Under the pieces are notes generated by a model. That model was not told the origin of the DNA and made no database searches. It saw nothing but the letters and a program-made list of their open reading frames with translations. A DNA stretch of 64,000 bases from an uncultured delta proteobacterium (lineage in GTDB: Bacteria > Myxococcota > Myxococcia > Myxococcales > Myxococcaceae): positions 64,001-128,000 of the forward strand of contig CAVZMH010000003.1 in the NCBI GenBank assembly GCA_963776345.1, given 5' to 3'. Both the position numbers and the translations under genes were made by a program. This document shows, one piece after another, positions 1 to 64,000 of this stretch; within the stretch, counting starts at the first letter, position 1, and every line of letters starts with the position of its first letter.

Positions 1-472
1 CATCGAGGACACCGGGCTGCCGGCGCTGCTCCGGGATGCGCAGGTGCTTCCCATCTGGGAGGGGACCACCAACGTCCTCTCCCTCGACCTGCTCCGCGCG
101 CTCGCCGGCGAGGCCGGGCTGCGCGACGTCGACGCCGAGGTGAACCGGGCGCTGGGGGCGGCCAACGATGCGGCGCTCGCCCCGGTCCGGACGCGCGCCC
201 GGGCGTTGATGGACGCCGCCGCCGCCTGGTTCCGATCGGCCCATGACGCCGGCCCCGCGCAGATCGAGGGTGGCGCGCGGCGGTTCGCGCTCGCCGTGGG
301 ACGCGCCCTGCAGCTCGCGCTCGCGGCCGAGCACGCCCAGTGGCAGCTCGGGCGGGGCGACCGGAGCGGCGTCGCCGTCGCCCGGCAGCTGGTGGCCCTC
401 AGCCCGGTGCCCGACCTGGTCGCCGTGCTCTCGGCCGACGAGGCGCGGACCGCGGCCGGGTTCGAGCGCTGA
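1..472 (+). CDS. Acyl-CoA dehydrogenase (AidB-like), C-terminal part; begins before the window
   Basis: Reads IEDTGLPALLRDAQVLPIWEGTTNVLSLD, the acyl-CoA dehydrogenase C-terminal IWEGTxN motif. Confidence 0.85.
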   Translation, partial: IEDTGLPALLRDAQVLPIWEGTTNVLSLDLLRALAGEAGLRDVDAEVNRALGAANDAALAPVRTRARALMDAAAAWFRSAHDAGPAQIEGGARRFALAVGRALQLALAAEHAQWQLGRGDRSGVAVARQLVALSPVPDLVAVLSADEARTAAGFER

Positions 473-475
473 GGC

Positions 476-2032
476 TCAGAACCGGTAACCCACGCCGAGC
501 GCCACCCGGACCGCGAACGACGGGCCGAAGCTGGTGGTCGTGGTGGCGGTCGACTCGTTCTTGAACAGGTACGTCGCGCCGGCCACGGTCAGGTAGATGT
601 ACGTGCGGGCGCCGAGGTCCCGGCTCACCGACACCGCCGGGGTGAGTTGCAGCGCGGCGGTGGTCCGGGGCGGCGCGGTGCCGGACGTGGTGAAGGACTG
701 GTTGAGCAACGCCGCGCCGATGGTCAGCCCGACCTCGATGGACACCGGCGCCAGGTCCCAGACGTGCGACCCCTGCAGCTCGACGTCGAACTGGTCGGTG
801 GTGGCCTGGAGCCCGCCGTTCGTGTAGCCGGTCCGGCACCAGGCGACGCGCGGGACGAGGGTGATGGGCCGGAGCGCGATGGCCAGACCCACCGCCACGC
901 CCGGGCAGAGCCCGGCATCGCTCACCAGCGAGGTCCGCATCCGTGCCTCGGCCTCCAGCGAGAGCACCGAGTCCCGGCTGCCCTCGCCCTTGCGCACCAG
1001 CCGTGCGTAGGCCGTGCGCTGCAGCGTCGACTCTTCCACAGTGGCCGTGGAGCCGGGGGCGACGGCCACCGTCCCCTCGAGCAGCACGTCCGACCCGCGC
1101 CCGCGAACGAAGTAGCGGCCGGCTCGGAGCGACAGCCGCCGCACCCGGTCGGCGCTTGCCACCTCGCCCACCACCGCGCCGTCGGCGCTCTCCTGGAAGA
1201 GGAGCCAGCTCTTCCCGGGCGGCAGATCGAGCCAGGCCCGGGTCGGCGAGCGCGCATCCAGCGTGGCCAGTACCAGATCCCCCGCGCCGCGCAGGTCGTA
1301 CTGGAAGGTGGGGTGCTGCGTCCCGGCGAAGGTCCGGCTCGAGGCGCGGAGCGTGGTCTCGTACGCGTACCGGTAGGCCTCGTCGAGCGTCACCCGCCCA
1401 TCGCGGTTCTCGTCCGCCGCGCCGAGGAGCCCCGAGAGGAGCGCGTGGGTGAAGAAGCTTCCCTTGAGCTCGTCCGACTCCTGGCTGTCCTCCGATGCCG
1501 AGCTGGAGGTGAGGAAGACGGCGCCCTCGCCGGCCACCCGCTCGCCGAGCCGGATCTCGAAGGGAGGGATGGGCGTGCCGCCCTTCACCCGGGTGAGCGC
1601 GCCCGAGCGGCAGGCGTCCAGCACCAGCAGCCGGAAGGCCGCGGCGGATCCGCGCACCAGCTGCTCCAGCTCGCCCAGCTCCAGCCGGCTGCTCCCGAGG
1701 TGCAGCGCCCCGGCGTCGGCGTGGCCCGAGTAGTAGACCAGGAGCACCGTGGAGCGGCCCGCGGTGCGGACCCGCTCGTTCACCGCGATCAGCGCCCGGC
1801 GCACGGTGTCCGCGTCCTTCCCCTGTAGCAGGACGGTGTTCTCGGGCCGGACGCCGCCGACCTCCTGGAGCACCGAGGCCACGCGTGCCGCGTCCATCTC
1901 CGCGTAGCGCAGCGGCAGGTCGGGCCCTTGCCCGAGGTTGTTCCCCACCACCACCGCGTAGCGCTCCACGTCGGCCAGCGCGGCCGTGGGCAGCAGCAGC
2001 GCCAGCGCGGTCAGCGCTTGACGAAGCTCCAC
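476..2032 (-). CDS. Exported caspase-family (peptidase C14-like) protein with a probable C-terminal outer-membrane beta-barrel
   Basis: Probable GTG start at 2032; signal peptide ...LALLLPTAALA-DVE; RYAVVVGNN..LRYAEMDA; His-Cys dyad motifs YYSGHA and LDACRSG; C-terminus has amphipathic strands ending VALGVGYRF. Confidence 0.85.
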   Translation of the reverse strand: MELRQALTALALLLPTAALADVERYAVVVGNNLGQGPDLPLRYAEMDAARVASVLQEVGGVRPENTVLLQGKDADTVRRALIAVNERVRTAGRSTVLLVYYSGHADAGALHLGSSRLELGELEQLVRGSAAAFRLLVLDACRSGALTRVKGGTPIPPFEIRLGERVAGEGAVFLTSSSASEDSQESDELKGSFFTHALLSGLLGAADENRDGRVTLDEAYRYAYETTLRASSRTFAGTQHPTFQYDLRGAGDLVLATLDARSPTRAWLDLPPGKSWLLFQESADGAVVGEVASADRVRRLSLRAGRYFVRGRGSDVLLEGTVAVAPGSTATVEESTLQRTAYARLVRKGEGSRDSVLSLEAEARMRTSLVSDAGLCPGVAVGLAIALRPITLVPRVAWCRTGYTNGGLQATTDQFDVELQGSHVWDLAPVSIEVGLTIGAALLNQSFTTSGTAPPRTTAALQLTPAVSVSRDLGARTYIYLTVAGATYLFKNESTATTTTSFGPSFAVRVALGVGYRF

Positions 2033-2733
2033 CGGAGACCCTGGCAATCGGTGGGCAGCGGCGCCGCGTCCTGGGCCTGCTGCAGCGCGAGCCGGATGGG
2101 CTCCAGCTCCACCGGCGCGGTGCAGAACAGGCCCAGCAGCCGCTCCTCGCCGGTGGTGGCGTCGAGGCGCGTGCCGAGCGGCAGCGGCACCTCGGCCCCG
2201 GCCGGCACCTCGGCCGCGCGGGGGCCCTGGGGGAAGTAGACGGAGGCCCTGCCCGCCGGGTCGAGGCTGAGGATCGCGACGAAGGCCGGCGCCGGGGTGC
2301 TCACCGCGAAGCGCACCGCATCGCCCGGGGCGACGCTCTCGCCCGGGGCCGCGCGGCGCACCTCGTCCCCGTGCTGGACGTACATGACCAGCCCGACTCC
2401 GGCCCCCTTGCGGCGCTCGCCCGTGCCTCCGGTCCGGAGCATCAGGAGGACGGAGGCGGCCAGGGCCAGGCCGAGGCCCGCGGCGGCGGCGGCCCTGGGC
2501 ACCGGGCGGCGCAGCGGCGGCCGGGCCAGCAGCGCGGCGGGGAGGGGCAGGGCGCGAACCTCCTCGCGCACGCCCCGCATCCCGGCCACCGCGGTGCTGC
2601 AGGCGGCGCAGGTCGAGAGGTGCGTGCCGACGCTCTCGGCGTCCGCCGCGTCGAGCTCGCCCATCATCCACCGGTCGAGGCGCAGGGCGGAGAGGCAGGC
2701 ATTCCAGCTGAGGGGGGTGGTGGCGAGGTTCAT
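2011..2733 (-). CDS. Membrane anti-sigma factor: zf-HC2 (ZAS) motif, TM helix, DUF4384-like C-terminal domain
   Basis: HLSTCAAC (HxxxCxxC), hydrophobic segment AAAAAGLGLALAASVLLML, then PGDAVRF..VYFP..ERLLGLFC; directly downstream of an ECF sigma gene. Confidence 0.8.
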   Translation of the reverse strand: MNLATTPLSWNACLSALRLDRWMMGELDAADAESVGTHLSTCAACSTAVAGMRGVREEVRALPLPAALLARPPLRRPVPRAAAAAGLGLALAASVLLMLRTGGTGERRKGAGVGLVMYVQHGDEVRRAAPGESVAPGDAVRFAVSTPAPAFVAILSLDPAGRASVYFPQGPRAAEVPAGAEVPLPLGTRLDATTGEERLLGLFCTAPVELEPIRLALQQAQDAAPLPTDCQGLRWSFVKR

Positions 2734-3218
2734 GCGGTCTGCTCCGCGCGGTCCCAGAGGCCCTGGGCGCGCTCGAGGAGGTAGCCCACCTGGCGCCGGG
2801 AGCAGCCGAGCAGCTCGGCGACCTCGGCATGGGTCATCCCGTCCAGGTGGTGGTAGACGACAGCCGCTGCCACGTCATCGGGCAGCAGGGCCAGGAGCCG
2901 GCGCACCTCGGCGGCGGCCTCGCCGCGGGGACCTCCGGCCTCGGCCATCCCGGGGCGGACGTGCAGCTCGAGCACCCGGGCGCCGGTGCGCGCCTTCCGC
3001 AGCTGGTTCAGGCAGTGGTGGGTGGTGGCCTGGTACAGCCAGCCGACGATCGACCCGGCCGAGCGGACGGCGTCGGGGTTCCGGACCAGCGCGGTGAAGA
3101 TGTCTTGAAGCGCCTCGCGCGCATCGGCCTCGCTGCCCAGCAGCGTCCGGGCGCGCCGGAGGACCACGTGCCCGTGCGAGCGGTAGAGGCCGGCGATGGC
3201 CGGGGCGTCGAGGATCAT
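2730..3218 (-). CDS. ECF RNA polymerase sigma factor
   Basis: ATG 3218 overlaps the upstream stop (ATGA); region 2 DAREALQDIF..GWLY; region 4 DGMTHAEVAELLGCSRRQV. Confidence 0.9.
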   Translation of the reverse strand: MILDAPAIAGLYRSHGHVVLRRARTLLGSEADAREALQDIFTALVRNPDAVRSAGSIVGWLYQATTHHCLNQLRKARTGARVLELHVRPGMAEAGGPRGEAAAEVRRLLALLPDDVAAAVVYHHLDGMTHAEVAELLGCSRRQVGYLLERAQGLWDRAEQTA

Positions 3219-3934
3219 GGGCAGCCCGCGTCCGGTCCGCCCTGGCCTCCATCGAGCCGGAGCACGATGAGGTCGTCCACGGTGGTGGGCTGCAGCCGGT
3301 ACGGCGCCTTGCAGTACGCCCGGGCCGTCCCCGGCGCGGCGGTGCCGTCGTCCTGGACGCCGCGGCGGACCAGCTCGGCGACGCACGCCTCGAGCTCGGC
3401 CGGGGTGAGGCAGCCGGAGACCGGCAGCACGCGCACCAGGTGGTACCCCGTGCCGAGCGCCCCGCCCAGCCACCACTCGGTGAGCGAGTTCGGCGGAACG
3501 TCGGACTCGAGGTACATCACCCAGTGGTCCGCGTCGTAGGTGTAGCTGGCGTTGAACGCCGTGGGCAGGCTGGGCACCTGCTGCGCGGACAGCCCGTACG
3601 GGACGGCGGCGGCATTGGCGCGGGCCCAGCGCGGCGCCCCGGTGGCGAGCGCGCGGAACGCGGCATCCGGCGGCGGCGTGTAGAGCCGGAGGATGAAGCT
3701 GGCCGGGAAGCCGGAGGTGACCGGCGCCCGCGTCGCGAGCTCCTGGTCCTCGGTCCCCGGAGGCGGCCCACGCTGCCAGAGCATCGCCGCCTCGAGCGGA
3801 GGCAGCGCGCCCGTGCTCTCGACGCGGCCGCGGAGGGTGACCAGGGCCTCGCCCTGGTAGGCGGGGTCGGTCTGGGCGTCGCAAGCCACCAGCGCCGCCA
3901 CGGCGACGCCGGTCAGTGCCGCCGCGCGCGTCAT
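3215..3934 (-). CDS. Uncharacterised lipoprotein
   Basis: MTRAAALTGVAVAALVAC lipobox; TGATG coupling to the upstream gene; several Cys in the C-terminal part. Confidence 0.7.
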   Translation of the reverse strand: MTRAAALTGVAVAALVACDAQTDPAYQGEALVTLRGRVESTGALPPLEAAMLWQRGPPPGTEDQELATRAPVTSGFPASFILRLYTPPPDAAFRALATGAPRWARANAAAVPYGLSAQQVPSLPTAFNASYTYDADHWVMYLESDVPPNSLTEWWLGGALGTGYHLVRVLPVSGCLTPAELEACVAELVRRGVQDDGTAAPGTARAYCKAPYRLQPTTVDDLIVLRLDGGQGGPDAGCP

Positions 3935-5964
3935 CAGTAGGCGAGCGGCGGGAACTTCACGGTCTGCAGCCACACCGGCAAGCTTGCCACCTTGGCCGAG
4001 CGCACGCCCGCGTCGCTGATCGCGTAGACGAACTGTCCGTCCGCGGAGTCGGCGAGGATGCCGCGGCGGATCCACGGCGACCAGCTCCAGCTCCAGCCCT
4101 CGCCCGACCAGGTCTGGTAGACGTCGGCCATGGAGAGGCTCCCCAGCGCCTGGATGCCGCTCGCCGGGTCGACCTTGAAGAGCCGGAGGTCGGAGACGAA
4201 GTTGGTGTTGCCGTAGTCGGCGAAGGGGATGGCGAGCATCTTCTGCGCCGGGAGCCAGGTGAACGCCTTCGGATCCCACAGCGCGTCCGAGTACGACCAT
4301 CCCTGACCCACCAGCTGGACGGCCTGCACCGCGGGCGCGGCGAGGTCGGTGACGTCGAGGAGTGCGACCTTGAGCTGCATCATCCCGCCGGCGCCGGGCT
4401 CCCGGCCGATGCCGAGGAGATGCGTGTCGTCGATGGGATGCAGGTAGGAGATGAAGCCGGGCATCTGCAGCTCACCCACCTTGGTCGGGTGGGCCGGGTC
4501 GGTCAGGTCGAAGGTGAACAGGGGGTCCACCTGCCGGGCGGTGATGACGAAGCCGCGCGTGCCGACGAAGCGCGTGCCGAAGGTCTGCTCGTCCGCGCCG
4601 TAGTCGTCGGTCTTCCCGGTGAGCTTCAAGGATCCTGCGTCGAGCCTGAGGACCGAGATGCGGTTCGAGGCCTTCAAGGTGCCCCAGGTCGTGCCGTCCG
4701 CCACCCGGGTGGTGAGGTGGGTGGCCACGCGGAGCGCGCCGCTGAACTCGTCCATCCCGTACTGGTCGCGCACCGTTCCCTCGACGGTCCCCGAGCCGAG
4801 GTACGGAGCACGGTCCGGATCGCGCAGGTCGAAGGCGTGCACGTACGTCGCGTCGCTCTGCCCGGGCTCCGGCCACCACCACCAGTGGGCGGTGGCCACG
4901 TAGAGCGTGTCCTTCGAGGCGTAGATCGTCCCCGGCTCGGCGAGCACCGCGGTCCGGCTCTTCAGCGAGTCGGTGGTGAGGTCGACCGTGGCCACGGTGA
5001 GCAGGCCGGGACGGGTCGGGGCGGAGCTGAGCGCGAAGTCGCTGCAGTTGTAGCTGATGGGCGTGGTGCTCCCGCCGGGGATGCGGACCTCACCCTTCCG
5101 GAGCCAGTCGTCGAGGGAGCGGCCGCGGATCAGCGCCTCGTTGGCTGCCTCCAGCGCGTCGAAGGCCTTGTTCCGGTCGTCCGCGCTGGCGCCGGGCGGG
5201 AGGTCGGCCCAGTACTTGATCCCGTCGGGATAAGGAAAGGTGTCGGACATCACCAGCCGCACGCGCTGATCGATGCGGCGGGCGGACTGGTACGAGCCGG
5301 GGAGGAGAATCTCCGCGGTGACCTTGGGATTGGACATGTCGGTCACGTCGACGGTGGTGAGCTCGGTGACATCGCTCGCCCAGTAGCCGCAGAAGGCCAA
5401 GGGGTCCCCCGGCCCCACCGGCGCGCAGATCGGATGCGTGCCCTCGATCGCCCGCGGGATGTAGACGGTGCTGAAGACCACCACCTGGTTGCCGGCGAGG
5501 AACATGTCCCTGGGCCAGCCGTCGATCTTCAGGCTCGCGGTCTCGGCCATGGCCTGCGGGGGCCACGAGGAGATGAGGTGCAGCCGGCCACCGGCGAGCA
5601 CGGCGATCCGCGTGCCGTCGTTCTGGACGAAGTCCGCCTCGTCCACCCCGGCGACCTGGGTGTTGGTGGTGCTGACACTGGTCGGGCCCGCCCCCGGAGT
5701 CGCGGCGACCGGGCCGGCGCCGGCGCCCACCGGCACCCCGCCCACGCCGATGTAGTAGTCGCCCTTTCGGATCTGCTCGATGTTGCTCTTCATCTCCAGG
5801 ACCAGCGCGTCCTCGATCGCCTTCTCGAGCTGGCCACAGCTCGTCACCTGGGTGAGCCGTGGGCTCCGGTCGACGCCCAGCGGCGTGGGCACGGGGTTGC
5901 TCGACGAGCTCGAGCAGGCAGCAAGGAGGCAGAGGAGCAGGGCAGCCAGGGCTGAACGGGTCAT
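3934..5964 (-). CDS. Beta-propeller domain lipoprotein (Beta_propel/COG4880-like)
   Basis: Lipobox LLAAC; family motifs STTNTQVAGVDEADFV and QVDPLFTFDL..GELQMPGFISYLHP. Confidence 0.85.
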   Translation of the reverse strand: MTRSALAALLLCLLAACSSSSSNPVPTPLGVDRSPRLTQVTSCGQLEKAIEDALVLEMKSNIEQIRKGDYYIGVGGVPVGAGAGPVAATPGAGPTSVSTTNTQVAGVDEADFVQNDGTRIAVLAGGRLHLISSWPPQAMAETASLKIDGWPRDMFLAGNQVVVFSTVYIPRAIEGTHPICAPVGPGDPLAFCGYWASDVTELTTVDVTDMSNPKVTAEILLPGSYQSARRIDQRVRLVMSDTFPYPDGIKYWADLPPGASADDRNKAFDALEAANEALIRGRSLDDWLRKGEVRIPGGSTTPISYNCSDFALSSAPTRPGLLTVATVDLTTDSLKSRTAVLAEPGTIYASKDTLYVATAHWWWWPEPGQSDATYVHAFDLRDPDRAPYLGSGTVEGTVRDQYGMDEFSGALRVATHLTTRVADGTTWGTLKASNRISVLRLDAGSLKLTGKTDDYGADEQTFGTRFVGTRGFVITARQVDPLFTFDLTDPAHPTKVGELQMPGFISYLHPIDDTHLLGIGREPGAGGMMQLKVALLDVTDLAAPAVQAVQLVGQGWSYSDALWDPKAFTWLPAQKMLAIPFADYGNTNFVSDLRLFKVDPASGIQALGSLSMADVYQTWSGEGWSWSWSPWIRRGILADSADGQFVYAISDAGVRSAKVASLPVWLQTVKFPPLAY

Positions 5965-5997
5965 TCGGATCTCCGGGGACGCTCTTCGCACAGCCCC

Positions 5998-6025
5998 TTG
6001 GACCCCGAGCCACCCATTTGTGGCA
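5998..6025 (-). promoter_or_regulatory. Candidate ECF-type promoter of the caspase operon (TGCCACA-N13-GGGTCCAA)
   Basis: About 35 bp upstream of the first gene; resembles the TGTCACC-N14-GCATCCAA motif found twice near 33 kb. Confidence 0.35.
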
Positions 6026-6050
6026 AAGCTTCGTGGGGTCGTACCCACAC

Positions 6051-7502
6051 CTACCCCGCGTCTGCTCCAGCGGGGGAGGGCGGCGGGGGCGGGAGCAGGT
6101 CGGCGGGTCGGGTCGGGAAATCTCTAAGTCGCCCCGGGTCGACGACCACCACCCGGCCGCGGTCGTCGCGGACGAAGGTCCCCGGCGGCTTCTTCGCCGT
6201 TCCTCCCAGGGCGAGGCTCCCGAGCGCCTTCCCGTCCTGCCCCTCGAGGGTGACGGTGCGCGCGGTCGGCCCGAGGCCGGTGGTCTTTGCATCCGAGGGG
6301 AGCTTCTCGTCCGTCGCCTCGGCACGGAGCGAGGTCAGGCCGTACAGCAGCGCGCTTGCCTTGAAGCCGTCCGCCACGCCCTCGGTCGGTGCGCGGAGCC
6401 GCCAACCCTCGGCCCCGCCGTCGGCCGGGCGATCGCGCTCGAGCAGGAGCGCCGAGGCCCCGCTGCCGATGCGGATGCGTGCCACGTCCTCCGGCCGCGC
6501 GTGGAGGACGGTGCGGTCGCGCAGCTCGGAGGGGCTCCTGTCGAGGGCGGTGAGCGCGGTCCGCGGCACCTCGGACAGCGTGGACCCGAACTGGTCCTCT
6601 CGCAGGGCGTAGATCGGGTCCGTCTCCGCCTTCCCCGCCGCGAGGCGCACCCGCACCGTCTCGGTGGTTCCGCGCTGAAAGGTCGCCTCGACGACGGGCT
6701 TCTCGACGCCGGTGCGCTTCCGCTCCGCGGGAGAGTCCTCGAGGTAGCGGGTGGCCTTGGTGCTGCGCAGCGCGCTGAGCCAGCCCGAGATCGCCGCGGT
6801 GTCCGCGTCCTCCCTCGCCGGCCGCACGAAGGCATAGGGCTGCCCCGGGTCGCGGGCAACGGCCCAGTCATGCTTCCGGCCGCGCACCTCGATGCGGGTC
6901 ACGCCGAGGTCACGGACCGCGAGCACGTCCCGATCGCGGAGGTCGAACGTGCGCCGGTCCAGGCTGGCGCGCGTCGACGCGTCCACCGCGTAGACCCTGG
7001 GGTCTCCCTCGTGCTGGAGGTAGACGCTCGAGTCGTACGGGTTCTCCACGCCGAGCCGGACGGTGAGCGGCTGCACGCCGTCCGCCGACGCGGTCACCTC
7101 GACGCCTGGCTGGTCGAGCCCGAAGCGGTGCAGATCCTCGGCGGTCGGCTTCTCCTCCACCGTGCTTCTCACCCGCGCGTACTGGAGCGCGCCGACGATG
7201 TCCTCGGCGGTCCGCACGTCGGCGGCGGTCTTCAGCGGCCGGGTGATGACCCACGACTGGTCGGGCAGCCGCGCGAGCTCGGTGGTCTCTCCCTTCGCCT
7301 TCACCACCAGCCGGTCGTAGCGGACCTGCTCGGTCCCGCCGTCCGGCCGGGCGACGGGCTGGACCAGGCGCTCGGCGGTGCGCTTCTTCTCGGCCTCGCG
7401 CTCTTCGCTCTTCATCACCCCGAAGTACGCGTAGAGCGCGAGCCCGAGGGCGACCGCGGCCGCCCCCAGCAGGGTCCAGAGGTTCTTGCTCCGGGCGCTC
7501 AT
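6051..7502 (-). CDS. DUF4340-like membrane-anchored protein
   Basis: N-terminal TM; repeated FGLDQP, DLRDRDVL and ELRDRTVL motifs; usual position after GldG. Confidence 0.75.
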   Translation of the reverse strand: MSARSKNLWTLLGAAAVALGLALYAYFGVMKSEEREAEKKRTAERLVQPVARPDGGTEQVRYDRLVVKAKGETTELARLPDQSWVITRPLKTAADVRTAEDIVGALQYARVRSTVEEKPTAEDLHRFGLDQPGVEVTASADGVQPLTVRLGVENPYDSSVYLQHEGDPRVYAVDASTRASLDRRTFDLRDRDVLAVRDLGVTRIEVRGRKHDWAVARDPGQPYAFVRPAREDADTAAISGWLSALRSTKATRYLEDSPAERKRTGVEKPVVEATFQRGTTETVRVRLAAGKAETDPIYALREDQFGSTLSEVPRTALTALDRSPSELRDRTVLHARPEDVARIRIGSGASALLLERDRPADGGAEGWRLRAPTEGVADGFKASALLYGLTSLRAEATDEKLPSDAKTTGLGPTARTVTLEGQDGKALGSLALGGTAKKPPGTFVRDDRGRVVVVDPGRLRDFPTRPADLLPPPPPSPAGADAG

Positions 7503-7503
7503 C

Positions 7504-9075
7504 TCACTTGTTGCGGCGGTTGAGCCAGATGGCCAGGCCGATCCCCAGCAGGCCGAACGGCACCAGGTCCGTGGCCAGGAACCGGATGCGCGCCAGCCGG
7601 GGCGCGTCGAGGTCGATGGTGGAGATGTCCCGGTCCGGCGGCCGGATGGTGATCTTCTGCACCTGGCTGGTGGCCCAGGCGAAGGCGTTCATCACCATGT
7701 TCCGGTTGGGCTCGTCGCCCCAGTTCGGGTCGACCAGGATCTCCGAGTCGCCGAACGCGACCAGCCGCATCTCCTCGTTCCGCTTCCCCTCGCCGCCGCC
7801 GACGTTGCGCGTGGACTGGAGGATGAGCGGGATGCTCCCCGCCTTGTCGCCGCTCTGGCGCTGCGGGTTCTCGGTGGGCGTCTTCACCTCGAAGGCGTTG
7901 GGGGAGGTGAGGAGCACCGGGGCGACCTGGGTGCCCTCGGCCAGCCCCTCGTGCAGCGCGGTCAGGCCACGCACGGTCGGGAACTGGAGGTTGTACTGGG
8001 CCTTCTTGAGATCCCGCGCGAGCTCGGTGTCGCCGAAGAAGTGCGAGACCACGAGGTACGGGCTCTCGACGGCGTAGACGTCGTCGGCGACCAGCCCCGG
8101 GTCCACTTGGATGCCGGAGCGAGCCAGCAGGGCGTCCAGTCCGGGCTCGGCGGCGGTCTCGGCGAAGTAGAGCATCCGCCCGCCGAGGTCGAGGTACTTC
8201 CCGAGCTGCTCGGCCTCCACCTTCCCGAACTTGCTCCGCGCGCCGGCCACCACCACCAGGGCCGCGTCCTTCGGGATCTCCTTGCCGTCGGCGAGGTTGA
8301 TGGTGCTCGGGACGTACCCTTCCTGGAGCAGCGTCTTCCGCAGCTCGCTCAGCGAGGCCGGGTCCCGCGGCTGCGACGGCTCGAGCGGCCACTCGCCATG
8401 CCCGGTGGTGAAGTAGATCTTCTGCTCGCCGACCGCGTTCAGCTTGATCAGCGCGTTGGTGAGGTCCTGCTCGGTGACCCCGTTGGAGACCGAGACCGTG
8501 GTGTGGTTCTCCTTGTCCCCGGCGCCGCGGGTGAGGACCAGCGTCGTCTGCCCCTCGCGGAGCTGGTACTTCTGCGCGAGGTCCGGGGCCTTCCGCGGGT
8601 CCTTGAACACCACCTCGAAGCGATCCGGCGCCTGCTCCCGGTAGCGCTGGAGCAGCCGGTCCACCTGCTCGTAGTCGGGGTCGCTCGGAGCGAGGAAGGC
8701 GTAGGCCCGCACCTTCTCCTTGAGCGAGCCGAGCGTCGTCTTGGTCTGGGGCGCGAGGGTGAAGATCTTCTTGGTGGTGAGGTCCCAGCTCTTCCCCTTC
8801 CTGGCGACCACGTAGTTCACGGCCACCAGCGCCACGAGCACCACCAGGACCGTGGCGATGGTCGACACCAGGTAGAAGGTGCTCCGGCGCGAGGCGAACT
8901 GGCCGAACTCACCCAGGTTGGTCGCGAAGTACGCCCCCACCAGGAGGACGCCCAGGATCGCCTTCACCGCCGCCATCCACGGCGAGCCGGTGGTCACGAA
9001 GTAGGTGTAGGGGGCCGAGAGCAGCGCCACCAGTCCCAGTGCCCCGAGGATCTTTCCCAGCGTTCGCAGGTTCAT
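7504..9075 (-). CDS. GldG-like ABC transporter auxiliary component
   Basis: WDLTTKKIFTLAPQT, IYFTTGHGE, VVAGA..YLDLGGRML, LVAFGDS..NRNMVMNAFAW; N- and C-terminal TMs. Confidence 0.85.
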   Translation of the reverse strand: MNLRTLGKILGALGLVALLSAPYTYFVTTGSPWMAAVKAILGVLLVGAYFATNLGEFGQFASRRSTFYLVSTIATVLVVLVALVAVNYVVARKGKSWDLTTKKIFTLAPQTKTTLGSLKEKVRAYAFLAPSDPDYEQVDRLLQRYREQAPDRFEVVFKDPRKAPDLAQKYQLREGQTTLVLTRGAGDKENHTTVSVSNGVTEQDLTNALIKLNAVGEQKIYFTTGHGEWPLEPSQPRDPASLSELRKTLLQEGYVPSTINLADGKEIPKDAALVVVAGARSKFGKVEAEQLGKYLDLGGRMLYFAETAAEPGLDALLARSGIQVDPGLVADDVYAVESPYLVVSHFFGDTELARDLKKAQYNLQFPTVRGLTALHEGLAEGTQVAPVLLTSPNAFEVKTPTENPQRQSGDKAGSIPLILQSTRNVGGGEGKRNEEMRLVAFGDSEILVDPNWGDEPNRNMVMNAFAWATSQVQKITIRPPDRDISTIDLDAPRLARIRFLATDLVPFGLLGIGLAIWLNRRNK

Positions 9076-9078
9076 CGG

Positions 9079-9882
9079 TCAGGCCCAGCGCTGCGCTTCC
9101 ACCGTCCGGTGGGTGAGCAAGAGGGAGAAGAGGATCACCGAGGCGAAGAAGACCACGGACTTGAGATCGAGCACCCCGCGGGAGAGCGTGGACAGCTGCG
9201 AGCTGAACGAGAGGTGGTTGGCGATGCTGCGCCATGGCTCCTCGGCGCTCTGGGCGAGGCCGCGCAGCAGCATCCAGGGAAGGAGCACCGCGAAGGTCAG
9301 GAACGCCGCGAGCATCTGGCTCTCGGTGAGCGCGGAGACGAACATCCCCACCCCGAGGCAGGTGGCGCCCCAGAGGAGGAGCCCACCGAAGCCGAGGGCC
9401 ACGGTGCTCCACTCCAGCGCCGTCCCGGACTCGCTCGATCCGAAGAGCGACAGGGTGATGGGGAAGATGATGGTCAGGCCCAGCGTGGCCCAGATGACGC
9501 CGACGCCGCCGAGGTACTTGCCGAGCACGATCTCCCAGGGGCGCACCGGCGCGGTCATCAGGAGCTCGAAGGTCCGGTTGCGCTTCTCCTCGGCGAACAG
9601 CCGCATGGAGAGGAAGGGGGCCACGAACAGGGTGATGACCCCGATCACGTCCCAGAGCTGGACGACGATGCCGTCGGTCAGGTTCTTGAACAGGCCGTAC
9701 TCGGGCGGGAGCCGCGCCCAGCCGTACACCCGGGCCAGGCCCTGCACCTCCTTGAAGGTGGCCAGGAGGTTGACGAAGAAGAAGGAGGAGATGCCGAGCA
9801 TCGCGGTGAAGACCACGTAGGCCCACGGCGTGCTGAAGTAGATGCCCAGCTCCTTGCGGGCGATGGCCAGCGCGTTGCGCAT
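9079..9882 (-). CDS. ABC-2 type permease (GldF-like)
   Basis: IARKELGIYFSTPWAY and SMRLFAEEKRNRTFELLMTAPV..IVLGKY; multiple TMs. Confidence 0.9.
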   Translation of the reverse strand: MRNALAIARKELGIYFSTPWAYVVFTAMLGISSFFFVNLLATFKEVQGLARVYGWARLPPEYGLFKNLTDGIVVQLWDVIGVITLFVAPFLSMRLFAEEKRNRTFELLMTAPVRPWEIVLGKYLGGVGVIWATLGLTIIFPITLSLFGSSESGTALEWSTVALGFGGLLLWGATCLGVGMFVSALTESQMLAAFLTFAVLLPWMLLRGLAQSAEEPWRSIANHLSFSSQLSTLSRGVLDLKSVVFFASVILFSLLLTHRTVEAQRWA

Positions 9883-9897
9883 GCGGGTCGTGCTCCG

Positions 9898-10632
9898 TCA
9901 GGCGGCGGCAGTGAGCTTGAGGAAGATGTCCTCGAGCGAGGTCTGGTCGCCCTCACCCAGCGCGTGGGCGAGCTTCTTGATCTCGTCGAAGGCCACCATC
10001 CGGCCCTGGTTGAGGATCAGCACCCGCTCGCAGGTCATGGTGACCTCCGAGAGGAGTGGGTGCTGAGGATGACCGTGTGCTGTCCGGCCAGGCCCTTGAT
10101 GAGCTGGCGGACCTCGGCGCGCTGGCTGGGGTCGAGCCCCTCGGTCGGCTCGTCGAGGATGAGCACCGGCGGATTGCCCAGCAGGGCCTGGGCGATGCCC
10201 ACCCGCTGCCGGTACCCCTTGGACAGGTTCTGGATGAGCCGCTCCATCACCTCGGACACGCCGGTGCCGTGGGCGACGCGCTCCAGCTCCGTGGCCATCT
10301 GACCGCGGCGGACGCCCTTGAGGGAGGCGACGAACTTCGAGGTAGCCGCGGACCGTCATCTCCGGGTAGAGCGGCGGCGTCTCCGGCAGGTAGCCGATGC
10401 GCCGCTTGACCTCGTAGGGCTCCTCGAAGACGTCGAACCCCGCGACCTTGACCGTCCCGCTCGAGGCGGGAAGGTAGCCGGTGAGGATCTTCATGGTGGT
10501 GGACTTCCCGGCGCCGTTCGGCCCCAGGAACCCGAGGATCTCTCCCTCGGGGACGCTGAACGTCAGGTCCTCCACCGCGATCCGGTCGCGGTACCGCTTG
10601 CTGAGCCCGGTGACCTCGATCATCGCCGTCAT
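9898..10632 (-). CDS. ABC transporter ATP-binding subunit (GldA-like) with two compensating apparent frameshifts near 10335 and 10060
   Basis: Walker A GPNGAGKST in one frame; LSKGYRQR, ILDEPT and LSTH in the 10035..10298 frame; C-terminus back in the first frame. Confidence 0.85.
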   Translation of the reverse strand: MTAMIEVTGLSKRYRDRIAVEDLTFSVPEGEILGFLGPNGAGKSTTMKILTGYLPASSGTVKVAGFDVFEEPYEVKRRIGYLPETPPLYPEMTVRGYLEVRRLPQGRPPRSDGHGAGARRPRHRRVRGDGAAHPEPVQGVPAAGGHRPGPAGQSAGAHPRRADRGARPQPARRGPPAHQGPGRTAHGHPQHPLLSEVTMTCERVLILNQGRMVAFDEIKKLAHALGEGDQTSLEDIFLKLTAAA

Positions 10633-10750
10633 CTGACTGTCGTTCCTCTCAGGCGGGCGCGCGATACTATGGATGGGCACCGGTCTGTCAACACGCGGGG
10701 GACGACGGATCTTTCCGTGGCCCGGCCGGTGCAGAGCGATGGCCCCTGGA

Positions 10751-11908
10751 ATGAGCATCATCGTACAGAAGTTCGGCGGCTCCTCGGTCGCCGACGTGGA
10801 GCGGATCCGCAAGGTGGCGGCGCGGGTGGCGGCCAGGCGGGCCGAGGGGCACCGGCTGGTGGTGGTGGTCTCGGCCATGGGCGACACCACCGACGAGCTG
10901 CTCTCGCTGGCCAAGAGGATGTCGGCCAATCCCCCTCGCCGCGAGCTGGACATGCTGCTGACGTGCGGGGAGCGCATCAGCATGGCCCTGCTCTCGATGG
11001 CCCTGCACGAGCTGGGCGTCCCGGCCATCAGCTTCACCGGGAGCCAGAGCGGCATCATCACCGACGACACCCATGCCCAGGCCCGCATCGTCGAGGTCCG
11101 GCCGGTGCGCATCCGCGAGGAGCTGGGGAAGGAGAAGGTGGTCATCGTCGCCGGCTACCAGGGCGTCTCGCGCAACCGGGAGGTGACCACGCTCGGCCGC
11201 GGGGGCAGCGACACCACCGCGGTGGCTCTCGCCGCGGCGCTGGGGGCCGAGGCCTGCGAGATCTATTCCGACGTGGACGGGGTCTTCTCCGCCGACCCGC
11301 GCGTCGTTCCCGAGGCGCGGAAGCTGGAGAGGCTGGACTACGGAACGGCGCAGGAGCTTGCCGCGGCGGGCGCGCGGGTGCTCAACGCGCAGGCGGTGGA
11401 GTTCGCCCGGAACGCCGGCATCGTCATCGACGCCCGGAGCACCCACGGCGGCGGGACCGGCTCGCGCATCGGCCCCGACCCGGCGCCGGTCCGGGCAGTG
11501 GCCAGCGACACCGAGGTGCGGGTGCTGGAGGTGCCGGATGCCCAGCTCGAGCCCTTGCTCCGGAGCCTCGCCGAACAGGAGATCCGGATCCGCCTCGTCG
11601 CCGGGACGCGCGACGGGGCAGGGCGCCTGCTCCTGGTCGTCCCTCTCCAGGACGTGCACGGGGTGGAGGCGTTCGACACCGGAGCCCGTGCCCTCGGGGT
11701 CGAGCCTCGGCCCGGGCTCGGCACGGTGACGCTCGCCGGCCCGGGCGTGGGAACCGACAGCGCGGTCCTCGCCCGCTGTCTGGCCGCGGCCTCGGGGCTC
11801 GGGATCCAGGTCCGCGCGCTCCACGGCTCCCCGCTCCAGCTGACCTTCGTGGTGGAGTCGGCTCAGGTCCCGGAGCTCGCCCGCGAGCTGCACCGGGCGA
11901 CCCGCTAG
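10751..11908 (+). CDS. lysC: Aspartate kinase
   Basis: [46 protein letters not shown]; degenerate ACT-like C-terminus. Confidence 0.9.
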
Positions 11909-11931
11909 AGCCCGACGCCGCCGTCCCCATC

Positions 11932-13107
11932 CTACTTGAGGCCATACGCCCGCCGGAGCAATTCCGGCGCGGTGAGCCCCGAGCTGCGCGCCACCTCCAC
12001 GTCCAGCCCGAGTCCGTGGCCACGCCCACGTCCGCGGATCCGGACGGTCTCGCCCTCGAAAACGCCCTCGGTCGGGCAGCTCGGGAGGCGGAGCGCGGCG
12101 CGGATCGGCTCGCAGGGAATGCGCTCGACGCCGTTCGGCCCCACCACCTCCAGCGCCCGTCCGTCCCCACCGAAGCGCTGCGCGTCGCCGAGCACCGCGC
12201 GCACCTCGGCCGCCGGACGCCGCCGCTCCCACGGTCTCGCTCCCACCGCGGAAGTAGGGGAGCCACTGCGGCGTGGGCAGCTCGGGGAGAGCGAGCGCTC
12301 GGGTCACCTCCGGGGTCGGCGGCGCGGTCCCCAGGAAGACCTGGCAGTGGGTGGTGTCGCAGAGCGGCCTCCCCGATGCCGCTCCACGTGCGCGTCGTGG
12401 GCGATGACCTGCGCGAGCGCGAGCCCTGCCTCGCCGGCGAGTCCTGCGTGCTCGGCCGCCATCACGCCCGAGACGTAGGCCGAGCGCGTGGTGCGGAAGA
12501 TGACCTCGGAGCCACGCCGCGCCCGCGTCTCTCGCCGGGTGCTCCCGGCCTCGGGCGGTCGGTCGGGCAGCGGGCGAAAGGAGAAGACGCCGGCGTAGGG
12601 CCGCGGCTGGCTCCCGGCGACTCGAACCTGCCACGCTCCTCTGGTGCAGAGGATGGCTCCGGTGCCCAGCGCGGCGCGGAGCGTCTGCCAGCCGGGAGGG
12701 AGCTCCTCGACCTGGCGACCGCTGACCCGCGCCGCGCGCCCTCGGCACAGGACGCTCACTCGGTCCGGGCCGACGAGCCCGAACACCTGCACCTCGACGG
12801 CCGACTCGGCACGCGCTCGTGCCGGGGCCGTGGCCTTCGGACCTCGCACCACCACCCGGTCGTCGTCGACGTCGAGCTGGAAATCGGGACCGGCCCGACG
12901 GGCGCCATTCCCCGCCTCGGCCTCGACCCGGACGGTCTCGGCGAGATCCTGCGCTCGCCGCGCCCCGGACGAGGCGTCCACCGCGAAGTCGTCCCCGGCG
13001 ATGAGCTCACCGGAGTGGCGCGAGACGACGCACAGCTCGGTTCCCTCGGAGAGCGTCGTCGCGGGAAGCAGGAGCAGCGCGCTGGCGGCCGCAAGCCCGC
13101 GGATCAC
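11932..13107 (-). CDS. SpoIID/LytB-domain exported protein, split by two apparent frameshifts near 12370 and 12245
   Basis: Signal-like N-terminus from GTG 13107; YVSGVMAAE, LCDTTHCQVFLG and GRGRGHGLGL motifs lie in three successive frames. Confidence 0.7.
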
Positions 13108-14075
13108 TACGACGCCGGCCGGACCAGCCGCCGCGTCGGACGCCCGTCCTGCTTGGTGCGCCGGAAGTCGTCGGTGCGCCCCGGGAGCGAGACGAAGTCG
13201 CACATCTCGCACAGCCGGCTGTAGATGCGCTCGCCGATGCGCTCCACCAGGAGCTCCTCGCGCTCCAGGGCCTGCTCCGGGGCCTGGAACCCGCGGGGGC
13301 CCGGCGACGGCGCGCGCTCGCGCTCGAGCGAGTAGTTGGTGGCGACGATGGTGGTGAGGCCCGAGTTGTAGCGGCGGGCGATCAGCTCGTCGAGCGTCTC
13401 CATCTCGAAGGGGCTGCCGCGGCCGCGGCCCAGCTCGTCGATGGCCAGCACGTCCGCGTCCACCAGGCGGGCGATGATCTCCCCGCCGCTCTTGCCGGCG
13501 TTGAAGCCGCGCCGGATGTCCGCGAAGAGGAGCGAGATCTCCCGGTACTGCGCCGAGGCGCCGCGCTCGAGGACCAGGTGCCGGAGCGTCGCCGACAAGA
13601 GATGGGTCTTCCCCGAGCCCACCCGGCCGGAGATGACGAACCCGCGCGCCGGCCGGTCGCGCCTCCAATCCTGCGCGACGCTCCGGGCGACGCCGAGCGC
13701 CTGTTCCAGCGCGGCGGTCTTCTCCTGGTCGTCTCCCTTGGCGCGGAAGGTGGCGAAGCTGCTCGTGGCGTGGTGGGCAGGGATGCCCACCACCGCGAAC
13801 TGGTCGACCCGCTCGGCCAGAAGCCGGCACACACACGGGGCGAGCGCCTCGTAGCTCTTCACCCCGACCTTCTTGCTGAACTCGACCTGGCGCGAGGTGT
13901 AGACGAAGCCGCGGCCCTTGCAGTGCGGGCACGGCTCGCGGCAGCTGCACACCCGGGCGACGGCCCGCGCGCGCCGTCCCTCGCCGTCCCCCGGCCCGGG
14001 CTGGAGCTCGGCCTCGACCCGGTAACCGTCACCCCGGCACTCGGGGCAGCTGGAGGAGGTGGCGAGGGCTTCCAT
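13107..14075 (-). CDS. DnaC/DnaI/IstB-like AAA+ ATPase with N-terminal Zn-binding Cys clusters
   Basis: CPEC, CSC..CPHC, CVC; Walker A GRVGSGKTHL; Walker B LAIDELG; RRYN..TIVATNY; RIYSRLCEMC. Confidence 0.85.
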   Translation of the reverse strand: MEALATSSSCPECRGDGYRVEAELQPGPGDGEGRRARAVARVCSCREPCPHCKGRGFVYTSRQVEFSKKVGVKSYEALAPCVCRLLAERVDQFAVVGIPAHHATSSFATFRAKGDDQEKTAALEQALGVARSVAQDWRRDRPARGFVISGRVGSGKTHLLSATLRHLVLERGASAQYREISLLFADIRRGFNAGKSGGEIIARLVDADVLAIDELGRGRGSPFEMETLDELIARRYNSGLTTIVATNYSLERERAPSPGPRGFQAPEQALEREELLVERIGERIYSRLCEMCDFVSLPGRTDDFRRTKQDGRPTRRLVRPAS

Positions 14076-14306
14076 GTCGTCGTGCAGCCTCAGTCGCGAC
14101 GTCCCCAGGTGCGAGGCATCGTGCCGCGCAGCGCTCGGGACCGAGGAACCGCGTCCTGTACCATCGATGGCCGCTGCGTGCGCAAGATGGACAAGCGTTC
14201 CGGGCGCGCGCGATCGATCGCGCGTTCCGTCGACGCTGACCGAATCCTCCGCGGCGACACGACGCGGGCCACGTTCCACCTGCTGCCCACAGGTCTTCCA
14301 CCGGTT

Positions 14307-14624
14307 TCAGACACCGTCGCCCTCACCGCCGGCGCGAGTGCCGGCGCCCACCTTCCGGAGCCTCCAGGCGTCGATCTCGGCGTCCACCTCCGGGCGGCAC
14401 GCACGCAGCGACCGGGGCGTCGCCCCCGCGGCCCCGTTCCACCGCGCCCGCTCGGCGGCCCGGAGCAGGCCCCGCGCCACCACCTCCAGCGGCACGCCCG
14501 ACTCCGACCAGCGGCCGAGCAGCTCGCGGTCCAGCGCGCCCAGGGCCAGCCCGCGCCCGCGCACCACCGCGAAGAGCACCTCCACGCGCTCGGCAAAGGT
14601 CGAGGTGGGCGGAAGGAGACTCAT
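14307..14624 (-). CDS. Small protein with a DnaD/DnaB_2-like helical motif
   Basis: LGALDRELLGRWSESGVPLEVVARGL...RSLRAC resembles the DnaD C-terminal domain pattern; lies upstream of the DnaC-like gene. Confidence 0.5.
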   Translation of the reverse strand: MSLLPPTSTFAERVEVLFAVVRGRGLALGALDRELLGRWSESGVPLEVVARGLLRAAERARWNGAAGATPRSLRACRPEVDAEIDAWRLRKVGAGTRAGGEGDGV

Positions 14625-14804
14625 TCCCCACCCCCCGTGGAGCGGCCGGGCGACCGAGGGGCGGGCGAGGTTGACCTCCCGTCAGGAGGTTGAGGATGAT
14701 GCGAGCGCAACTCCGAAGAAATTCCCAACACGATCAATGGCTTGCCCGCTCGTCCACAGTCCGGCCACGGCGCCCGGGCACAAGGGTCCGGAGTCCACAT
14801 CCAC

Positions 14805-17800
14805 ATGCGACGCTCCCTCGTCCTTCTTCTGACGGTTCCCATGTTCGCGCATGCGGCCGACACCGGCCGCGCGCCCAAGGAGCAAACGCTCGGAAAGAAG
14901 GAGCAGACCACGCTGGACACGTCGCTGGCCGGCGACATCACGCGCAAGAAGGAGGACACCGGCGGCGCCCCGCTCGAGTACGACCAGTTCCAGCTCGGCG
15001 TCGAGCGGCAGATCTCCGACAAGCGCCGGTCGCAGATCGACTCGCTGCAGCGGATCATCGAGCTGTCGGGCGACTCGAAGGAGACCCCGGACCTCCTCTT
15101 CCGGCTGGGCGAGCTCTACTTCGAGGAATCGAGGGACTACTTCTTCCAGGCCAACCGGAAGGACGACGACCTCATCCGCGGCCTGGCGACCAAGGACGTC
15201 GCGCTTCAAGAGAAGTCGAAGAAGGAGAAGACGGCGCTGATGGTCCAGCGCGACGCCAACGCCAAGCTGGCGGTCAACCAGTACACGCAGATCGTCCAGC
15301 GCTACCGGGACTACCCGCGCACCGACGAGGTGCTCTTCTTCCTCGCCCACAACCTGATGGACCTGAACGAGGAGAAGAAGGCCCTCATCGCCTACGGCAA
15401 GCTGGTCAAGGACTACCCGAAGTCGCGCTTCGTGCCCGACGCGTACCTGGCCTTCGGCGAGTACTACTTCAACAACAGCAAGGGCCGGCGCGACTGGCTG
15501 CTGAAGGCGCTCGAGGCCTACAAGTCCGCGGCCGGCTTCCCCGAGAGCTCGATCTACGGGTTCGCGCTCTACAAGCAGGGCTGGTGCCACTTCAACCTCA
15601 GCGACTACCCGAGGGCGATGGACCTCTTCAAGGCCACCGTCCTCTACGGCGAGTTCACCGGCGCCTCGGCGCTGGAGAAGCAGGGCGGCGCCAAGGGCAA
15701 GAACACGCTCATCCGCGAGGCCCGCAACGACTACGTCCGGGCCTACGAGCGCGCCGGGCTGCTGCCACAGCCGGCGAAGGAGAACTTCAGCACCGTGGCC
15801 AGCAACCCCGACGATCGCTTCGGGATGATGGAGCTGCTGGCGAGCCTCTACTACGACGCCGGCAAGGACACGGAGGCCGCCCTGGCCTACGCATCCTCAT
15901 CAAGGAGAAGCCGCTCATCGCCAAGACACCGGGCTGGCAGAGCAAGGTGGTCGACTGCGTGCTGCCGCCGCGGCGACAAGAAGCAGACGGTCGCCCAGAT
16001 CCGCAAGCTGGTGAAGGTCATCGGCGACGTCGAGAAGTCCGGGAACGTGAAGACCGACGCCGACCGGAAGGCCATGGCCTCGGCCAAGGACCTGTCCGAG
16101 CGGACCCTCTCCAACATCGCCGTCAACTGGCACAACGAGGGCCGGAAGACCCGCGACGACGACACCTTCGAGTACGCCAACGAGGTGTACGGCGACTACC
16201 TGGCCCTCTTCCCGGAGAACAAGAAGTCGTACGACCTGCGCTTCTACTGGGGCGAGCTCCTCAACGACTACCTGCGCAAGTACCCCGAGGCGGAGCAGCA
16301 GTACACCCAGGTGGTCGTCCACGGACGGCAAGGCCATCGACGCGAAGCAGAAGCCGGGACGTGGCTCTCGAACGCCGCGTTCAACGCGGTCTACGCCGCG
16401 GACGAGGTGGTGCGCCGCGCCGAGCAGAAGGGCGAGATCAAGCCGCCGAGCGGGACGGACCTCAAGGCCGTGGTGGCCTTCGCCCCCCAGCGCAAGCTCC
16501 TGATCGACGCCTGCGAGCGCTACCTCAAGTACCTGCCGAAGGGCGAGAAGCGGGTGGAGATCGCCTACAAGGCGGCCAAGCTCTACTACGACCACCATCG
16601 CTACGACGAGGCGGTGTTCCGCTTCAGCGAGATCGCGCTGACGCAGCCCGACCACAAGTTCGACAACGGGGACCGCGCCGGGGAGATCGCCGCCAACCTC
16701 GTCCTGGACTCGTACAACGCGCTCGGCGACTACAAGAAGGTCAACGAGTGGGCGCGGCGCTTCTACGCCAACGACAAGCTCGCCACCGGCAAGTTCAAGG
16801 ACGACCTGGCGAAGGTCATCGAGCAGTCCAGCTTCAAGCTGGTGAACCAGCTCGAGGAGAAGAAGGAGTACGCCGCCGCGGCGCAGGCCTACCTGGACTT
16901 CGTGAAGGACTTCCCTCGCACCCAGATCGCGGACAAGGCGCTCTACAACGCCTCCACCGACTTCTACCGGGCGCACATGCTGGAGAAGGCGCTCGCTGCC
17001 CGCGAGCTGCTCTTCCGCAACTACCCCCAGAGCCCGCTGGTCCCCGCCTCCCAGCTGGCCAACGCCGAGGGCTACGAGGCGATCGGCGACTTCGAGCACG
17101 CCGCCGAGGCCTACGAGCTCTACGTCTCGGGCTTCGAGAAGCAGCTGGTCCCGGCCGACAGGTCGAAGAAGGCCAGCAGCAAGAAGAAGGGCAAGCGCGC
17201 CAAGGCGGCGCCGGTCGAGGAGCCCAGGAAGGATGGACCAGTCTGGGAGGAGTCGAAGGCGCAGATCGCGCTCTTCAACGCCGGCGTGTACCGCGAGGGC
17301 CTCGGCCAGCTCCGGCAGGCGCTACGAGATCGCGAGCGCTATCTCGAGCTGTGGCCGGCGGCGAAGGACTCGGAGACCGTGGCCCTCTCCATCGCCGACC
17401 TGCACGAGCGCATGAACCAGTACGGCAAGGCGGTGGCCTTCCTCGACCAGCGCGCCCGTGACCAGGAGCGCGACCCGAACCGGTTCCTCGCCGCCCAGGC
17501 CCGCATCCTCCTGATCCAGGACCAGAAGCTGAAGAACCCCAAGGCCGCCGCCCGCACCCAGAAGTTGGTGCTCGACTACTACGACAAGCTCTACCGGCGT
17601 CAGAAGGACGCGCTGGAGCCGCCGGCGAAGGAGGCGGTGGCGCGCGCGATGTACGCCAAGAACGAGGAGCAGTTCCAGTACTACGCCCGGCAGAAGCTCC
17701 ACTGGGGCAAGGGCGGCGACCCGGTGAAGGAGTTCCGCGAGAGCATCAAGCAGAAGGGCAAGTCGCTGGACGAGATCAACCGCATCTACACCAACACCGT

Positions 17801-18401
17801 GGCGCTGGGCGCGGCCGAGCCGGCCATCTGCTCGCTCCGGAAGATCGGGCTCGCCTACGAGAACATGGCCGACGCGGTGGCCAACGCACCGATGCTTCGC
17901 TCGCTCCCCCCCGAGGCGCAGGAGGAGCTGAAGAACCAGCTCGAGCAGCAGGCCCAGCCCATCCGGGAGAAGGCGGCGGACCACTTCGCCGCCGCGGTGA
18001 CCAAGAGCCGCGAGCTCGCGATCCGGAGCGACTGCGCGACCAAGAGCCTCGAGGCGCTGCGCACCACCTACCGGCCGGCGCAGTACCCGCCGCTCCTGGA
18101 GGAGGTGGCCAACCCGCGGCCTGGCGCCGGCGTCGAGGCGCCCCCGCCGCAGCTGCTCACCCAGGTGCAGCCGGCCGTCGCCGGGGTGATGCTCAAGGGG
18201 ACCAGCGCCGGGCTGCCGCCCGGTCGTCCGGTGGTGACCCGTGAGCCACCGGCCGGGGCCGGCGCCCGGCAGGACGACTCGAACGACCTCCGGCCCGGCC
18301 AGCGGCCCGCCGATGCGCGCTCGCCCGAGCTCGTGCCCGCGAGCGCCACCCAGCCCCAGAAACCGCCGGCGGACGCCGAGCCGGAGGACCTTCGCCAGTG
18401 A
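14805..18401 (+). CDS. gltD: Gliding motility TPR protein GltD/AgmU
   Basis: Signal peptide (ending FAHA), about 1200 aa of TPR-like repeats, first gene of the gltD-E-F-G-H synteny; two short out-of-frame patches near 15890-15965 and 16320-16360. Confidence 0.8.
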   Translation: MRRSLVLLLTVPMFAHAADTGRAPKEQTLGKKEQTTLDTSLAGDITRKKEDTGGAPLEYDQFQLGVERQISDKRRSQIDSLQRIIELSGDSKETPDLLFRLGELYFEESRDYFFQANRKDDDLIRGLATKDVALQEKSKKEKTALMVQRDANAKLAVNQYTQIVQRYRDYPRTDEVLFFLAHNLMDLNEEKKALIAYGKLVKDYPKSRFVPDAYLAFGEYYFNNSKGRRDWLLKALEAYKSAAGFPESSIYGFALYKQGWCHFNLSDYPRAMDLFKATVLYGEFTGASALEKQGGAKGKNTLIREARNDYVRAYERAGLLPQPAKENFSTVASNPDDRFGMMELLASLYYDAGKDTEAALAYASSSRRSRSSPRHRAGRARWSTACCRRGDKKQTVAQIRKLVKVIGDVEKSGNVKTDADRKAMASAKDLSERTLSNIAVNWHNEGRKTRDDDTFEYANEVYGDYLALFPENKKSYDLRFYWGELLNDYLRKYPEAEQQYTQVVVHGRQGHRREAEAGTWLSNAAFNAVYAADEVVRRAEQKGEIKPPSGTDLKAVVAFAPQRKLLIDACERYLKYLPKGEKRVEIAYKAAKLYYDHHRYDEAVFRFSEIALTQPDHKFDNGDRAGEIAANLVLDSYNALGDYKKVNEWARRFYANDKLATGKFKDDLAKVIEQSSFKLVNQLEEKKEYAAAAQAYLDFVKDFPRTQIADKALYNASTDFYRAHMLEKALAARELLFRNYPQSPLVPASQLANAEGYEAIGDFEHAAEAYELYVSGFEKQLVPADRSKKASSKKKGKRAKAAPVEEPRKDGPVWEESKAQIALFNAGVYREGLGQLRQALRDRERYLELWPAAKDSETVALSIADLHERMNQYGKAVAFLDQRARDQERDPNRFLAAQARILLIQDQKLKNPKAAARTQKLVLDYYDKLYRRQKDALEPPAKEAVARAMYAKNEEQFQYYARQKLHWGKGGDPVKEFRESIKQKGKSLDEINRIYTNTVALGAAEPAICSLRKIGLAYENMADAVANAPMLRSLPPEAQEELKNQLEQQAQPIREKAADHFAAAVTKSRELAIRSDCATKSLEALRTTYRPAQYPPLLEEVANPRPGAGVEAPPPQLLTQVQPAVAGVMLKGTSAGLPPGRPVVTREPPAGAGARQDDSNDLRPGQRPADARSPELVPASATQPQKPPADAEPEDLRQ

Positions 18402-19726
18402 GCGCCACGTCCGTCATCTCCCCGCGCCGTCTGGCCGCAACCGCCGCCGCGCTCCTCGCGACGGCGTGCGCCACCAGCGCCCCGGCCGAGAAGGCCCCCG
18501 CCGCACCGGTCACCGCCTCGACCCCGAGCGGCCCGGCTCCGTCCACCCCCAACAGCCGGGCGATGCTCCTCTTCGAGGACGCCACCAAGGCGGCCGAGGC
18601 GCAGGCCAAGTCCGGCGCTCGGGACGACGCGGCGCTCGAGCGCCGGTTCGAGGCGGTCCGCCAGGCCGACCCGGGCTTCGCCGAGGCCGACTACAACCTC
18701 GGCGTGCTCGCCGAGCGCCAGGGCAAGCGGGAGCAGGCGTACGCGAGCTACCGTTCCGCCCTCCAGAAGAAGCCCTCGCTCAAGCCAGCCGCCGAGGGGC
18801 TCGCCCGGCTCACCCGCGCCCAGGGAGACCTCCCCTCGGCCATCGCGCAGTGGAACGACATCGCCCGGGCGTTCCCCGACGACGCAGACAGCCGCGCCCA
18901 GCTCGCCGAGATCTACCGGATCACCAACGACCACGACCGGGCGCAGGAGCTCGCCCGCCAGGCCCTGATCCGCGATCCGAAGAGCCTCGGCGCCTACAAG
19001 ACCCTGCTGCGGAGCAACCTCGACCGGAAGCAGTTCGCGATGGCCGAGCTAGTGGGCGTGCGGGCGCTGAAGATCTCCGCCACCGACCCCGACCTCTACC
19101 TGGCCCTCGGCGACGTGCAGCTCGCGAAGGGCGCGGTGGACAAGGCGGCAGCCCAGTACCAGAAGGCGCTGGAGGCCAACCCGGGCTTCGTCCGGGCCCG
19201 GCTCGCGCTGGCCCGGCTGGCCCTGAAGGACGAGGATTTCGCCGCCGCCGAGAAGCACCTGTCGCGGGCGGTGGCCGACGGGGGCGGCAGCGCCGAGGTC
19301 CACCTCGACCTGGGCGTCGCGTACCGGGGGCTCGGCCAGCCGGACAAGGCTCTGGCCGAGTACGACGCGGCGGAGAAGCTGCAGCCGCGGCTCGCGGCCA
19401 TCTACCTGAACCGGGGCATCGTCCTGCAGCGCTACAAGGACGCGCCCGAGAAGTCGATCGAGCTGTACAAGCAGTACGTCGCGCTGTCGGGCGGTGAGTC
19501 GGCGCTCCCGAACGACGCGCCGGTGCTCGCGCTCCGGCGCGAGGCGGAGCAGCTGGTCGCGGCCAAGTCGCAGGCGCGCACCCAGGAGCAGCAGGCCAAG
19601 ACGCTCGACCAGGCGCAGCAGCTCCAGCAGCAACGGCTCAAGGACGCCGAGGAGCGGGCGGGGAAGGGCGCGCCGGCGAAGGGCACGGCACCGGACAAGG
19701 GAAAGGGGTCTCCGGACAAGCTGTAG
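18398..19726 (+). CDS. gltE: Gliding motility TPR lipoprotein GltE/AglT
   Basis: Lipobox LATAC, TPR repeats (YNLGVL, LDLGVAYRGLG); GTGA coupling to gltD. Confidence 0.85.
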   Translation: MSATSVISPRRLAATAAALLATACATSAPAEKAPAAPVTASTPSGPAPSTPNSRAMLLFEDATKAAEAQAKSGARDDAALERRFEAVRQADPGFAEADYNLGVLAERQGKREQAYASYRSALQKKPSLKPAAEGLARLTRAQGDLPSAIAQWNDIARAFPDDADSRAQLAEIYRITNDHDRAQELARQALIRDPKSLGAYKTLLRSNLDRKQFAMAELVGVRALKISATDPDLYLALGDVQLAKGAVDKAAAQYQKALEANPGFVRARLALARLALKDEDFAAAEKHLSRAVADGGGSAEVHLDLGVAYRGLGQPDKALAEYDAAEKLQPRLAAIYLNRGIVLQRYKDAPEKSIELYKQYVALSGGESALPNDAPVLALRREAEQLVAAKSQARTQEQQAKTLDQAQQLQQQRLKDAEERAGKGAPAKGTAPDKGKGSPDKL

Positions 19727-19852
19727 GCACGTGTGGTCCGCGCGCGGTGGACGCGGGGAGGTCGGGGTTTGGTGTGACCTCCGCCATTCGATGTAGATTG
19801 AAACCAGGCGGGTCTCCCCGGGGTCGGGGAGCATTCGGGGGTTGGACAAGGC

Positions 19853-20116
19853 ATGCGAGTGTGGATGCTCATCGTGGCACTGCTGCCGGGGATCGCGGCG
19901 GCGCAGGACGGCTCGTCGGCGACCTCGGCGGAGGCCAGCGCGGCCAAGGCGTCGAAGCGCACCGAGTTCAGCTTCGAGGAGGACACCATCGAGGGTGACC
20001 TCAGCCGTCCCGACGGCGAGTACGTCGAGGCCCTGAAGAAGGTGCCGCACTCCAACCTGATCCGGATCCGCGAGGAGTACCGCAACAAGGTGATGCAGTC
20101 GGTGGACGAGCTGTAG
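19853..20116 (+). CDS. gltF: Gliding motility protein GltF/CglF
   Basis: Signal peptide then FEEDTIEGDLSRPDGEY...SNLIRIRE family signature. Confidence 0.9.
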   Translation: MRVWMLIVALLPGIAAAQDGSSATSAEASAAKASKRTEFSFEEDTIEGDLSRPDGEYVEALKKVPHSNLIRIREEYRNKVMQSVDEL

Positions 20117-20143
20117 AGCCCTTCGAGAGAGCGACAACCAATC

Positions 20144-22117
20144 GTGTCCGTGCCCCTCACACTCAAGGTCTTCAAGGGCCAGGCGATGGTCGCCGCGAAG
20201 GACTACGACCGCGACATCATCAAGATCGGTCGGCTCGCCTCGGCCCACCTCTGCCTCGACGACGACAAGGTCAGCCGCATCCACTCGGTCATCGAGGTCA
20301 CCCCGGACGGCAAGCTGTCGATCATCGACATGGGCAGTGTCGAGGGCACCTGGGTCAACGGGAAGCGGGTGAACAAGGGCGCGCTGTCCTTCGGCGACGA
20401 GATCCGGGTCGGGAACACGCTGATCAAGGTCGAGGACGGGGCGGCCGCCAGGGCCGCCGCCGCCCAGGCGCCGGCGCCGGCGGCCGCGCCGGTGCGCACC
20501 AACGGCAACGCAGGCTCTGCTGCCGCCGCGCTCTCCGAGGCGGCGCGCTCGGTCCCGGTGGCGAACGTCGCGCCGACCATCGCCCCGATCGGACCGCCGG
20601 CCCCCGTCGCGGCGCCATCCGCTCCGGCGCCGGTCGCGCCAGCGCCCGCCGCCGCGCCCGCTCCGGTCGCCGCGCGCGTCCAGGTTCCCCCCCGCGCGCC
20701 GGCTGCCGAGCGCGACTGGCCGGGCCTCGACGCGAGGCTGCGGCCGGTCCGCCGGCAGGGCGCCGGCCCGCTGGGGCTGGAGCTCCGGTTCCGCTGGGGC
20801 GATCAGATCGTCGCCGAGCACCTGCTCGGCCCGAAGCACAAGGGCGAGTTCAAGATCGGCAACGCCGCCGGGGTGGACTTCACCGTGGGCGACCAGAGGC
20901 TGGGCGGGCCGTCCTTCTCCCTGGTGAGCGCCGACGGCACCGGTAGCTTCACCCTCCGCATCACCGGACAGATGACCGGCGAGCTGGAGCGCAAGGGTCG
21001 CATCGTCACCCTGGTCCAGGCCATCGAGTCCGGGCTCGCGACGCACGACGGGGACGCGTACGACATCGCGCTCGAGCCGGACGACATCGCGCTCGTCGAC
21101 GTGGGCGGGGTGGTGGTGGACCTCTGCTTCCAGCCCGTCCCGCAGAAGGTGGCGGTCCCGCTCAGCGAGCGGCTGGACTGGACCGCGCTCAACGTCTTCC
21201 TGCTGGTCTTCTTCTTCGCCGGGCTCCTGGTCGTGGCGGCGGTCACCCGCCTCGCCTCGGGCGAGGAGTTCACCGACGAGCTCTCCGGCAACAACGCGGT
21301 GCTCACCAAGCTCCTGGTGAAGCCGCCGGAGATGCAGAAGAACCCCTTCATCGAGCAGCTCAACAAGGCCAAGGAGAAGGGCGAGGCGCCGGCGGCGTTC
21401 CAGGGCGCCGAGGGCCAGATGGGCAAGAAGAACGCCCCCAACCGTGACGCCAAGGCCTCGCCCAAGGCGATCGACCCCAACAGCAAGGACCAGGCGCGGC
21501 TCATCGCCCAGCGCATCTTCGGCGGGAAGGGCAACGCCGGCATCGCCGTCCTCTTCGGGCGGGCGGGCCTGGGCGGCAGCCTCCAGGCGGCGATGGGCCA
21601 CATGACCGGCTCCACCGTCGGTGACGCCGGCGGGGTGCTGGGCATGGGGCTCAAGGGCAGCGGGGGCGGTGGCGGCGGGACGGGCAACACCATCGGCATC
21701 GGCGCGGTGGGCACGCGCGGCGTGGCGGGCGGCGAGGGCAAGTACGGGACGGGCATCGGGATGGGGAAGAAGTCCAGCGCCGACATCTCCATCACCCAGT
21801 CGGACCCCGAGGTGACCGGCTCGATGGACCCCGAGCTCATCCGCCGCGTCGTCCGGAGCCACCACGACCAGCTGAAGTACTGCTACGACAACGCGCTCAC
21901 CCGGAACCCGAAGCTCACCGGCAAGGTGTCGGTGCGGTGGATCATCACCGAGGCCGGCACGGTGGCCTCGTCCAACGTGGTGAGCTCCACCACCAACACC
22001 CCCGAGCTGGACCGGTGCATCGCCGGCCGCGTGCTGACCTGGATCTTCCCCAAGCCCAAGGGCGGCGGCGTGGCGGTGGTCACCTACCCGTTCGTGTTCA
22101 AGCAAGCAGGGGAATGA
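20144..22117 (+). CDS. gltG: Gliding motility protein GltG/PglI (FHA, TM, TonB-C-like)
   Basis: FHA motifs IKIGR, VSRIH, GTWVNG; Ala/Pro linker; TM; Gly-rich stretch; C-terminal CY...C...FPKPKGGGVAVVTYPFVF. Confidence 0.9.
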   Translation: MSVPLTLKVFKGQAMVAAKDYDRDIIKIGRLASAHLCLDDDKVSRIHSVIEVTPDGKLSIIDMGSVEGTWVNGKRVNKGALSFGDEIRVGNTLIKVEDGAAARAAAAQAPAPAAAPVRTNGNAGSAAAALSEAARSVPVANVAPTIAPIGPPAPVAAPSAPAPVAPAPAAAPAPVAARVQVPPRAPAAERDWPGLDARLRPVRRQGAGPLGLELRFRWGDQIVAEHLLGPKHKGEFKIGNAAGVDFTVGDQRLGGPSFSLVSADGTGSFTLRITGQMTGELERKGRIVTLVQAIESGLATHDGDAYDIALEPDDIALVDVGGVVVDLCFQPVPQKVAVPLSERLDWTALNVFLLVFFFAGLLVVAAVTRLASGEEFTDELSGNNAVLTKLLVKPPEMQKNPFIEQLNKAKEKGEAPAAFQGAEGQMGKKNAPNRDAKASPKAIDPNSKDQARLIAQRIFGGKGNAGIAVLFGRAGLGGSLQAAMGHMTGSTVGDAGGVLGMGLKGSGGGGGGTGNTIGIGAVGTRGVAGGEGKYGTGIGMGKKSSADISITQSDPEVTGSMDPELIRRVVRSHHDQLKYCYDNALTRNPKLTGKVSVRWIITEAGTVASSNVVSSTTNTPELDRCIAGRVLTWIFPKPKGGGVAVVTYPFVFKQAGE

Positions 22118-22124
22118 CGCCCGA

Positions 22125-22772
22125 ATGAACCGCTCCCTCCTGGGGATGGTCGTGGTCCTCACCTCGCTGTGGGCCGGCCCGCTCCGGGCACAGGCCGCGG
22201 CGCCGATCCTCGCCGCCACCGAGCCGCCGGTGGACGAGGTCGCGCGTGGCGTCTTCTTCGGCCTGAACATCGGTCCGGCGTTCATGACCGCCGCGCCCGC
22301 CCCGAGCGGCGCGAACCGGCCCTTCAGCTCCGGGGCCACGCTCCGGCTCGACGTGGGGTACGACATCGGCCGTGTCGTCTCGCTGAGCCTCTTCTTCGCC
22401 GGGAACACCTACTCGGCCAACGCGGACTACGTCGGGAACTCCGGCGGGACGGCCTCGGGTGACTTCTCGAGCATCGCCACGGGTCTGGCGGTGCAGTGGA
22501 ACTTCCTCGGATTCGCCGACAGCCAGGGTGTCCAGCGAACCTGGCTGTACCTCAAGGGAGGAGGTGGGTTCGCGCTCCTCAAGCCCAACGCCCTCTTCGC
22601 CACCGACCCCACCGACAGCTACGGAAGCATTCTTGTGTTCGCCGGACCCGGGTTGCAGTACTACACGCGCCTTCGACACTTTTCGGTGGGCGTGGAGATC
22701 GTGGGTTCGTACCTGTTGAAGCCGAAGACGTTCGGCTTCGCCATCACGCCGAACCTGCGCTACGCCTTCTAG
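22125..22772 (+). CDS. cglE: Outer-membrane beta-barrel gliding protein GltH/CglE
   Basis: Signal peptide, amphipathic strands, YYTRLRHFSVG, terminal LRYAF; synteny after gltG. Confidence 0.8.
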   Translation: MNRSLLGMVVVLTSLWAGPLRAQAAAPILAATEPPVDEVARGVFFGLNIGPAFMTAAPAPSGANRPFSSGATLRLDVGYDIGRVVSLSLFFAGNTYSANADYVGNSGGTASGDFSSIATGLAVQWNFLGFADSQGVQRTWLYLKGGGGFALLKPNALFATDPTDSYGSILVFAGPGLQYYTRLRHFSVGVEIVGSYLLKPKTFGFAITPNLRYAF

Positions 22773-22783
22773 CGAGGGCAGCC

Positions 22784-24754
22784 GTGGCAGTGGACAGTGG
22801 ACAGGGACCTGGGCGCCCGGGGCAGGGGCGCCGCGGCGAAGGACCGGCAGGACGGGGCGGCGGTCGCGGGGACCGCGGCGGGCCCGGCGGCCGTGGCGGG
22901 CGGGACCGGGGTGATCGCCGTCGTGACGGCGGGAGCTCGGCTGGTGGACGCGTCGTCCCCGAGCTGTCGACGCTGGAGAAGGCGCTGGCCAAGGGGGACT
23001 TCGCGGCCGAGATCCACCCGCTCGACGCGGTGGTGAAGGCCCTCCGGCAAGCGCGGGCCCGCTCCCTCCAGGGTCTGGACATGGACACCCGGGGACGGCT
23101 GATCACCACTCTCTCCCGGGTGGCGCGGCAGACCAAGCCCGCGCCGGATGCGGACGCGCCGGCCGCTGCCGAGGAGGGCGCCGGCGCCACCGAGGTGCCG
23201 GCCGAGGCCGAGGAGGCCGTCTCGCTCACCGCTCCCACCGAGCAAGTGGCCGAGTCGTCGGGTATCGGCGAGGGCTCTCCGCCGCCGGAGCCGGCGACGG
23301 CCGAGCCGGTGACCACCCCGGCGGAGCCGGGCGCCGAGGCAGAGGCCGGTCCTGCGCCAGCGGCTCCGGCCGAGGCGGCCGGCGGCAACGGCGAGGCGCC
23401 CTCGCCGCCGAGCGCGGCCGGGGCGGCGGCGTTGACGCCTGCTCGGGCGTACGGCGAGGTGCTCTTCCGCGTGGGTCTGGCCTGGGCGGCGGTGGGCGAG
23501 CAGGAGCGCGCGGACACGGCGTTCGCGGCCGCCGGACGCCGTCCCTCGCCCGGTGAGCTTCGAGCCGCCGAGAGCGCGAGTGGCCCGGAGGCGCCGGCCG
23601 GCACCGGCGGGCCGGAGCGCCGCGGGGGACGCGAGCGCCCCGAGCGCCCCGAGCGCGGGGAGCGGCGCGAGCGGCCCGGACGCCCGGAGCACGCCCCCCG
23701 GGGTGAGCGCCCGGCGGCCGGCGCGGCGCGCGGCGGCCCGCCGGAGATCCCGCCCGAGCTGGCGGGCGACTGGAAGGGCCAGGCGGACTTCCTCGAGTCG
23801 CGCGGGCGCACCCGTGACGCGGCCAGGCTGTACGACAAGCACGGCTCCTTCGCGGACGCGGCGCGGCTGTTCGAGGCCGGGGGCGACCTGCGCTCGGCGC
23901 TGCGGGCTGCGCTCGCGGCCAAGGATCTGGAGCTCGGCCGGAGGCTGGCGACCCAGCTGCCGCCCGGGGAGGCACAGACCATCCTCGAGAAGGCGGAGGG
24001 CTGGGAGCTCCTCATGGAGCTGCACGTCAAGTCGGGCCGCTTCGACGAGGTGGCCAAGCTCTACGAGCGAGCCCGTCAGTTCGACCAGGCGGGACTCGCC
24101 TGGGAGCGCGCCGGGAAGCTGAGCGCCGCGCGGAAGGCCTACGAGCGCGCGCGCGACGTCGCGTCGGCCGACCGGGTGCGGACCCTGGAGGTCGACCGGC
24201 TGGTGGAGCGGGGCGACCGGCTCGGCGCGGCGCTGCTCCTGGTGCAAGGCCGGCAGCGGGAGCAGGCCGCGAAGCTGCTCGAGCCGCTGCCTCCGCCGAA
24301 GGCGTTCCGCTTCCTCCAGCAGCTCGGGCTGAACGCCGAGGCGAAGGCGCTGGGCGAGCGCGAGCTCCAGCGGGCGACCGAGGAGTCCAAGTCCATGGCC
24401 CGTGCACGGTGGCTCGAGCTGCTGGAGCGCCCTGCGGACGCGGCAGAGGCCTGGGAAGCGGCCGGCCGGAAGGACAAGGCCTTTCCGTTGCTCGAGAAGG
24501 CGGGCCAGTTCGGCCGCGGCGCGCGCCTGGCCGAGGAGATCGGGAGCCGCAACGAGGCGATCCGTCTCTTCCGCCGCGCCGGGGAGGACGCCGAGGCCGA
24601 TCGGCTCGAGGCGCTCCCACCGGCGCCGCCGCCCGAACCGATGCCCGAGCCGCCGGACCACGAGGGCGTGGGCTCCGCCGACCACCCCGCCGAGCAGGTC
24701 TCGCCGACGAGCGACGCTGCCGGAGAGGCCGGGGGCACATCGGACCACGTGTAG
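22784..24754 (+). CDS. Helical-repeat protein with low-complexity regions (possible AgmV-like member of the glt cluster)
   Basis: GTG 22784 after GAGGG; RGG-, A/E/P- and ERP-rich tracts; C-terminal AARLY/FExAG repeats. Confidence 0.6.
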   Translation: MAVDSGQGPGRPGQGRRGEGPAGRGGGRGDRGGPGGRGGRDRGDRRRDGGSSAGGRVVPELSTLEKALAKGDFAAEIHPLDAVVKALRQARARSLQGLDMDTRGRLITTLSRVARQTKPAPDADAPAAAEEGAGATEVPAEAEEAVSLTAPTEQVAESSGIGEGSPPPEPATAEPVTTPAEPGAEAEAGPAPAAPAEAAGGNGEAPSPPSAAGAAALTPARAYGEVLFRVGLAWAAVGEQERADTAFAAAGRRPSPGELRAAESASGPEAPAGTGGPERRGGRERPERPERGERRERPGRPEHAPRGERPAAGAARGGPPEIPPELAGDWKGQADFLESRGRTRDAARLYDKHGSFADAARLFEAGGDLRSALRAALAAKDLELGRRLATQLPPGEAQTILEKAEGWELLMELHVKSGRFDEVAKLYERARQFDQAGLAWERAGKLSAARKAYERARDVASADRVRTLEVDRLVERGDRLGAALLLVQGRQREQAAKLLEPLPPPKAFRFLQQLGLNAEAKALGERELQRATEESKSMARARWLELLERPADAAEAWEAAGRKDKAFPLLEKAGQFGRGARLAEEIGSRNEAIRLFRRAGEDAEADRLEALPPAPPPEPMPEPPDHEGVGSADHPAEQVSPTSDAAGEAGGTSDHV

Positions 24755-24830
24755 CGTCTCTGTCCGCCCGCCCCCTGTCCTGCGGTACGAGCGCGGGGCC
24801 GGGCGGCCCTGGTAGATTCAGGGTCCTCCC

Positions 24831-25028
24831 TTGCTCGCTCTCTTCTCGAACCTGATCCTCGCGGCGCTCCCGGTGTCGCGCATCCTCCACCTGCAGCGCG
24901 CGGCCGCCCTGGCGACCATCATGGCGATGATCTGCACCGCGGTCATCGCCTGCGTGCCGCACGTCGCCGCGCGCGTCCGCGCCTCACGCCGGACGGCGGC
25001 GAACCGCCGGAGGCTCCGGAAGCGCTGA
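24831..25028 (+). CDS. Small membrane protein
   Basis: 65 aa, two hydrophobic segments and a basic tail. Confidence 0.45.
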   Translation: MLALFSNLILAALPVSRILHLQRAAALATIMAMICTAVIACVPHVAARVRASRRTAANRRRLRKR

Positions 25029-25256
25029 GTCGCGGTCCGGCGCCTCCGGTCGTCGCGGGCACGCCGGAGCGTCTACCGGTAGAGCTGTGACCACGCGCAG
25101 CGCTGCTCGAGGTCCTCATCGATCGTGGACTCGTCCGCGTTCGAGATCCGCGCGCCGAGCTCGAGCTTTCCCCTCGCCAGAGCGACGGCGCCGAGCATGC
25201 TCCGCGGTGAGTCCGGGTCTTGCACCGTCGCGAGGTCTCGAAGCTCCCATCGAGCG

Positions 25257-27458
25257 TCAGCGGGTGGGTGGTGCGGACGGCGGAGTCCCTCCGTCGGGCC
25301 GGACGGTCGGCTGATCGCGCGGGCCGGGCGGGATCCACCGCTCGAAGAAGTCCACCAGCCTCCCGTAGAGGTAGAGCGCGTCGTCCTCGCGTGCGGCCCA
25401 GGCGTGCGTCGCGGTGGGGGTGAAGGCGAGCTCGAACTTCCGGTGCGCGCGGACCATCGCCTGGGCGAGCGTCACCGAGGTCTGGAACGGGACCACGTCG
25501 TCCGCCATGCCGTGGATGATCAGCAGCGGGTCCTGGAGGCCAGCGGCGTAGAGCGCGGCGCGGCCCCGTTCGAACACCTCGGGGTGTGTGGCCGGAGTCC
25601 GGGTGATGGCCACGTCGTCGCTCCCGTAGTAGCGCGGGTCCGTCGCCGGCGCGCCGGCCACGCCCGCCTGGAACAGCCCGGGCCTCTTGAAGAGCGAGAA
25701 GACGGTGAGGAGCCCGCCGTAGCTGCTCCCGAAGATGCCGATGCGCCCTCCGTCGACGAAGGGCAAGGACCTCATCCCCGCCACCGCGTCCTGGTAGTCG
25801 TCCAGGTCGGAGCGCCCCCACTCGAAGAGGAACTTCTCCCGGAAGGCGCGGCCGTACCCGGTGCTCCCGCGCGAGTCGACCTGGACCAGCACGTACCCGT
25901 GCTCGACCAGCAGCTGCATCAGCCCGCCGAAGCGCGGGTTCCACTGGTTGCGGACCGTGTTGCTGTAGACCGGGCCGAAGAGCACCGGGTAGCGCCGGCG
26001 CGGATCGAGGTCCGCCGGCACGACCATCCGCACGTGGAGCGGGACGCCGGCGCTGGTGCTCGGAAAACTCAGGTACTTCACCCGGCCCCACCGCACGCGC
26101 TCGAACTCGGGCGGAGGCGAGCGGGTGATCCGCCGCGTGCCGATGTACAGCTCGGTCGGCGCCGTGTCGTCGCTGTGCAGGAACGCCACCGCGCTGCCGT
26201 CCGGTGAGACGATCGGCCTGTTCCAGCCGGGGAGGGTGCTGACCCGGACCGGGGCGCCCCCGGCGGTGGGGATGCGCCAGACCTGCCGCTCCTCGGGCGC
26301 GGGGTCGTTCGACAGGTAGTGGATGACGCGCGCACCCGCCGGCGCGATGGCCGGGCCGAGCACGTCGTGGGGGCCGGAGGTCAAGGGCTCCAGCTGCCGC
26401 GAGCCGGGGGTGAGGAGGTACAGGCGGTACCACTCGTCGAGGTCGCCGGTCAGGAGGATGCGTCTGCCGTCGGGGTGCCAGGCCGAGGCGAGCTGGTTGT
26501 AGATGCGCGACTCCCGGTGGTCGGTCCACACCTCGGTCGGCGCCCCGGTCGCCGGGTCGACCAGGTGAACGGCCCGGTCGATCGAGTCGTCCGTCTCGCG
26601 GTCGACCAGGAGCTGGCCCCGCGAGGAGAAGGCGAGCGTCAGGAGGTGCCACCGGGTCGGCTCGGGCAGGGCGAGCAGCCGGAGGGTGCGGGTCGGCACC
26701 TCGACGAGCGCCACCGTTCGCAGCTCGTTCACCTCGCCCGGCGCGCCGCGGCGCACCCGGTCCAGCGTGGCCTCCGGGGTCAGGTAGTCGGGGATGGGGA
26801 AGGCGTGGACCTGCCGCCGGTCCACGTACTGGAGCGCGAGGTATTTCCCGTCCGGAGACCACGCCGGCGCGAGTCCCTCGTCCCACGCGCCCTGGCCCAG
26901 CTCGACGTCGGGGCGGTCGTACACGCCCCCGCCCTTGCCGATCGGCTTGACCGCCACCTGCGTGGCCCGCACCGGCGTCCCGCGCTCGAGCGGAAGGAGC
27001 CACAGGTCCCCGTCCTCGATCCAGGCGGCGGTGTGCCCATCCGGCGAGACCGAGAGGTTGCTCCGCTCGCCCGCCGCGGGCGCGAGCACCTCGGGCTTGC
27101 CGCCGCGCGCCGGGACGCGACGGAGCTCGCCCGCCTCGAGGTAGAGCAGCCGCTGCCCCGGGAGCCAGGCCAGCTCGGAGACGCCCGGGCTCCGCTCCTC
27201 GGTCAGCCGCCGCGGCCGCGTGCCGTCCCGCTCCACCACCCAGACCTGCCGCTCGGGCATGCCGTGGTCGTTCCAGAGGAAGGCGAGCAGCCTTCCGTCG
27301 GGCGACCAGAGGGGGTGGGCCGGGGCGGTCCCGAAGAGCGCCGGGCGGTGGGAGACGACGCGCTCGAGGGTGAGCGGAAGCGCGGGCTCGGCGCGCACCT
27401 GCGCGGCGGCGAGTCCGGGGAGGAGGAGCAGCAGCAGGCGCGTCCTTGCGCTGGACAT
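25257..27458 (-). CDS. S9 family dipeptidyl peptidase IV-like exported peptidase
   Basis: Signal peptide, WSPDG propeller repeats, catalytic GSSYGG, HGMADDVV and ATH. Confidence 0.9.
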   Translation of the reverse strand: MSSARTRLLLLLLPGLAAAQVRAEPALPLTLERVVSHRPALFGTAPAHPLWSPDGRLLAFLWNDHGMPERQVWVVERDGTRPRRLTEERSPGVSELAWLPGQRLLYLEAGELRRVPARGGKPEVLAPAAGERSNLSVSPDGHTAAWIEDGDLWLLPLERGTPVRATQVAVKPIGKGGGVYDRPDVELGQGAWDEGLAPAWSPDGKYLALQYVDRRQVHAFPIPDYLTPEATLDRVRRGAPGEVNELRTVALVEVPTRTLRLLALPEPTRWHLLTLAFSSRGQLLVDRETDDSIDRAVHLVDPATGAPTEVWTDHRESRIYNQLASAWHPDGRRILLTGDLDEWYRLYLLTPGSRQLEPLTSGPHDVLGPAIAPAGARVIHYLSNDPAPEERQVWRIPTAGGAPVRVSTLPGWNRPIVSPDGSAVAFLHSDDTAPTELYIGTRRITRSPPPEFERVRWGRVKYLSFPSTSAGVPLHVRMVVPADLDPRRRYPVLFGPVYSNTVRNQWNPRFGGLMQLLVEHGYVLVQVDSRGSTGYGRAFREKFLFEWGRSDLDDYQDAVAGMRSLPFVDGGRIGIFGSSYGGLLTVFSLFKRPGLFQAGVAGAPATDPRYYGSDDVAITRTPATHPEVFERGRAALYAAGLQDPLLIIHGMADDVVPFQTSVTLAQAMVRAHRKFELAFTPTATHAWAAREDDALYLYGRLVDFFERWIPPGPRDQPTVRPDGGTPPSAPPTR

Positions 27459-27486
27459 CCACGGATGCTCAGGTCCCGCCCCGGCC

Positions 27487-28941
27487 TTGGCAAGCGCGAG
27501 ATTGGTGCGGAGCATCGGCCTGGTCGGCCTGACCGCGACGGGCATCGCGTCGATGGTGGGCGCCGGCATCTACGTGGTGCCGTTCATGATCCAGCGCCAC
27601 GTCCCGGGCATCGGGTCCGGCGTCCTCCTGGCGTACCTGCTCGCCGCCGTGCCCGCGGTGCTCGCCGGCCTGGCCTACGCCATCCTCGCCTCGGCGATGC
27701 CGCGGGCCGGCGGGAGCTACGTCTATGCGAGCCGCGGGCTCAACCCGTACCTGGGCTTCATCGCCAGCTTCTCGCAGTGGTTCTCGCTCTGCGTGGCCAT
27801 CGGGGTGGTGAGCTACCTCCTGACGCCGTTCGTTCGCGACGTGGCGCTGGCCGCGGGGCCCGTCGACCTCGCCCGGGCGCTGGACCGGCCGGCGGTGCGC
27901 CTGCTCCTCCCGCTCGCCGTGCTCTGGTGCTTCGCCGGGGTGAACCTGCGCGGGCTCGAGGCGTACCAGCGCGTGCTCCTGCCGCTCCTGGGCCTGACCT
28001 TCCTGCTCGGCGCGGTGGTCATCGTGGCCGGGTTCGTGCTCGGCCCGGCAGCGAGCCCCCCGGCCCCGGCCGGCGCCGTCCCGGTCTCGCCCCGACCCGG
28101 GACCATCGCCACGGCGGCCGCGCTCCTCTTCTCCAGCTTCATCGGGTTCGACGCCATCGCCCAGGCGGGCGGAGAGGCGCGCGACCCCTCCCGCACCCTG
28201 CCGCTCGCCATCGGCCTGGCGATCGGGATCGTCACCGTCTTCTACGCCCTGTTCGCCGGCGCCGTGTACCACGCGGTGCCCTGGACGGTGGTCCGCGACG
28301 AGGCGCTCCGGCACGACACCTCGGCTGCGGCGCTCCTCGGCGCGCTGCTCCCCACGCCGCTCCGGGTCGCGGTGGTGGCGGGAGCAGCGGTGGCGCTGGC
28401 GAAGGACCTCCCGGCGATGCTGCTCGGCGTCTCGCGCCTGATGTTCGCCTGGGCTGAGGACGGCATCGTTCCCCGGGTGGTCGCCTCGGTGCACCCGCGG
28501 TTCCACACGCCCTGGGTCGCCATCGGGGTGAGCGCCACGGTCGCCTCGCTGGGCATCCTTGGCTGCCACCTGGCCGGAGACTTCTTCCTCGGGGTGGACA
28601 TCCTGGTCACCTCGATGCTGGTGAACTTCCTCCTGATGTGTGGCTCGGTGCTGGCGCTGCCGGGGCGGAACCCGGCTCTGGCCCGCGAGGTCAGGGTGCT
28701 CCGCTCGCGTACGGCCCAGCGGCTGGTCGGCATCTCCGGCATCGTGCTCCTCGGAGCGCTCCTGGTGGTGCACACCGCCCGCGACCTCGCGCCCTCCGGC
28801 CTGCCCTGGTACCTGCGGAGCACCCCGGTGTGGCTCGGGGTGATGGCGGTGGGCTCGGCCGTGTACTGGCGTGAGCTCCGCGTCCTGCGCCGGCGCGGGG
28901 TGAACGTGCAGGCGCTCTTCGCCGCGCTGCCTCCGGAGTGA
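27487..28941 (+). CDS. APC family amino acid permease
   Basis: IASMVGAGIY, MPRAGGSYVY, FIGFDAIAQAGGEARDP, SRLMFAWAEDG; start uncertain (TTG 27487). Confidence 0.85.
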   Translation: MASARLVRSIGLVGLTATGIASMVGAGIYVVPFMIQRHVPGIGSGVLLAYLLAAVPAVLAGLAYAILASAMPRAGGSYVYASRGLNPYLGFIASFSQWFSLCVAIGVVSYLLTPFVRDVALAAGPVDLARALDRPAVRLLLPLAVLWCFAGVNLRGLEAYQRVLLPLLGLTFLLGAVVIVAGFVLGPAASPPAPAGAVPVSPRPGTIATAAALLFSSFIGFDAIAQAGGEARDPSRTLPLAIGLAIGIVTVFYALFAGAVYHAVPWTVVRDEALRHDTSAAALLGALLPTPLRVAVVAGAAVALAKDLPAMLLGVSRLMFAWAEDGIVPRVVASVHPRFHTPWVAIGVSATVASLGILGCHLAGDFFLGVDILVTSMLVNFLLMCGSVLALPGRNPALAREVRVLRSRTAQRLVGISGIVLLGALLVVHTARDLAPSGLPWYLRSTPVWLGVMAVGSAVYWRELRVLRRRGVNVQALFAALPPE

Positions 28942-28952
28942 AGGACGGACCC

Positions 28953-30402
28953 ATGGCCAGCATTCCTCGCCCCGAACGACGCGCGCTCGCTCCCGACCTC
29001 GACGTCTCCCGCATCGTGACCGGCCTCTGGCAGGTGGCGGACATGGAGCGCGACGGGCAACAGCTCGATCTCGACGCCGCCGCGCGGCGCGATGGCGCCG
29101 TACGCGCAGGCGGGCTTCACCACCTTCGACATGGCGGACCACTACGGCTCGGCCGAGGAAATCGCCGGACGGTTCGCGGCGAGCGGAGGCCAGGCGGAGC
29201 TCCTGACCAAGTGGGTCCCCGAGCCCGGGCCCATCCAGCGGGAGACGGTGCGGGCCGCGGTGACGCGCGCGCTCGGGCGGCTGCAGCGCGAGCGCATCGA
29301 CCTGCTCCAGTTCCACGCCTGGCGCTTCTCGGATCCGTCCTGGCTCGACGCGCTGTTCTTCCTGGACGAGCTGCGCGCCGAGGGGCTCATCCACCACCTA
29401 GGAGCGGTGAACTTCGACACGGCGCACCTCCGGGTGGCGCTGGCGAGCGGCATCCGCCTGGTCTCCAACCAGGTGGCGTTCTCCTTGCTCGACCGGCGCG
29501 CCGCGGGGCAGATGGCCGCGTTCTGCCGGGAGCACGGCGTGCAGCTGCTCGCCTACGGGGTGCTCGCCGGAGGGTTTCTCACCGAGCGCTGGCTCGACCG
29601 GCCCGCGCCGACGGAGGCCCAGCGGGCCACCTGGTCGGAGATGAAGTACCACCGCTTCATCGAGGTGGCGGGCGGGTGGGAGCGTTTCCAGCTGCTCGCC
29701 CGCGCGGTCGCCGCCGTCGCGCGGAAGCACGGGATCTCGATGGCGAACGTGGCTTGCCGGGCCATCCTCGACGAGCCCGCGGTGGCGGCGGTCATCGTCG
29801 GCGCGCGGCTCGGGGAACGCTCACACCTGGAGGACAACGCGCGGGTCTTCTCGCTCGCCCTCGACGAGGCGGACCGGAGAGCGATTGCCGCCGCGGCCTT
29901 GGGGCTCGCGCCGATCCCGGGCGACTGCGGCGACGAGTACCGCCGGCCGCCGTACCTGACCGCCTCCGGAGACCTGAGCCACCACGTCCGGGAGCTCCCG
30001 CCGCCGTACACGACGCGGGAGTCCGGGGGACGGACCTCGTGCTTCAGCGGGACCCCGTGGGAACCCCTCGCCGGGTACGCCCGCGCCGTGCGGAAGGGCT
30101 CACGGATCGCGGTCTCGGGGACGACGGCCTCTCACGGGAGCCGCTCCATCGGCGGATCCGACCCGGCAGCCCAGACGCACTTCGTCATCGACAAGCTGCA
30201 GGGGGCGCTGGAGTCGCTCGGGGGCCGGCTCGAGGACGTGGTCCGGACGCGGGTGTTCGTCCGCCGCATCCAGGACTGGGAGGCGGTGGCCCGGGCGCAC
30301 GGGGAGCGCTTCGGACACATCCAGCCGGCGAACACGCTGGTCGAGGCGGCACTGGTGTCGGAGGACGCCCTGGTGGAGATCGAGGCCGACGCCGAGCTGT
30401 GA
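28953..30402 (+). CDS. Aldo/keto reductase fused to a C-terminal Rid (RidA-like) domain; apparent frameshift near 29085
   Basis: SRIVTGLWQ, then in the next frame FDMADHYG, LLTK, DLLQFH; C-terminal GYARAVR..VSGTT..DVVRTR..PANTLV..VEIEADA. Confidence 0.8.
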
Positions 30403-30559
30403 GGGACCCCGAGTTGCCCTCGCCTGGCCGGGCTGCTATCCAGCCGGTCGCGCCGTCCCGGCGGCGCCCCATGACCACGAATTCCTGAGTCCGAAGCCGA
30501 CGCCCCAGCGAGCGCACATGCGCCCGGGGCGGGTCGTGTCCTCGATCCAGGAGTTCGCA

Positions 30560-32049
30560 GTGCCCAGCATCCGACTCGAAGGGGTGACGTTCGCCCACCA
30601 TGACGCATTCCCCGTGCTCGACGGAGTGAGCACGGTGTTCCCCGAGGGCTGGACCGGACTGGTCGGCGAGAACGGGGCAGGGAAGAGCACCTTGCTCCAG
30701 CTCATCGCCGGCGAGCTGCAGCCGCAGCAAGGGCGGATCCGGATCGAGCCCAACGGGGCGGAGGTCGTCCTCTGCCGTCAGGACGTGGAGAACCCGGGGG
30801 CCGACGTGTGCGCGCTGGCCCCGGCGGATGACGGCGCGGCGTGGCGGCTCCGAGGTGAGCTGGACCTCGAGCCGGCAGACCTGGAGCGGTGGGGCAGCCT
30901 GTCGCCGGGGGAACGACGCCGCTGGCAGATCGCCGGTGCGCTGGCCCGGAAGCCGCGGGTGCTGCTTCTCGACGAGCCGACGAACCACCTCGACGCCGAC
31001 GGGCGGGCGCGTGTCCTCGCGGCGCTGGATCGGTATCGTGGCGTCGGGCTGCTGGTCTCGCACGACCGCGCGCTGCTCGAGGTGCTCACCACCCGGACGG
31101 CGCGGCTCCATCGCGGGCGCTGACGCTCACCTCCGGCGACTACGGCGAGGCAAGGGAGACCTGGGAGGCGGAGAAGGAGCGCGCGCGGACGGTGCGTCAG
31201 GCGGCGCAGTCGCGCGAGCGGCGAGCGCGACAGGCCCTGGCGGAGGCCCGTTCGGCGCGTGCGTCAGCCGAGACGCTCGCTCTCGGGCAGCAAACGAGAC
31301 CCGAACGACCCGGATGCACGGGGCATCGGCGCACAGACGCGGCGCGCCTGGGCGGAGGCTCGCCTCGGAGGAGACGTGCGTCGGCTGCGCACCGCCGTCG
31401 AGCGCGCCGCGGCGGCGGTGCCGAATGCTCAGGTCGAGGTCGAGCTCGGGCGCTCGGTCTTCCTCGGCTACACGCCCGCGCCGCAGCTCTGATTCTCACC
31501 CTCGACGAGGCCGAGCTCCGCGCCGGCGCGAGGGTCCTCGCCCGGGACGTGCACGCGGTGCTCCGCCGTGAGGACCGGGTCCGGCTCGCCGGCCCGAACG
31601 GGGCAGGAAAGACGACCTTGCTTCATCCGGTTGCTCGAGGCGAACCCCGGACGGGCCGAGCAGGTCTTCTTCCTCGGCCAGGAGTCGAGCCCAGAGGAGG
31701 CCGCGTCGATTCTCGACCGGGTGCGCGCGCTTCCGGCCGATGCGCGCGGCCGGACCCTCTCGCTGGTCGCCGCTCTGGGCACGGATCCGGACCGGCTCCT
31801 CGCCTCCGGGCCCCGTCCGCCGGAGAGGTCCGGAAGCTGCTCCTCGCCGAGGGTCTCGCCCGGCGACCCTGGGCGGTGGTCCTCGACGAGCCGACGAATC
31901 ACCTCGACCTCCCGACGGTCGAGCGGCTCGCGGCGGCGCTCGCGGCCTACCCCGGGTCGCTCCTCCTCGTGACGCATGACGATGCGCTCGCGGAGGCGTG
32001 CACCACCACCCGGTGGGAGCTGATCGAGGGACGCCTGGTGCTCCGCTGA
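30560..32049 (+). CDS. ABC-F family ATPase (two NBDs, no TM) with about five apparent frameshifts; error-ridden gene or pseudogene
   Basis: GENGAGKST, LSPGE, LDEPTNHLD, SHDR; second NBD GPNGAGKTT, SAGE, LDEPTNHLD, THDD; pieces spread over several frames. Confidence 0.75.
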
Positions 32050-32172
32050 GCGGCACCTCGCGAAGCGCGGGCCGCCGCTGACACGCTCGCCGCTGGGGAG
32101 GCCCGAGTCGGCGGATCGAGGCACCTCCGAAGCGGGGTGCGGCGCGCCGGGCGCCCTCCGCTCGCTCCTGAC

Positions 32173-32629
32173 TCAGCGCGGGAGCCGGCTCGTCCACGCC
32201 CACGCCGTGGTGAAACACGAGGTGCCCACCGAGCCAGCCACCGGCGCCGAGCCCGCCCGCGACGAGCACCAGCGCGGCGACGTGGAGCACCCGTCCGACG
32301 CCGGTCGGTGGCGCTGCGCCCCGGTACACCAGGTCCAGCACCGCGACGCAGGTGACCGAGAGCATCACCGCCAGGTGGGCCGACGCGGTCCGGAACGCCC
32401 GTGGTTTCGCGTCCGCGATCGAGAGGTAATCCACGAACCCGGCCGAGGCGGCGATCACCGCCGCCGCCGTGCCGGCGATCAGCGCCCAGCGGCCCAGCAT
32501 CCAGAGGAGGGGAGAGCCGAGCACCAGCGCCGTTCCATCCAGCGCCACCCAGAGCAGGAGCAGGACCATCGGGAAGTCGCTCAGCGCTGCATGCAGCGGA
32601 TGCCCGCCGACGCGCAGCCCACGCGTCAT
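32173..32629 (-). CDS. DUF2231-like membrane protein (3' end approximate; stop probably lost to an indel)
   Basis: GHPLHAALSDFP...GGWLGGHLVFHHGVGV family signature; ATGA coupling to the upstream gene. Confidence 0.75.
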
Positions 32630-32973
32630 GTGCCGCCCATGGTGGCGACCAGGAGCAGGACGAATCCGGTCACCGCCACCAGCGCATGCACCACCACCAC
32701 CGGGATGGGGAGCGGCTGCTTCCGGAGGTGGATCGACAGCAGGAAGAATCCCCCGAGCGCCGCGATCAGGAACACCACCAGCGCGGTCTTCGCCAGGGAC
32801 GGCGCACCGGCGCCGGCCACCGCGAGGATCAGCACCACCAGTCCGATCGCCGCGGCCGCGCCGTGCACCAGCGCCAGCGGCAGCGGGGGATGGGGGGCGC
32901 CCCGGAAGCGCTGGACGGCCATCGCCAGGCCTCCCAGCGCAGCGAGGGCGAACAGCACGAGTGCGGTCGTCAT
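32626..32973 (-). CDS. Small four-TM membrane protein with duplicated His-containing halves
   Basis: ALGGLAM..ALVHG repeated as ALGGFFL..VVVHA; GGAGG RBS. Confidence 0.7.
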   Translation of the reverse strand: MTTALVLFALAALGGLAMAVQRFRGAPHPPLPLALVHGAAAAIGLVVLILAVAGAGAPSLAKTALVVFLIAALGGFFLLSIHLRKQPLPIPVVVVHALVAVTGFVLLLVATMGGT

Positions 32974-32995
32974 CCGTGGTTCCTCCGGTTCCCTC

Positions 32996-33024
32996 TTGGA
33001 TGCCGGAGAGCCCCAGAGGTGACA
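32996..33024 (-). promoter_or_regulatory. ECF-type promoter TGTCACC-N14-GCATCCAA for the membrane-protein pair
   Basis: Same boxes and spacing as the opposite-strand copy at 33057-33085. Confidence 0.7.
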
Positions 33025-33056
33025 GCGGCGCTAACATTCGTTGGACCCCAGGGCCG

Positions 33057-33085
33057 TGTCACCGTTGCGGACCCGGGGCATCCAA
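33057..33085 (+). promoter_or_regulatory. ECF-type promoter TGTCACC-N14-GCATCCAA upstream of the sigma gene (autoregulation)
   Basis: Same boxes and spacing as the copy at 32996-33024; ends 13 bp before the ATG. Confidence 0.7.
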
Positions 33086-33098
33086 TCCCCGGTTGCCC

Positions 33099-33846
33099 AT
33101 GCCCGAGCCAGTCCTGTCTCCAACCGCCTCCCCCGACGTCCCGGACGAGTCCCTCGTGACGCGCGTCGTCGCCGGTGAGAGCGCGTGCTTCGAGCTGCTG
33201 ATGCGCCGGAACAACGCGCGCCTGTACCGGGCGATTCGCTCGGTGGTTCGCGACGAGGACGCGGCCGAGGAGCTGATGCAGCAGACGTACGTGCTCGCCT
33301 TCAGCAAGCTCCCGCAGTTCTCCGGCGGCGCACGGTTCTCCACCTGGCTCCTGCGGATCGGTCTGAACGAGGCGCTCCAGAGGCTCCGGCGCGACCGCCG
33401 CTGGCCACGCGTGGCGCCGGACGCGCTGGAGGAGGAGCCGGACATGGGACAGGGCAGCGGAGCCAACCCCGAGCAGCGGCTGGCCCGCGCGCAGCTGAAT
33501 CACCTGCTCGAGCAGCTGGTGGACGCGCTCCCCGGAGTCGCACCGGTCGGTCTTCGTCCTGCGGGAGGTCCAGCAGCTCTCCACCGCCGAGGTCGCCGAG
33601 GCGCTCGGGCTCACGCCGGACAACGTGAAGCAGCGCCTCTCGCGCGCCAAGGCCCTGCTCCGCGCCGCGCTGGAGCAGCGCACCGGCGAATCCATCGCCG
33701 AGCTGTACCCGTTCGAGGCGCCGCGCTGCGATCGGGTCGTGGCGGGCGTCCTGGCCCGGCTCCCCGACGGCGGACTGAGGGCCCACTCCCGGAGACGGGA
33801 GGCCCACACCGCCCCACCTCTTCACCCCCGGCGCGGAACCCTGTGA
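33099..33846 (+). CDS. ECF sigma factor with a C-terminal RCD extension (ECF29-like); apparent frameshift near 33530
   Basis: FELLMRRNNARLYR..FSTWLLRI; after the shift VFVLREVQQLSTAEVAEALG..VKQRLSRA..YPFEAPRCDRVV. Confidence 0.8.
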
Positions 33847-33940
33847 TTTTGGTACGCTTCCCCAGGCTCCGCCGGACCGGGCTCGGCAGTGTTGCATCCC
33901 TCCGGTACACCTCAGCCACATCTCCAGGGAGGCCGCGCGT

Positions 33941-36900
33941 TTGGGGACCGGTGCCGATTCCGTCAAGGCGTACTCCGCCGTCCTGCACAAGAAGCCGAAC
34001 GACGCCGAGGCGCTCGCGGCGCTGGAGGCGTTGCTGAAGGACGAGACGGTGCGCGCCGAGGCCGCGCGGGCCCTCATCCCCGCCTACGAGGCGGTCAAGG
34101 AGCACCGGAAGCTGGTCGCCGCGCTCGATCTGGTCGCGGAGATGACCCAGGACCAGCTGGAGCGGGTGCTCGCGCTCCAGCAGGCCGCCCACGTCCACCT
34201 CCACCACCTCCGGCAGCCCGAGCTGGCCTTCGCCGCGCTCTCCCGCGCGCTGCGCCTCTCGCCGGCCGACCCGAACCTCCGCACCGCCGCCCGCCGCGCC
34301 GCCGAGGATGCGGACGCGATGGACGGGTTCGCCAACGTGCTCAAGGAGCTGGTGGGCCGTCCCGACGTCGAGCCGCCCGCGCGCGTCGCGCTCCACCGCG
34401 AGCTGGCGGACGTCCAGGAGAAGAAGCTCGACGACCGCCGCGGCGCCATCGGCCAGCTGGAGGCCGTCCTCGCGCTCGAGCCCGGGAACGGGGACGCGCT
34501 CCGGGCGCTCCAGCGGCTGCTCCGCGCCACGGACGACTGGCACCGGCTGGTCCCGGTTCTGGACACGCTCGCCGGCGTGGTGCCGGACCCGGCGGAGCGG
34601 CTCGCCCTCCTTCGCGAGATGGCCCTGCTCCTCGAGGGCAAGCTCGAGGACCGCGAGGCGGCAGCCGCGGCGTGGCGCCGGGTCTCGGAGGCCGACCCGC
34701 TGAACCGCGAGGCCGTCTCCGCGCTCGACCGGCTCTACACCGCGCTCGGGAAGTTCGAGAACCTGGCCTTCGCCCTCGAGCTCCGCCGGGCCCAGGAGGG
34801 CCAGAGCCCCCAGGGCCGTGAGGCGACCTTCCGGCTCGCCCAGCTCCGACGCGACAAGCTCCAGGACTTCGGCGGCGCGCTCCAGCTCCTCGGGCAGGTG
34901 CTCTCCGAGGACCCGGGGCACACCGCCACCGTGGACCTGCTGGAGGCCTGGGCACGCTCGCACGATCCGGACAGCCGGAGCGCGCTGGAGACGCTCGATC
35001 CGGTCCTGACCCGCTCCGGACAGCACGCGCGCCGGGTGGCGATCCGCGAGGCGCGGATGGCCGACGCGCTCACCGACGAGAAGATCCGTCTCTCCCAGGA
35101 GATCCGCTCCATCCAGGAGCGCGACATGGGCCAGCCGCAGCGGGCCTTCGTCGCCGCCGGCCAGGCCTTCGCCGCCAACGTCGACCGGGCGGGCTCCCGG
35201 GCCGACCTGGAGCGCCTGGCCCGGGTGACCGGGAGCTACGAGGAGCTGGCCGACGTCTACGAGCAGGTGGCCGCGGGCAACCGCGGGGCCGACCCGGACA
35301 AGATCGCCTGCCTCCGCCGCGCCGCCGAGCTGCGCGAGCACCTCGCCCAGAGCGACGAGGCGATCAAGGACTGGCAGGCGCTGCTCGCCGACGCGCCGCA
35401 GGACCGCCAGGCCCTCGACGCGCTGGGGAAGCTCTTCGAGCACACCAAGAACGCCAAGCAGCTCTCGGACGTCACCCTGCGCAAGGCCCAGCTCGCCGCG
35501 GACCCCCACGAGCGGCGCACCCTGCTGCTCAAGGCGGGCGAGGCGCTGGAGGCCGCGGCCGACGACGCCCGCGCCATCGACGCCTACAAGGAGGCGCTGG
35601 CGCTCCGGCGTGGGGCGGACGGGCTCGAGGCGCTGGACCGGCTCTACGCCCGGGGCCGCCGCTTCGAGGAGCAGGCCGACGTCCTGTCCCAGCTCGCCGC
35701 CTCCACCACCGGCGAGGTCCAGAAGGCCCACCTGCTCCGCCGGGCCCAGCTGCTCGAGCGGGAGAAGGAGCTACCCGCGGCGGTGGAGGGCTACGCGCGC
35801 CTCCTCGCCGTCGCGCCCACCGAGCCCAACGCGGTCGCCGGGCTGGAGCGGCTGATGGAGCTCCCCGACGTCCGGCCGGACGCGGCGCGCCTGCTCGAGC
35901 CGGTCTACCGGAGCCTGAACGACGTCCGGCACCTGGTGGAGGTGCTGGAGATCCGCCTCGCGGGCGCCTCGCCGCAGGACCGGCTCCCGCTCCTGGAGGA
36001 GATCGCCAACCTCCGCGAGACGCTGGGAGAGAAGGACCTGGCCTTCGCCGCGCGCGCTCGCAGCTTCAGCGAGGTGCCCGAGAGCCCCGAGGCCCGCGAG
36101 CAGCTGGAGCGGCTGGCGGCCGAGACCGGCGCGTTCGAGGAGCTGGCGGCGGCCTACCAGGACCAGCTCGAGCGCGGGGTCACCAACGCCACCTCCACCG
36201 AGCTCTGGCGCCGGCTGGCCGTCCTCTGGTCCGAGCGGCTCGACCGCATGGACCTCGCGGTGCGCGCCTACGAGGAGCTGGCGCGACGCGAGCCGAGGAA
36301 CGTGGCGGTGCTGGAGTCGCTGGCCCGCATCCACACCCGCGCCGGGGAGGCGCGAGAGCTGGCCGCGGTGATGAAGCGGATGGTGATGGCCGAGCCGTCG
36401 CCGCCGAAGCAGATCGATCTGCTCTTCCGCCTCGGCACGCTGGCCGAGGAGACGCTGTCCGACAAGCAGCTCGCCGCGCAGTGCTACGGGGAGATCCTCG
36501 CCCGGAAGCCGGACGACGAGGACGCGATCAAGTTCCTCGGCAAGGTTCTCACCGAGAGCGAGCGCTGGCCCGAGCTGGCCTCGCTCATCGTCCGGGAGAT
36601 CCAGCTCGCCGACTCCTCCGGCCGCCACGAGGAGATGTACGACCTGATGGTGCGCCTGGGCCGGCTGCGCATCGCGCGGCTCCGGGACCCGCGCGGGGGC
36701 CTGGACATCTTCGAGGACGTGCTCCGGAGGAAGCAGGGACACGCCGGGGCCATCGGCGCGCTGGAGGAGATGGCGCGCTCGGACAGCCCGCTCCGCGGCG
36801 AGGCGGCCGAGGCGCTCGAGCCCATCTTCACCTCCGGCGGCGACCACCTCCGGCTGGTGCAGATGCTCGAGTCGCGCGCCTCGACCGAGCCGGTGGCCGA

Positions 36901-39900
36901 GGAGCGCGCGGCGCTCCTCCGCAAGGTCGCCAAGCTCTACGCCGGGCCGATGCAGAACGGCGACCTGGCCTTCGTCTCCGCGAGCCGGGCGCTCCGCGAG
37001 CTCCCCGACGAGGAGGCCTCGCTCTCGCTGGTGGTCGCGCTCGCCGAGCGGGCCAGCCACGGCGGCGAGGAGCTGGCCTCGCTGCTCGAGGAGATCCTCC
37101 CCCGCGCCTCCGAGGACGCCGCCCGGGTGGCCATCCTCAGGGCGCTGGGCAAGGCGCAGGAGAAGCTCGGGCACCAGGCCGAGGCCATCGACGCCTGGCG
37201 GCGGGTGCTGGAGGTGGCGCCCTCCGACGGCGAGGCGATGGGGTTCCTGGTCCGGCTCTACCAGGCCGCCGGCCGCGCGCCCGAGCTGCTGGAGATCTAC
37301 AAGCGCCAGCTCTCGATCAGCGAGGAGCCGGCGGTCCGCGCCGCGCTGCTCTTCCAGATCGCCGGACTGCAAGACTCGGCGGTGCACGACACCGTCGGCG
37401 CCATGGCCACGCTCCGGCGCCTGCTGGAGCTGAAGCCGGATGACGCCCAGGCGCTGGAGAAGCTCGACGCGCTCTGCGAGAAGCAGGAGCGCTGGCCGGA
37501 GCTGGCGGACGTCATCGGCCGACGGCTGGCGCTGCCCGGCGGGGACCTCGACCTCGACCTCCGGCTGCGGCTGGCGGTGGTCCGCGAGACGCGGCTCCAC
37601 GACAAGATCGGCGCGCTCGAGCTGTACGGGCAGATCCTCTCCGCCCAGCCGAAGCACCCGGGGGCCCTGGCGCAGCTCGAGGCATGGGCGAAGCGGGAGC
37701 CCCAGAACAAGCCGCTGGTGGAGGTGCTCCTCGGCGCGTACCGCGTGACCGGCGAGCAGGCGAAGCTGGCGGGTCTGCTCGAGCTCCGGGTCGGCGCCTC
37801 GCCGGACCCGTTCGAGCGAAGGCAGCTCCTGATCGAGCTCGCCGGCCTGCACGAGGCGGGCCACGATCCCGCCGGTGTCTTCGGGGCCCTCGCCCGCGCC
37901 TTCCAGGAGGACCCGAACGACGCCGCGCTCCGGGCGCGCCTGGGCAAGGCGGCGGACGCCGCGCGGGCCCACGAGGCGCTGGCCCACCTCTACGAGGAGG
38001 AGCTCCCGCGCATCGCCGAGACGAAGGACGCCGCGGCGGCGCTCCTCGAGCTCGGCGGCCTGTACGAGCAGCACCTGTCGAACCCCGCCCGGGCCATCGA
38101 GGTCCTGGAGCGGGCGCGCACGCTCGACGCGGCGACCTCGCTCCCTGCGCTCACCGCGCTCTCCCGTCTCTACGGACAGGCCGGCCGGAGCGATCGCCTG
38201 GTCGAGAGCCTGGACGAGCTGGAGAAGCTCACCCCCGACGGGAACGAGCGGGTGCAGATCCTCTTCCGCCTCGGGCAGGTCGCCCAGGACGAGCTGGAGG
38301 ACGAGCCCCGCGCGGCGGACGCCTTCGAGCGGCTCCTGGCAATCGACAAGACGCACCTCCCGGCGGCCCGGCTGCTCGAGTCCATCTACGAGCGCAGCGG
38401 CACGCCGGACCGGCTGTTCAACGTGCTTCGCATCCAGCGCGACCTGACCTCGGGGCCGGAGCGGGAGCGCATCCTCGCCAAGATGGTGAAGGTCTCCGCC
38501 GAGGGGCTGGCGGACCTCGAGGCCTCCATCGAGCTGTACAGCGAGCTCTTTAAGAAGAACCCCAAGTCGGACCAGGCGTTCGGCGCACTGGAGCAGGCGC
38601 TGGAGAAGGCCGGCCGCTGGGAGGATCTCCGGGCGCTCCTCGCCGGGAAGATCCCCCAGACCGCCGACCCGCGGGAGCTGGTGCGACTGAATGAGAAGCT
38701 GGGCGTGGTGCTCTATCGGCAGCTCGGCCGGGCCGAGGAGGCCATCGCCCCGCTCCGCACCGCGCTGGAGCGCGACGCCCGGAACCGGAACGCGCTGGAG
38801 ACGCTGCGCGACATCGACGAGCAGCTCGGCCGCCGCGAGGAGCTGGTCGCGGTGCTGCGGCGGCTCATCCCGCTCCAGGAGGCTCCGGAGGGGGTGAAGG
38901 CCCTGCGGATCCGGCTCGCCGAGGTGCTGGGGGAGATGAGCCGGCGCGAGGAGGCCCTCGACGCCGCTCGCCGCTCGCTGGAGATCGAGCCCCACACCGT
39001 CGCCGACCTGGACCGGGTGGGGAAGCTGTTCCTCGGGTTGCGGGCCTTCGGCGACGCAGTGCGGGCGCTGGAGCTGAAGGCCGAGGTCTGGCAGCTGCTG
39101 GAGGAGAAGGACGGGGTCATCGCCGCGCTGTTCGAGATCGCCGAGGTGTGGATCGGCCAGGCCGGAAAGCCCGAGCAGGCCGCGCCCATCCTCGAGCGGG
39201 TGCTGGAGTTCGATCCGGCCAACCGCAACGCCTACGAGCGAGTGCTCTCGCTCTACTCGGACGCTGGCGACTGGCGCGCTTACGCGCAGGCCGTGGACCG
39301 GTATCTGCCGAACCTCGTCACCGACGAGGACAAGATCAAGGCGCTGCGCGAGCTGGGCCGCATCCGGGAGCAGAAGCTCGGGCAGAAGGACGGGGCGTTC
39401 CTCGCGCTCTGCCGCGCGCTGCAGCTCGACGCCTCGGACGACTCGCTCCGCGAGGACGTGGAGCGGCTCGCCCAGGAGACCGGCTCGTTCGAGGAGCTGG
39501 CCGCGGTCTACGAGCAGGTGGCGGACGAGCTCCCCAAGGGACCGCTGGCCGAGCGGCTGTACCTCGTGCTCGCCCGGGTGCAGGACCGGAACCTCGACGA
39601 TCCGGGCGAGGCCGAGGCGGCGCTGCGGAAGATTCTCGAGTTCGACCCCACCAACGCCTCGGCGCTGGACGCGATGGCCCAGATGTTCGGCCGCCGCGGG
39701 CGCGACCGCGAGCTGATCGTCTCGCTGGAGCAGAAGCTGGAGGCCGCGCCGTCGATCGAGGCCCGGAAGACGATCCTGCGGGAGGTCGCCCGCATCCACC
39801 TCGAGCGGCTGAAGGACCCGGAGGAGGCGGCGAACGCCCTCATCCGTGCGCTGGAGCTCGAGGCCGACGTGGAGACGCTGGCGGAGCTGGCCAGGCTCTA

Positions 39901-42900
39901 CCGCGAGCAGCACATGTGGGGCGATCTCGCCGCCACCCTCGCCCGCACCCGCGATCTGCTCCCCACCGCCGAGGAGCGGGCGCGGATGCAGGTCCAGGTC
40001 GCCGAGGTCCAGGAGCGGGAGATCGGCGACGAGGAGGCCGCGGTCGAGGCCTACCGCGAGGCCCTGGCGCTCGACCCCCGCAACAAGGAGGCGCTGGAGG
40101 CGCTGGAGCGGCTCTACACCCGGCTCGACCGGCCGGCGGACCTGCTCGCCATCTACGAGCGGCAGCTGGAGCTGACCGAGGACTACCGGGAGAAGGTGAA
40201 GATCCTCTTCCACTCCGCGGCCATCTGGGAGGACCGCTACCAGAACGCGGCCAACGCCGACGCCTGCATCGACGGGGTGCTGGCGCTGGATCCGACCAGC
40301 CTCCAGGCGATCAAGGCGCTGGAGCGGCTGCGGCGCGCGCAGGGACGGTGGGAGGACCTGGTCGGCGTGCTCGAGCGGCACATCCAGCTGGCGACCGACA
40401 CCCAGGAGCAGGCCGACATCATGGTGGAGGCCGGAGAGGTGCTCCGCACGCACCTGCACCAGACCGACAAGGCGGCCGACGCGTTTCAGGCCGCCCTTCA
40501 AGTCTTCCCCGGCCACACCCCGGCGCTCCATGCGCTGGGAACCCTCTACGAGCGGAGCGGCAACTGGCCCTTCGCGCTGGAGATGCTGCATCAGGAGGCC
40601 CAGGAGCTGGGACGCGACCCGCGCGCGGTGGAGGTGCTCCACCGGATGGGGAAGATCAACGAGGACATGCTGCAGGACGTGTCCTCGGCCAAGGCCTGCT
40701 ACGCCGAGGCGCTGCGGATTGACCCCGACTACCTCCCTTCGCTCCAGGCGGTCCGGGGCATCTACGAGAACGAGCAGGACTGGGACAGCTACGAGCAGAC
40801 CCTGGTCGCCGAGGCCCGGGCCACCGACGAGGCCTCGGCCAAGGCCCGCGCCTACCTGGCCATCGCCCGCTACCACAGCGAGCGCCGCGAGGACCCCGAC
40901 TCGGCGATGCACTGGTACGAGGAGGCGATCAAGCTCGACCCGGAGCTGGCCGACGCCGCGCTGCCTCTGTCCGACATCTACCTCGCCCGCGAGCGGTGGG
41001 AGCCCGCCGAGCAGATGCTCGAGGTGGTCATCCGCAGCTTCAAGGGCCGGCTCGCCACCGAGCAGGACGACGCGCTCTCCAAGGACCTCTGCCGGCAGGT
41101 CTACCGGATGGGCTACGTGCAGGAGAAGCTGGGGCGGCGGGACCGCGCGCTCGCCGCTTACGAGGAGGCCTACCAGCTCGACGCCACCTATCTCCCGGCG
41201 CTCGAGGGCTACGGAAATCTCCTGGTCCAGTCCGGCCGGCACGACCAGGCGCTGAAGGTCTTCCAGACCATCCTCATCCACCACCGGGAGGATCTGACCG
41301 ATCTGGAGATCGTCGAGCTGTACTGGCAGATCGGCGAGGTGCACATCGCGCTCAAGCAGCACGATCGGGCGCAGAACCACTTCGAGAAGGCGCTGGCCAT
41401 CGACCCCGGCCACGAGCCGAGCCTCCGGGCGCTGATCCAGCTCGCGGACGGGGCAGGGCGGTGGGACCGCTCGGCCGAGTACCGACAGGCGCTGGTCGGA
41501 GTGCTCGAGGGCGAGCCGAAGGCCGAGGCGGCGCTGGAGCTGGGTCAGCTCGCCCGCGACCGGCTGCGCGACCCGCACACCGCCATCGACGCCTACGCCC
41601 AGGCGCTGCGCATCCGTCCGCAGTCGCTCGAGGTGATGGACGCGCTCTACGTGCTGTACCGGGAGACGCGCCAGCCGGGGAAGGCGGCGGAGGTGCTGGA
41701 GACGATGCTCGGCCAGCCCGAGCTCCAGGCCGACGCCCAGCGCGCCAAGCGGGTGTGGTTCGCGCTCGGGGAGAGCCTGCGGGACGAGCTGCGCGACACC
41801 GGGCGCGCGGTGGAGGCGTTCAACGCCGCGCTGGACCTCGACCCGCAGTTCCTCGAGGCATTCGGCGCCATCGAGGCGATGCTCGGCGCGGCCAAGGAGT
41901 GGAAGCAGCTGGAGGAGAACTACGCCCGGATGATCCAGCGGCTCCCGAAGACCGACGAGACGGAGCCGGCGCGGATGGCGCTGTGGCGGGCGCTCGGTGA
42001 CCTGTACCTCCAGGTCCTCAAGCAGCCCGAGAGCGCCCTCATGGCGTACCAGGTGTCCGCGGCGGGACTCCCGGACGACGCCCCGGTCCAGGAGACCTAC
42101 GCCGAGCTGCTTCTCCAGTCCTCGGGCAACGAGGAGAAGGCGGTGCAGGCGCTGCGGCTGGCGCTGGCCCACACCCAGAATCCGAAGAAGGTGGCGAGCC
42201 AGCTGGCCGAGCTGGCCGCGCGCCGGAAGGACTACGACGGCGCCTGGCTCGCCGCCCAGGTCGTGGCAGGCCTGCTCGGCGATCCGGGGCCCGCGGAGAA
42301 GGAGATCATCAGCAAGCTCGGGCCGTACGCCAAGAAGCGGGAGACGCCTCGGGCCACGCTGAACGACCGGTCGTGGGCCCAGCATCTGCTGCACCCCAGG
42401 GTGCGAACCCCGTTCGCCGAGCTGATGGGGCTGCTCTTCCAGGGGGCCGGCCAGCTCTCCGCGGTCCCGCTGGCGCAGGCGCAGCTCGTCCCGAAGAAGC
42501 ACCGCATCGACGTGGCCACCGCGCAGGAGTACCAGATCCACCACTACCGGGCGGTGGCGCGGCTCCTGGGGCTCGAGGCGGTGGAGCTGTTCTCGCCCTT
42601 CCTCGTCGCCACCCGCGACAAGCTGGCCAAGCGCTCCATGGAGCCGGCGCCGGACCCGCTGCTCGCGGTGGAGATCGTCCACGCCCATCCGGTGTGTCTG
42701 AAGGTCGGCGGGAAGTTCTTCGGCGACCCGCAGGCCAAGGACACCCATGCGCAGCTGGGGCGCACCCTGGCGCTGCTCCGACCGGAGCTGATCTTCGCCT
42801 CGCGGTTCTCGCCCGAGCGACTGGCGGCGGTCTTCCAGGGCGCGGTGCTGCTCGCCGGCTTCCAGATGCGCTGGACCGCCCAGGCCGGGGCGATCGAGGC

Positions 42901-43228
42901 GGAGCGCCAGGCGCTGGAATCGGTGATGACCGAGCCGTTCCGGGCGGCCCTGGCCCGGTTGGTCCCCGAGGTGCTGCGCCGGTCCGAGGGCGACCCGGTC
43001 CGGGAATACCTGGAGGGGGCAGAGCTGACCGGGGTCCGCTGTGCGCTGTTCACCGCGGGCGACCTCGAGGCGGTGAAGAAGCTCGTCCAGGGTGAAACCG
43101 GCTCCAGCTATCGCGTCGCGGGCAAGGTGAAGATCCGCGAGCTGATGACCTTCGCGGTCTCCGAGGACCTCGCCGCGCTCCGGATGGCGGTGGGAACCAA
43201 CGTCGAGGTCCCCACCCGGAAGTCCTGA
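33941..43228 (+). CDS. gltI: Giant TPR gliding motility protein GltI/AgmK
   Basis: 3095 aa of TPR-like helical repeats directly upstream of gltJ; GGGAGG before TTG 33941. Confidence 0.8.
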   Translation: MGTGADSVKAYSAVLHKKPNDAEALAALEALLKDETVRAEAARALIPAYEAVKEHRKLVAALDLVAEMTQDQLERVLALQQAAHVHLHHLRQPELAFAALSRALRLSPADPNLRTAARRAAEDADAMDGFANVLKELVGRPDVEPPARVALHRELADVQEKKLDDRRGAIGQLEAVLALEPGNGDALRALQRLLRATDDWHRLVPVLDTLAGVVPDPAERLALLREMALLLEGKLEDREAAAAAWRRVSEADPLNREAVSALDRLYTALGKFENLAFALELRRAQEGQSPQGREATFRLAQLRRDKLQDFGGALQLLGQVLSEDPGHTATVDLLEAWARSHDPDSRSALETLDPVLTRSGQHARRVAIREARMADALTDEKIRLSQEIRSIQERDMGQPQRAFVAAGQAFAANVDRAGSRADLERLARVTGSYEELADVYEQVAAGNRGADPDKIACLRRAAELREHLAQSDEAIKDWQALLADAPQDRQALDALGKLFEHTKNAKQLSDVTLRKAQLAADPHERRTLLLKAGEALEAAADDARAIDAYKEALALRRGADGLEALDRLYARGRRFEEQADVLSQLAASTTGEVQKAHLLRRAQLLEREKELPAAVEGYARLLAVAPTEPNAVAGLERLMELPDVRPDAARLLEPVYRSLNDVRHLVEVLEIRLAGASPQDRLPLLEEIANLRETLGEKDLAFAARARSFSEVPESPEAREQLERLAAETGAFEELAAAYQDQLERGVTNATSTELWRRLAVLWSERLDRMDLAVRAYEELARREPRNVAVLESLARIHTRAGEARELAAVMKRMVMAEPSPPKQIDLLFRLGTLAEETLSDKQLAAQCYGEILARKPDDEDAIKFLGKVLTESERWPELASLIVREIQLADSSGRHEEMYDLMVRLGRLRIARLRDPRGGLDIFEDVLRRKQGHAGAIGALEEMARSDSPLRGEAAEALEPIFTSGGDHLRLVQMLESRASTEPVAEERAALLRKVAKLYAGPMQNGDLAFVSASRALRELPDEEASLSLVVALAERASHGGEELASLLEEILPRASEDAARVAILRALGKAQEKLGHQAEAIDAWRRVLEVAPSDGEAMGFLVRLYQAAGRAPELLEIYKRQLSISEEPAVRAALLFQIAGLQDSAVHDTVGAMATLRRLLELKPDDAQALEKLDALCEKQERWPELADVIGRRLALPGGDLDLDLRLRLAVVRETRLHDKIGALELYGQILSAQPKHPGALAQLEAWAKREPQNKPLVEVLLGAYRVTGEQAKLAGLLELRVGASPDPFERRQLLIELAGLHEAGHDPAGVFGALARAFQEDPNDAALRARLGKAADAARAHEALAHLYEEELPRIAETKDAAAALLELGGLYEQHLSNPARAIEVLERARTLDAATSLPALTALSRLYGQAGRSDRLVESLDELEKLTPDGNERVQILFRLGQVAQDELEDEPRAADAFERLLAIDKTHLPAARLLESIYERSGTPDRLFNVLRIQRDLTSGPERERILAKMVKVSAEGLADLEASIELYSELFKKNPKSDQAFGALEQALEKAGRWEDLRALLAGKIPQTADPRELVRLNEKLGVVLYRQLGRAEEAIAPLRTALERDARNRNALETLRDIDEQLGRREELVAVLRRLIPLQEAPEGVKALRIRLAEVLGEMSRREEALDAARRSLEIEPHTVADLDRVGKLFLGLRAFGDAVRALELKAEVWQLLEEKDGVIAALFEIAEVWIGQAGKPEQAAPILERVLEFDPANRNAYERVLSLYSDAGDWRAYAQAVDRYLPNLVTDEDKIKALRELGRIREQKLGQKDGAFLALCRALQLDASDDSLREDVERLAQETGSFEELAAVYEQVADELPKGPLAERLYLVLARVQDRNLDDPGEAEAALRKILEFDPTNASALDAMAQMFGRRGRDRELIVSLEQKLEAAPSIEARKTILREVARIHLERLKDPEEAANALIRALELEADVETLAELARLYREQHMWGDLAATLARTRDLLPTAEERARMQVQVAEVQEREIGDEEAAVEAYREALALDPRNKEALEALERLYTRLDRPADLLAIYERQLELTEDYREKVKILFHSAAIWEDRYQNAANADACIDGVLALDPTSLQAIKALERLRRAQGRWEDLVGVLERHIQLATDTQEQADIMVEAGEVLRTHLHQTDKAADAFQAALQVFPGHTPALHALGTLYERSGNWPFALEMLHQEAQELGRDPRAVEVLHRMGKINEDMLQDVSSAKACYAEALRIDPDYLPSLQAVRGIYENEQDWDSYEQTLVAEARATDEASAKARAYLAIARYHSERREDPDSAMHWYEEAIKLDPELADAALPLSDIYLARERWEPAEQMLEVVIRSFKGRLATEQDDALSKDLCRQVYRMGYVQEKLGRRDRALAAYEEAYQLDATYLPALEGYGNLLVQSGRHDQALKVFQTILIHHREDLTDLEIVELYWQIGEVHIALKQHDRAQNHFEKALAIDPGHEPSLRALIQLADGAGRWDRSAEYRQALVGVLEGEPKAEAALELGQLARDRLRDPHTAIDAYAQALRIRPQSLEVMDALYVLYRETRQPGKAAEVLETMLGQPELQADAQRAKRVWFALGESLRDELRDTGRAVEAFNAALDLDPQFLEAFGAIEAMLGAAKEWKQLEENYARMIQRLPKTDETEPARMALWRALGDLYLQVLKQPESALMAYQVSAAGLPDDAPVQETYAELLLQSSGNEEKAVQALRLALAHTQNPKKVASQLAELAARRKDYDGAWLAAQVVAGLLGDPGPAEKEIISKLGPYAKKRETPRATLNDRSWAQHLLHPRVRTPFAELMGLLFQGAGQLSAVPLAQAQLVPKKHRIDVATAQEYQIHHYRAVARLLGLEAVELFSPFLVATRDKLAKRSMEPAPDPLLAVEIVHAHPVCLKVGGKFFGDPQAKDTHAQLGRTLALLRPELIFASRFSPERLAAVFQGAVLLAGFQMRWTAQAGAIEAERQALESVMTEPFRAALARLVPEVLRRSEGDPVREYLEGAELTGVRCALFTAGDLEAVKKLVQGETGSSYRVAGKVKIRELMTFAVSEDLAALRMAVGTNVEVPTRKS

Positions 43229-43305
43229 GCGCCTCCTCGTGCGTTCCTTGACCAGGCCGGGGGGCGACCTCTACGCTCGTCGGCTGGGCAACCCCGCCAA
43301 CTTCC

Positions 43306-45078
43306 ATGCGCTTCGTCTGCGACAGCTGCCGCGCTCAGTACATGATTCCCGACGAAAAGGTCGGGGAACGGGGGGTCAAGGTCCGTTGCAAGAAGTGCGG
43401 GAACGTCATCGTCGTCCGCCGTCCGTCGGACGCGGCGAGCGAGGCGGACGCCGCGCTGCGAGGGCTGGAGGAGCAGGCCCCGCCCGCCGCGGGTCCCGAG
43501 ACGCCCTCCGGGGAGACCTCCATCTTCAGCGACGTCGACGATGCGGAGATTGGCGCGGCGTTCGAGAGCGCGCTCGGCGAGCGGCAGGAGGAGCCACCGC
43601 CGCCGGAGCCCGATGAGTCGCACGACCAGGTGGAGGCGAACCTGCCGCCGCTCAGCGACGGGCCTCCCCGGCCGCTCGACTGGTACGTGGCCATCGACGA
43701 GAAGCAGACCGGCCCGCTGACCCCGGAGGCGATCAAGGACCACTGGGATCGCGGGGAAATCGGGCCCGACAGCCTGACCTGGCGCCAGGGCTTCGAGGAC
43801 TGGGTGCCGCTGTCCGAGGTCTCCGAGCTCGCGGCCTGGCTCGCTCCGCGTCCGCAGCGGCCGGTGTTCTCGCCGACGTCGGCGACCTCCGGCCCGGTGC
43901 CGGTGGTGCCGGTGCCGGTGGAGTCGGCGTTCAGCGCCGGGGGGATGATGCGCACGGTCCGGTCCGAGGTGCCCACCCCGGTGCCGGACGCGGGCGGCTG
44001 GAAGCCCTCGGCGTCGGCCGCGCTGGCCAGCCTGGTCAAGGAGGAGATCGACGCGCTCTCCAGGCCCGACGCTCCGCCGCCTGCGCCCGAGCCGGTCGCC
44101 TCCCCGCGGGGGCTGCTCGAGGTGCCGCCTCCGACCGGTGAGATCCCGGCGTCGAGCGTGAACGGCCGACCTTCCCGCGCCGAGGCACGGACGCCGGTCA
44201 CCGCGGTGGAGCGGCCGCCCACCTTCACCCCGGCGTATCCCTACGCCACGCGCCCGGTGAAGCCCGAGGGCAACAAGGGGGTCCTCATCGGGATCGGGGT
44301 GGCGGTCGCGGTGGTGCTCGCCGCGGTGGGCGGTGGTGGCTGGTACCTGCTCCAGCGCCAGAAGGCCGCCGAGCTCGCCGCCCGCCAGGGACCGCCCCAG
44401 GTGGAGCCGCCGAGGACGGTGACCCCGCCACCGGCGCAGCCGCCGCAGGTCGCCCAGCCGCCGCCGGCCACCGCCACCCCGCCGGCCACCACCTCCCTGA
44501 CCCCTCCGGTCCCCCCCCCGGTGGCGAAGGTCACCCCCGCGGTGCCGCCCGGCGAGTCCACCGGGACGCGGCGCGGCGGCAGCCGTGGCTCCCGGTCCCA
44601 CAAGTCGGGCGGTGGCGAGGAGGTCGCGTCCGCCGACTCGCCGAAGAGCTCGGGCGGTAACAAGAACAAGGCGGACGACCTCTTCGACGAGGTCTTCGGC
44701 ACCGGCGGCGGCTCCAAGTCCGACGAGAGCAAGGGCAGCAAGAAGTCCGCCTACGTCCCGCCCGCGCCTGGCGCGTCCAGCACCGACGTGCCGGACCGGC
44801 TCCCCAAGGGCGACATCATGTCGGTGGTGCTGGCGAACAAGCCGTCGATCGTGCGCTGCGTGAACGAGCAGAAGGCACGCGACTCCAACCTGCACGGCAC
44901 GCTGGTGATGCACTGGGTCATCCAGACCTCGGGGAAGACCGCCTCGGTCAACGCGGTCACTGACCAGTTCAGGTCGTCCTACATGGCCACCTGTCTCACC
45001 GGTCTGGTGAAGTCCTGGAACTTCCCCAAGCACAAGTACCAGCCGGGCGAGCCGGTGGACTTTCCCTTCACCTTCTAG
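43306..45078 (+). CDS. gltJ: Gliding motility protein GltJ/AgmX (zinc ribbon, GYF_2, TM, TonB-C-like)
   Basis: MRFVCDSCRAQYMI..VRCKKCG; WYVAI..QTGP..WRQGFEDW; TM; C-terminal FPKH..VDFPFTF. Confidence 0.9.
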   Translation: MRFVCDSCRAQYMIPDEKVGERGVKVRCKKCGNVIVVRRPSDAASEADAALRGLEEQAPPAAGPETPSGETSIFSDVDDAEIGAAFESALGERQEEPPPPEPDESHDQVEANLPPLSDGPPRPLDWYVAIDEKQTGPLTPEAIKDHWDRGEIGPDSLTWRQGFEDWVPLSEVSELAAWLAPRPQRPVFSPTSATSGPVPVVPVPVESAFSAGGMMRTVRSEVPTPVPDAGGWKPSASAALASLVKEEIDALSRPDAPPPAPEPVASPRGLLEVPPPTGEIPASSVNGRPSRAEARTPVTAVERPPTFTPAYPYATRPVKPEGNKGVLIGIGVAVAVVLAAVGGGGWYLLQRQKAAELAARQGPPQVEPPRTVTPPPAQPPQVAQPPPATATPPATTSLTPPVPPPVAKVTPAVPPGESTGTRRGGSRGSRSHKSGGGEEVASADSPKSSGGNKNKADDLFDEVFGTGGGSKSDESKGSKKSAYVPPAPGASSTDVPDRLPKGDIMSVVLANKPSIVRCVNEQKARDSNLHGTLVMHWVIQTSGKTASVNAVTDQFRSSYMATCLTGLVKSWNFPKHKYQPGEPVDFPFTF

Positions 45079-45103
45079 GTTGGTAAGGGCGCGCCGCCCC
45101 CCA

Positions 45104-46219
45104 ATGCGCCTCCCGATCGAGCCCAAGCTCCCGGATCTTCCCGTCCGCTCCGTGGCCGAGATGGGCCTCAAGGAGCTGGAGCGGGTACGCCTCATCCTCC
45201 GGGGGGGCTCGGTCGTCGACTGGCGCCGGTTGCACTTCCGGAACCGGGACGAGGTGGACCGCTTCCTCCGTCTGTGCGGGGTGGACCTGACGCACCACGC
45301 GGACGAGACCTGGGCGCGGCTGGTGCTGTCGGACGCGGTGGAGTACCTGCGCCGGACCTTCTCCTACCGGGTGGCGGATGCAGTGGCGCAGCCGGCGGAG
45401 ATCCACGACCTGTTCCTCTACGCCTCGGGGGTGAAGGAGCCGCACCGGTTCCGGCGGATCGCCTGCATCGTGCTGAAGGTCATGCACGTGGTGCAGCACA
45501 TCGAGGGGCGGGATCTCCTGTTCCGCCTGGCCGTCTCGGAGGCGGACCTCTCGCGGATGGCGACCGCCAAGGTGAACGGGGTGCTGGCGGAGGCGCGGGA
45601 AAAGGGGCTCCCGATCCTCGACTACAGCCCCTCGGTGAAGACCCGCGAGTCGCTGATCACCAAGCTGCTGGCGAAGAAGGAGACCGTGGCGGCGCAGGTC
45701 TACGACAAGACGCGCTTCCGGATCGTCACCCCGACGCGGGCGGACATCCTCCCGGTGCTCTACTTCCTGACCCAGCGCCTGTTCCCCTTCAACTTCGTGG
45801 TTCCGGGGCAGACCGAGAACACGCTGCTCCCCTTCAAGTCGCTCCTGCGTGAGTTCCCGCACTTCCGCGCCCACGCCCACGAGCTCCACCTCGATCCGGA
45901 CTTCGAGGACCGCGAGGGCGCGGGCGGCAACGAGTTCAGCGGGAGCGGGTACAAGGTGCTCAACTTCGTGGTGGACGTGCCGCTCCGGCTCGACGAGTGG
46001 CTGCCGCCCCCGGAGCTGGACCGCCGCGAGCGGAAGGGCCGGATCGGCTACACCCTGGTCGAGTTCCAGATGCTGGACGTGCATACCGCCGAGCTGAACG
46101 AGCGGGGCGAGAACGCCCACGCCCGGTACAAACACCGGCAGAAGCTCCGCGTCTTGCGGCGTCTGTCGCGCGGCCTGGTGGTACCCCGCGGCGAGGACCC
46201 GCCCGGCGAGGCCGAGTAG
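45104..46219 (+). CDS. TIGR04552-like conserved myxobacterial protein with RelA/SpoT synthetase-like motifs
   Basis: LILRGGSVVDWRRL, KTRESLITKLLAK, YDKTRFRIV, NEFSGSGYKVLNF, VEFQ, HARYK. Confidence 0.75.
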   Translation: MRLPIEPKLPDLPVRSVAEMGLKELERVRLILRGGSVVDWRRLHFRNRDEVDRFLRLCGVDLTHHADETWARLVLSDAVEYLRRTFSYRVADAVAQPAEIHDLFLYASGVKEPHRFRRIACIVLKVMHVVQHIEGRDLLFRLAVSEADLSRMATAKVNGVLAEAREKGLPILDYSPSVKTRESLITKLLAKKETVAAQVYDKTRFRIVTPTRADILPVLYFLTQRLFPFNFVVPGQTENTLLPFKSLLREFPHFRAHAHELHLDPDFEDREGAGGNEFSGSGYKVLNFVVDVPLRLDEWLPPPELDRRERKGRIGYTLVEFQMLDVHTAELNERGENAHARYKHRQKLRVLRRLSRGLVVPRGEDPPGEAE

Positions 46220-46236
46220 GGCAGGGCGCCCAGCGC

Positions 46237-47868
46237 CTAGCGGCGCTTCCGGTTCTTCTTCCGCGCCTGCCGCTCGCGCTTCCGCTTGTCCTTGAGCGCG
46301 TCGCGGTCCACCGGCTTGCTCATCGGAGCGTCCGAGTAGCCCATCAGCCGGGCCCGGGCCATCGCCGCCTGTCCCATGGGCGCGGAGTAGCCGGGAGCGA
46401 CCTGGGGGATCTGCATCGGCATGCCCCCGCCGCCGAGGGCCTGCTCCATCATCTTCGCGTCCTTCCCGAAGACCTGGGAGAGGTCCATGTTCTTCATTCG
46501 CGACAGCTGCCCCAGTTGCTTGAAGCCGGGGATGCGGCCGAGGAGCCCGGGGTTCTGGCCCACCGCGCCCATCACCTGCTGCATCATCTGGTGCTTCCCG
46601 AGCAGCTCCTGGACCTCCTGCTTCTTCCGTCCGGAGCCGCGGGCGATGCGCGCCATCCGGCTGTCGTCGATCAGCGTCGGGCGGAGCCGCTCGGTCTCGG
46701 TCATCGAGTCGTACATCGCCTCGATCTTCCCGAGCTCCTTCTCGTCCGGGTTCAGCTGCTCGGTCATCTCGCCGAAGATGGGGAACTTCTCCAGCAGGTC
46801 CTTGAGCGGGCCCATCTTCCGCACGGTGCGGATCTGCTCGACGAAGTCCTTCATCGAGAAGCTGCCCGAGAGGAGCTTCTTCGCGTCCTCCTCGGCCTTC
46901 TTCTCGTCGACGACCTGCTCGAAGTCCTGCACCAGGCCGACGATGTCGCCGAAGCCCAGGATGCGGCTGGCGAGCCCATCGGGCCGGAACTCCTCGAGCT
47001 TGTCCAGCGACTCGCCCATGCCCAGGAACTTGATGGGCTTGCCGGTGACCTCCTTGATCGACAGCGCCGCGCCGCCGCGGGCGTCGCCGTCGAGCTTGGT
47101 GAGGATGAACCCGTCGAGCGCGAGCCGCCGGTCGAACTCCGCCGCGGTCCGCACTGCGTCCTGGCCGATCATCGCGTCGCAGACCAGCAAGATGTCGTCC
47201 GGCTGGACCGCGGCCTTGATGAGGTTCAGCTCGTTCATCAGCTGCTCGTCGATGGCCAGCCGGCCGGCGGTGTCCACCAGCACCACATCGCACTTCTGCG
47301 CCCGGGCGGCCTCCACGCCCTTCACCGCCAGGTCCGGGGGCAGGGTGTCCGGCTGGAAGAACACCGGCACGCCCAGCCGCTCACCGAGGATCTGGAGCTG
47401 GTCCACCGCGGCGGGGCGGTAGATGTCCGCGGCGACCAGCAGCGGCCGCTTGCCCTTCTTCTGGAGGTGGCTGGCCAGCTTTCCGACGGTGGTGGTCTTC
47501 CCCGAGCCCTGGAGGCCGACCAGCATCATCGTGGTCACCCCGCCCTTGGGCTTGAACTTCAGCGAGGTGTCCACGGGGCCCATCAGGGCCTCGAGCTCGT
47601 CGTGGCAGATCTTGATGAAGTGGTCGCCGCCCGAGAGCTTGTGCTTGCGGCCCTTCTTGTCGGTGACGGTGGTCTCGACGGTCGCGCCGACGGCCTTCTC
47701 CCGGACGCGGGCGACGAAGGACTTCACGACGTCGAAGGCGACGTCCGCCTCGAGGAGCGAGACGCGGATGTCGCGAAGCGACTCGTCGACGAGCTCGGGG
47801 GTGATCTCCTGCCTCCCGGCGAGCCGGTTCCTGGCCGCCCGGAAGCCCTTGGTGACGGTTTCCAGCAT
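46237..47868 (-). CDS. ffh: Signal recognition particle protein Ffh
   Basis: GLQGSGKTT, DIYRPAA, DTAGR, TKLDGDARGGAALS, Met-rich M domain with RIARGSG. Confidence 0.95.
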   Translation of the reverse strand: MLETVTKGFRAARNRLAGRQEITPELVDESLRDIRVSLLEADVAFDVVKSFVARVREKAVGATVETTVTDKKGRKHKLSGGDHFIKICHDELEALMGPVDTSLKFKPKGGVTTMMLVGLQGSGKTTTVGKLASHLQKKGKRPLLVAADIYRPAAVDQLQILGERLGVPVFFQPDTLPPDLAVKGVEAARAQKCDVVLVDTAGRLAIDEQLMNELNLIKAAVQPDDILLVCDAMIGQDAVRTAAEFDRRLALDGFILTKLDGDARGGAALSIKEVTGKPIKFLGMGESLDKLEEFRPDGLASRILGFGDIVGLVQDFEQVVDEKKAEEDAKKLLSGSFSMKDFVEQIRTVRKMGPLKDLLEKFPIFGEMTEQLNPDEKELGKIEAMYDSMTETERLRPTLIDDSRMARIARGSGRKKQEVQELLGKHQMMQQVMGAVGQNPGLLGRIPGFKQLGQLSRMKNMDLSQVFGKDAKMMEQALGGGGMPMQIPQVAPGYSAPMGQAAMARARLMGYSDAPMSKPVDRDALKDKRKRERQARKKNRKRR

Positions 47869-47984
47869 GGGGGGAATCGTCTTTAGCACCGGCCCCGGCC
47901 CGGTGGGGTCCCGCCGAGTCCTCCTTGCGTGCCCCCCACCCGACCGGGTGACATCGCCCATGGGGACGGATCCGAGGAGGGTGC

Positions 47985-48632
47985 ATGCGGAGATGGCTGC
48001 TGCTGGGTGGAGTCCTGCTGCTCGCGGTGCCCGCGCGCGCGGAGGACAGCCCGGATGACGACCCGGCGAAGTTCCGGGTGGGCGTCAACCTCGGCATCGT
48101 CAGCATCCCGCGGTTGATCAACGTCGAGGGCTACGCCCGGGTCCACCCGTACATCGGCATCAGCGGCGGCTGGAGCACCTTCCCCAAGTTCGCCTCGGAC
48201 GCGGTGCTGAAGTGGGCCGGCGCGAAGAGCGACACCACCGATGCCAACCTCAACCAGTTCTCGGCGTGGGAGGTCGCGCTCCGCGTCTACCCGATGCGCG
48301 GAGTCTTCTTCCTCGGGGTGGGCTTCGGGCAACAGGTCGTGGACGGAGACGTGACCGAGCTGCAGGCGGGCGTCCCCTTCGGAGCGACCGCGCTCGCCCG
48401 GGTGGAGAGCTGGGTCATCACCCCGCGGATCGGCTGGCAGTGGGTGTGGCGCAGCGGGTTCGCGATGGGAGTCGACCTGGGCGTCCAGTTCGTCCTGAGC
48501 CACAAGGACACCCTGGTGGTGCCGCCCGGAACCCCGGCGGACGTGGAGCAGGACGCCCGCGATCTCATCGACTTCGGCGCGAGCAAGCCGCTGCCGGTGA
48601 TCAACTTCCGCATCGGCTACCACTTCGGATAG
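47985..48632 (+). CDS. Exported probable small outer-membrane beta-barrel protein
   Basis: Signal peptide ending ARA; amphipathic strands; ends FRIGYHFG. Confidence 0.65.
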   Translation: MRRWLLLGGVLLLAVPARAEDSPDDDPAKFRVGVNLGIVSIPRLINVEGYARVHPYIGISGGWSTFPKFASDAVLKWAGAKSDTTDANLNQFSAWEVALRVYPMRGVFFLGVGFGQQVVDGDVTELQAGVPFGATALARVESWVITPRIGWQWVWRSGFAMGVDLGVQFVLSHKDTLVVPPGTPADVEQDARDLIDFGASKPLPVINFRIGYHFG

Positions 48633-48647
48633 CGCGGGGCCCGGGCG

Positions 48648-49241
48648 CTACGCCGTGGACATCAGCAGCGCCATGAGGATTCCGATGTTGATCGGCTGCC
48701 ACTCGAGGATGGTGGAGGGGAACTGGACGGTCACCGGGCTGATTCCACCGGCGCAGGACCGCGAGCCCACGTAGACCTCGCCGGAGCGCTTCAGGTCGTA
48801 GGCGCAGAACCCGATCTTCCCCTCGATGCGCTCGCCCGAGGCAGTCCAGCTGGACGTCCGTCCGGCGACCAGCCCGTTCATCTTCAGCTGTCCGCCCTCC
48901 TCGGCGACGTCGAGGGTCAGCGGCCCGGGCCCCCAGGTGCCCTGCGCGCGATTCCCGGAGACCGTGAGGTTGATCACCTGGCCCGAGGCCTTCCCCCGGA
49001 TGGCCTTGCCGTCCTCGTAGCGGCCCAGGTTGATCTGCGGACCCTGCGCTCCCTCACGGCTGATGAGCGCCGAGGTCTGGAAGCCAGAGCCGGTCATGGT
49101 GAAGCGCTGTTCCGGGCCCGTGGTCGCGGTCTGGAGCGTCGGCTTTCCAGCCGAGGCGCACGCGGCCACCACCAGGACGAGCGCCGGGGCGAATCCCCGG
49201 CCTGCGGGCCGCGGTTGCTGCTCGATGCGGAGGAACGGCAT
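48648..49241 (-). CDS. Uncharacterised lipoprotein
   Basis: LVLVVAAC lipobox; beta-rich sequence with a Cys pair. Confidence 0.6.
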   Translation of the reverse strand: MPFLRIEQQPRPAGRGFAPALVLVVAACASAGKPTLQTATTGPEQRFTMTGSGFQTSALISREGAQGPQINLGRYEDGKAIRGKASGQVINLTVSGNRAQGTWGPGPLTLDVAEEGGQLKMNGLVAGRTSSWTASGERIEGKIGFCAYDLKRSGEVYVGSRSCAGGISPVTVQFPSTILEWQPINIGILMALLMSTA

Positions 49242-49334
49242 GACCAGCCTCGCTTCCGACGTCGGACTCCCCTCGGCGCGACCATAGCCCGGACGCGCGG
49301 TCCAGGGCCGGGTAGTGTCCCCTGGAGGCCCCAG

Positions 49335-49420
49335 GCTCGGGTGGCGGAACCGGTAGACGCAGCGGACTTAAAATCCGCGAGCCCCCACGGGCTGTGAGGG
49401 TTCGACCCCCTCCCCGAGCA
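49335..49420 (+). tRNA. tRNA-Leu, anticodon TAA
   Basis: Acceptor stem GCTCGGG/CCCGAGC plus A; anticodon arm GCGGA-CTTAAAA-TCCGC; long variable arm; GGTTCGACCC T-arm; CCA not encoded. Confidence 0.95.
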
Positions 49421-49561
49421 CAGCGCGGCCTCGTTCACCGAGTCGCCTTCGGCGCCCCCTCCCGTGTGCAGTGTGGTTGCGTCTTCGGGGTACCGGGCGA
49501 GGCCCCCCCCGCCGGCCGGTGGGAGAGACTCCCGGTCGGGAGGCGCTGCGTCGCAGCATCA

Positions 49562-49605
49562 TTGAATACTTGCTCGCTCAACGAATCGAATCGTTGACAG
49601 ACAAT
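49562..49605 (+). promoter_or_regulatory. AT-rich promoter/operator region: TCAACGA-N6-TCGTTGA inverted repeat overlapping TTGACA
   Basis: Inverted repeat 49578-49597; consensus -35 TTGACA at 49594-49599; upstream of the respiratory region. Confidence 0.5.
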
Positions 49606-49664
49606 CGTCGGGGATCCGAGTGTTGCGGCTTCTCGTCGCTCACTCCCGGACCTGGAGCCTGCCC

Positions 49665-50366
49665 ATGCGAAATGCAGTCCTGATTGCAGCCGTCGCCCTC
49701 GCCACCGTCGCTCGCGCCGAGTACACCGAGGCGGCAGTCACCAACGGCGGAACGATCAGCGGTCGCGTCACCTACGACGGCACGCCACCGAAGCCCGAGA
49801 AGGTCACCGTCACCCAGGATCCCGGGACCTGCGGGACGTCGCGCGAGCTCGACGAGTGGCAGGTCTCCTCGTCAGGAGGGGTGAAGGACACGGTCGTCTA
49901 CCTGGTGGACATCAAGAGCGGGAAGAAGATGGACCTCCCGAGCAAGCCGACCCTCGACCAGAAGGGCTGCCGCTACGACCCGCACATGCAGATCATCGGT
50001 CAGAACGCGGACCTGCAGGTCAAGAACAGCGACCCGATCCTCCACAACATCCACTCGTACCAGGAGGGCCGGACCATCCTGAACCTCGCCGAGCCCAAGC
50101 AGGGGATGGTGGTGGAGAAGAAGATGAAGAAGTCTGGCGGTCAGTCGCTGAAGTGCGACGTCCACAACTTCATGCGCGGCGGGCTCTTCGTGGCGGAGAA
50201 TCCCTACGCGGTGGTCACTGACGCCGACGGCAAGTACGAGATCAAGGACGTCCCCCCCGGCACGTACCAGATCGCCGCCTTCCACGAGGTCGCCGGGACC
50301 AAGATGGGCACGGTCACCGTCCCCGCCGGGGGGAAGGCGTCCTACGACGCGAAGATCAAGAAGTGA
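49665..50366 (+). CDS. Periplasmic cupredoxin-like / carboxypeptidase-regulatory-like domain protein
   Basis: Signal peptide ending ARA; GTISGRV; LDQKGCRYDPH; NSDPILHNIH; KCDVHNFM; DVPPGTY. Confidence 0.75.
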   Translation: MRNAVLIAAVALATVARAEYTEAAVTNGGTISGRVTYDGTPPKPEKVTVTQDPGTCGTSRELDEWQVSSSGGVKDTVVYLVDIKSGKKMDLPSKPTLDQKGCRYDPHMQIIGQNADLQVKNSDPILHNIHSYQEGRTILNLAEPKQGMVVEKKMKKSGGQSLKCDVHNFMRGGLFVAENPYAVVTDADGKYEIKDVPPGTYQIAAFHEVAGTKMGTVTVPAGGKASYDAKIKK

Positions 50367-50893
50367 CCCGCTTCGCCGCTCCCGGTCGCCTCGAGCGCTG
50401 GGTGGCGCGCCCGGTCTTCTGGTGGACGGCGATGGGGCTCCTGGTGGGGGGCCTCCTCGTCTCGGGGGTGTCCCGCCCCGTGCCCCCGCGGCTCCCGGTG
50501 CTGGATCGGGTCCCGCCCACCGGCCGGGGGCGGCTGGTCGTCTTCGGTGATCCGGCGTGCCCGGAGTGCGTCGCCGCCAGCTCCGGGGCGCTGCGCTCCC
50601 TCTCCCGTCACCTCCGGTCGGTCCGCCAGGGCTTCGATCTGGAGTGGATCAGCCTGGGCGACGCGGCGACGGCCCCCGCGCTCGGACCGCCGGTCCTCAC
50701 GGTGGACGATGGTTCGCGCGCTGCACCTCTGGTCGCGTTCCTGGCGCGGAGCCCGGAGCAGGCCGCGCTCCGCCGCGGCGAGCGCGGGGTGCTGGTCGAT
50801 CCGGCCGGCAAGGTCCGGGCGCTGCCCGTGCTCTCCGATCCGCCCGCGCGCGATCTGCTGCCGGCGATCACCCAGGTGATCAACGGTCGCTAG
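50363..50893 (+). CDS. Degenerate SCO/thioredoxin-like membrane-anchored protein
   Basis: N-terminal TM then PPRLPVL; CPEC; late VLVDPAGKVR, as in the SCO strand LVDxxGxIR. Confidence 0.5.
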   Translation: MTRFAAPGRLERWVARPVFWWTAMGLLVGGLLVSGVSRPVPPRLPVLDRVPPTGRGRLVVFGDPACPECVAASSGALRSLSRHLRSVRQGFDLEWISLGDAATAPALGPPVLTVDDGSRAAPLVAFLARSPEQAALRRGERGVLVDPAGKVRALPVLSDPPARDLLPAITQVINGR

Positions 50894-50937
50894 CGAACAG
50901 TCCGGGCTCCCGGGCGCTGCTCGACTGTTCGATGTTT
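50894..50937 (+). terminator. Possible terminator hairpin
   Basis: CGAACAGTC (50894) and GACTGTTCG (50923) inverted repeat followed by ATGTTT, right after the stop codon. Confidence 0.35.
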
Positions 50938-51105
50938 GACTGAGCAATGAAGTGGTGTTTCCAGGCAGGGCTTCATTGCTTCTGCTTCAAACGACGCGGC
51001 GTGGCGTGAAAATCCTTTGTTTGGAATCTTCGCCCGGTTGTCCCTTTAGTTGCGCGCGCAATGGATGCCGCTCGATGTGGCGAGCGGCCGAGGGAGGAGG
51101 GTGGC

Positions 51106-52413
51106 ATGAAGCTGCGCGTCCTTGTCGTCGCCGCTGCCGCGCTGGCAGTGCTGCTACCGGGATCGGCCGGGGCGATCCCTGCCTTCGCCCGGAAGTACAA
51201 CGTGGCCTGCAGCACCTGCCACGAGGCCTGGCCGAAGCTGAACGACTTCGGGCAGCTGTTCCGTGACAACGGCTACCGGATGAACCGGGGCAAGGACAAC
51301 CCCACCGAGCAGAACGGGTCGTACTGGCCGATCGCCATGCGCACCACCGTGGGCTACCAGTTCGCGCAGCAGGAGGGGGTGGCGGTGGCTGAGCCGCCGG
51401 GGACCACCACCACCAAGACCGGGACTCTCGGCTTCGCCGGCCTGGACATCCTCACCGCCGGTGCGCTCGGCGAGCAGATGAGCTGGCTGCTGGTCTACAC
51501 CCCTGGGCTGGGGAGCGCGGGATTCGGAACCGGGCCCGCAGACGGAGATCTGGAATCGGCCTTCGTCGGCTTCCACCGCCTCTTCGGAACACCGTTCCTC
51601 AACCTCCGGGTGGGGAAGCACGCGCCGGATCTGCCGGTGGACGAGCACCGGATCCTGACCCTCACCCAGGGGTACAACATCTTCCACTTCCATCCGCAGG
51701 GAAGCGCCGCGACCTTCGAGCCAGGGAGCAACCAGGCGGGCGTGGAGATCTACGGACACACCGAGCTGGACGAGCTCCGCTACTCCGTCACGGTGGCCAC
51801 CGAGAACGACGCCATCTTCTCCAAGAACTGGGTCAGCTCGCCGGTGGTCTGGGCCAGGGTCTCGGGGAAGGTGATGCTCAACAACGGGATCCTGCCGGAG
51901 ATCAAGGGCGGAATCTTCGGCTCCGCCGGCTGGCACCCGGTCCAGGCGCTGACCGATCCTGCCTCGGGGGACCCGGTGAGCGGCACGGCCTACTCCAACC
52001 AGCCCTACCAGAAGTTCGGGGCCGATCTGCACCTGCTCTTCTTCAGCACCGTGAACCCCCTGGACATCACCGGGGTGGTGATGTTCGGGAACGAGGACCA
52101 GGCGCTGATCGCCAATGGCACCCGGTCCGCGCAGTGGCTCGGCGGGTTCGTCGAGGTGAACTGGGTCCCCACCTTCAACTGGGCGATCGTCGGCCGGTAC
52201 GAGCAGATCGCCACCACCCAGGCCGGGGACCCCACGGCGGCGCAGGATGAGGGGGATCTCACCGCGTTCACCCTCGCGATTCGCTACACGATGGAGTTCT
52301 CGAACCGGGCGGCGGTCACCCTGGTGCTCGAGGGTAGCCAGGTCTCCACCACTTCGTCGGGCATGCAGCCGAAGGGCAGCACTGTGCTCGCCGGCATCGA
52401 CTTCGCGTTCTAA
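51106..52413 (+). CDS. cyc2: Cyc2/Cyt572-like fused monoheme cytochrome c - outer-membrane porin
   Basis: GGAGGAGG RBS; signal peptide ending AGA; IPAFARKYNVACSTCHEAWPKLNDFGQLFRDNGY; about 370 aa of amphipathic strands ending GIDFAF. Confidence 0.8.
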   Translation: MKLRVLVVAAAALAVLLPGSAGAIPAFARKYNVACSTCHEAWPKLNDFGQLFRDNGYRMNRGKDNPTEQNGSYWPIAMRTTVGYQFAQQEGVAVAEPPGTTTTKTGTLGFAGLDILTAGALGEQMSWLLVYTPGLGSAGFGTGPADGDLESAFVGFHRLFGTPFLNLRVGKHAPDLPVDEHRILTLTQGYNIFHFHPQGSAATFEPGSNQAGVEIYGHTELDELRYSVTVATENDAIFSKNWVSSPVVWARVSGKVMLNNGILPEIKGGIFGSAGWHPVQALTDPASGDPVSGTAYSNQPYQKFGADLHLLFFSTVNPLDITGVVMFGNEDQALIANGTRSAQWLGGFVEVNWVPTFNWAIVGRYEQIATTQAGDPTAAQDEGDLTAFTLAIRYTMEFSNRAAVTLVLEGSQVSTTSSGMQPKGSTVLAGIDFAF

Positions 52414-52430
52414 CCGGAGGAACCACGCGC

Positions 52431-53186
52431 ATGGCCTCGCTCCGACCCGTCCTCGTCGCCACCCTCGGCATCGCCGCGGTGGCGCTTCTCTCCGGTGCCG
52501 ACCAGGGCGGTGACGCCGCCCCGGTACCCATCGATCAGGGCCTCGTCGCCCGCGGCAAGCCGCTCTACGAGCGCTTCTGCATCAGCTGTCACGGACCGCA
52601 GGGCGACGGCCAGGGATACGCCGCCCAGTGGCTGGATCCGCTGCCCCGGGATTTCACCTCGGGCATCTTCAAGTGCCGCTCGACGCCGAGCGGGACGCTG
52701 CCCACCGACGCGGACCTGATGCGCACGCTGCGCGTCGGCGTCTACCACACGTACATGCCGCCCTGGGCCGCGCTGGGGGACTGGAACCTCCGCGCGCTGG
52801 CCGAATACATCAAGACCTTCTCGCCGAAGTGGAAGGAGGAGGCGCCCGGGCAGCCGATCACCATCCCGCCTGCGCCTCCGGACGACGAGGCCTCCCGGAA
52901 GCGCGGCGCGGTGATCTGGGCCAACAACCAGTGCGCCAAGTGCCACGGGGCCAAGGGCAAGGGCGACGGGCTCTCGGTGCCCACCCTGATGGACGACTGG
53001 GGTCACCACATCACCCCGTTCGACTTCACCAGCAGCGACGCCCGGAAGTGCGGGAACACCGACACCGATCTCTACCGGACCTTCATGACCGGGGTGAGCG
53101 GCACGCCGATGCCCTCCTTCGCCGACAGCCTGAAGCCGGAGGAGGCCTGGGACCTGGTGCACTTCCTCCACACGCTCCGTCAGTAG
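52431..53186 (+). CDS. Diheme cytochrome c
   Basis: Signal peptide; CISCH and CAKCH; PRDFT; MPPW and MPSF distal Met motifs. Confidence 0.9.
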   Translation: MASLRPVLVATLGIAAVALLSGADQGGDAAPVPIDQGLVARGKPLYERFCISCHGPQGDGQGYAAQWLDPLPRDFTSGIFKCRSTPSGTLPTDADLMRTLRVGVYHTYMPPWAALGDWNLRALAEYIKTFSPKWKEEAPGQPITIPPAPPDDEASRKRGAVIWANNQCAKCHGAKGKGDGLSVPTLMDDWGHHITPFDFTSSDARKCGNTDTDLYRTFMTGVSGTPMPSFADSLKPEEAWDLVHFLHTLRQ

Positions 53187-53202
53187 GACCGATCGCCCAC
53201 CG

Positions 53203-53844
53203 ATGACCACCGCCGCCACCCACGTTCACCACGAGGTCACCGCCAGCTGGCCACCCGACGCCCAGTTCGGGAAGGCCAACCCCGCCAAGCTGGCGATGTG
53301 GATCTTCCTCCTCTCAGACTGGCTGTCGTTCGCCGGGCTCCTCCTGGCCTATGGCATCCTCCGAGCCGGGAACGCGGTGTGGCGCCACCCGGGAGAGCCG
53401 GCGCTCAACATCCCCTTCACCTGCCTCCTGACGCTGGTGCTCATCGCCTCGAGCATCAGCGTCATCGTGGCCCACGACGCGGCGCTCGGGGGCGACCGCC
53501 GTCGCACCGCGCGCTGGCTGGGCATCACCGCCCTCGGGGGGGTGCTGTTCCTCACCGGCCAGTACGCGGAGTGGATCGGCATCCTCCACCCCGGGCTGAT
53601 GCACGAGGGTCTGGTGTTCGGGCGCTCGGCCTACGCCAGCACCTTCTACGTGATCACCGGCTTCCACGGCCTGCACGTCACGGCCGGCGTCATCTACCTG
53701 CTCGCGGTGCTCGGGCGCACCGCCCGGGGCGTGGCCCGGGCCCAGGAGGTGGAGCTGGTGGCGCTCTTCTGGCACTTCGTCGACCTGGTCTGGAACCTGG
53801 TGTTCGTCCTGGTCTACCTGGTGCCTACCGGAGGTGCGGGATGA
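53203..53844 (+). CDS. Heme-copper oxidase subunit III-like (copy 1)
   Basis: KLAMWIFLLSD, FYVITGFHGLHV, LFWHFVDLVW. Confidence 0.9.
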   Translation: MTTAATHVHHEVTASWPPDAQFGKANPAKLAMWIFLLSDWLSFAGLLLAYGILRAGNAVWRHPGEPALNIPFTCLLTLVLIASSISVIVAHDAALGGDRRRTARWLGITALGGVLFLTGQYAEWIGILHPGLMHEGLVFGRSAYASTFYVITGFHGLHVTAGVIYLLAVLGRTARGVARAQEVELVALFWHFVDLVWNLVFVLVYLVPTGGAG

Positions 53845-54137
53845 GCACCTCGGCGGCGGCCCAGAACCGCACCCGTGACTACTTGGTGATGCTGGCGGTG
53901 ATGGTCGCCCTCACCGTGCTCGAGGTGGGGGTGGCCCTCGTCCCCGGGCACGCGGGCTGGACGGTGGTGCTCCTCCTCGCGCTGGCCCTGGCCCAGGCGG
54001 TGTACTTCGCGCTCTACACCATGCACCTCTCGCGAGAGACGGTCGCGCTGCGACGGATGGCGGCCGGGCCGGGCGTCATCGCCGCGTTCTACGCGCTGGT
54101 GCTGGTCGCCGAGGCAGCCTGGAGGCACTTCACGTGA
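53841..54137 (+). CDS. Heme-copper oxidase subunit IV-like
   Basis: Three TMs, LTVLEV and YTMHLSRE motifs; ATGA coupling. Confidence 0.75.
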   Translation: MSTSAAAQNRTRDYLVMLAVMVALTVLEVGVALVPGHAGWTVVLLLALALAQAVYFALYTMHLSRETVALRRMAAGPGVIAAFYALVLVAEAAWRHFT

Positions 54138-54298
54138 CGCTGTTCCAGCTGGTGCTGCTCGCCTGTCCCGCCTGTGCCGCGAACTCCGCCTCTCCGGGGG
54201 TGGCGGTGCTCCTCCCGGCGCTGATCGGGACGCCCTTCCTGGTGGCCGGGGCGGTCATCCTCGGCATCCGCAAGGTCTCCCGAGGAGGGGAGTCATGA
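54134..54298 (+). CDS. 54-aa membrane protein with a CxxC motif (not in the ORF track)
   Basis: Reads VTLFQLVLLACPACAANSASPGVAVLLPALIGTPFLVAGAVILGIRKVSRGGES; 4-bp overlaps with both neighbours. Confidence 0.7.
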   Translation: MTLFQLVLLACPACAANSASPGVAVLLPALIGTPFLVAGAVILGIRKVSRGGES

Positions 54299-55080
54299 AG
54301 CTCGCGCTGCTCGCCGCCGGTCCGCTGGGAATCGGGCTCCCCTTCGATGCCTCGAAGGATGGCTGGCGGATCGACGAGATGATCAACACCACCACCACCT
54401 TCGTGGGGGTGATCTTCCTGATCATGGTGGCCTGGATGGCCTGGTCCATCTTTCGCCACGGCCCGAAGCACACCGCGGTGTTCGACCACGGAGACAAGCG
54501 CAGCTCCTGGATGTGGACCGTGGCCACCGCCGGGCTGATCTTCGTGGTGGTGGACGGTGACCTCCTGGTCCGAACCCTGATCGCCGTCAACCGGATCTAC
54601 TGGAACTTCGAGGAGGCCGAGAAGCGGCCGGACGCGGTGCGGATCGAGATCAACGCCCACCAGTGGGCCTGGTCGGTGCGCTACGCCGGTCCGGACGGCA
54701 AGTTCAACACCGCCGACGACGTGATCACCCTGAACGAGGTGGTGCTCCCCAAGGACGCCCCGGCCCTCTTCCAGGTGGCCTCCACCGACGTGCTCCACAG
54801 CTTCAACGTCCCCAACATGCGGATGAAGGTCGACGCGGTGCCGGGGACCATCAATCGCATGTGGTTCACTCCGGCCCAGCTCGGCGACTACGAGATCGGC
54901 TGCGCCCAGCACTGCGGCGCCAACCACTACAAGATGCAGGGCATGGTGCACGTGGTGGAGCCCGCCCGGTTCCAGCAGTGGCTGGCCGCCGCCTCCGCCA
55001 ACGCGCGCCAGGGATACGACCCCCAGGACACCGAAGCCCACTGGGGCTGGGACTGGGCCGAGCACACGAGGGTTCGATGA
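54295..55080 (+). CDS. coxB: Cytochrome c oxidase subunit II (CuA)
   Basis: Two TMs, HQWAW, STDVLHSF, DAVPG, CuA motif CAQHCGANHYKM. Confidence 0.9.
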   Translation: MKLALLAAGPLGIGLPFDASKDGWRIDEMINTTTTFVGVIFLIMVAWMAWSIFRHGPKHTAVFDHGDKRSSWMWTVATAGLIFVVVDGDLLVRTLIAVNRIYWNFEEAEKRPDAVRIEINAHQWAWSVRYAGPDGKFNTADDVITLNEVVLPKDAPALFQVASTDVLHSFNVPNMRMKVDAVPGTINRMWFTPAQLGDYEIGCAQHCGANHYKMQGMVHVVEPARFQQWLAAASANARQGYDPQDTEAHWGWDWAEHTRVR

Positions 55081-56882
55081 TCGCCGAGGAACACCTGGAC
55101 CGAGAGACGCTGGAGCTGGCCGAGGCGCTCCAGCCGATCCATCACCCGCCGGAGACCTTCTTCCGCAAGTACCTCTGGTCGCTCGACCACAAGGTCATCG
55201 CCAAGCAGTACCTGTGGGCCGGCCTGATCTTCCTCCTGGTGGGCGGCACGCTGGCCATGCTCATCCGCTGGCAGTGGGCCTTCCCCGGCCAGCCGGTGCC
55301 CGTCCTGGGGAAGATCTTCCTCAGCGACTCCGGAGGGGTGATCGGCCCCGCCCAGTACATGCAGGTGTTCACCATGCATGGACTGATCATGATCTTCTTC
55401 GCCATCACCCCGATCCTGATCGGCGCGTTCGGGAACTACTGCATCCCCTTGCTGATCGGCGCACGGGACATGGCGTTCCCCTGGCTGAACGCGCTCTCGT
55501 TCTGGGTGTTCGCCCTCTCGCTCTGCCTGGTGGTGGGCGCGTTCTTCGGCGACCTCGGCGCGGCCGGGGCAGGGTGGACCACGTACCCGCCGCTCTCCAC
55601 CAACGTCGGCACGCCCGGCAGCGGCCAGACGCTGATGATCTTGGCGATCTTCGTCACCGGCGTCTCGTCGATCATGGGCGGCATCAACTACGTCACCACC
55701 GTCATCCGTCTGCGGGCGCCGGGGATGACCTGGCTCCGGATGCCGCTCACCGTCTGGGGGCTGTTCCTCACCGCGGTGCTCAACGTGCTCTTCATTCCGG
55801 TGCTGGGCTCGGCGGCGCTGCTGCTCCTCCTCGACCGGGTGTTCGGCACCCAGTTCTACCTGGCGGGGGTGGCCACCCAGGGCGGTGGAGACCCGATCCT
55901 CTTCCAGCACCTGTTCTGGATCTTCGGCCACCCCGAGGTCTACATCCTCATCCTCCCGGCCTGGGGCATCGTGGGCGACCTGCTGGCCTTCTTCAGCCGC
56001 AAGCCGGCCAACTGGTACCTGGGCACGGTGCTGGCGATGACCGCGGTGACCGTGCTCAGCGCGGTGGTCTACGGCCACCACATGTTCATGACCGGGCTCA
56101 ATCCGTTGCTCGGGCAAGGGTTCATGGTGTTGACCCTGATCATCAGCGTCCCGGCCGAGCTGCTGTTCCTCAACTGGCTGCGCACCATCTGGAAGGGCTC
56201 CATCCGGCTCACCACGCCGATGCTCTTCTCCCTGGGGATGGTATTCGTCTTCGGGTTCGGGGGCCTCACCGGCCTGTACCTCGGCGCGGTGGCGCCGGAC
56301 TTCTACCTCCACGACACCATGTTCGTGGTGGGCCACTTCCACTTCACCATGGCCGCCGCCTCGTTCCTGGCCAGCTTCGCCGCGCTCTACTTCTGGTTCC
56401 CCAAGATGTTCGGTCGGTCGATGAGCGAGCCCCTGGGGAAGGCGCACTTCTGGATCACCGTGGTGGGTATCACCCTGGTCTTCGGCGGGCAGCTGCTCGC
56501 CGGGTACTCGGGACAGCACCGGCGGCTGTACGACCCGTTCGTCTACCAGTACCTCCAGCCGCTCCGGGCGCTGAACCGCTACACCAGCTACGCGGCCTTC
56601 GTGCTCTTCCTCGGCCAGCTGGCCTTCATCTGGAACTTCTTCCACTCCATGGTGCGTGGACCGAAGGCCGAGGCCAACCCCTGGCAGGTGGGGACGCTGG
56701 AGTGGTCCATTCCCTCCCCGCCGCCGATCCACAACTTCGACCACCTCCCCATCGTTCGTCGCGGTCCGCACGAGCTCTCCAGCCCCGAGGTCCGGGCCCG
56801 GCTGGGACGGGACTGGATCGGCCAGGCGGAGGTGCTGCCCGACGCGCGCGATGTTCCGACGACGGCGCCGGCGCGCGGGTGA
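55077..56882 (+). CDS. coxA: Cytochrome c oxidase subunit I, A-family-like
   Basis: DHKVI, TMHG, RDMAFP, GWTTYPPL, WIFGHPEVY, GHHM, HDT..GHFH, HRR. Confidence 0.93.
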   Translation: MIAEEHLDRETLELAEALQPIHHPPETFFRKYLWSLDHKVIAKQYLWAGLIFLLVGGTLAMLIRWQWAFPGQPVPVLGKIFLSDSGGVIGPAQYMQVFTMHGLIMIFFAITPILIGAFGNYCIPLLIGARDMAFPWLNALSFWVFALSLCLVVGAFFGDLGAAGAGWTTYPPLSTNVGTPGSGQTLMILAIFVTGVSSIMGGINYVTTVIRLRAPGMTWLRMPLTVWGLFLTAVLNVLFIPVLGSAALLLLLDRVFGTQFYLAGVATQGGGDPILFQHLFWIFGHPEVYILILPAWGIVGDLLAFFSRKPANWYLGTVLAMTAVTVLSAVVYGHHMFMTGLNPLLGQGFMVLTLIISVPAELLFLNWLRTIWKGSIRLTTPMLFSLGMVFVFGFGGLTGLYLGAVAPDFYLHDTMFVVGHFHFTMAAASFLASFAALYFWFPKMFGRSMSEPLGKAHFWITVVGITLVFGGQLLAGYSGQHRRLYDPFVYQYLQPLRALNRYTSYAAFVLFLGQLAFIWNFFHSMVRGPKAEANPWQVGTLEWSIPSPPPIHNFDHLPIVRRGPHELSSPEVRARLGRDWIGQAEVLPDARDVPTTAPARG

Positions 56883-56889
56883 GCCTCCG

Positions 56890-57489
56890 ATGACCGGCGT
56901 TCTCCTGTACCGGCCGCTGCATGCCCGCGAAGAGGCCACGGCGCGGGTGGGGATGCTCCTCTTCCTCGGCAGCTGGGCGATGATGTTCGCCGGGCTGTTC
57001 TTCGCCCTGGGGGTGGTGCGCTGGCGAAGCCCGATGTGGCCCCCCGAGGAGGTGGGCCCGCTCCCGGTGGGCTGGGCCGCCCTGAACACGGCGCTCCTTA
57101 TCGGGTCGAGCCTAGCGCTGGAAGTCGCGCTGCGCGCCGTGCGGCGGGCGAAGCTCGCGTCGATGCGCACCGCGCTGAGCGTGGCGCTGGCGGTGGGGCT
57201 GGCCTTCCTGGGGAGCCAGGTCCTCCTCTTCGCCAGGATGGTGAACCTGGGCGTCCGCTGGGACGCCGGGGCGTTCGGCGGCGCGGTGTTCGGGCTGTGC
57301 GGCTTCCACGCGCTCCACGCCGCGGTGGGCCTCGCGGGGCTCGCCGCGGTGCTGGCCGCCGCGATGCGCGGCGTGCTCCAGCCGGCCCGTCACCTGCGTC
57401 TGCAGCTCTGGACCCACTACTGGCACTTCGTCGGGGTGGTGTGGCTCATTCTCTTCCCGGCGGTGTTCGCCGGCACCGGCGGAGGCTGA
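56890..57489 (+). CDS. Heme-copper oxidase subunit III-like (copy 2)
   Basis: GMLLFLGSWAMMF, NTALLIGSS, GFHALHA, YWHFVGVVW. Confidence 0.85.
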   Translation: MTGVLLYRPLHAREEATARVGMLLFLGSWAMMFAGLFFALGVVRWRSPMWPPEEVGPLPVGWAALNTALLIGSSLALEVALRAVRRAKLASMRTALSVALAVGLAFLGSQVLLFARMVNLGVRWDAGAFGGAVFGLCGFHALHAAVGLAGLAAVLAAAMRGVLQPARHLRLQLWTHYWHFVGVVWLILFPAVFAGTGGG

Positions 57490-57492
57490 TCG

Positions 57493-58428
57493 ATGCGACG
57501 ACTGATCGCCTGGGTCCCGGTGCTCCTGCTCGCGGCGTGCGCGAAGGACACCCGACCGTTCAAGGCTCCCATGAAGCTCGCGGGGAAGATGGTGCCCGCC
57601 GAGACGCTGAACCTCGGCCGGACCAGCTACCTCCAGTACTGCCGCGCCTGTCACGGGAACGAGGGCAAGGGCGACGGCCCCTCGGCGCCGGGGCTCCGGC
57701 CCCCGCCGCGCAACTTCACGCAAGGGGAGTTCAAGTTCGGAGGGGTGCTCGACCAGAAGCTCCCCCGCGACGAGGACCTGGTCCGCATCGTCCGGAGCAA
57801 CCTGCATGGCACGGCGATGCTCGGCTGGGAGGTGCCTGAGCGGGAGCTGACCGCCATCATCCAGTACCTCAAGACGCTCTCCGACGCCTGGAAGGACGAC
57901 GACGCAGTGGGCGAGCCGGTGGTGGTGGCCCCCGATCCCTTCGGCCCCGGAAAGGAGGCCGAGGCGATCGCACGCGGCAAGCTGCTCTACCACGGCTTCA
58001 CCCAGTGCCTGAACTGCCACCCCGCCTACGCGACGCCCCAGGAGATCAGCGACGCGTCCCAGCAGCTGAACGGCCACCCGACCACGGATTTTCGCGCCGA
58101 CATGTACTTGCCGGAGATGAAGCCCAGCGACTACACGGCCTCGGACGGCAAGGCGGTGCAGCTCCTGCCGCCCGACTTCCTCCTCAACCCGGTCCGCTCC
58201 ATCCAGCCCGGCACGGAGCTGACCGACCTGTACCGGATTCTGGTCTCCGGCGTGACCGGCGCGGCGATGCCGGCCTGGGATCCTCAGGTATTGCCCGACA
58301 AGACCCGGGACGTGTGGGCGCTCGCGTACTACGTCCGCTCGCTCATCCAGATGCGCGGCACGGAGCAGGCCCTGGCGTTCAAGTCGCGTCTGGCGAGCTC
58401 CGCACCCCACCCCAAGGGTCCGCAGTGA
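57493..58428 (+). CDS. Diheme cytochrome c lipoprotein
   Basis: Lipobox LLAAC; CRACH and CLNCH; PRNFT; AMPAW. Confidence 0.9.
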   Translation: MRRLIAWVPVLLLAACAKDTRPFKAPMKLAGKMVPAETLNLGRTSYLQYCRACHGNEGKGDGPSAPGLRPPPRNFTQGEFKFGGVLDQKLPRDEDLVRIVRSNLHGTAMLGWEVPERELTAIIQYLKTLSDAWKDDDAVGEPVVVAPDPFGPGKEAEAIARGKLLYHGFTQCLNCHPAYATPQEISDASQQLNGHPTTDFRADMYLPEMKPSDYTASDGKAVQLLPPDFLLNPVRSIQPGTELTDLYRILVSGVTGAAMPAWDPQVLPDKTRDVWALAYYVRSLIQMRGTEQALAFKSRLASSAPHPKGPQ

Positions 58429-58652
58429 GCGGGGAGGCGACCGTGCTCCGGCTCTCGAGCGTCCACCGGGTGGTCATCACCTCGGCGCTCCTGGTGTGCA
58501 TCGGGGTGACGATCTTCGGGCTGACCAGGCCCGAGGGACCCGCGCGGGGCGACTGGGAGGCCCTGGGGATCACCGGGCTGTCGGTCGCGGTGCTGCTCGG
58601 CGCCTACCTGTCCTGGTTCGTCGCCCGTCACCCCAGACCTGAGCGGCGCTGA
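58425..58652 (+). CDS. Small two-TM membrane protein closing the oxidase operon
   Basis: GTGA coupling; LSSVHRVVITSALL and a second hydrophobic helix. Confidence 0.6.
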   Translation: MSGEATVLRLSSVHRVVITSALLVCIGVTIFGLTRPEGPARGDWEALGITGLSVAVLLGAYLSWFVARHPRPERR

Positions 58653-59136
58653 GCGGCGCGACGCCGCGGACCTTGCCGTGGTCGCCGTTCTGCGGCCCCT
58701 GGACGAGCCGTGGCTCGCCGAGCCGCCGCAGGAGGCCCCGGAGCTCGTGCTGCTCGGTGGGATCGAGGACTCCGAGGACCCTCTCGCCGGCGCGGAGCAC
58801 CAGTGGCTCGAGCTTCCGGTGCCAGCGCCGGCCGGCGGGAGTCAGGGTGACCAGTCGCCTTCGCTGGTCCAGGGGGTCGAGCGCCCGGGCGGTGAGCCCC
58901 CGGCGGTCCATCTCGTCGAGCAAACGGGAGATCCCTGCCGGGTGCTGGCCGGTGATCTCCGAGAGGTCCTTCTGGGTCGCTGCCCGCCGCTCCACGAGAC
59001 GGGCGGCGACGATCCAGGCCCCCATGTCCTCACCGCGGTTTCCCAGCTCGTGGCCGGCCGCGAGGTAGAGGGCCCGACGGGCCTTGGTGATCAGGCGGGT
59101 CAGCTCGGGCAACAGAGTTGTGCCTGCGCTCTGCAT
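58570..59136 (-). CDS. MarR family transcriptional regulator
   Basis: TQKDLSEITGQHPAGISRLLDEMDRRGL..DPLDQRRRLVTLTPAG. Confidence 0.88.
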   Translation of the reverse strand: MQSAGTTLLPELTRLITKARRALYLAAGHELGNRGEDMGAWIVAARLVERRAATQKDLSEITGQHPAGISRLLDEMDRRGLTARALDPLDQRRRLVTLTPAGRRWHRKLEPLVLRAGERVLGVLDPTEQHELRGLLRRLGEPRLVQGPQNGDHGKVRGVAPLSAAQVWGDGRRTRTGRRRAAPRPTAR

Positions 59137-59188
59137 GGCGGTCCTCACGCTGGAGATCTTCCCAAGAGGACACCCGGGGGACAATTCG

Positions 59189-59204
59189 TTGCGTGAACAC
59201 GCAA
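59189..59204. promoter_or_regulatory. Inverted repeat TTGCGTG-AA-CACGCAA upstream of marR (candidate operator)
   Basis: Perfect 7-bp arms in an AT-richer gap about 50 bp before the MarR start. Confidence 0.55.
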
Positions 59205-59241
59205 TCGATTCGATCGACTGCCTCCACTCCTCGCCATCCGT

Positions 59242-59868
59242 TCAGTGGTCGAAGAAGACCTCGGGCCCGCGGGCAACCCGGCGGACGAGCAGGCGCACCG
59301 CCCAGACGCCCAGCCAGCCCCCGATGACCAGCCCGAGCGTGGGGTCCACCCAGTGCCATCCGAACAGCGAGATGCACCCGGCGCCGACGAGGCCGGCCAA
59401 GGTCATCCCGCCGTCGGAGATCTCGTGGGCCAGGGCCGCCCGGAAGGAGAAGTGGGTGGTCGCGGGCTTGCGGAACAGCAGCGCCGAGCAGGTGTTCGCC
59501 CCGAGCCCCAGCAGCGAGACCAGCATCGCCGCGGGGTTGGGCGGCTCCTCCGGGGGGTGCAGCAGGTGGTCGGCGCTGATCCATGCCACCCATCCGGCGA
59601 TGGCCACGACCATCAGCAGCACGATGACCGCGCCCAGGTCCTCGCTCGCCCCGTGCAGGCGCCCCGGGGGAATCAGCAGGACCAGGAAGATGCCCAGGTG
59701 GGCCAGGAGGTGAACGGCGTCGGCGAGGAGGAACAGGCTCCCGCTCGCACCCGAGGAGGCGAGCTCCACGCCGCCCGCGAGCACGGTGATGACCGCCGCC
59801 AGCGCCACCCGCGAGGGGGGCACGTGCGAGAGGTGGTGGTGGTGCTCGTGGGGAGGGTGCGAACCCAA
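59242..59868 (-). CDS. Cation diffusion facilitator (CDF) metal exporter lacking the C-terminal domain
   Basis: His-rich N-terminus, SGSLFLLADAVHLLAH, RAALAHEISD, WVDP. Confidence 0.8.
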   Translation of the reverse strand: MGSHPPHEHHHHLSHVPPSRVALAAVITVLAGGVELASSGASGSLFLLADAVHLLAHLGIFLVLLIPPGRLHGASEDLGAVIVLLMVVAIAGWVAWISADHLLHPPEEPPNPAAMLVSLLGLGANTCSALLFRKPATTHFSFRAALAHEISDGGMTLAGLVGAGCISLFGWHWVDPTLGLVIGGWLGVWAVRLLVRRVARGPEVFFDH

Positions 59869-59914
59869 GCCGCGGAGCTATATGCCAGGCCCGCCCCGGA
59901 CGCTCGAAACTCGG

Positions 59915-61567
59915 TCACCGTCCCGAGGTCTCCGCGGCCAGCCGGCGGATCCGCGCCTCCGCCGGACGGAGGTCGAAGGGGATGCCGAAGACCTTCGCGA
60001 CCTCCTCGGGCTGTGGCTTGTTCCCCTCGGCGACCAGGGCCCTGATGAGCCGCCCGGCCTCGGGGCTGCCGTACCAGTCCGGGCCGAGCCTGCTGCGCAT
60101 CCCCTCGGACATGAGATGAGCGAGGGCGAACGCCCTCGCGTAGTCCACGGAGTAGAAGGTGTCGTCCACGTCGGTCCGGAAGCGGAGCGCGTCGCTCTCC
60201 TCCATCGGGACGGCGTAGGCGGTGGAGAAGACGTCCTGGTACACGGCCATCGGGTCGCCGGTGGGCCGGTCGTAGAGTCCCTTCCAGAGCGCGGGCGAGC
60301 CGCCGTGCAGCACCGACTCGTAGACCAGCTTCGCGTATGCGTACCGGCGCAGGTAGTAGAGCTGGTACAGAAGCTGGAGCCGCGAGAGATCGCGGATGTC
60401 CTGGTCGCTCATCAGCGGATTGGCCCGCCTGGCCTCCGCGTTGTGCACCTGGACGAAGCTCCGGTACCGCCGGAGCCACACCGGGTCCGCCCAGGCGTAC
60501 CGGAAGACCTCGCCGAGGCCCTCGGTGAAGACTCCGGGCCCGAGCTGCTGGAACTCCCAGACCTTGGTGGTGGTGTTGGCGAAGATCACCGCGTGGCCGC
60601 CCTCGTGGAAGAAGACCCCGAGGCTGTCGAGGCCGGGCAAGGGCTTCACGTTGATCCGCACGTCCGAGGGCACGTGGATGCCCCAGCACGCCGCGCGCGG
60701 CTCCTTCAGCGGATGGGTGGAGTCGTCCACCCGGACCTCGGTGCCGGCCACGGTCTTGAAATCGATGCCCATGCCGCCGAGGAACGCCCGGAAGGACGGC
60801 ACCGCGATGTCCGCCGGGAAGAAGCGCTCCAGCCGTGGCGCCTTGAACAGACGGCCGAAGTCGCTGCGGCGAAGCTGCGAGGCCGGAATGCCGAGCTCGC
60901 GCTGGGTCACCTCCTGGAGCAGCTCCCGGAAGAGGCCGTCGGTCGCGTCGAGGAAGCGCTTGCCCTCGACCATGAACGGGCGGAGCTGGACCCGCCGGCT
61001 CTCCTCCGAGAGCTCGACGTACGACCGGTAGCCCAGCTCGCGCGCCAGCCGCTGGGCGGTGGCCTCCTTCTCCGCCAGGATGGGGTTGAGCACCGTCCTC
61101 CAGATTTCGGCGCGGGCCTTCTCGATCTCCGCCCGCCGGCCGGCGTCCTGCTCGTCCGCCACCAGGAGGTCCAGCTGCTTGTAGGGGACCGGGTCCTTCA
61201 GCCACGGAAGGCGAACCGTCGCCTGCAGCGCGGCGTTCTGGGCCCGGTCGTCGAACCGCGAGGTGGCCTGCGAGAGGAACTCGCCGGCGAGGTAGGCCTG
61301 GAGGAACTCGCGCGCCCGTCTCTCGTCGGGGGAGCCGCCCGGCGCCCGTGCCGCCTTCCGCACGCGGGCGATCGACTCCCTGGAGAAGAGCCGGTCGTGC
61401 CCGAGGTAGGTCTCGGCCTGGATGCTCGTCTCGCCGACGGTGGCCGTGTACCACTGCAAGGTCTGCTGGATGCGGACCAGGGCCTCGGCCTCGGCCCGGA
61501 GGTTGGCGAGCGGGTCTGGTCCCGCGGCCAGGGTGAGGCCGGACACGGCCAGGAGCGGAGCGAGCAT
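59915..61567 (-). CDS. Exported gluzincin (M3/M2-like) metallopeptidase
   Basis: Signal-like N-terminus; KEPRA; FFHEGGHA (HExxH); downstream FTEG third ligand. Confidence 0.7.
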   Translation of the reverse strand: MLAPLLAVSGLTLAAGPDPLANLRAEAEALVRIQQTLQWYTATVGETSIQAETYLGHDRLFSRESIARVRKAARAPGGSPDERRAREFLQAYLAGEFLSQATSRFDDRAQNAALQATVRLPWLKDPVPYKQLDLLVADEQDAGRRAEIEKARAEIWRTVLNPILAEKEATAQRLARELGYRSYVELSEESRRVQLRPFMVEGKRFLDATDGLFRELLQEVTQRELGIPASQLRRSDFGRLFKAPRLERFFPADIAVPSFRAFLGGMGIDFKTVAGTEVRVDDSTHPLKEPRAACWGIHVPSDVRINVKPLPGLDSLGVFFHEGGHAVIFANTTTKVWEFQQLGPGVFTEGLGEVFRYAWADPVWLRRYRSFVQVHNAEARRANPLMSDQDIRDLSRLQLLYQLYYLRRYAYAKLVYESVLHGGSPALWKGLYDRPTGDPMAVYQDVFSTAYAVPMEESDALRFRTDVDDTFYSVDYARAFALAHLMSEGMRSRLGPDWYGSPEAGRLIRALVAEGNKPQPEEVAKVFGIPFDLRPAEARIRRLAAETSGR

Positions 61568-61696
61568 CGATCCAGGCTAGGCCGGCGCAAGATTTGCGGA
61601 GCGGTGTGTGCAGCCAGCGGGGCCTGCGGGGCGGTCCGATCGCGAGCACCGGTCGCATCGCCCGGGGAGTAAGCTCGTCCCCGCAGGAGGTGCTTG

Positions 61697-62092
61697 ATGT
61701 CCCGCATCGCGAAGGTCGGAGACCTCATGTCCACCGCGCTGATCGTCGTCCGCGACAGCGACACCATCGGCGTGGCCGACGCCCAGATGAAGCTCGGCGC
61801 CATCCGTCACATCCCGGTGGTGGACGCGAAGCAGAACCTGGTCGGGATCCTCTCGTCGCGAGACGTGCTCCTGGCGCTCGCCCGGGGCAAGAAGTCCGTC
61901 CGGGTGGGGGAGACGATGACCCGTGACCCGGTGACGGTGACGCCGGACACGCCGGTGCACGAGGCGATCGAGCTCCTCCTCGAGCACCGCTTCGGATCGC
62001 TCCCGGTGCTCGGGACCGACGGTCACCTGATGGGCATCGTGACCGACACCGACTTCCTCGTCGCGGCCCGCGAGGCCTTCACTCCGCAGTAG
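61697..62092 (+). CDS. CBS domain pair protein
   Basis: VGDLM..IRHIPVVD..LVGILS..; VGETMT..LPVL..LMGIVTDTD; AGGAGG RBS. Confidence 0.9.
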   Translation: MSRIAKVGDLMSTALIVVRDSDTIGVADAQMKLGAIRHIPVVDAKQNLVGILSSRDVLLALARGKKSVRVGETMTRDPVTVTPDTPVHEAIELLLEHRFGSLPVLGTDGHLMGIVTDTDFLVAAREAFTPQ

Positions 62093-63455
62093 ATCCCACC
62101 CCGTTCGCTCCGGCCGCTTCCCGCGCGTCCTCCGGCTCGACCTGGCGCGCCGTCTCGCCGGTCCGGTCGAGCGCGGTCTTGAACAGCACCGGCCCGATCA
62201 GCTCGTTCAGGGCCACCGTCGCCACGGCCATCGCCGCGAAGGCTGCCCCGAACGCCGGGAACTCTCCCTGGATCCGCGCGGCGATGCCGAGCGCCAGTCC
62301 GGCCTGCGACACCAGCCCGGACCAGCTCCAGCGCCGGAGCGCGGGCGGATCCTCGGCCAGCCGGCTCGCGAGCCGCCCTGCGCCCCATGTGCACCCGGCG
62401 CGCGCCACTGCCAGAGCCAGCGCAGCCGGCCAGAGCTGGGCGAGGAGCGGCAGGTTCAGGTGGGCGCCCGCGCTGGCGAAGAAGATGACGAAGACGATCT
62501 CTCCCAACCGGTCGATGGCGGCGAGGAAGCGCTCCCCCTGGGCCGAGAGGTTCTGCACCACGAATCCGGCGGTGATGAAGATGAGAAGCCAGTCGAACCG
62601 CAGGTAGTCCAGGACCTGGGTCATCACCAGGCCCAGGGCCACGAAGACCAGGACCAGCTCGCGCCCCACGAAGCGCAGGTAGGCCGCGAGCAGGAGCCCC
62701 AGCGTGGAGCCCAGCGCCACGCTCCCCAGCACGTCGTGCCCGAGCTCGCGGAAGGAGCGGAGCGAGAGCGGCGTCCCCGGCTCGATGAGCGGGCGGGCGA
62801 CGGTGAAGACGATGGCCAGGAGAACCACCACCACCACCTCGGAGGTCATGACGAACCCCAGGGTGAAGGTCGCGAGCGGGCCTTTCGCTCGGGTCTGGGA
62901 GAGCACGCCCAGCGTCGCGGCCGCGCTCCGGGTGAGGGCCATCACGCCCCAGAGCAAGGAGACGCCGAGCACCCCGGTGAGCGGGAGCGCGGCGGCGAAG
63001 GGGAGGAGGGGACGGAGGGCGAGGAAGGCCCCGGCCATCAGGAGGAGGACCAGGACGTTCTGGACCAGCGTGGCCCAGAGCAGGGAACGGGCCACCAGGC
63101 GTAGCATCGCCACCCGCAGCTTTGCGCCGCCAGCCAGGGCGATGAGCGAGAGGGCGAGGGCGTTGATCGGCGAGAGGTCCTGGACCGCCTGGTGGTCCAC
63201 CAGGTGCAGCGCGTGCGGCCCGGCCGCCATCCCGGTGACCAGGTAAGCCGTCAGGTGCGGCACGCCGAGCGGCTCGAGGACGTTCGCCACCACCGTCCCC
63301 GCGAGGAGCAGGAATCCGAGCGCGGCCAGCGCGTGGCTCCTGCCGCCCTCGCGTGTCGCGTGCGAGGCGAGGAGCATCAACCCCACCAGCACGCCGAGCA
63401 GGAGCAGCTCCACCCAGTGGTTCGCCGAACGGCGGTGCTCACCGGTGGTGCTCAC
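62079..63455 (-). CDS. Cation:proton antiporter (CPA-like)
   Basis: Many TMs; PHLTAYLVTG..GP, IFFASAGA, LVSQAGLALG, NELIGP. Confidence 0.8.
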   Translation of the reverse strand: MSTTGEHRRSANHWVELLLLGVLVGLMLLASHATREGGRSHALAALGFLLLAGTVVANVLEPLGVPHLTAYLVTGMAAGPHALHLVDHQAVQDLSPINALALSLIALAGGAKLRVAMLRLVARSLLWATLVQNVLVLLLMAGAFLALRPLLPFAAALPLTGVLGVSLLWGVMALTRSAAATLGVLSQTRAKGPLATFTLGFVMTSEVVVVVLLAIVFTVARPLIEPGTPLSLRSFRELGHDVLGSVALGSTLGLLLAAYLRFVGRELVLVFVALGLVMTQVLDYLRFDWLLIFITAGFVVQNLSAQGERFLAAIDRLGEIVFVIFFASAGAHLNLPLLAQLWPAALALAVARAGCTWGAGRLASRLAEDPPALRRWSWSGLVSQAGLALGIAARIQGEFPAFGAAFAAMAVATVALNELIGPVLFKTALDRTGETARQVEPEDAREAAGANGVGSTAE

Positions 63456-64000
63456 GCGGCGACCTCCACCGCGGGTTGCGATCCGGTCTGGGCGGTGGCC
63501 TCGCCGGCCCGACGCAGCGCCGACTTGAGGCCCAGGGGGGCGACCAGCTCGCCGAGGAGCGCGGCCGCCGCGGCCGAGACCAGCACCGTCTCGCCGACCC
63601 GGCCCGGAAAGCGAAGGGCGAAGGCCAGGCCGATGCTCATGCTGGTCGGGCCGCACGCCATCAGCCCGGGAATGAGGGGTGGTCCGGCGCGCCGCAGCGG
63701 AGGACAGACCAGAGCGGCGCAGGCCGCCACCACTCCCTTGGCCAGCAGCCGCGCACCGAGCACGGTGGGGATGAGCCAGGTGAGAAAGGGAACCTCGCTG
63801 ACGTCGATGCGCGCGCCGGCGAGCAGCAGCGCGGGGAGCCGCAGCGGGAACTCGGCCGGGAGCACCAGCGCGCGGATGGCCTGGCGGTGGCGGGACACGG
63901 CGCTCAGCCCCAGACCCATGCAGAACCCGACGGTGAGGACGGCCAGGTCCGCCCGGACCGCCAGGCCGATGGCAACCATCGAGGTGCCGAAGAGGAGGCC
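63452..64000 (-). CDS. Second CPA-like membrane protein, C-terminal part; begins beyond the window
   Basis: Hydrophobic; LLLAGA, RLLAK, GELVAP; 4-bp overlap with the downstream antiporter. Confidence 0.6.
   Translation of the reverse strand, partial: GLLFGTSMVAIGLAVRADLAVLTVGFCMGLGLSAVSRHRQAIRALVLPAEFPLRLPALLLAGARIDVSEVPFLTWLIPTVLGARLLAKGVVAACAALVCPPLRRAGPPLIPGLMACGPTSMSIGLAFALRFPGRVGETVLVSAAAAALLGELVAPLGLKSALRRAGEATAQTGSQPAVEVAA

Follow-up and report, generated by a model that had tools for sequence, protein, structure and literature searches.

A gene cassette in an uncultured myxobacterium of the Myxococcaceae joins a Cyc2-family cytochrome-porin, two dihaem cytochromes c, a cupredoxin and an A1-type haem-copper oxidase. 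Together these parts may carry electrons inward to O2 from a donor dissolved outside the cell, probably Fe(II). We give this complete reading an even chance of being right, and Fe(II) as the donor is about equally balanced. An outer-membrane-to-O2 electron path had been proposed in a first-pass annotation of this DNA; the conserved linkage to the oxidase and the membership of the porin in the Cyc2 family support it as the most likely function.

Organization of the locus

In the ORF list of the window (the whole analysed stretch of 64,000 nucleotides), 12 of 12 ORFs between 49665 and 58652 lie on the + strand, so the co-oriented 12-gene run described in the first-pass annotation stands. The intergenic gaps are, in gene order, -4, 212, 17, 16, -4, -4, -4, -4, 7, 3 and -4 bp; the description of them as mostly overlapping or very short applies from cyc2 to the last gene. 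Pfam matches above the cut-off were obtained for CoxIII (twice), CoxIV, CoxII, CoxI and the two dihaem cytochromes c. The features are as follows.

49335..49421, +, tRNA-Leu(TAA), bordering the accessory block on the left
49570..49599, +, 12-bp TTG-N6-CAA palindrome, then TTGACA hexamer; a regulator site and a promoter predicted for the cupredoxin-sco unit
49665..50366, +, secreted type-1 (blue) copper protein (ligand set, model, fold match)
50363..50893, +, degenerate SCO1/SenC-like membrane-anchored protein (alignment)
50936-50947 and 51050-51061, +, two TTG-N6-CAA palindromes; predicted control region of the cyc2-cox unit
51106..52413, +, Cyc2-family monohaem cytochrome-porin, 435 aa, with signal peptide (motif, predicted barrel)
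52431..53186, +, CytA, Kustc0457-type dihaem cytochrome c, periplasmic (two CxxCH; 6H5L_B match)
53203..53844, +, oxidase subunit III, first copy (PF00510)
53841..54137, +, oxidase subunit IV (PF03626)
54134..54298, +, CxxC membrane miniprotein, 54 aa, which travels with the oxidase
54295..55080, +, CoxII with CuA ligand loop and no fused cytochrome, without the K-channel entry glutamate
55077..56882, +, CoxI, A1-type haem-copper O2 reductase (alignment to 1ar1_A)
56890..57489, +, oxidase subunit III, second copy (PF00510)
57493..58428, +, CytB, dihaem cytochrome c lipoprotein, paralogue of CytA (two CxxCH, lipobox)
58425..58652, +, two-helix membrane protein, 75 aa, conserved within the genus, with weak conservation in g50
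58570..59136, -, MarR-family regulator (PF12802)
59189-59204, 16-bp palindrome of the MarR gene, identical or a close variant in 6/6 carriers

The gliding gene gltJ scored above the NCBIfam cut-off within the window. In a separate soil run, one contig covers positions 50644-55950 at ~98% identity; because it spans the cyc2-cox junction, this junction is not an assembly artefact. The DNA sequencing runs that carry the locus sequence are labelled soil, peat, wetland and sediment; three of them were examined at the sequence level, and runs with a small share count for habitat by their label only. Among the runs listed, none carrying the locus was an RNA run, and the one RNA run examined held short pieces only and carries no weight for or against. 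Four congeners lack the cassette as a block and retain the flanking genes. A plasmid search returned a single, motif-only match.

Cytochrome-porin, dihaem cytochromes and copper proteins

By the published definition, a Cyc2 carries AXPXFAR[Q/K][T/Y] upstream of CXXCH and PXL four residues downstream, along with a signal peptide, a single haem motif, at least 365 aa and a C-terminal 16-strand porin like OprP/OprO. The window protein shows the defining motif, one CxxCH and 435 aa; its signal peptide was judged by eye. Without the leading Ala, the motif pattern matches 102 of the 108 rows in the alignment, which hold one CxxCH each. The structure model predicts 16 long strands (pLDDT 92), and the predicted fold matches PorB, OprP and OprO with E values of 1e-11 to 1e-9. 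The Pfam and NCBIfam profiles gave no Cyc2 model match, and no relative by sequence was found among solved structures. Motif, single haem and predicted 16-strand barrel thus bear out the Cyc2-like porin of the first-pass annotation. A loop holds a near-invariant acidic/His motif, with D152 in 108/108 rows and H158 in 104/108. Seven of the first 10 mature residues are identical to those printed for Cyt572, and the Atlas neighbours of the window Cyc2 belong to Aminicenantota, Nitrospirota and Acidobacteriota; N-terminus and neighbours suggest that the protein probably belongs to cluster 3, the Cyc2 cluster of most uncertain function according to Keffer et al.

CytA is the constant partner of the porin, its gene adjoining cyc2 in 27 of 28 readable genome loci. 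Its best match in the PDB is 6H5L_B over the whole length (E 1e-50), whereas cytochrome c4 reached only E 0.96; we infer that chain B of 6H5L is Kustc0457 of Kuenenia stuttgartiensis. Prediction of a Cyc2-CytA complex scored 0.38 against 0.07 for the best control (runs 0.02, 0.53 and 0.38), with a partner pLDDT of at least 82 and agreement between runs in at least 10% of contacts. The mark for a complex was reached by 116/157 solved complexes and 2/215 mismatches, but at scores of 0.60 or below by only 18/157 solved complexes and yet by both mismatches, and the models lend weak support to a Cyc2-CytA complex. CytB is kept in 12 of the 15 loci where the oxidase has no adjoining cyc2, and it is likely the electron donor of the oxidase itself. 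Identity of CytA or CytB with cytochrome 579 was rejected (40 bits against a cut-off of 280).

The first gene encodes an amicyanin-like cupredoxin domain inside a carboxypeptidase-regulatory-like beta-sandwich (model pLDDT 96). The earlier call of a blue-copper protein agrees with this predicted cupredoxin fold and with the His, Cys, His, Met type-1 ligand set, invariant in 71/71 aligned rows. Amicyanin, plastocyanin, pseudoazurin and CuA domains are the fold matches listed on top; rusticyanin is not among them. For the second gene product, also claimed as SCO-like, homology is retained, as it aligns with a true PF02630 protein at the matching locus of G042, but the SCO1/SenC motif is not intact: CxxC replaces CxxxC, and the distal His region is lost. 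This protein gave no Pfam match. Most loci have homologues of the cupredoxin and of SCO at the edge of the cassette.

Terminal oxidase

The oxidase keeps the six His ligands, the cross-link Tyr, E278, D124, N131 and the CuA ligands. Judged from its sequence it is of the A1 type, because helix VI of CoxI carries E278. The D-channel is intact, and the Lys and Thr of the K-channel in CoxI are replaced (K354L, T351A); in CoxII, Ser occupies the E78 position in the alignment to 2yev_B. The enzyme departs from the canonical K-channel set (K354, T351, S291, E78) and is a non-canonical A1 member. Loss of the K-channel as an adaptation to Cyc2 was rejected, as the lysine is missing in all 32 CoxI rows, cyc2-linked or not. 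Asp at position 292 was also dismissed as a special feature; Glu or Asp is usual there. The CxxC of the miniprotein is retained in 18/18 matching ORFs examined, and no named family matched the protein.

Conservation of the cyc2-oxidase linkage

A synteny survey of relatives confirmed the linkage: of the 26 readable Myxococcales loci, 19 have the cyc2-cytA pair beside the same oxidase, and these come from three families and show several gene orders. The other 7 have cyc2 without an adjoining oxidase, and the same oxidase type occurs without an adjoining cyc2 in 15 loci; because each occurs alone, cyc2 and the oxidase do not need each other. In the CoxI tree, 14 cyc2-linked CoxI fall within one clade of 15 rows (support 95/93), and the Cyc2 tree has the same main groups.

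The metagenome survey comprised 80 cyc2 loci, 70 after de-duplication. A CytA-like gene lies next to cyc2 in 50 of 54 readable loci, and an oxidase is present in 20 of the 28 with 3.5 kb downstream: 3 of the window type, 15 of a separate clade and 2 cbb3. Related cyc2-dihaem pairs are therefore coupled to two other oxidase types, which makes an inward route to O2 likely.

Elsewhere in the same genome, a second cyc2 heads a cyc2-cupredoxin-ACIII (alternative complex III) operon; among 10 loci examined for this paralogue, 9 show the link to ACIII. The host genome holds three ACIII operons and a multihaem cluster. Both loci, the oxidase cassette and cyc2-ACIII, are present in Anaeromyxobacter diazotrophicus. 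The cassette there runs cox-cytB-cyc2-cytA, with proteins WP_176064264.1, WP_176064266.1 and WP_176064267.1, and the ACIII-linked protein is WP_176067932.1.

Transcription units and predicted control sites

The first-pass annotation described one co-oriented run. This run probably comprises two transcription units, cupredoxin-sco and cyc2-to-end, split at the 212-bp gap, because this gap is GC-poor (0.59 versus 0.72 for the genome) and has its own conserved palindromes, and because the upstream pair is inverted elsewhere, pointing away from cyc2 in G008 and G001. Upstream of the cupredoxin gene, the TTG-N6-CAA box with the TTGACA hexamer was found in 5/5 same-genus loci examined; 8 of 2000 shuffles reached it, with the motif defined on the same locus. 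Within the 212-bp gap of same-genus loci, the near box is present in 6/6 and the far box in 5/6, with varying centres, and two boxes were reached by 0/2000 shuffles. The 12-bp box was rejected as a clear regulon mark; it has 26 genome sites, about half of them inside genes. No sigma-70 consensus was found in a promoter scan. Terminator prediction gave none on the + strand and three sites, all on the - strand, against 3.3 expected.

The MarR gene is present in six carriers and had no match at four empty sites of the same genus. From this distribution, it is a gene gained or lost together with the cassette within the genus.

Comparison with known systems

Likeness to the Acidithiobacillus ferrooxidans rus operon (cyc2-cyc1-cup-coxBACD-rus), on which the earlier interpretation was built, holds for the design and not for orthology. 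Each is a single locus with genes for a Cyc2-family porin, a dihaem carrier, a cupredoxin and an oxidase of the A family, and both oxidases are without K354 (CoxI) and E78 (CoxII). However, the rus CoxI is classed as A2 and that of the window is A1; Cyc1 is a c4-type dihaem cytochrome and CytA is Kustc0457-like; the rus operon has rusticyanin and Cup/AcoP, and the locus an amicyanin-like cupredoxin. The rus operon is a single transcript induced by Fe(II), and the locus probably has two units. The locus also differs in gene order, in two subunit III genes and the CxxC miniprotein, in the extra dihaem lipoprotein CytB, and in that no RuBisCO was found.

Leptospirillum Cyt572 (cluster 3) shares the Cyc2 motif, single haem, length above 365 aa and predicted 16-strand porin; the window protein has 435 aa versus about 570 and a heterotrophic soil host. 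A further comparable system is an acidobacterial cyc2-dihaem-cupredoxin-coxB-coxA-coxIII-coxIII operon from the metagenome loci, with a sister Cyc2 clade, the same CytA and cupredoxin families, the CxxC miniprotein and a K354-less A1 oxidase. Its CoxI belongs to a separate clade (40-45% identical), its order is rus-like, and no CytB or SCO gene was seen in its run. Kustc0457 of K. stuttgartiensis feeds a nitrite-reducing HAO-like enzyme, whereas CytA sits between a porin and an O2 reductase.

Earlier publications report Cyc2 matches in Myxococcota, and clusters resembling the rus operon in further soil bacteria. The available part of a preprint (bioRxiv 10.1101/2020.03.01.968255) describes rus-operon variants of soil bacteria that likewise have non-Cyc1 cytochromes and a duplicated COX3; its main text names no myxobacterium, and its taxon table may list some. 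The subject of the Ca. Acidoferrum paper is iron reduction, and 'cyc2' is absent from its main text. No description of a myxobacterial cyc2-oxidase cassette was found in the literature.

Discussion

In the proposed path, Fe(II), free or organically bound, would be oxidized at the Cyc2 haem. Electrons would pass from Cyc2 to periplasmic CytA, lipid-anchored CytB, CuA, haem a and finally the a3-CuB site; O2 reduction there would draw protons mainly via the D-channel. The cupredoxin may be a parallel carrier or may supply copper together with the SCO-like protein. The second cyc2-cupredoxin-ACIII operon would be the same kind of inlet, leading to the quinone pool. A heterotroph living where oxic and anoxic zones meet would gain proton-motive force from it, a case of lithoheterotrophy rather than autotrophy, because a search of the host found no RuBisCO, no acetyl-CoA synthase and no carbon-fixation marker. 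Searches for ATP-citrate lyase and MtrB had no match in any control genome and are uninformative. Mn(II), which the first-pass annotation had named as another donor, was rejected, as nothing at the locus points to it; the Mn oxidases known from bacteria belong to the multicopper oxidases and peroxidases.

The same inward wire to O2 could instead take electrons from humic quinones in reduced form, from shuttles of the phenazine type or from some other small soluble reductant present in soil and peat. All of the linkage evidence applies equally to such a donor, the hosts are heterotrophs of organic-rich soils, peat and wetland, and the barrel keeps several conserved Arg residues and resembles anion porins. 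Reduced dissolved organic matter is proposed for Cyc2 carriers in the available part of Olmsted et al. However, Fe(II) is the only donor shown for any Cyc2, in all three clusters, and the D152/H158 loop motif would suit a metal site; we consider a non-iron donor unlikely. Distant homologues of the porin adjoin peroxidases, pentahaem proteins and ACIII, neighbours that a general redox port would fit as well as an iron oxidase does.

Two further explanations depart from the inward wire. The haem-porin might bring in copper or another cofactor for the oxidase, as a channel or a redox-gated importer, and be no respiratory inlet. Copper is required for CuA and CuB, the fold is that of a general porin, and the flanking cupredoxin and SCO homologues would suit this role. 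Yet the constant neighbour is a dihaem carrier and no transporter, the SCO-like protein is degenerate in the host genus, the cyc2 paralogue goes with ACIII, a complex that contains no copper, and the oxidase occurs without cyc2 in 15 loci, so that an importer appears quite improbable. Slightly less probable still is an outward or two-way port with CytA as a branch point, from which ACIII electrons would flow to O2 or, once O2 is exhausted, leave via Cyc2 for Fe(III) or humics. The ACIII operons and multihaem cluster of the genome would accommodate it; the carriers include Anaeromyxobacter, regarded as an iron reducer in a published paper, and a Cyc2 match is reported, in the available part of the source, in the iron reducer Geobacter sulfurreducens. 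The linkage to an O2 sink and the coupling to three oxidase types nevertheless favour inward flow. Outward Fe(III) reduction normally takes a different route, through low-potential multihaem conduits.

Extending the inward reading with Fe(II) to both loci gives a two-branch iron oxidation in soil myxobacteria including Anaeromyxobacter, in which one Cyc2 would feed the K-channel-less oxidase and O2 (downhill) and the other ACIII and the quinone pool (uphill). This is a tentative proposal that we think more probably wrong than right. If true, a single heterotroph could reduce Fe(III) anoxically and re-oxidize Fe(II) with O2. A. diazotrophicus, which is in culture, would then offer the first genetic model of a Cyc2 that probably belongs to cluster 3.

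Keffer et al. left it as an open question whether iron is oxidized by the Cyc2 homologues of organisms other than the classic iron oxidizers. The gene neighbourhoods described here are evidence that, in a heterotrophic lineage, such a Cyc2 feeds a terminal oxidase, and the two loci of A. diazotrophicus make the question testable in a named species. That an A1 oxidase lacking the K-channel lysine is widespread in nature bears on proton uptake in such enzymes. If the proposed path is true, myxobacteria would join the oxidizing side of the soil iron cycle.

Cassette Organization and Identity of the Porin-Cytochrome

Twelve open reading frames, all on the plus strand, occupy positions 49665-58652 of the window in the order cupredoxin, SCO-like protein, cyc2, CytA (a dihaem cytochrome c), coxIII, coxIV, CxxC miniprotein, coxII, coxI, coxIII, CytB (a dihaem cytochrome c lipoprotein) and small membrane protein. 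The intergenic gaps are, in order, -4, 212, 17, 16, -4, -4, -4, -4, 7, 3 and -4 bp. Pfam matches above cut-off were obtained for both CoxIII proteins, CoxIV, CoxII, CoxI and the two dihaem cytochromes c, and the co-oriented cyc2/cox run described in the first-pass annotation is thus present. The source genome (5.1 Mb) is 98% complete. A contig from a separate soil run spans 50644-55950 with 114 differences; the cyc2-cox junction is therefore not confined to this assembly. Elsewhere in the window (33941-46219), genes for a 3095-aa TPR protein, gltJ, which scores above its cut-off, and a TIGR04552 gene are consecutive and form part of a gliding-motility neighbourhood.

The definition of Cyc2 in the available text of Keffer et al. 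(bioRxiv 10.1101/228056) comprises a motif before CXXCH, PXL after it, a single haem, a length of 365 aa or more and a porin of 16 strands. All of these features are found in the 435-aa cassette protein, the 16-strand porin by prediction, which bears out its earlier naming as a Cyc2-like cytochrome-porin. The motif pattern is present in 102 of 108 aligned relatives, each of the 108 having one CxxCH. The predicted structure (pLDDT 92) contains 16 long strands, and its fold matches PorB, OprP and OprO. Seven of the first 10 residues of the mature protein are identical to Leptospirillum Cyt572 as printed in the accessible part of PMC13741234, and the nearest Atlas clusters are from Aminicenantota, Nitrospirota and Acidobacteriota, partly named around Cyc572 in the available text of PMC10654088. 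Judged by these sequence relationships, the protein likely belongs to cluster 3 of the three Cyc2 clusters given by McAllister et al. (available part of PMC7029218), the one of most uncertain function according to section 13 of Keffer et al.

Accessory Redox Proteins

CytA matched PDB 6H5L chain B over its full length (E 1e-50); against cytochrome c4 the E value was no better than 0.96, and the assignment of CytA as Cyc1 was rejected. Entry 6H5L is a Kuenenia HAO-like structure, and Kustc0458 was crystallized together with the dihaem Kustc0457 according to the available text of PMC8042395, so chain B was taken as Kustc0457. In 27 of the 28 genome loci that could be read, cytA comes directly after cyc2. 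Prediction of a Cyc2-CytA complex scored 0.38 (runs of 0.02, 0.53 and 0.38) against 0.07 for the best control, with a partner pLDDT of at least 82 and at least 10% of contacts shared between runs. Of 157 solved complexes, 116 attain the mark applied, as do 2 of 215 mismatches; at 0.60 or below, only 18 of the 157 do so, together with both mismatches. The model weakly suggests that such a complex may form. In locus L110 (10297-11934), CytA behind cyc2 is fused to about 280 extra residues (546 aa), with no oxidase near.

CytB is a lipoprotein and a paralogue of CytA. Because it is retained in 12 of 15 loci that have the cassette-type oxidase without adjoining cyc2, it likely belongs to the oxidase. 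In the product of the first gene, His, Cys, His and Met are conserved in 71/71 rows, and the predicted structure matches amicyanin and plastocyanin. The naming of the second product as SCO-like holds by homology to an authentic SCO protein encoded at the corresponding locus in genome G042, but the canonical Cys spacing and the His are lost.

The Terminal Oxidase

Compared with Paracoccus subunit I, CoxI is unchanged at every metal ligand, at the cross-link Tyr and at the D-channel positions D124, N131 and E278. In the K-channel, K354 is replaced by Leu, T351 by Ala and S291 by Gly, and CoxII is without E78. K-channel loss of a like kind was described in acidophilic iron oxidizers in the available text of Degli Esposti et al. 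(bioRxiv 10.1101/2020.03.01.968255) and in supplementary file 5 of PMC8239418, where the rus enzyme of Acidithiobacillus ferrooxidans is classed A2, whereas the cassette oxidase is A1-type. K354 is missing from 32/32 CoxI rows, with and without cyc2; by this alignment, K354 was lost before the oxidase became linked to cyc2. The source genome also encodes a haem A synthase at another site and, with an A2 and a cbb3 oxidase elsewhere in it, the cassette enzyme is an extra one.

Some K-channel-less relatives of the oxidase at 55077-56882 (L075, L076, L077) have also lost D124 and N131 (G034, G024), and the G014 member has lost E278 as well; both canonical proton channels are therefore absent from these members. 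Other Myxococcales oxidases without K354 occur at L078:6149-7918 and L079:6286-8064; the one from G017 among them directly precedes genes resembling alternative complex III (ACIII).

Conservation of the Linkage

An alignment search, scoring four candidates per genome, gave Cyc2-like matches in 88 of 401 Myxococcota genomes. Among 29 loci read for the close Cyc2 subfamily, the cyc2-cytA pair adjoins a cassette-type oxidase in 19, stands without one in 7 and stops at a contig edge in 3. The 19 come from the own genus (5), genus g50 (7, two with frameshifts) and families f8 (3) and f7 (4). Gene order varies: cyc2 precedes the oxidase in the source genome and follows it in G042, G358 and G372, and sco lies between them in G135 and G317. 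The 14 complete cyc2-linked CoxI sequences form one clade (support 95/93) with that of G054, in which no Cyc2 match was found; a quick Cyc2 tree gave the same main groups. Since loci from related genomes are not independent, the linkage counts as a single gain that has survived rearrangements rather than as 19 separate events. The synteny survey proposed earlier thus found the linkage across relatives.

Within the genus, 6 of 13 genomes carry the cassette (in two pieces in G001), 4 (G002, G004, G006, G012) lack both the cassette and marR, the flanking genes being the same and the site between them cleanly empty, and 3 are not readable at the site.

The best 80 of 587 metagenomic Cyc2 relatives (70 after de-duplication) were also scanned. 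Among these, a CytA-like match, once a small monohaem protein, lies next to cyc2 in 50 of the 54 loci where cyc2 is complete and followed by further sequence, and an oxidase lies within 6 kb behind cyc2 in 20 of 28 with 3.5 kb behind. Three of the 20 oxidases are of the myxobacterial type (one from the same organism as G003), two are cbb3, and 15 loci are ordered cyc2-dihaem-cupredoxin-coxB-coxA and, on sufficiently long contigs, include two coxIII genes. CoxI of these 15 forms a separate clade, 40-45% identical and likewise without K354. Acidobacterial source names were obtained for four of the 15 (one via its duplicate), and single Dormibacteraeota and Verrucomicrobiae labels occur in their clusters. 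In L157 (4093-13656) and L164 (5864-10708), a cyc2-like gene is close to one encoding a protein with eight haems and about 1000 aa; L157 also has a cytochrome b whose best score, below cut-off, is to the ExtP model.

Clusters of the rus-like kind, in which other cytochromes occur and COX3 is doubled, were reported in Gemmatimonadetes and other soil MAGs (bioRxiv 10.1101/2020.03.01.968255, in whose available main text "Myxo" does not occur). In the parts available, Olmsted et al. (bioRxiv 10.1101/2022.03.26.485925) report Cyc2 both for Myxococcota MAGs and for G. sulfurreducens, and the tree of PMC12442345 includes deltaproteobacterial Cyc2. No description of a myxobacterial cyc2-oxidase operon was found in the literature available, including parts of PMC10734482, PMC13055281 and PMC7980381 and few subscription journals; within this coverage, the earlier statement that no characterized example is known from the lineage stands.

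Predicted Regulation

The 212-bp gap before cyc2 is GC-poor and contains two TTG-N6-CAA palindromes; a third lies upstream of the cupredoxin gene, with a TTGACA hexamer after it. These elements are conserved within the genus, with variable centres. The observed counts were reached by 0/2000 shuffles for the gap and 8/2000 for the cupredoxin upstream region, the motif having been defined on the same locus. The cupredoxin-sco pair of G008 and G001 points away from cyc2. The single run holds as to gene orientation, but the gap with its own palindromes and the flipped pair make two co-regulated units the likely prediction.

A possible regulator is the neighbouring MarR; its gene has a different 16-mer palindrome upstream, not the TTG-N6-CAA box. 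The marR ORF, which lies on the opposite strand, shares 83 bp (58570-58652) with the final gene of the cassette, and the C-terminal part of its product matches relatives poorly.

A Second cyc2 Locus and Other Possible Electron Routes

A second cyc2 motif in the source genome resembles the cassette Cyc2 in the haem region only. It is followed by genes for a cupredoxin, pentahaem, molybdopterin-FeS, NrfD, ActD and monohaem proteins, an ACIII.

L032 (contig C20 of the source genome), 801-9699, minus strand: full cyc2-cupredoxin-ACIII operon, headed by the second cyc2-like gene

This arrangement occurs in 9 of 10 loci examined of the second subfamily; L171 has an apparently fused cyc2-like ORF of 1083 aa. 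The source genome has three ActD genes. Its [NiFe] uptake hydrogenase, 20 kb away, is membrane-bound and comes with a cytochrome b and a full hyp gene set (L061:9837-19849, contig C3, about 10-20 kb past the window). On contig C22 (16011-32735), genes for 9-, 9-, 13- and 9-haem proteins surround a cytochrome b gene, a candidate outward electron conduit. Distant cyc2-like genes lie right after a dihaem protein gene, a cytochrome c peroxidase where scanned, in L030 (7496-9753), L031 (8765-10983), L058 and L169, and short ones in family f7 have a pentahaem cytochrome immediately upstream (L163:8090-10637, L166, L167). No RuBisCO was found in the five cassette carriers searched, and no acetyl-CoA synthase in the source genome.

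Function of the Cassette

The cassette is real and conserved and probably serves as an electron-uptake path. It would work like the rus operon but is not one: the earlier comparison holds for the probable mode of working and the loss of K354 and E78, but not for the dihaem cytochrome, which in the rus operon is Cyc1 and here, by its match to 6H5L chain B, is not, nor for the oxidase type. We put at even chances a path in which Fe(II) would give an electron to the Cyc2 haem, which would pass it via CytA, CytB and CuA to the O2 site, so that a heterotroph would gain proton-motive force; we infer each transfer. It is rather unlikely that the donor is instead a soluble reductant other than iron. 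That one cyc2-dihaem pair is joined to three oxidase types speaks most strongly for an inward route to O2; Cyc2 as an outward or two-way port is quite improbable, and a porin serving as a cofactor-supply channel is improbable to a slightly lesser degree.

Sequences named as Anaeromyxobacter diazotrophicus are identical to proteins of loci L027 and L162, and one named as A. oryzae is identical to a protein from L165. Both species are cultured paddy-soil isolates. The chief interest of the finding lies in a named species, A. diazotrophicus, having both the oxidase-linked and the ACIII-linked cyc2 branch.

What the first reader, a model, noticed from the sequence alone, without database searches (positions are those of the whole stretch)
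51106..52413. Cyc2/Cyt572-type heme-porin fusion
Seen: the mature N-terminus IPAFARKYNVACSTCHEAWPKLNDFGQLFRDNGY has a single CxxCH followed by a beta-barrel-like body ending in Phe. Known: PxFARx5CxxCH..PxL..G..F...G[FY] is the Cyc2 signature, and from memory the FARKY/WPxL variant resembles Leptospirillum Cyt572 (cluster 3). Caveat: cluster 3 homologs also occur in organisms not known to oxidise iron.
Basis: partly seen in the sequence, partly recalled or inferred. Interest (0 to 1): 0.8.

Follow-up and report, generated by a model that had tools for sequence, protein, structure and literature searches.

The report
Haem porin heading an oxidase operon
This myxobacterial gene encodes a member of the Cyc2 iron-oxidase family, predicted to be an outer-membrane pore carrying one haem, and it sits directly in front of genes for a two-haem carrier and an oxygen-reducing enzyme, so it likely feeds electrons from dissolved iron or a similar outside donor into respiration (untested).

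Summary
Confirmed. ORF 51106-52413 (435 aa) has a signal peptide, the full Cyc2 signature around a single CxxCH, and a predicted 16-strand porin barrel (pLDDT 89) ending in Phe. The Cyt572 link holds: a barrel-only profile scores Leptospirillum-type Cyt572 at 43-50 bits, against 1.6 or less for shuffles and below 0 for Burkholderiales-type Cyc2. A tree puts both in one clade (96/98). No cluster 1 reference was available. The gene heads cyc2 - dihaem cytochrome c - coxC-D-B-A-C' - dihaem c, an A1 oxidase lacking the K-channel lysine. Across 55 non-Nitrospirota loci, 51 have the dihaem gene next; 38 of 49 have an A-type or cbb3 oxidase downstream. The same oxidase often occurs without Cyc2, and Nitrospirota homologues lack it. 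A second, distant Cyc2 in this genome heads an alternative complex III operon. Best reading: a wire from an outside donor, probably Fe(II), to O2, giving extra energy to a genome without RuBisCO. The family is known; rus-like clusters in soil genomes were noted in a 2020 preprint, and this scan found the acidobacterial form before.

The parts
51106..52413 (+). Cyc2-family cytochrome-porin, Cyt572-related branch (435 aa)
51106..51174 (+). signal peptide, residues 1-23 (by inspection)
   Evidence: same position in close relatives
51175..51276 (+). haem domain, residues 24-57: Cyc2 upstream motif, CxxCH at 51208-51222, PxL
   Evidence: P25 F27 A28 R29 C35 C38 H39 P43 L45 G49 D54 G56 invariant in 55 of 55 rows including Cyt572
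51334..52410 (+). predicted 16-strand beta-barrel ending in Phe
50936..51061 (+). upstream region with two TTG-N6-CAA inverted repeats (50936-50947, 51050-51061); candidate regulator sites
   Evidence: in 6 same-genus upstream regions aligned, the second repeat is kept in all 6 and the first in 5
49620..50366 (+). secreted protein with His/Cys/His/Met copper-site-like motifs and a C-terminal carboxypeptidase-regulatory-like domain; probable cupredoxin-type carrier
   Evidence: its paralogue beside the second Cyc2 hits PF00127 over cut-off
50363..50893 (+). membrane-anchored protein with a CxxC motif, weak thioredoxin-like match; possible copper chaperone (inferred)
   Evidence: E 0.065 only
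52431..53186 (+). dihaem cytochrome c (starts 17 bp after cyc2); inferred direct electron acceptor
53203..53844 (+). cytochrome c oxidase subunit III (first copy)
   Evidence: PF00510
53841..54137 (+). oxidase subunit IV
   Evidence: PF03626
54295..55080 (+). oxidase subunit II with CuA motif (Q in place of the usual E)
   Evidence: PF00116
55077..56882 (+). oxidase subunit I, A1 type; D-channel motif present, K-channel Lys replaced by Leu
   Evidence: PF00115
56890..57489 (+). oxidase subunit III (second copy)
   Evidence: PF00510
57493..58428 (+). second dihaem cytochrome c; also present in most Cyc2-free copies of this oxidase operon

Best explanation
The gene encodes a Cyc2-family protein, predicted to be a 16-strand outer-membrane pore with one haem c, that likely takes single electrons from dissolved Fe(II) outside the cell and would pass them through the neighbouring dihaem cytochrome c to the co-encoded A1-type oxidase, which would reduce O2. 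Shown here: the motif, the kinship to Cyt572 through the barrel, the gene order and its conservation, and the oxidase's cofactor motifs. Predicted: the barrel. Inferred: haem attachment (cytochrome c maturation genes are present), the haem domain plugging the barrel from the periplasm, co-transcription, the role of the copper protein, the direction of flow, proton pumping through the D-channel only, and Fe(II) as donor. With no RuBisCO found, this would be extra energy for a heterotroph or mixotroph. My odds: about 0.75 that the module carries electrons inward to O2, and about 0.6 of that share that the donor is Fe(II).
For: Family. Cassette: the dihaem gene follows directly in 51 of 55 non-Nitrospirota loci. 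A co-directional oxidase follows in 38 of the 49 loci with at least 6 kb downstream: 33 A-type and 5 cbb3-type (cbb3 identity checked by family scan for L027, L028, L044, by similarity for L032 and L063). The cassette is therefore joined to two different oxidase families. In G042 it lies behind rather than in front of the oxidase (L102). In the window's genus the block comes and goes as a unit: 4 of 12 genomes have both cyc2 and this oxidase, 7 have neither, and 1 fragmented genome has cyc2 at a contig end. The layout parallels the Acidithiobacillus rus operon (PMC10654088, passages), whose oxidase also lacks the K-channel Lys (10.1101/2020.03.01.968255, passages). Two cluster 3 proteins are reported to oxidise Fe(II): Cyt572 (PMC8406198, passages) and a sediment Nitrospirota Cyc2 expressed in E. 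coli (PMC13647500, passages; its distance from this protein was not measured). Maturation genes PF01578 and PF02628 are in the genome; RuBisCO was not found.
Against: The oxidase does not need Cyc2. Of 15 genomes outside the genus with a subunit I at least 60% identical, 10 have no match to this Cyc2 subfamily; 14 of those oxidase loci were read and none held the Cyc2 motif, though L128 lacks its upstream side. The K-channel loss is shared with those Cyc2-free copies, so it is no mark of iron oxidation. Nitrospirota homologues have neither the dihaem gene (0 of 19) nor an oxidase (0 of 16) downstream. Identity to Cyt572 is only about 25% and Cyt572 sits on a long branch; acidic residues kept in 95% of rows (E150, E350, E409) differ in Cyt572. 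No second invariant His or Met was found as a sixth haem ligand. PMC8406198 (section 13) calls cluster 3 function the most uncertain. No habitat, expression or biochemical data bear on the donor.
Confidence: 0.45

Rival explanations
1. Same inward wire to O2, but the donor is not iron: reduced humic or quinone-type shuttles, Mn(II), or another small reductant.
For: Gene context fixes the acceptor side, not the donor. Cyc2 homologues occur in many bacteria not known to oxidise Fe(II) (PMC5566968, passages) and are candidates for Mn(II) oxidation in Ca. Manganitrophaceae (10.1101/2021.11.15.468770, passages). In G054 the same oxidase type follows Sox-like sulfur genes (L124), so it appears to accept electrons from varied periplasmic modules.
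Against: Every Cyc2 reported as tested in the papers read oxidised Fe(II). The narrow 16-strand pore is argued to suit Fe2+ (PMC8406198, passages).
Confidence: 0.3
2. The protein is a metal-handling or sensing pore: it imports or redox-converts Cu or Fe for oxidase assembly, or reports the outside redox state, and carries no respiratory flux.
For: A copper-motif protein lies within 3.5 kb of the gene in most acidobacterial loci (36 of 38) and in 8 of 25 Nitrospirota loci where no oxidase is near. In L008 the gene lies between two chemoreceptor genes. The oxidase works without Cyc2 in many relatives.
Against: The most constant neighbour is an electron carrier, the dihaem cytochrome (51 of 55). 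Most copies of the oxidase operon are built without the pore, so it is not an assembly factor.
Confidence: 0.15
3. The pore exports electrons (Fe(III) or shuttle reduction under anoxia), and its place beside the oxidase reflects shared low-oxygen regulation.
For: The genome has large multihaem clusters with MtrC/MtrF-like domains (C22), and its second Cyc2 heads an alternative complex III operon that could run quinol to outside.
Against: An oxidase is an electron sink. No quinol-oxidising complex lies in this operon, and repeated joining to oxidases points inward.
Confidence: 0.1

Closest known systems
Cyt572 of Leptospirillum spp. (Cyc2 cluster 3)
   Same: Same spacing of the upstream motif, CxxCH and W-P-x-L; homology through the barrel (43-50 bits barrel-only); same clade (96/98); same top structural match, PorB (PMC10654088 passages).
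   Different: About 25% identity; 412 versus 517-522 mature residues. Cyt572 is from an acidophile and is reported to have an unusual haem, and its partners are not clustered with it (PMC10654088). Here the gene heads an oxidase operon.
rus operon of Acidithiobacillus ferrooxidans (cyc2-cyc1-cup-coxBACD-rus)
   Same: Works like it by layout: cytochrome-porin, dihaem cytochrome, copper protein and an A-family oxidase without the K-channel Lys.
   Different: That Cyc2 is cluster 2. Here the order is cyc2-dihaem-coxC-D-B-A-C'-dihaem, with two subunit III genes and an A1 rather than A2 oxidase. No rusticyanin gene was recognised, and the copper protein is upstream with an extra C-terminal domain. 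Orthology of the dihaem and copper proteins to Cyc1 and Cup was not tested.
rus-like COX clusters in Gemmatimonadetes and other soil MAGs (bioRxiv 10.1101/2020.03.01.968255)
   Same: Clusters with other c-type cytochromes and a duplicated COX3 in non-acidophilic soil bacteria.
   Different: The passages read name no Myxococcota and do not assign a Cyc2 branch.
Cluster 3 Cyc2 of Ca. Mariimomonas ferrooxydans (PMC13647500)
   Same: Cluster 3, 16 strands, about 49 kDa; reported to speed Fe(II) oxidation in E. coli.
   Different: Anoxic sediment autotroph proposed to use nitrate; no sequence was available for comparison.
16-strand porins OprP/OprO and PorB
   Same: Barrel fold (Z about 24).
   Different: 12-14% identity; no haem domain.

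Membership tests
Cyc2 cytochrome-porin family | N-terminal signal peptide | tested here: met
   residues 1-23 by inspection; no predictor was run
Cyc2 cytochrome-porin family | single CXXCH near the mature N-terminus | tested here: met
   C35-H39
Cyc2 cytochrome-porin family | AXPXFAR[Q/K][T/Y] upstream and PXL downstream of CXXCH (PMC8406198) | tested here: met
   A23-Y31 and P43-L45; 2 of 277 CxxCH sites in the genome have both
Cyc2 cytochrome-porin family | length of at least 365 aa | tested here: met
   435 aa
Cyc2 cytochrome-porin family | fused 16-strand barrel resembling OprO/OprP | tested here: met
   prediction only:
Cyc2 cytochrome-porin family | haem domain seated inside the barrel | not testable with these tools
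   model coordinates are not returned; residues 21-70 have block pLDDT 38-82
Cyc2 cytochrome-porin family | covalent haem, outer-membrane location, Fe(II) oxidation | not testable with these tools
   needs bench work
Cyc2 cluster 3 | homology to Cyt572 beyond the haem motif | tested here: met
Cyc2 cluster 3 | groups with Cyt572 apart from the Burkholderiales-type (taken as cluster 2) proteins | tested here: met
   21-row clade 96/98 in the 31-row tree; 55-row clade SH-aLRT 99 in the 67-row tree. The cluster 2 label is inferred from PMC10654088.
Cyc2 cluster 3 | best score to the FeGenie cluster 3 HMM; exclusion from cluster 1 with references | not testable with these tools
   no FeGenie models; no cluster 1 sequence was obtained; Pfam and NCBIfam gave no Cyc2 model
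Cyt572 orthologue | close sequence match, about 570 aa | tested here: not met
   24-26% identity and 435 aa, against 61-81% among the three distinct Cyt572-type proteins fetched
rus operon | [quoted passage not shown] | tested here: not met
   different order, two subunit III genes, no rusticyanin recognised; works like it, not a member
A1-type haem-copper oxidase (neighbour) | GHPEVY motif, six His ligands, D-channel motif, CuA motif | tested here: met
   motif meanings recalled, D124/K354 roles
A1-type haem-copper oxidase (neighbour) | K-channel Lys | tested here: not met
   absent in 54 of 56 aligned subunits I; present only in the 2 housekeeping copies L109 and L138

The most novel reading that the evidence does not exclude
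These small-genome myxobacteria carry a two-armed outside-electron system built from two unrelated Cyc2 paralogues. The Cyt572-branch Cyc2 with its dihaem partner is a portable cassette that has docked onto A1 and cbb3 oxidases in several phyla and runs Fe(II) electrons downhill to O2. The second Cyc2, heading a copper protein and alternative complex III, links the outside to the quinone pool. This would make Myxococcota and Acidobacteriota an unrecognised, widespread guild of neutrophilic Fe(II)-respiring heterotrophs.
Probability: 0.2. Interest if true: 0.75.

Novelty: new variant of a known kind. Interest (0 to 1): 0.45.

Why it matters
What cluster 3 Cyc2 does in bacteria not known to oxidise iron is an open question (PMC8406198). 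Here the gene context gives a direction (towards O2) and names the partners. That turns the question into a small testable set: the pore, the dihaem cytochrome and the oxidase. If Fe(II) is the donor, myxobacterial and acidobacterial heterotrophs would gain respiratory energy from iron. The protein itself is an ordinary new member of a known family; the variant is the operon.

Tried and rejected
Pfam and NCBIfam name nothing for the protein (only a weak BBP2 hit, E 0.004). A PDB sequence search found 0 matches. Atlas look-alikes were unnamed clusters, one with 20% Porin_O_P.

Natural Cyc2-dihaem fusion: the search of longer proteins found none (weak evidence). The apparent fusion in L054 loses the normal C-terminus and looks like a sequencing frameshift, so it was rejected.

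Expression: no RNA holder was listed. The same-study RNA run gave only short scattered contigs, so no conclusion was drawn.

The sigma-70 scan found 0 promoter-like sites, and terminators were at shuffle level. Recalled FNR, Fur, CRP, RegA and sigma-54 patterns gave no hit upstream in the window.

K-channel loss as an iron-oxidation marker was rejected because Cyc2-free copies share it.

Recent horizontal transfer is not evident from composition (cyc2 GC 0.67, GC3 0.92; ffh 0.68 and 0.97).

Fig. S8 logos of PMC8406198 are pictures and gave only the legend.

Literature searches listed no paper whose title or abstract start describes this operon in Myxococcota. The library lacks most subscription journals and most listed papers were not opened.

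Rows left out of trees: 4 partial or frameshifted loci; the trees used 67 and 31 of 145 collected sequences.

Full report
Observation. PMC8406198 (passages, section 13, supplements 7 and 8 read) defines Cyc2 by an AXPXFAR[Q/K][T/Y] motif upstream and PXL downstream of CXXCH, a length of at least 365 aa and a 16-strand porin. All are met. Of 277 CxxCH sites in the genome's long frames only 2 carry both motifs. AlphaFold2 gives pLDDT 88.8 and 16 strands from residue 77 to 434; the haem domain is less sure (block means 38-82 over residues 21-70). Foldseek and VIA-align rank PorB, OprP, VhChiP and OprO first, at Z about 24. I could not view coordinates, so the haem's seat inside the barrel is not checked.

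Host and range. The nearest named proteins are from Myxococcaceae (85% identity); 373 of 7,999 scored candidates passed E 0.001. The profile finds 157 representatives at E 1e-30 or better among 1.84 billion. In 301 genomes of the host's phylum, 18 match at E 1e-60 or better, all of 3.8-5.5 Mb.

Which branch. A motif from PMC13741234 (passages) retrieved five Cyt572-type loci, three distinct proteins. Plasmid records gave three Cyc2 proteins of Methylocystis, Caballeronia and Ralstonia, taken as the A. ferrooxidans-linked group on the strength of PMC10654088 (passages). BLASTP aligns the window protein to Cyt572 over mature residues 2-383 (24-26%) but to the plasmid proteins only at the N-terminus. 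With the haem domain removed, the family profile scores Cyt572 at 42.6-49.8 bits, the best of 400 shuffles at 1.6, and the plasmid proteins at -1.3 to -1.6. In a 31-row mixture-model tree the window protein, Cyt572 and the Nitrospirota and Acidobacteriota proteins form one clade (96/98), with Cyt572 on a long stem and its position inside the clade unresolved (same in 67 rows). PMC10654088 also reports Cyc572 joining acidobacterial and Nitrospira homologues. No cluster 1 reference or FeGenie model was available, so 'cluster 3' rests on kinship to Cyt572.

Context. Seventeen bases downstream begins a dihaem cytochrome c, then oxidase subunits III, IV, II, I and III and a second dihaem cytochrome. 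Upstream lie a copper-motif protein and a CxxC protein. Subunit I is A1 type with the D-channel motif but Leu at the K-channel Lys; 54 of 56 aligned subunits lack the Lys, the exceptions being two housekeeping copies. Among the 80 loci, the 55 non-Nitrospirota loci have the dihaem gene next in 51 cases. Of the 49 with at least 6 kb downstream, 33 have an A-type and 5 a cbb3-type oxidase. The 25 Nitrospirota loci have neither (0 of 19 and 0 of 16 with enough flank). These loci are the best 80 hits and many are kin, so the counts are not independent events. The independent points are the joins to two oxidase families and the reversed order in G042 (L102). The acidobacterial subunit I is only about 42% identical to the window's and forms a separate branch. 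Seven further loci from six genomes all show cyc2 followed by the dihaem gene; four have the oxidase behind it.

Controls against. Among 60 relatives, 15 genomes outside the genus have this oxidase type and 10 of them lack this Cyc2 subfamily. Fourteen such oxidase loci show no Cyc2 motif, and most keep their own terminal dihaem gene. So cyc2 plus the first dihaem gene is an add-on cassette to an oxidase that stands alone. Within the genus the whole block is present (4 of 12), absent (7 of 12) or cut by a contig end (1 of 12).

Rest of the genome (98% complete). There are three haem-copper oxidases: this one, a housekeeping caa3 with alternative complex III on C12, and a cbb3 on C15. A second Cyc2 on C20, from a different branch with no barrel-level match to this family (4 bits), heads a copper protein, a pentahaem cytochrome and molybdopterin/Fe-S, NrfD, ActD and monohaem subunits. 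Cytochrome c maturation and haem A synthase genes are present. RuBisCO was not found; other fixation routes were not tested.

Mechanism. Most likely a dissolved donor enters the pore, reduces the haem, and electrons pass by the dihaem cytochrome (perhaps also the copper protein) to CuA and on to O2. I give about 0.75 to inward flow to O2 and 0.45 overall to Fe(II) as donor. Support for Fe(II) is by family only: Cyt572 and one neutrophilic cluster 3 protein (PMC13647500, passages) are reported active. Against: 25% identity, differing acidic residues and no clear sixth ligand, homologues in non-iron-oxidisers (PMC5566968, passages), a Mn(II) candidate role (10.1101/2021.11.15.468770, passages), and an auxiliary role argued for Tenderiales (10.1101/2022.05.06.490989, passages).

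Known versus new. The layout works like the rus operon but fails its gene order. The published version (PMC8239418; passages and a term search of 5 supplements) has no 'Cyc2' in text or supplements and no 'Myxococc' in the supplements. PMC7029218 and PMC12442345 (passages) gave cluster definitions only. Eight literature searches listed nothing on this operon in Myxococcota. This scan noted the acidobacterial form and a Cyc2-copper protein-quinol complex operon earlier, on other genomes. Verdict: observation confirmed, interpretation supported, protein a new member of Cyc2 on the Cyt572 branch, operon a new variant of a known kind; interest 0.45.

Noticed in passing
L108:5904-13846 (-) = G000:C20: Second, distantly related Cyc2 heading a copper protein, a pentahaem cytochrome and an alternative complex III module; the first three genes are in the same order in G042, G047, G048 and G040.
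   Followed up: partly
window 50936-50947 and 51050-51061: Two TTG-N6-CAA inverted repeats conserved upstream of cyc2 in same-genus genomes; regulator unknown.
   Followed up: partly
L124:1146-10891 (G054): The same K-channel-less oxidase follows a copper-motif protein and SoxB-like, SoxA-like, SoxYZ and rhodanese genes instead of cyc2.
   Followed up: partly
L027, L028, L032, L044, L063: cyc2-dihaem cassette followed by a cbb3 subunit I and a three-haem fused CcoO/P-like protein, in Acidobacteriota and Gammaproteobacteria.
   Followed up: partly
L031:4684-19038: cyc2 cassette flanked by two A-type oxidase operons on the opposite strand and an 8-haem 1,107-aa cytochrome.
   Followed up: no
L104:9762-11983 and L105:5496-7756: A sister Cyc2 branch placed directly after a dihaem protein, a cytochrome c peroxidase (PF03150) in L104.
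   Followed up: no
L008:6785-15210: Nitrospira cyc2 with two monohaem cytochromes between two chemoreceptor genes.
   Followed up: no
L139:5709-10196 (G000:C3, about 16 kb beyond the window end): NiFe hydrogenase small and large subunits with maturation genes and a monohaem cytochrome, on the same contig as the cyc2 operon.
   Followed up: no
L141 (G000:C22:17000-35000) and L142 (G000:C11): Multihaem cytochrome clusters (9, 13, 9 and 12 haems), some with MtrC/MtrF-like domains.
   Followed up: no
L143 and L144 (G294:C205): Two cyc2-dihaem cassettes 14 kb apart on one contig, only the first followed by the oxidase.
   Followed up: no
window 54137-54295: A short Cys-containing, hydrophobic reading frame appears to fill the gap between oxidase subunits IV and II; not characterised.
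   Followed up: no
window 33941-43228: 3,095-aa TPR-rich protein followed by a zinc-ribbon/GYF-like protein and ffh; looks like typical myxobacterial gliding-motility context (label recalled).
   Followed up: no
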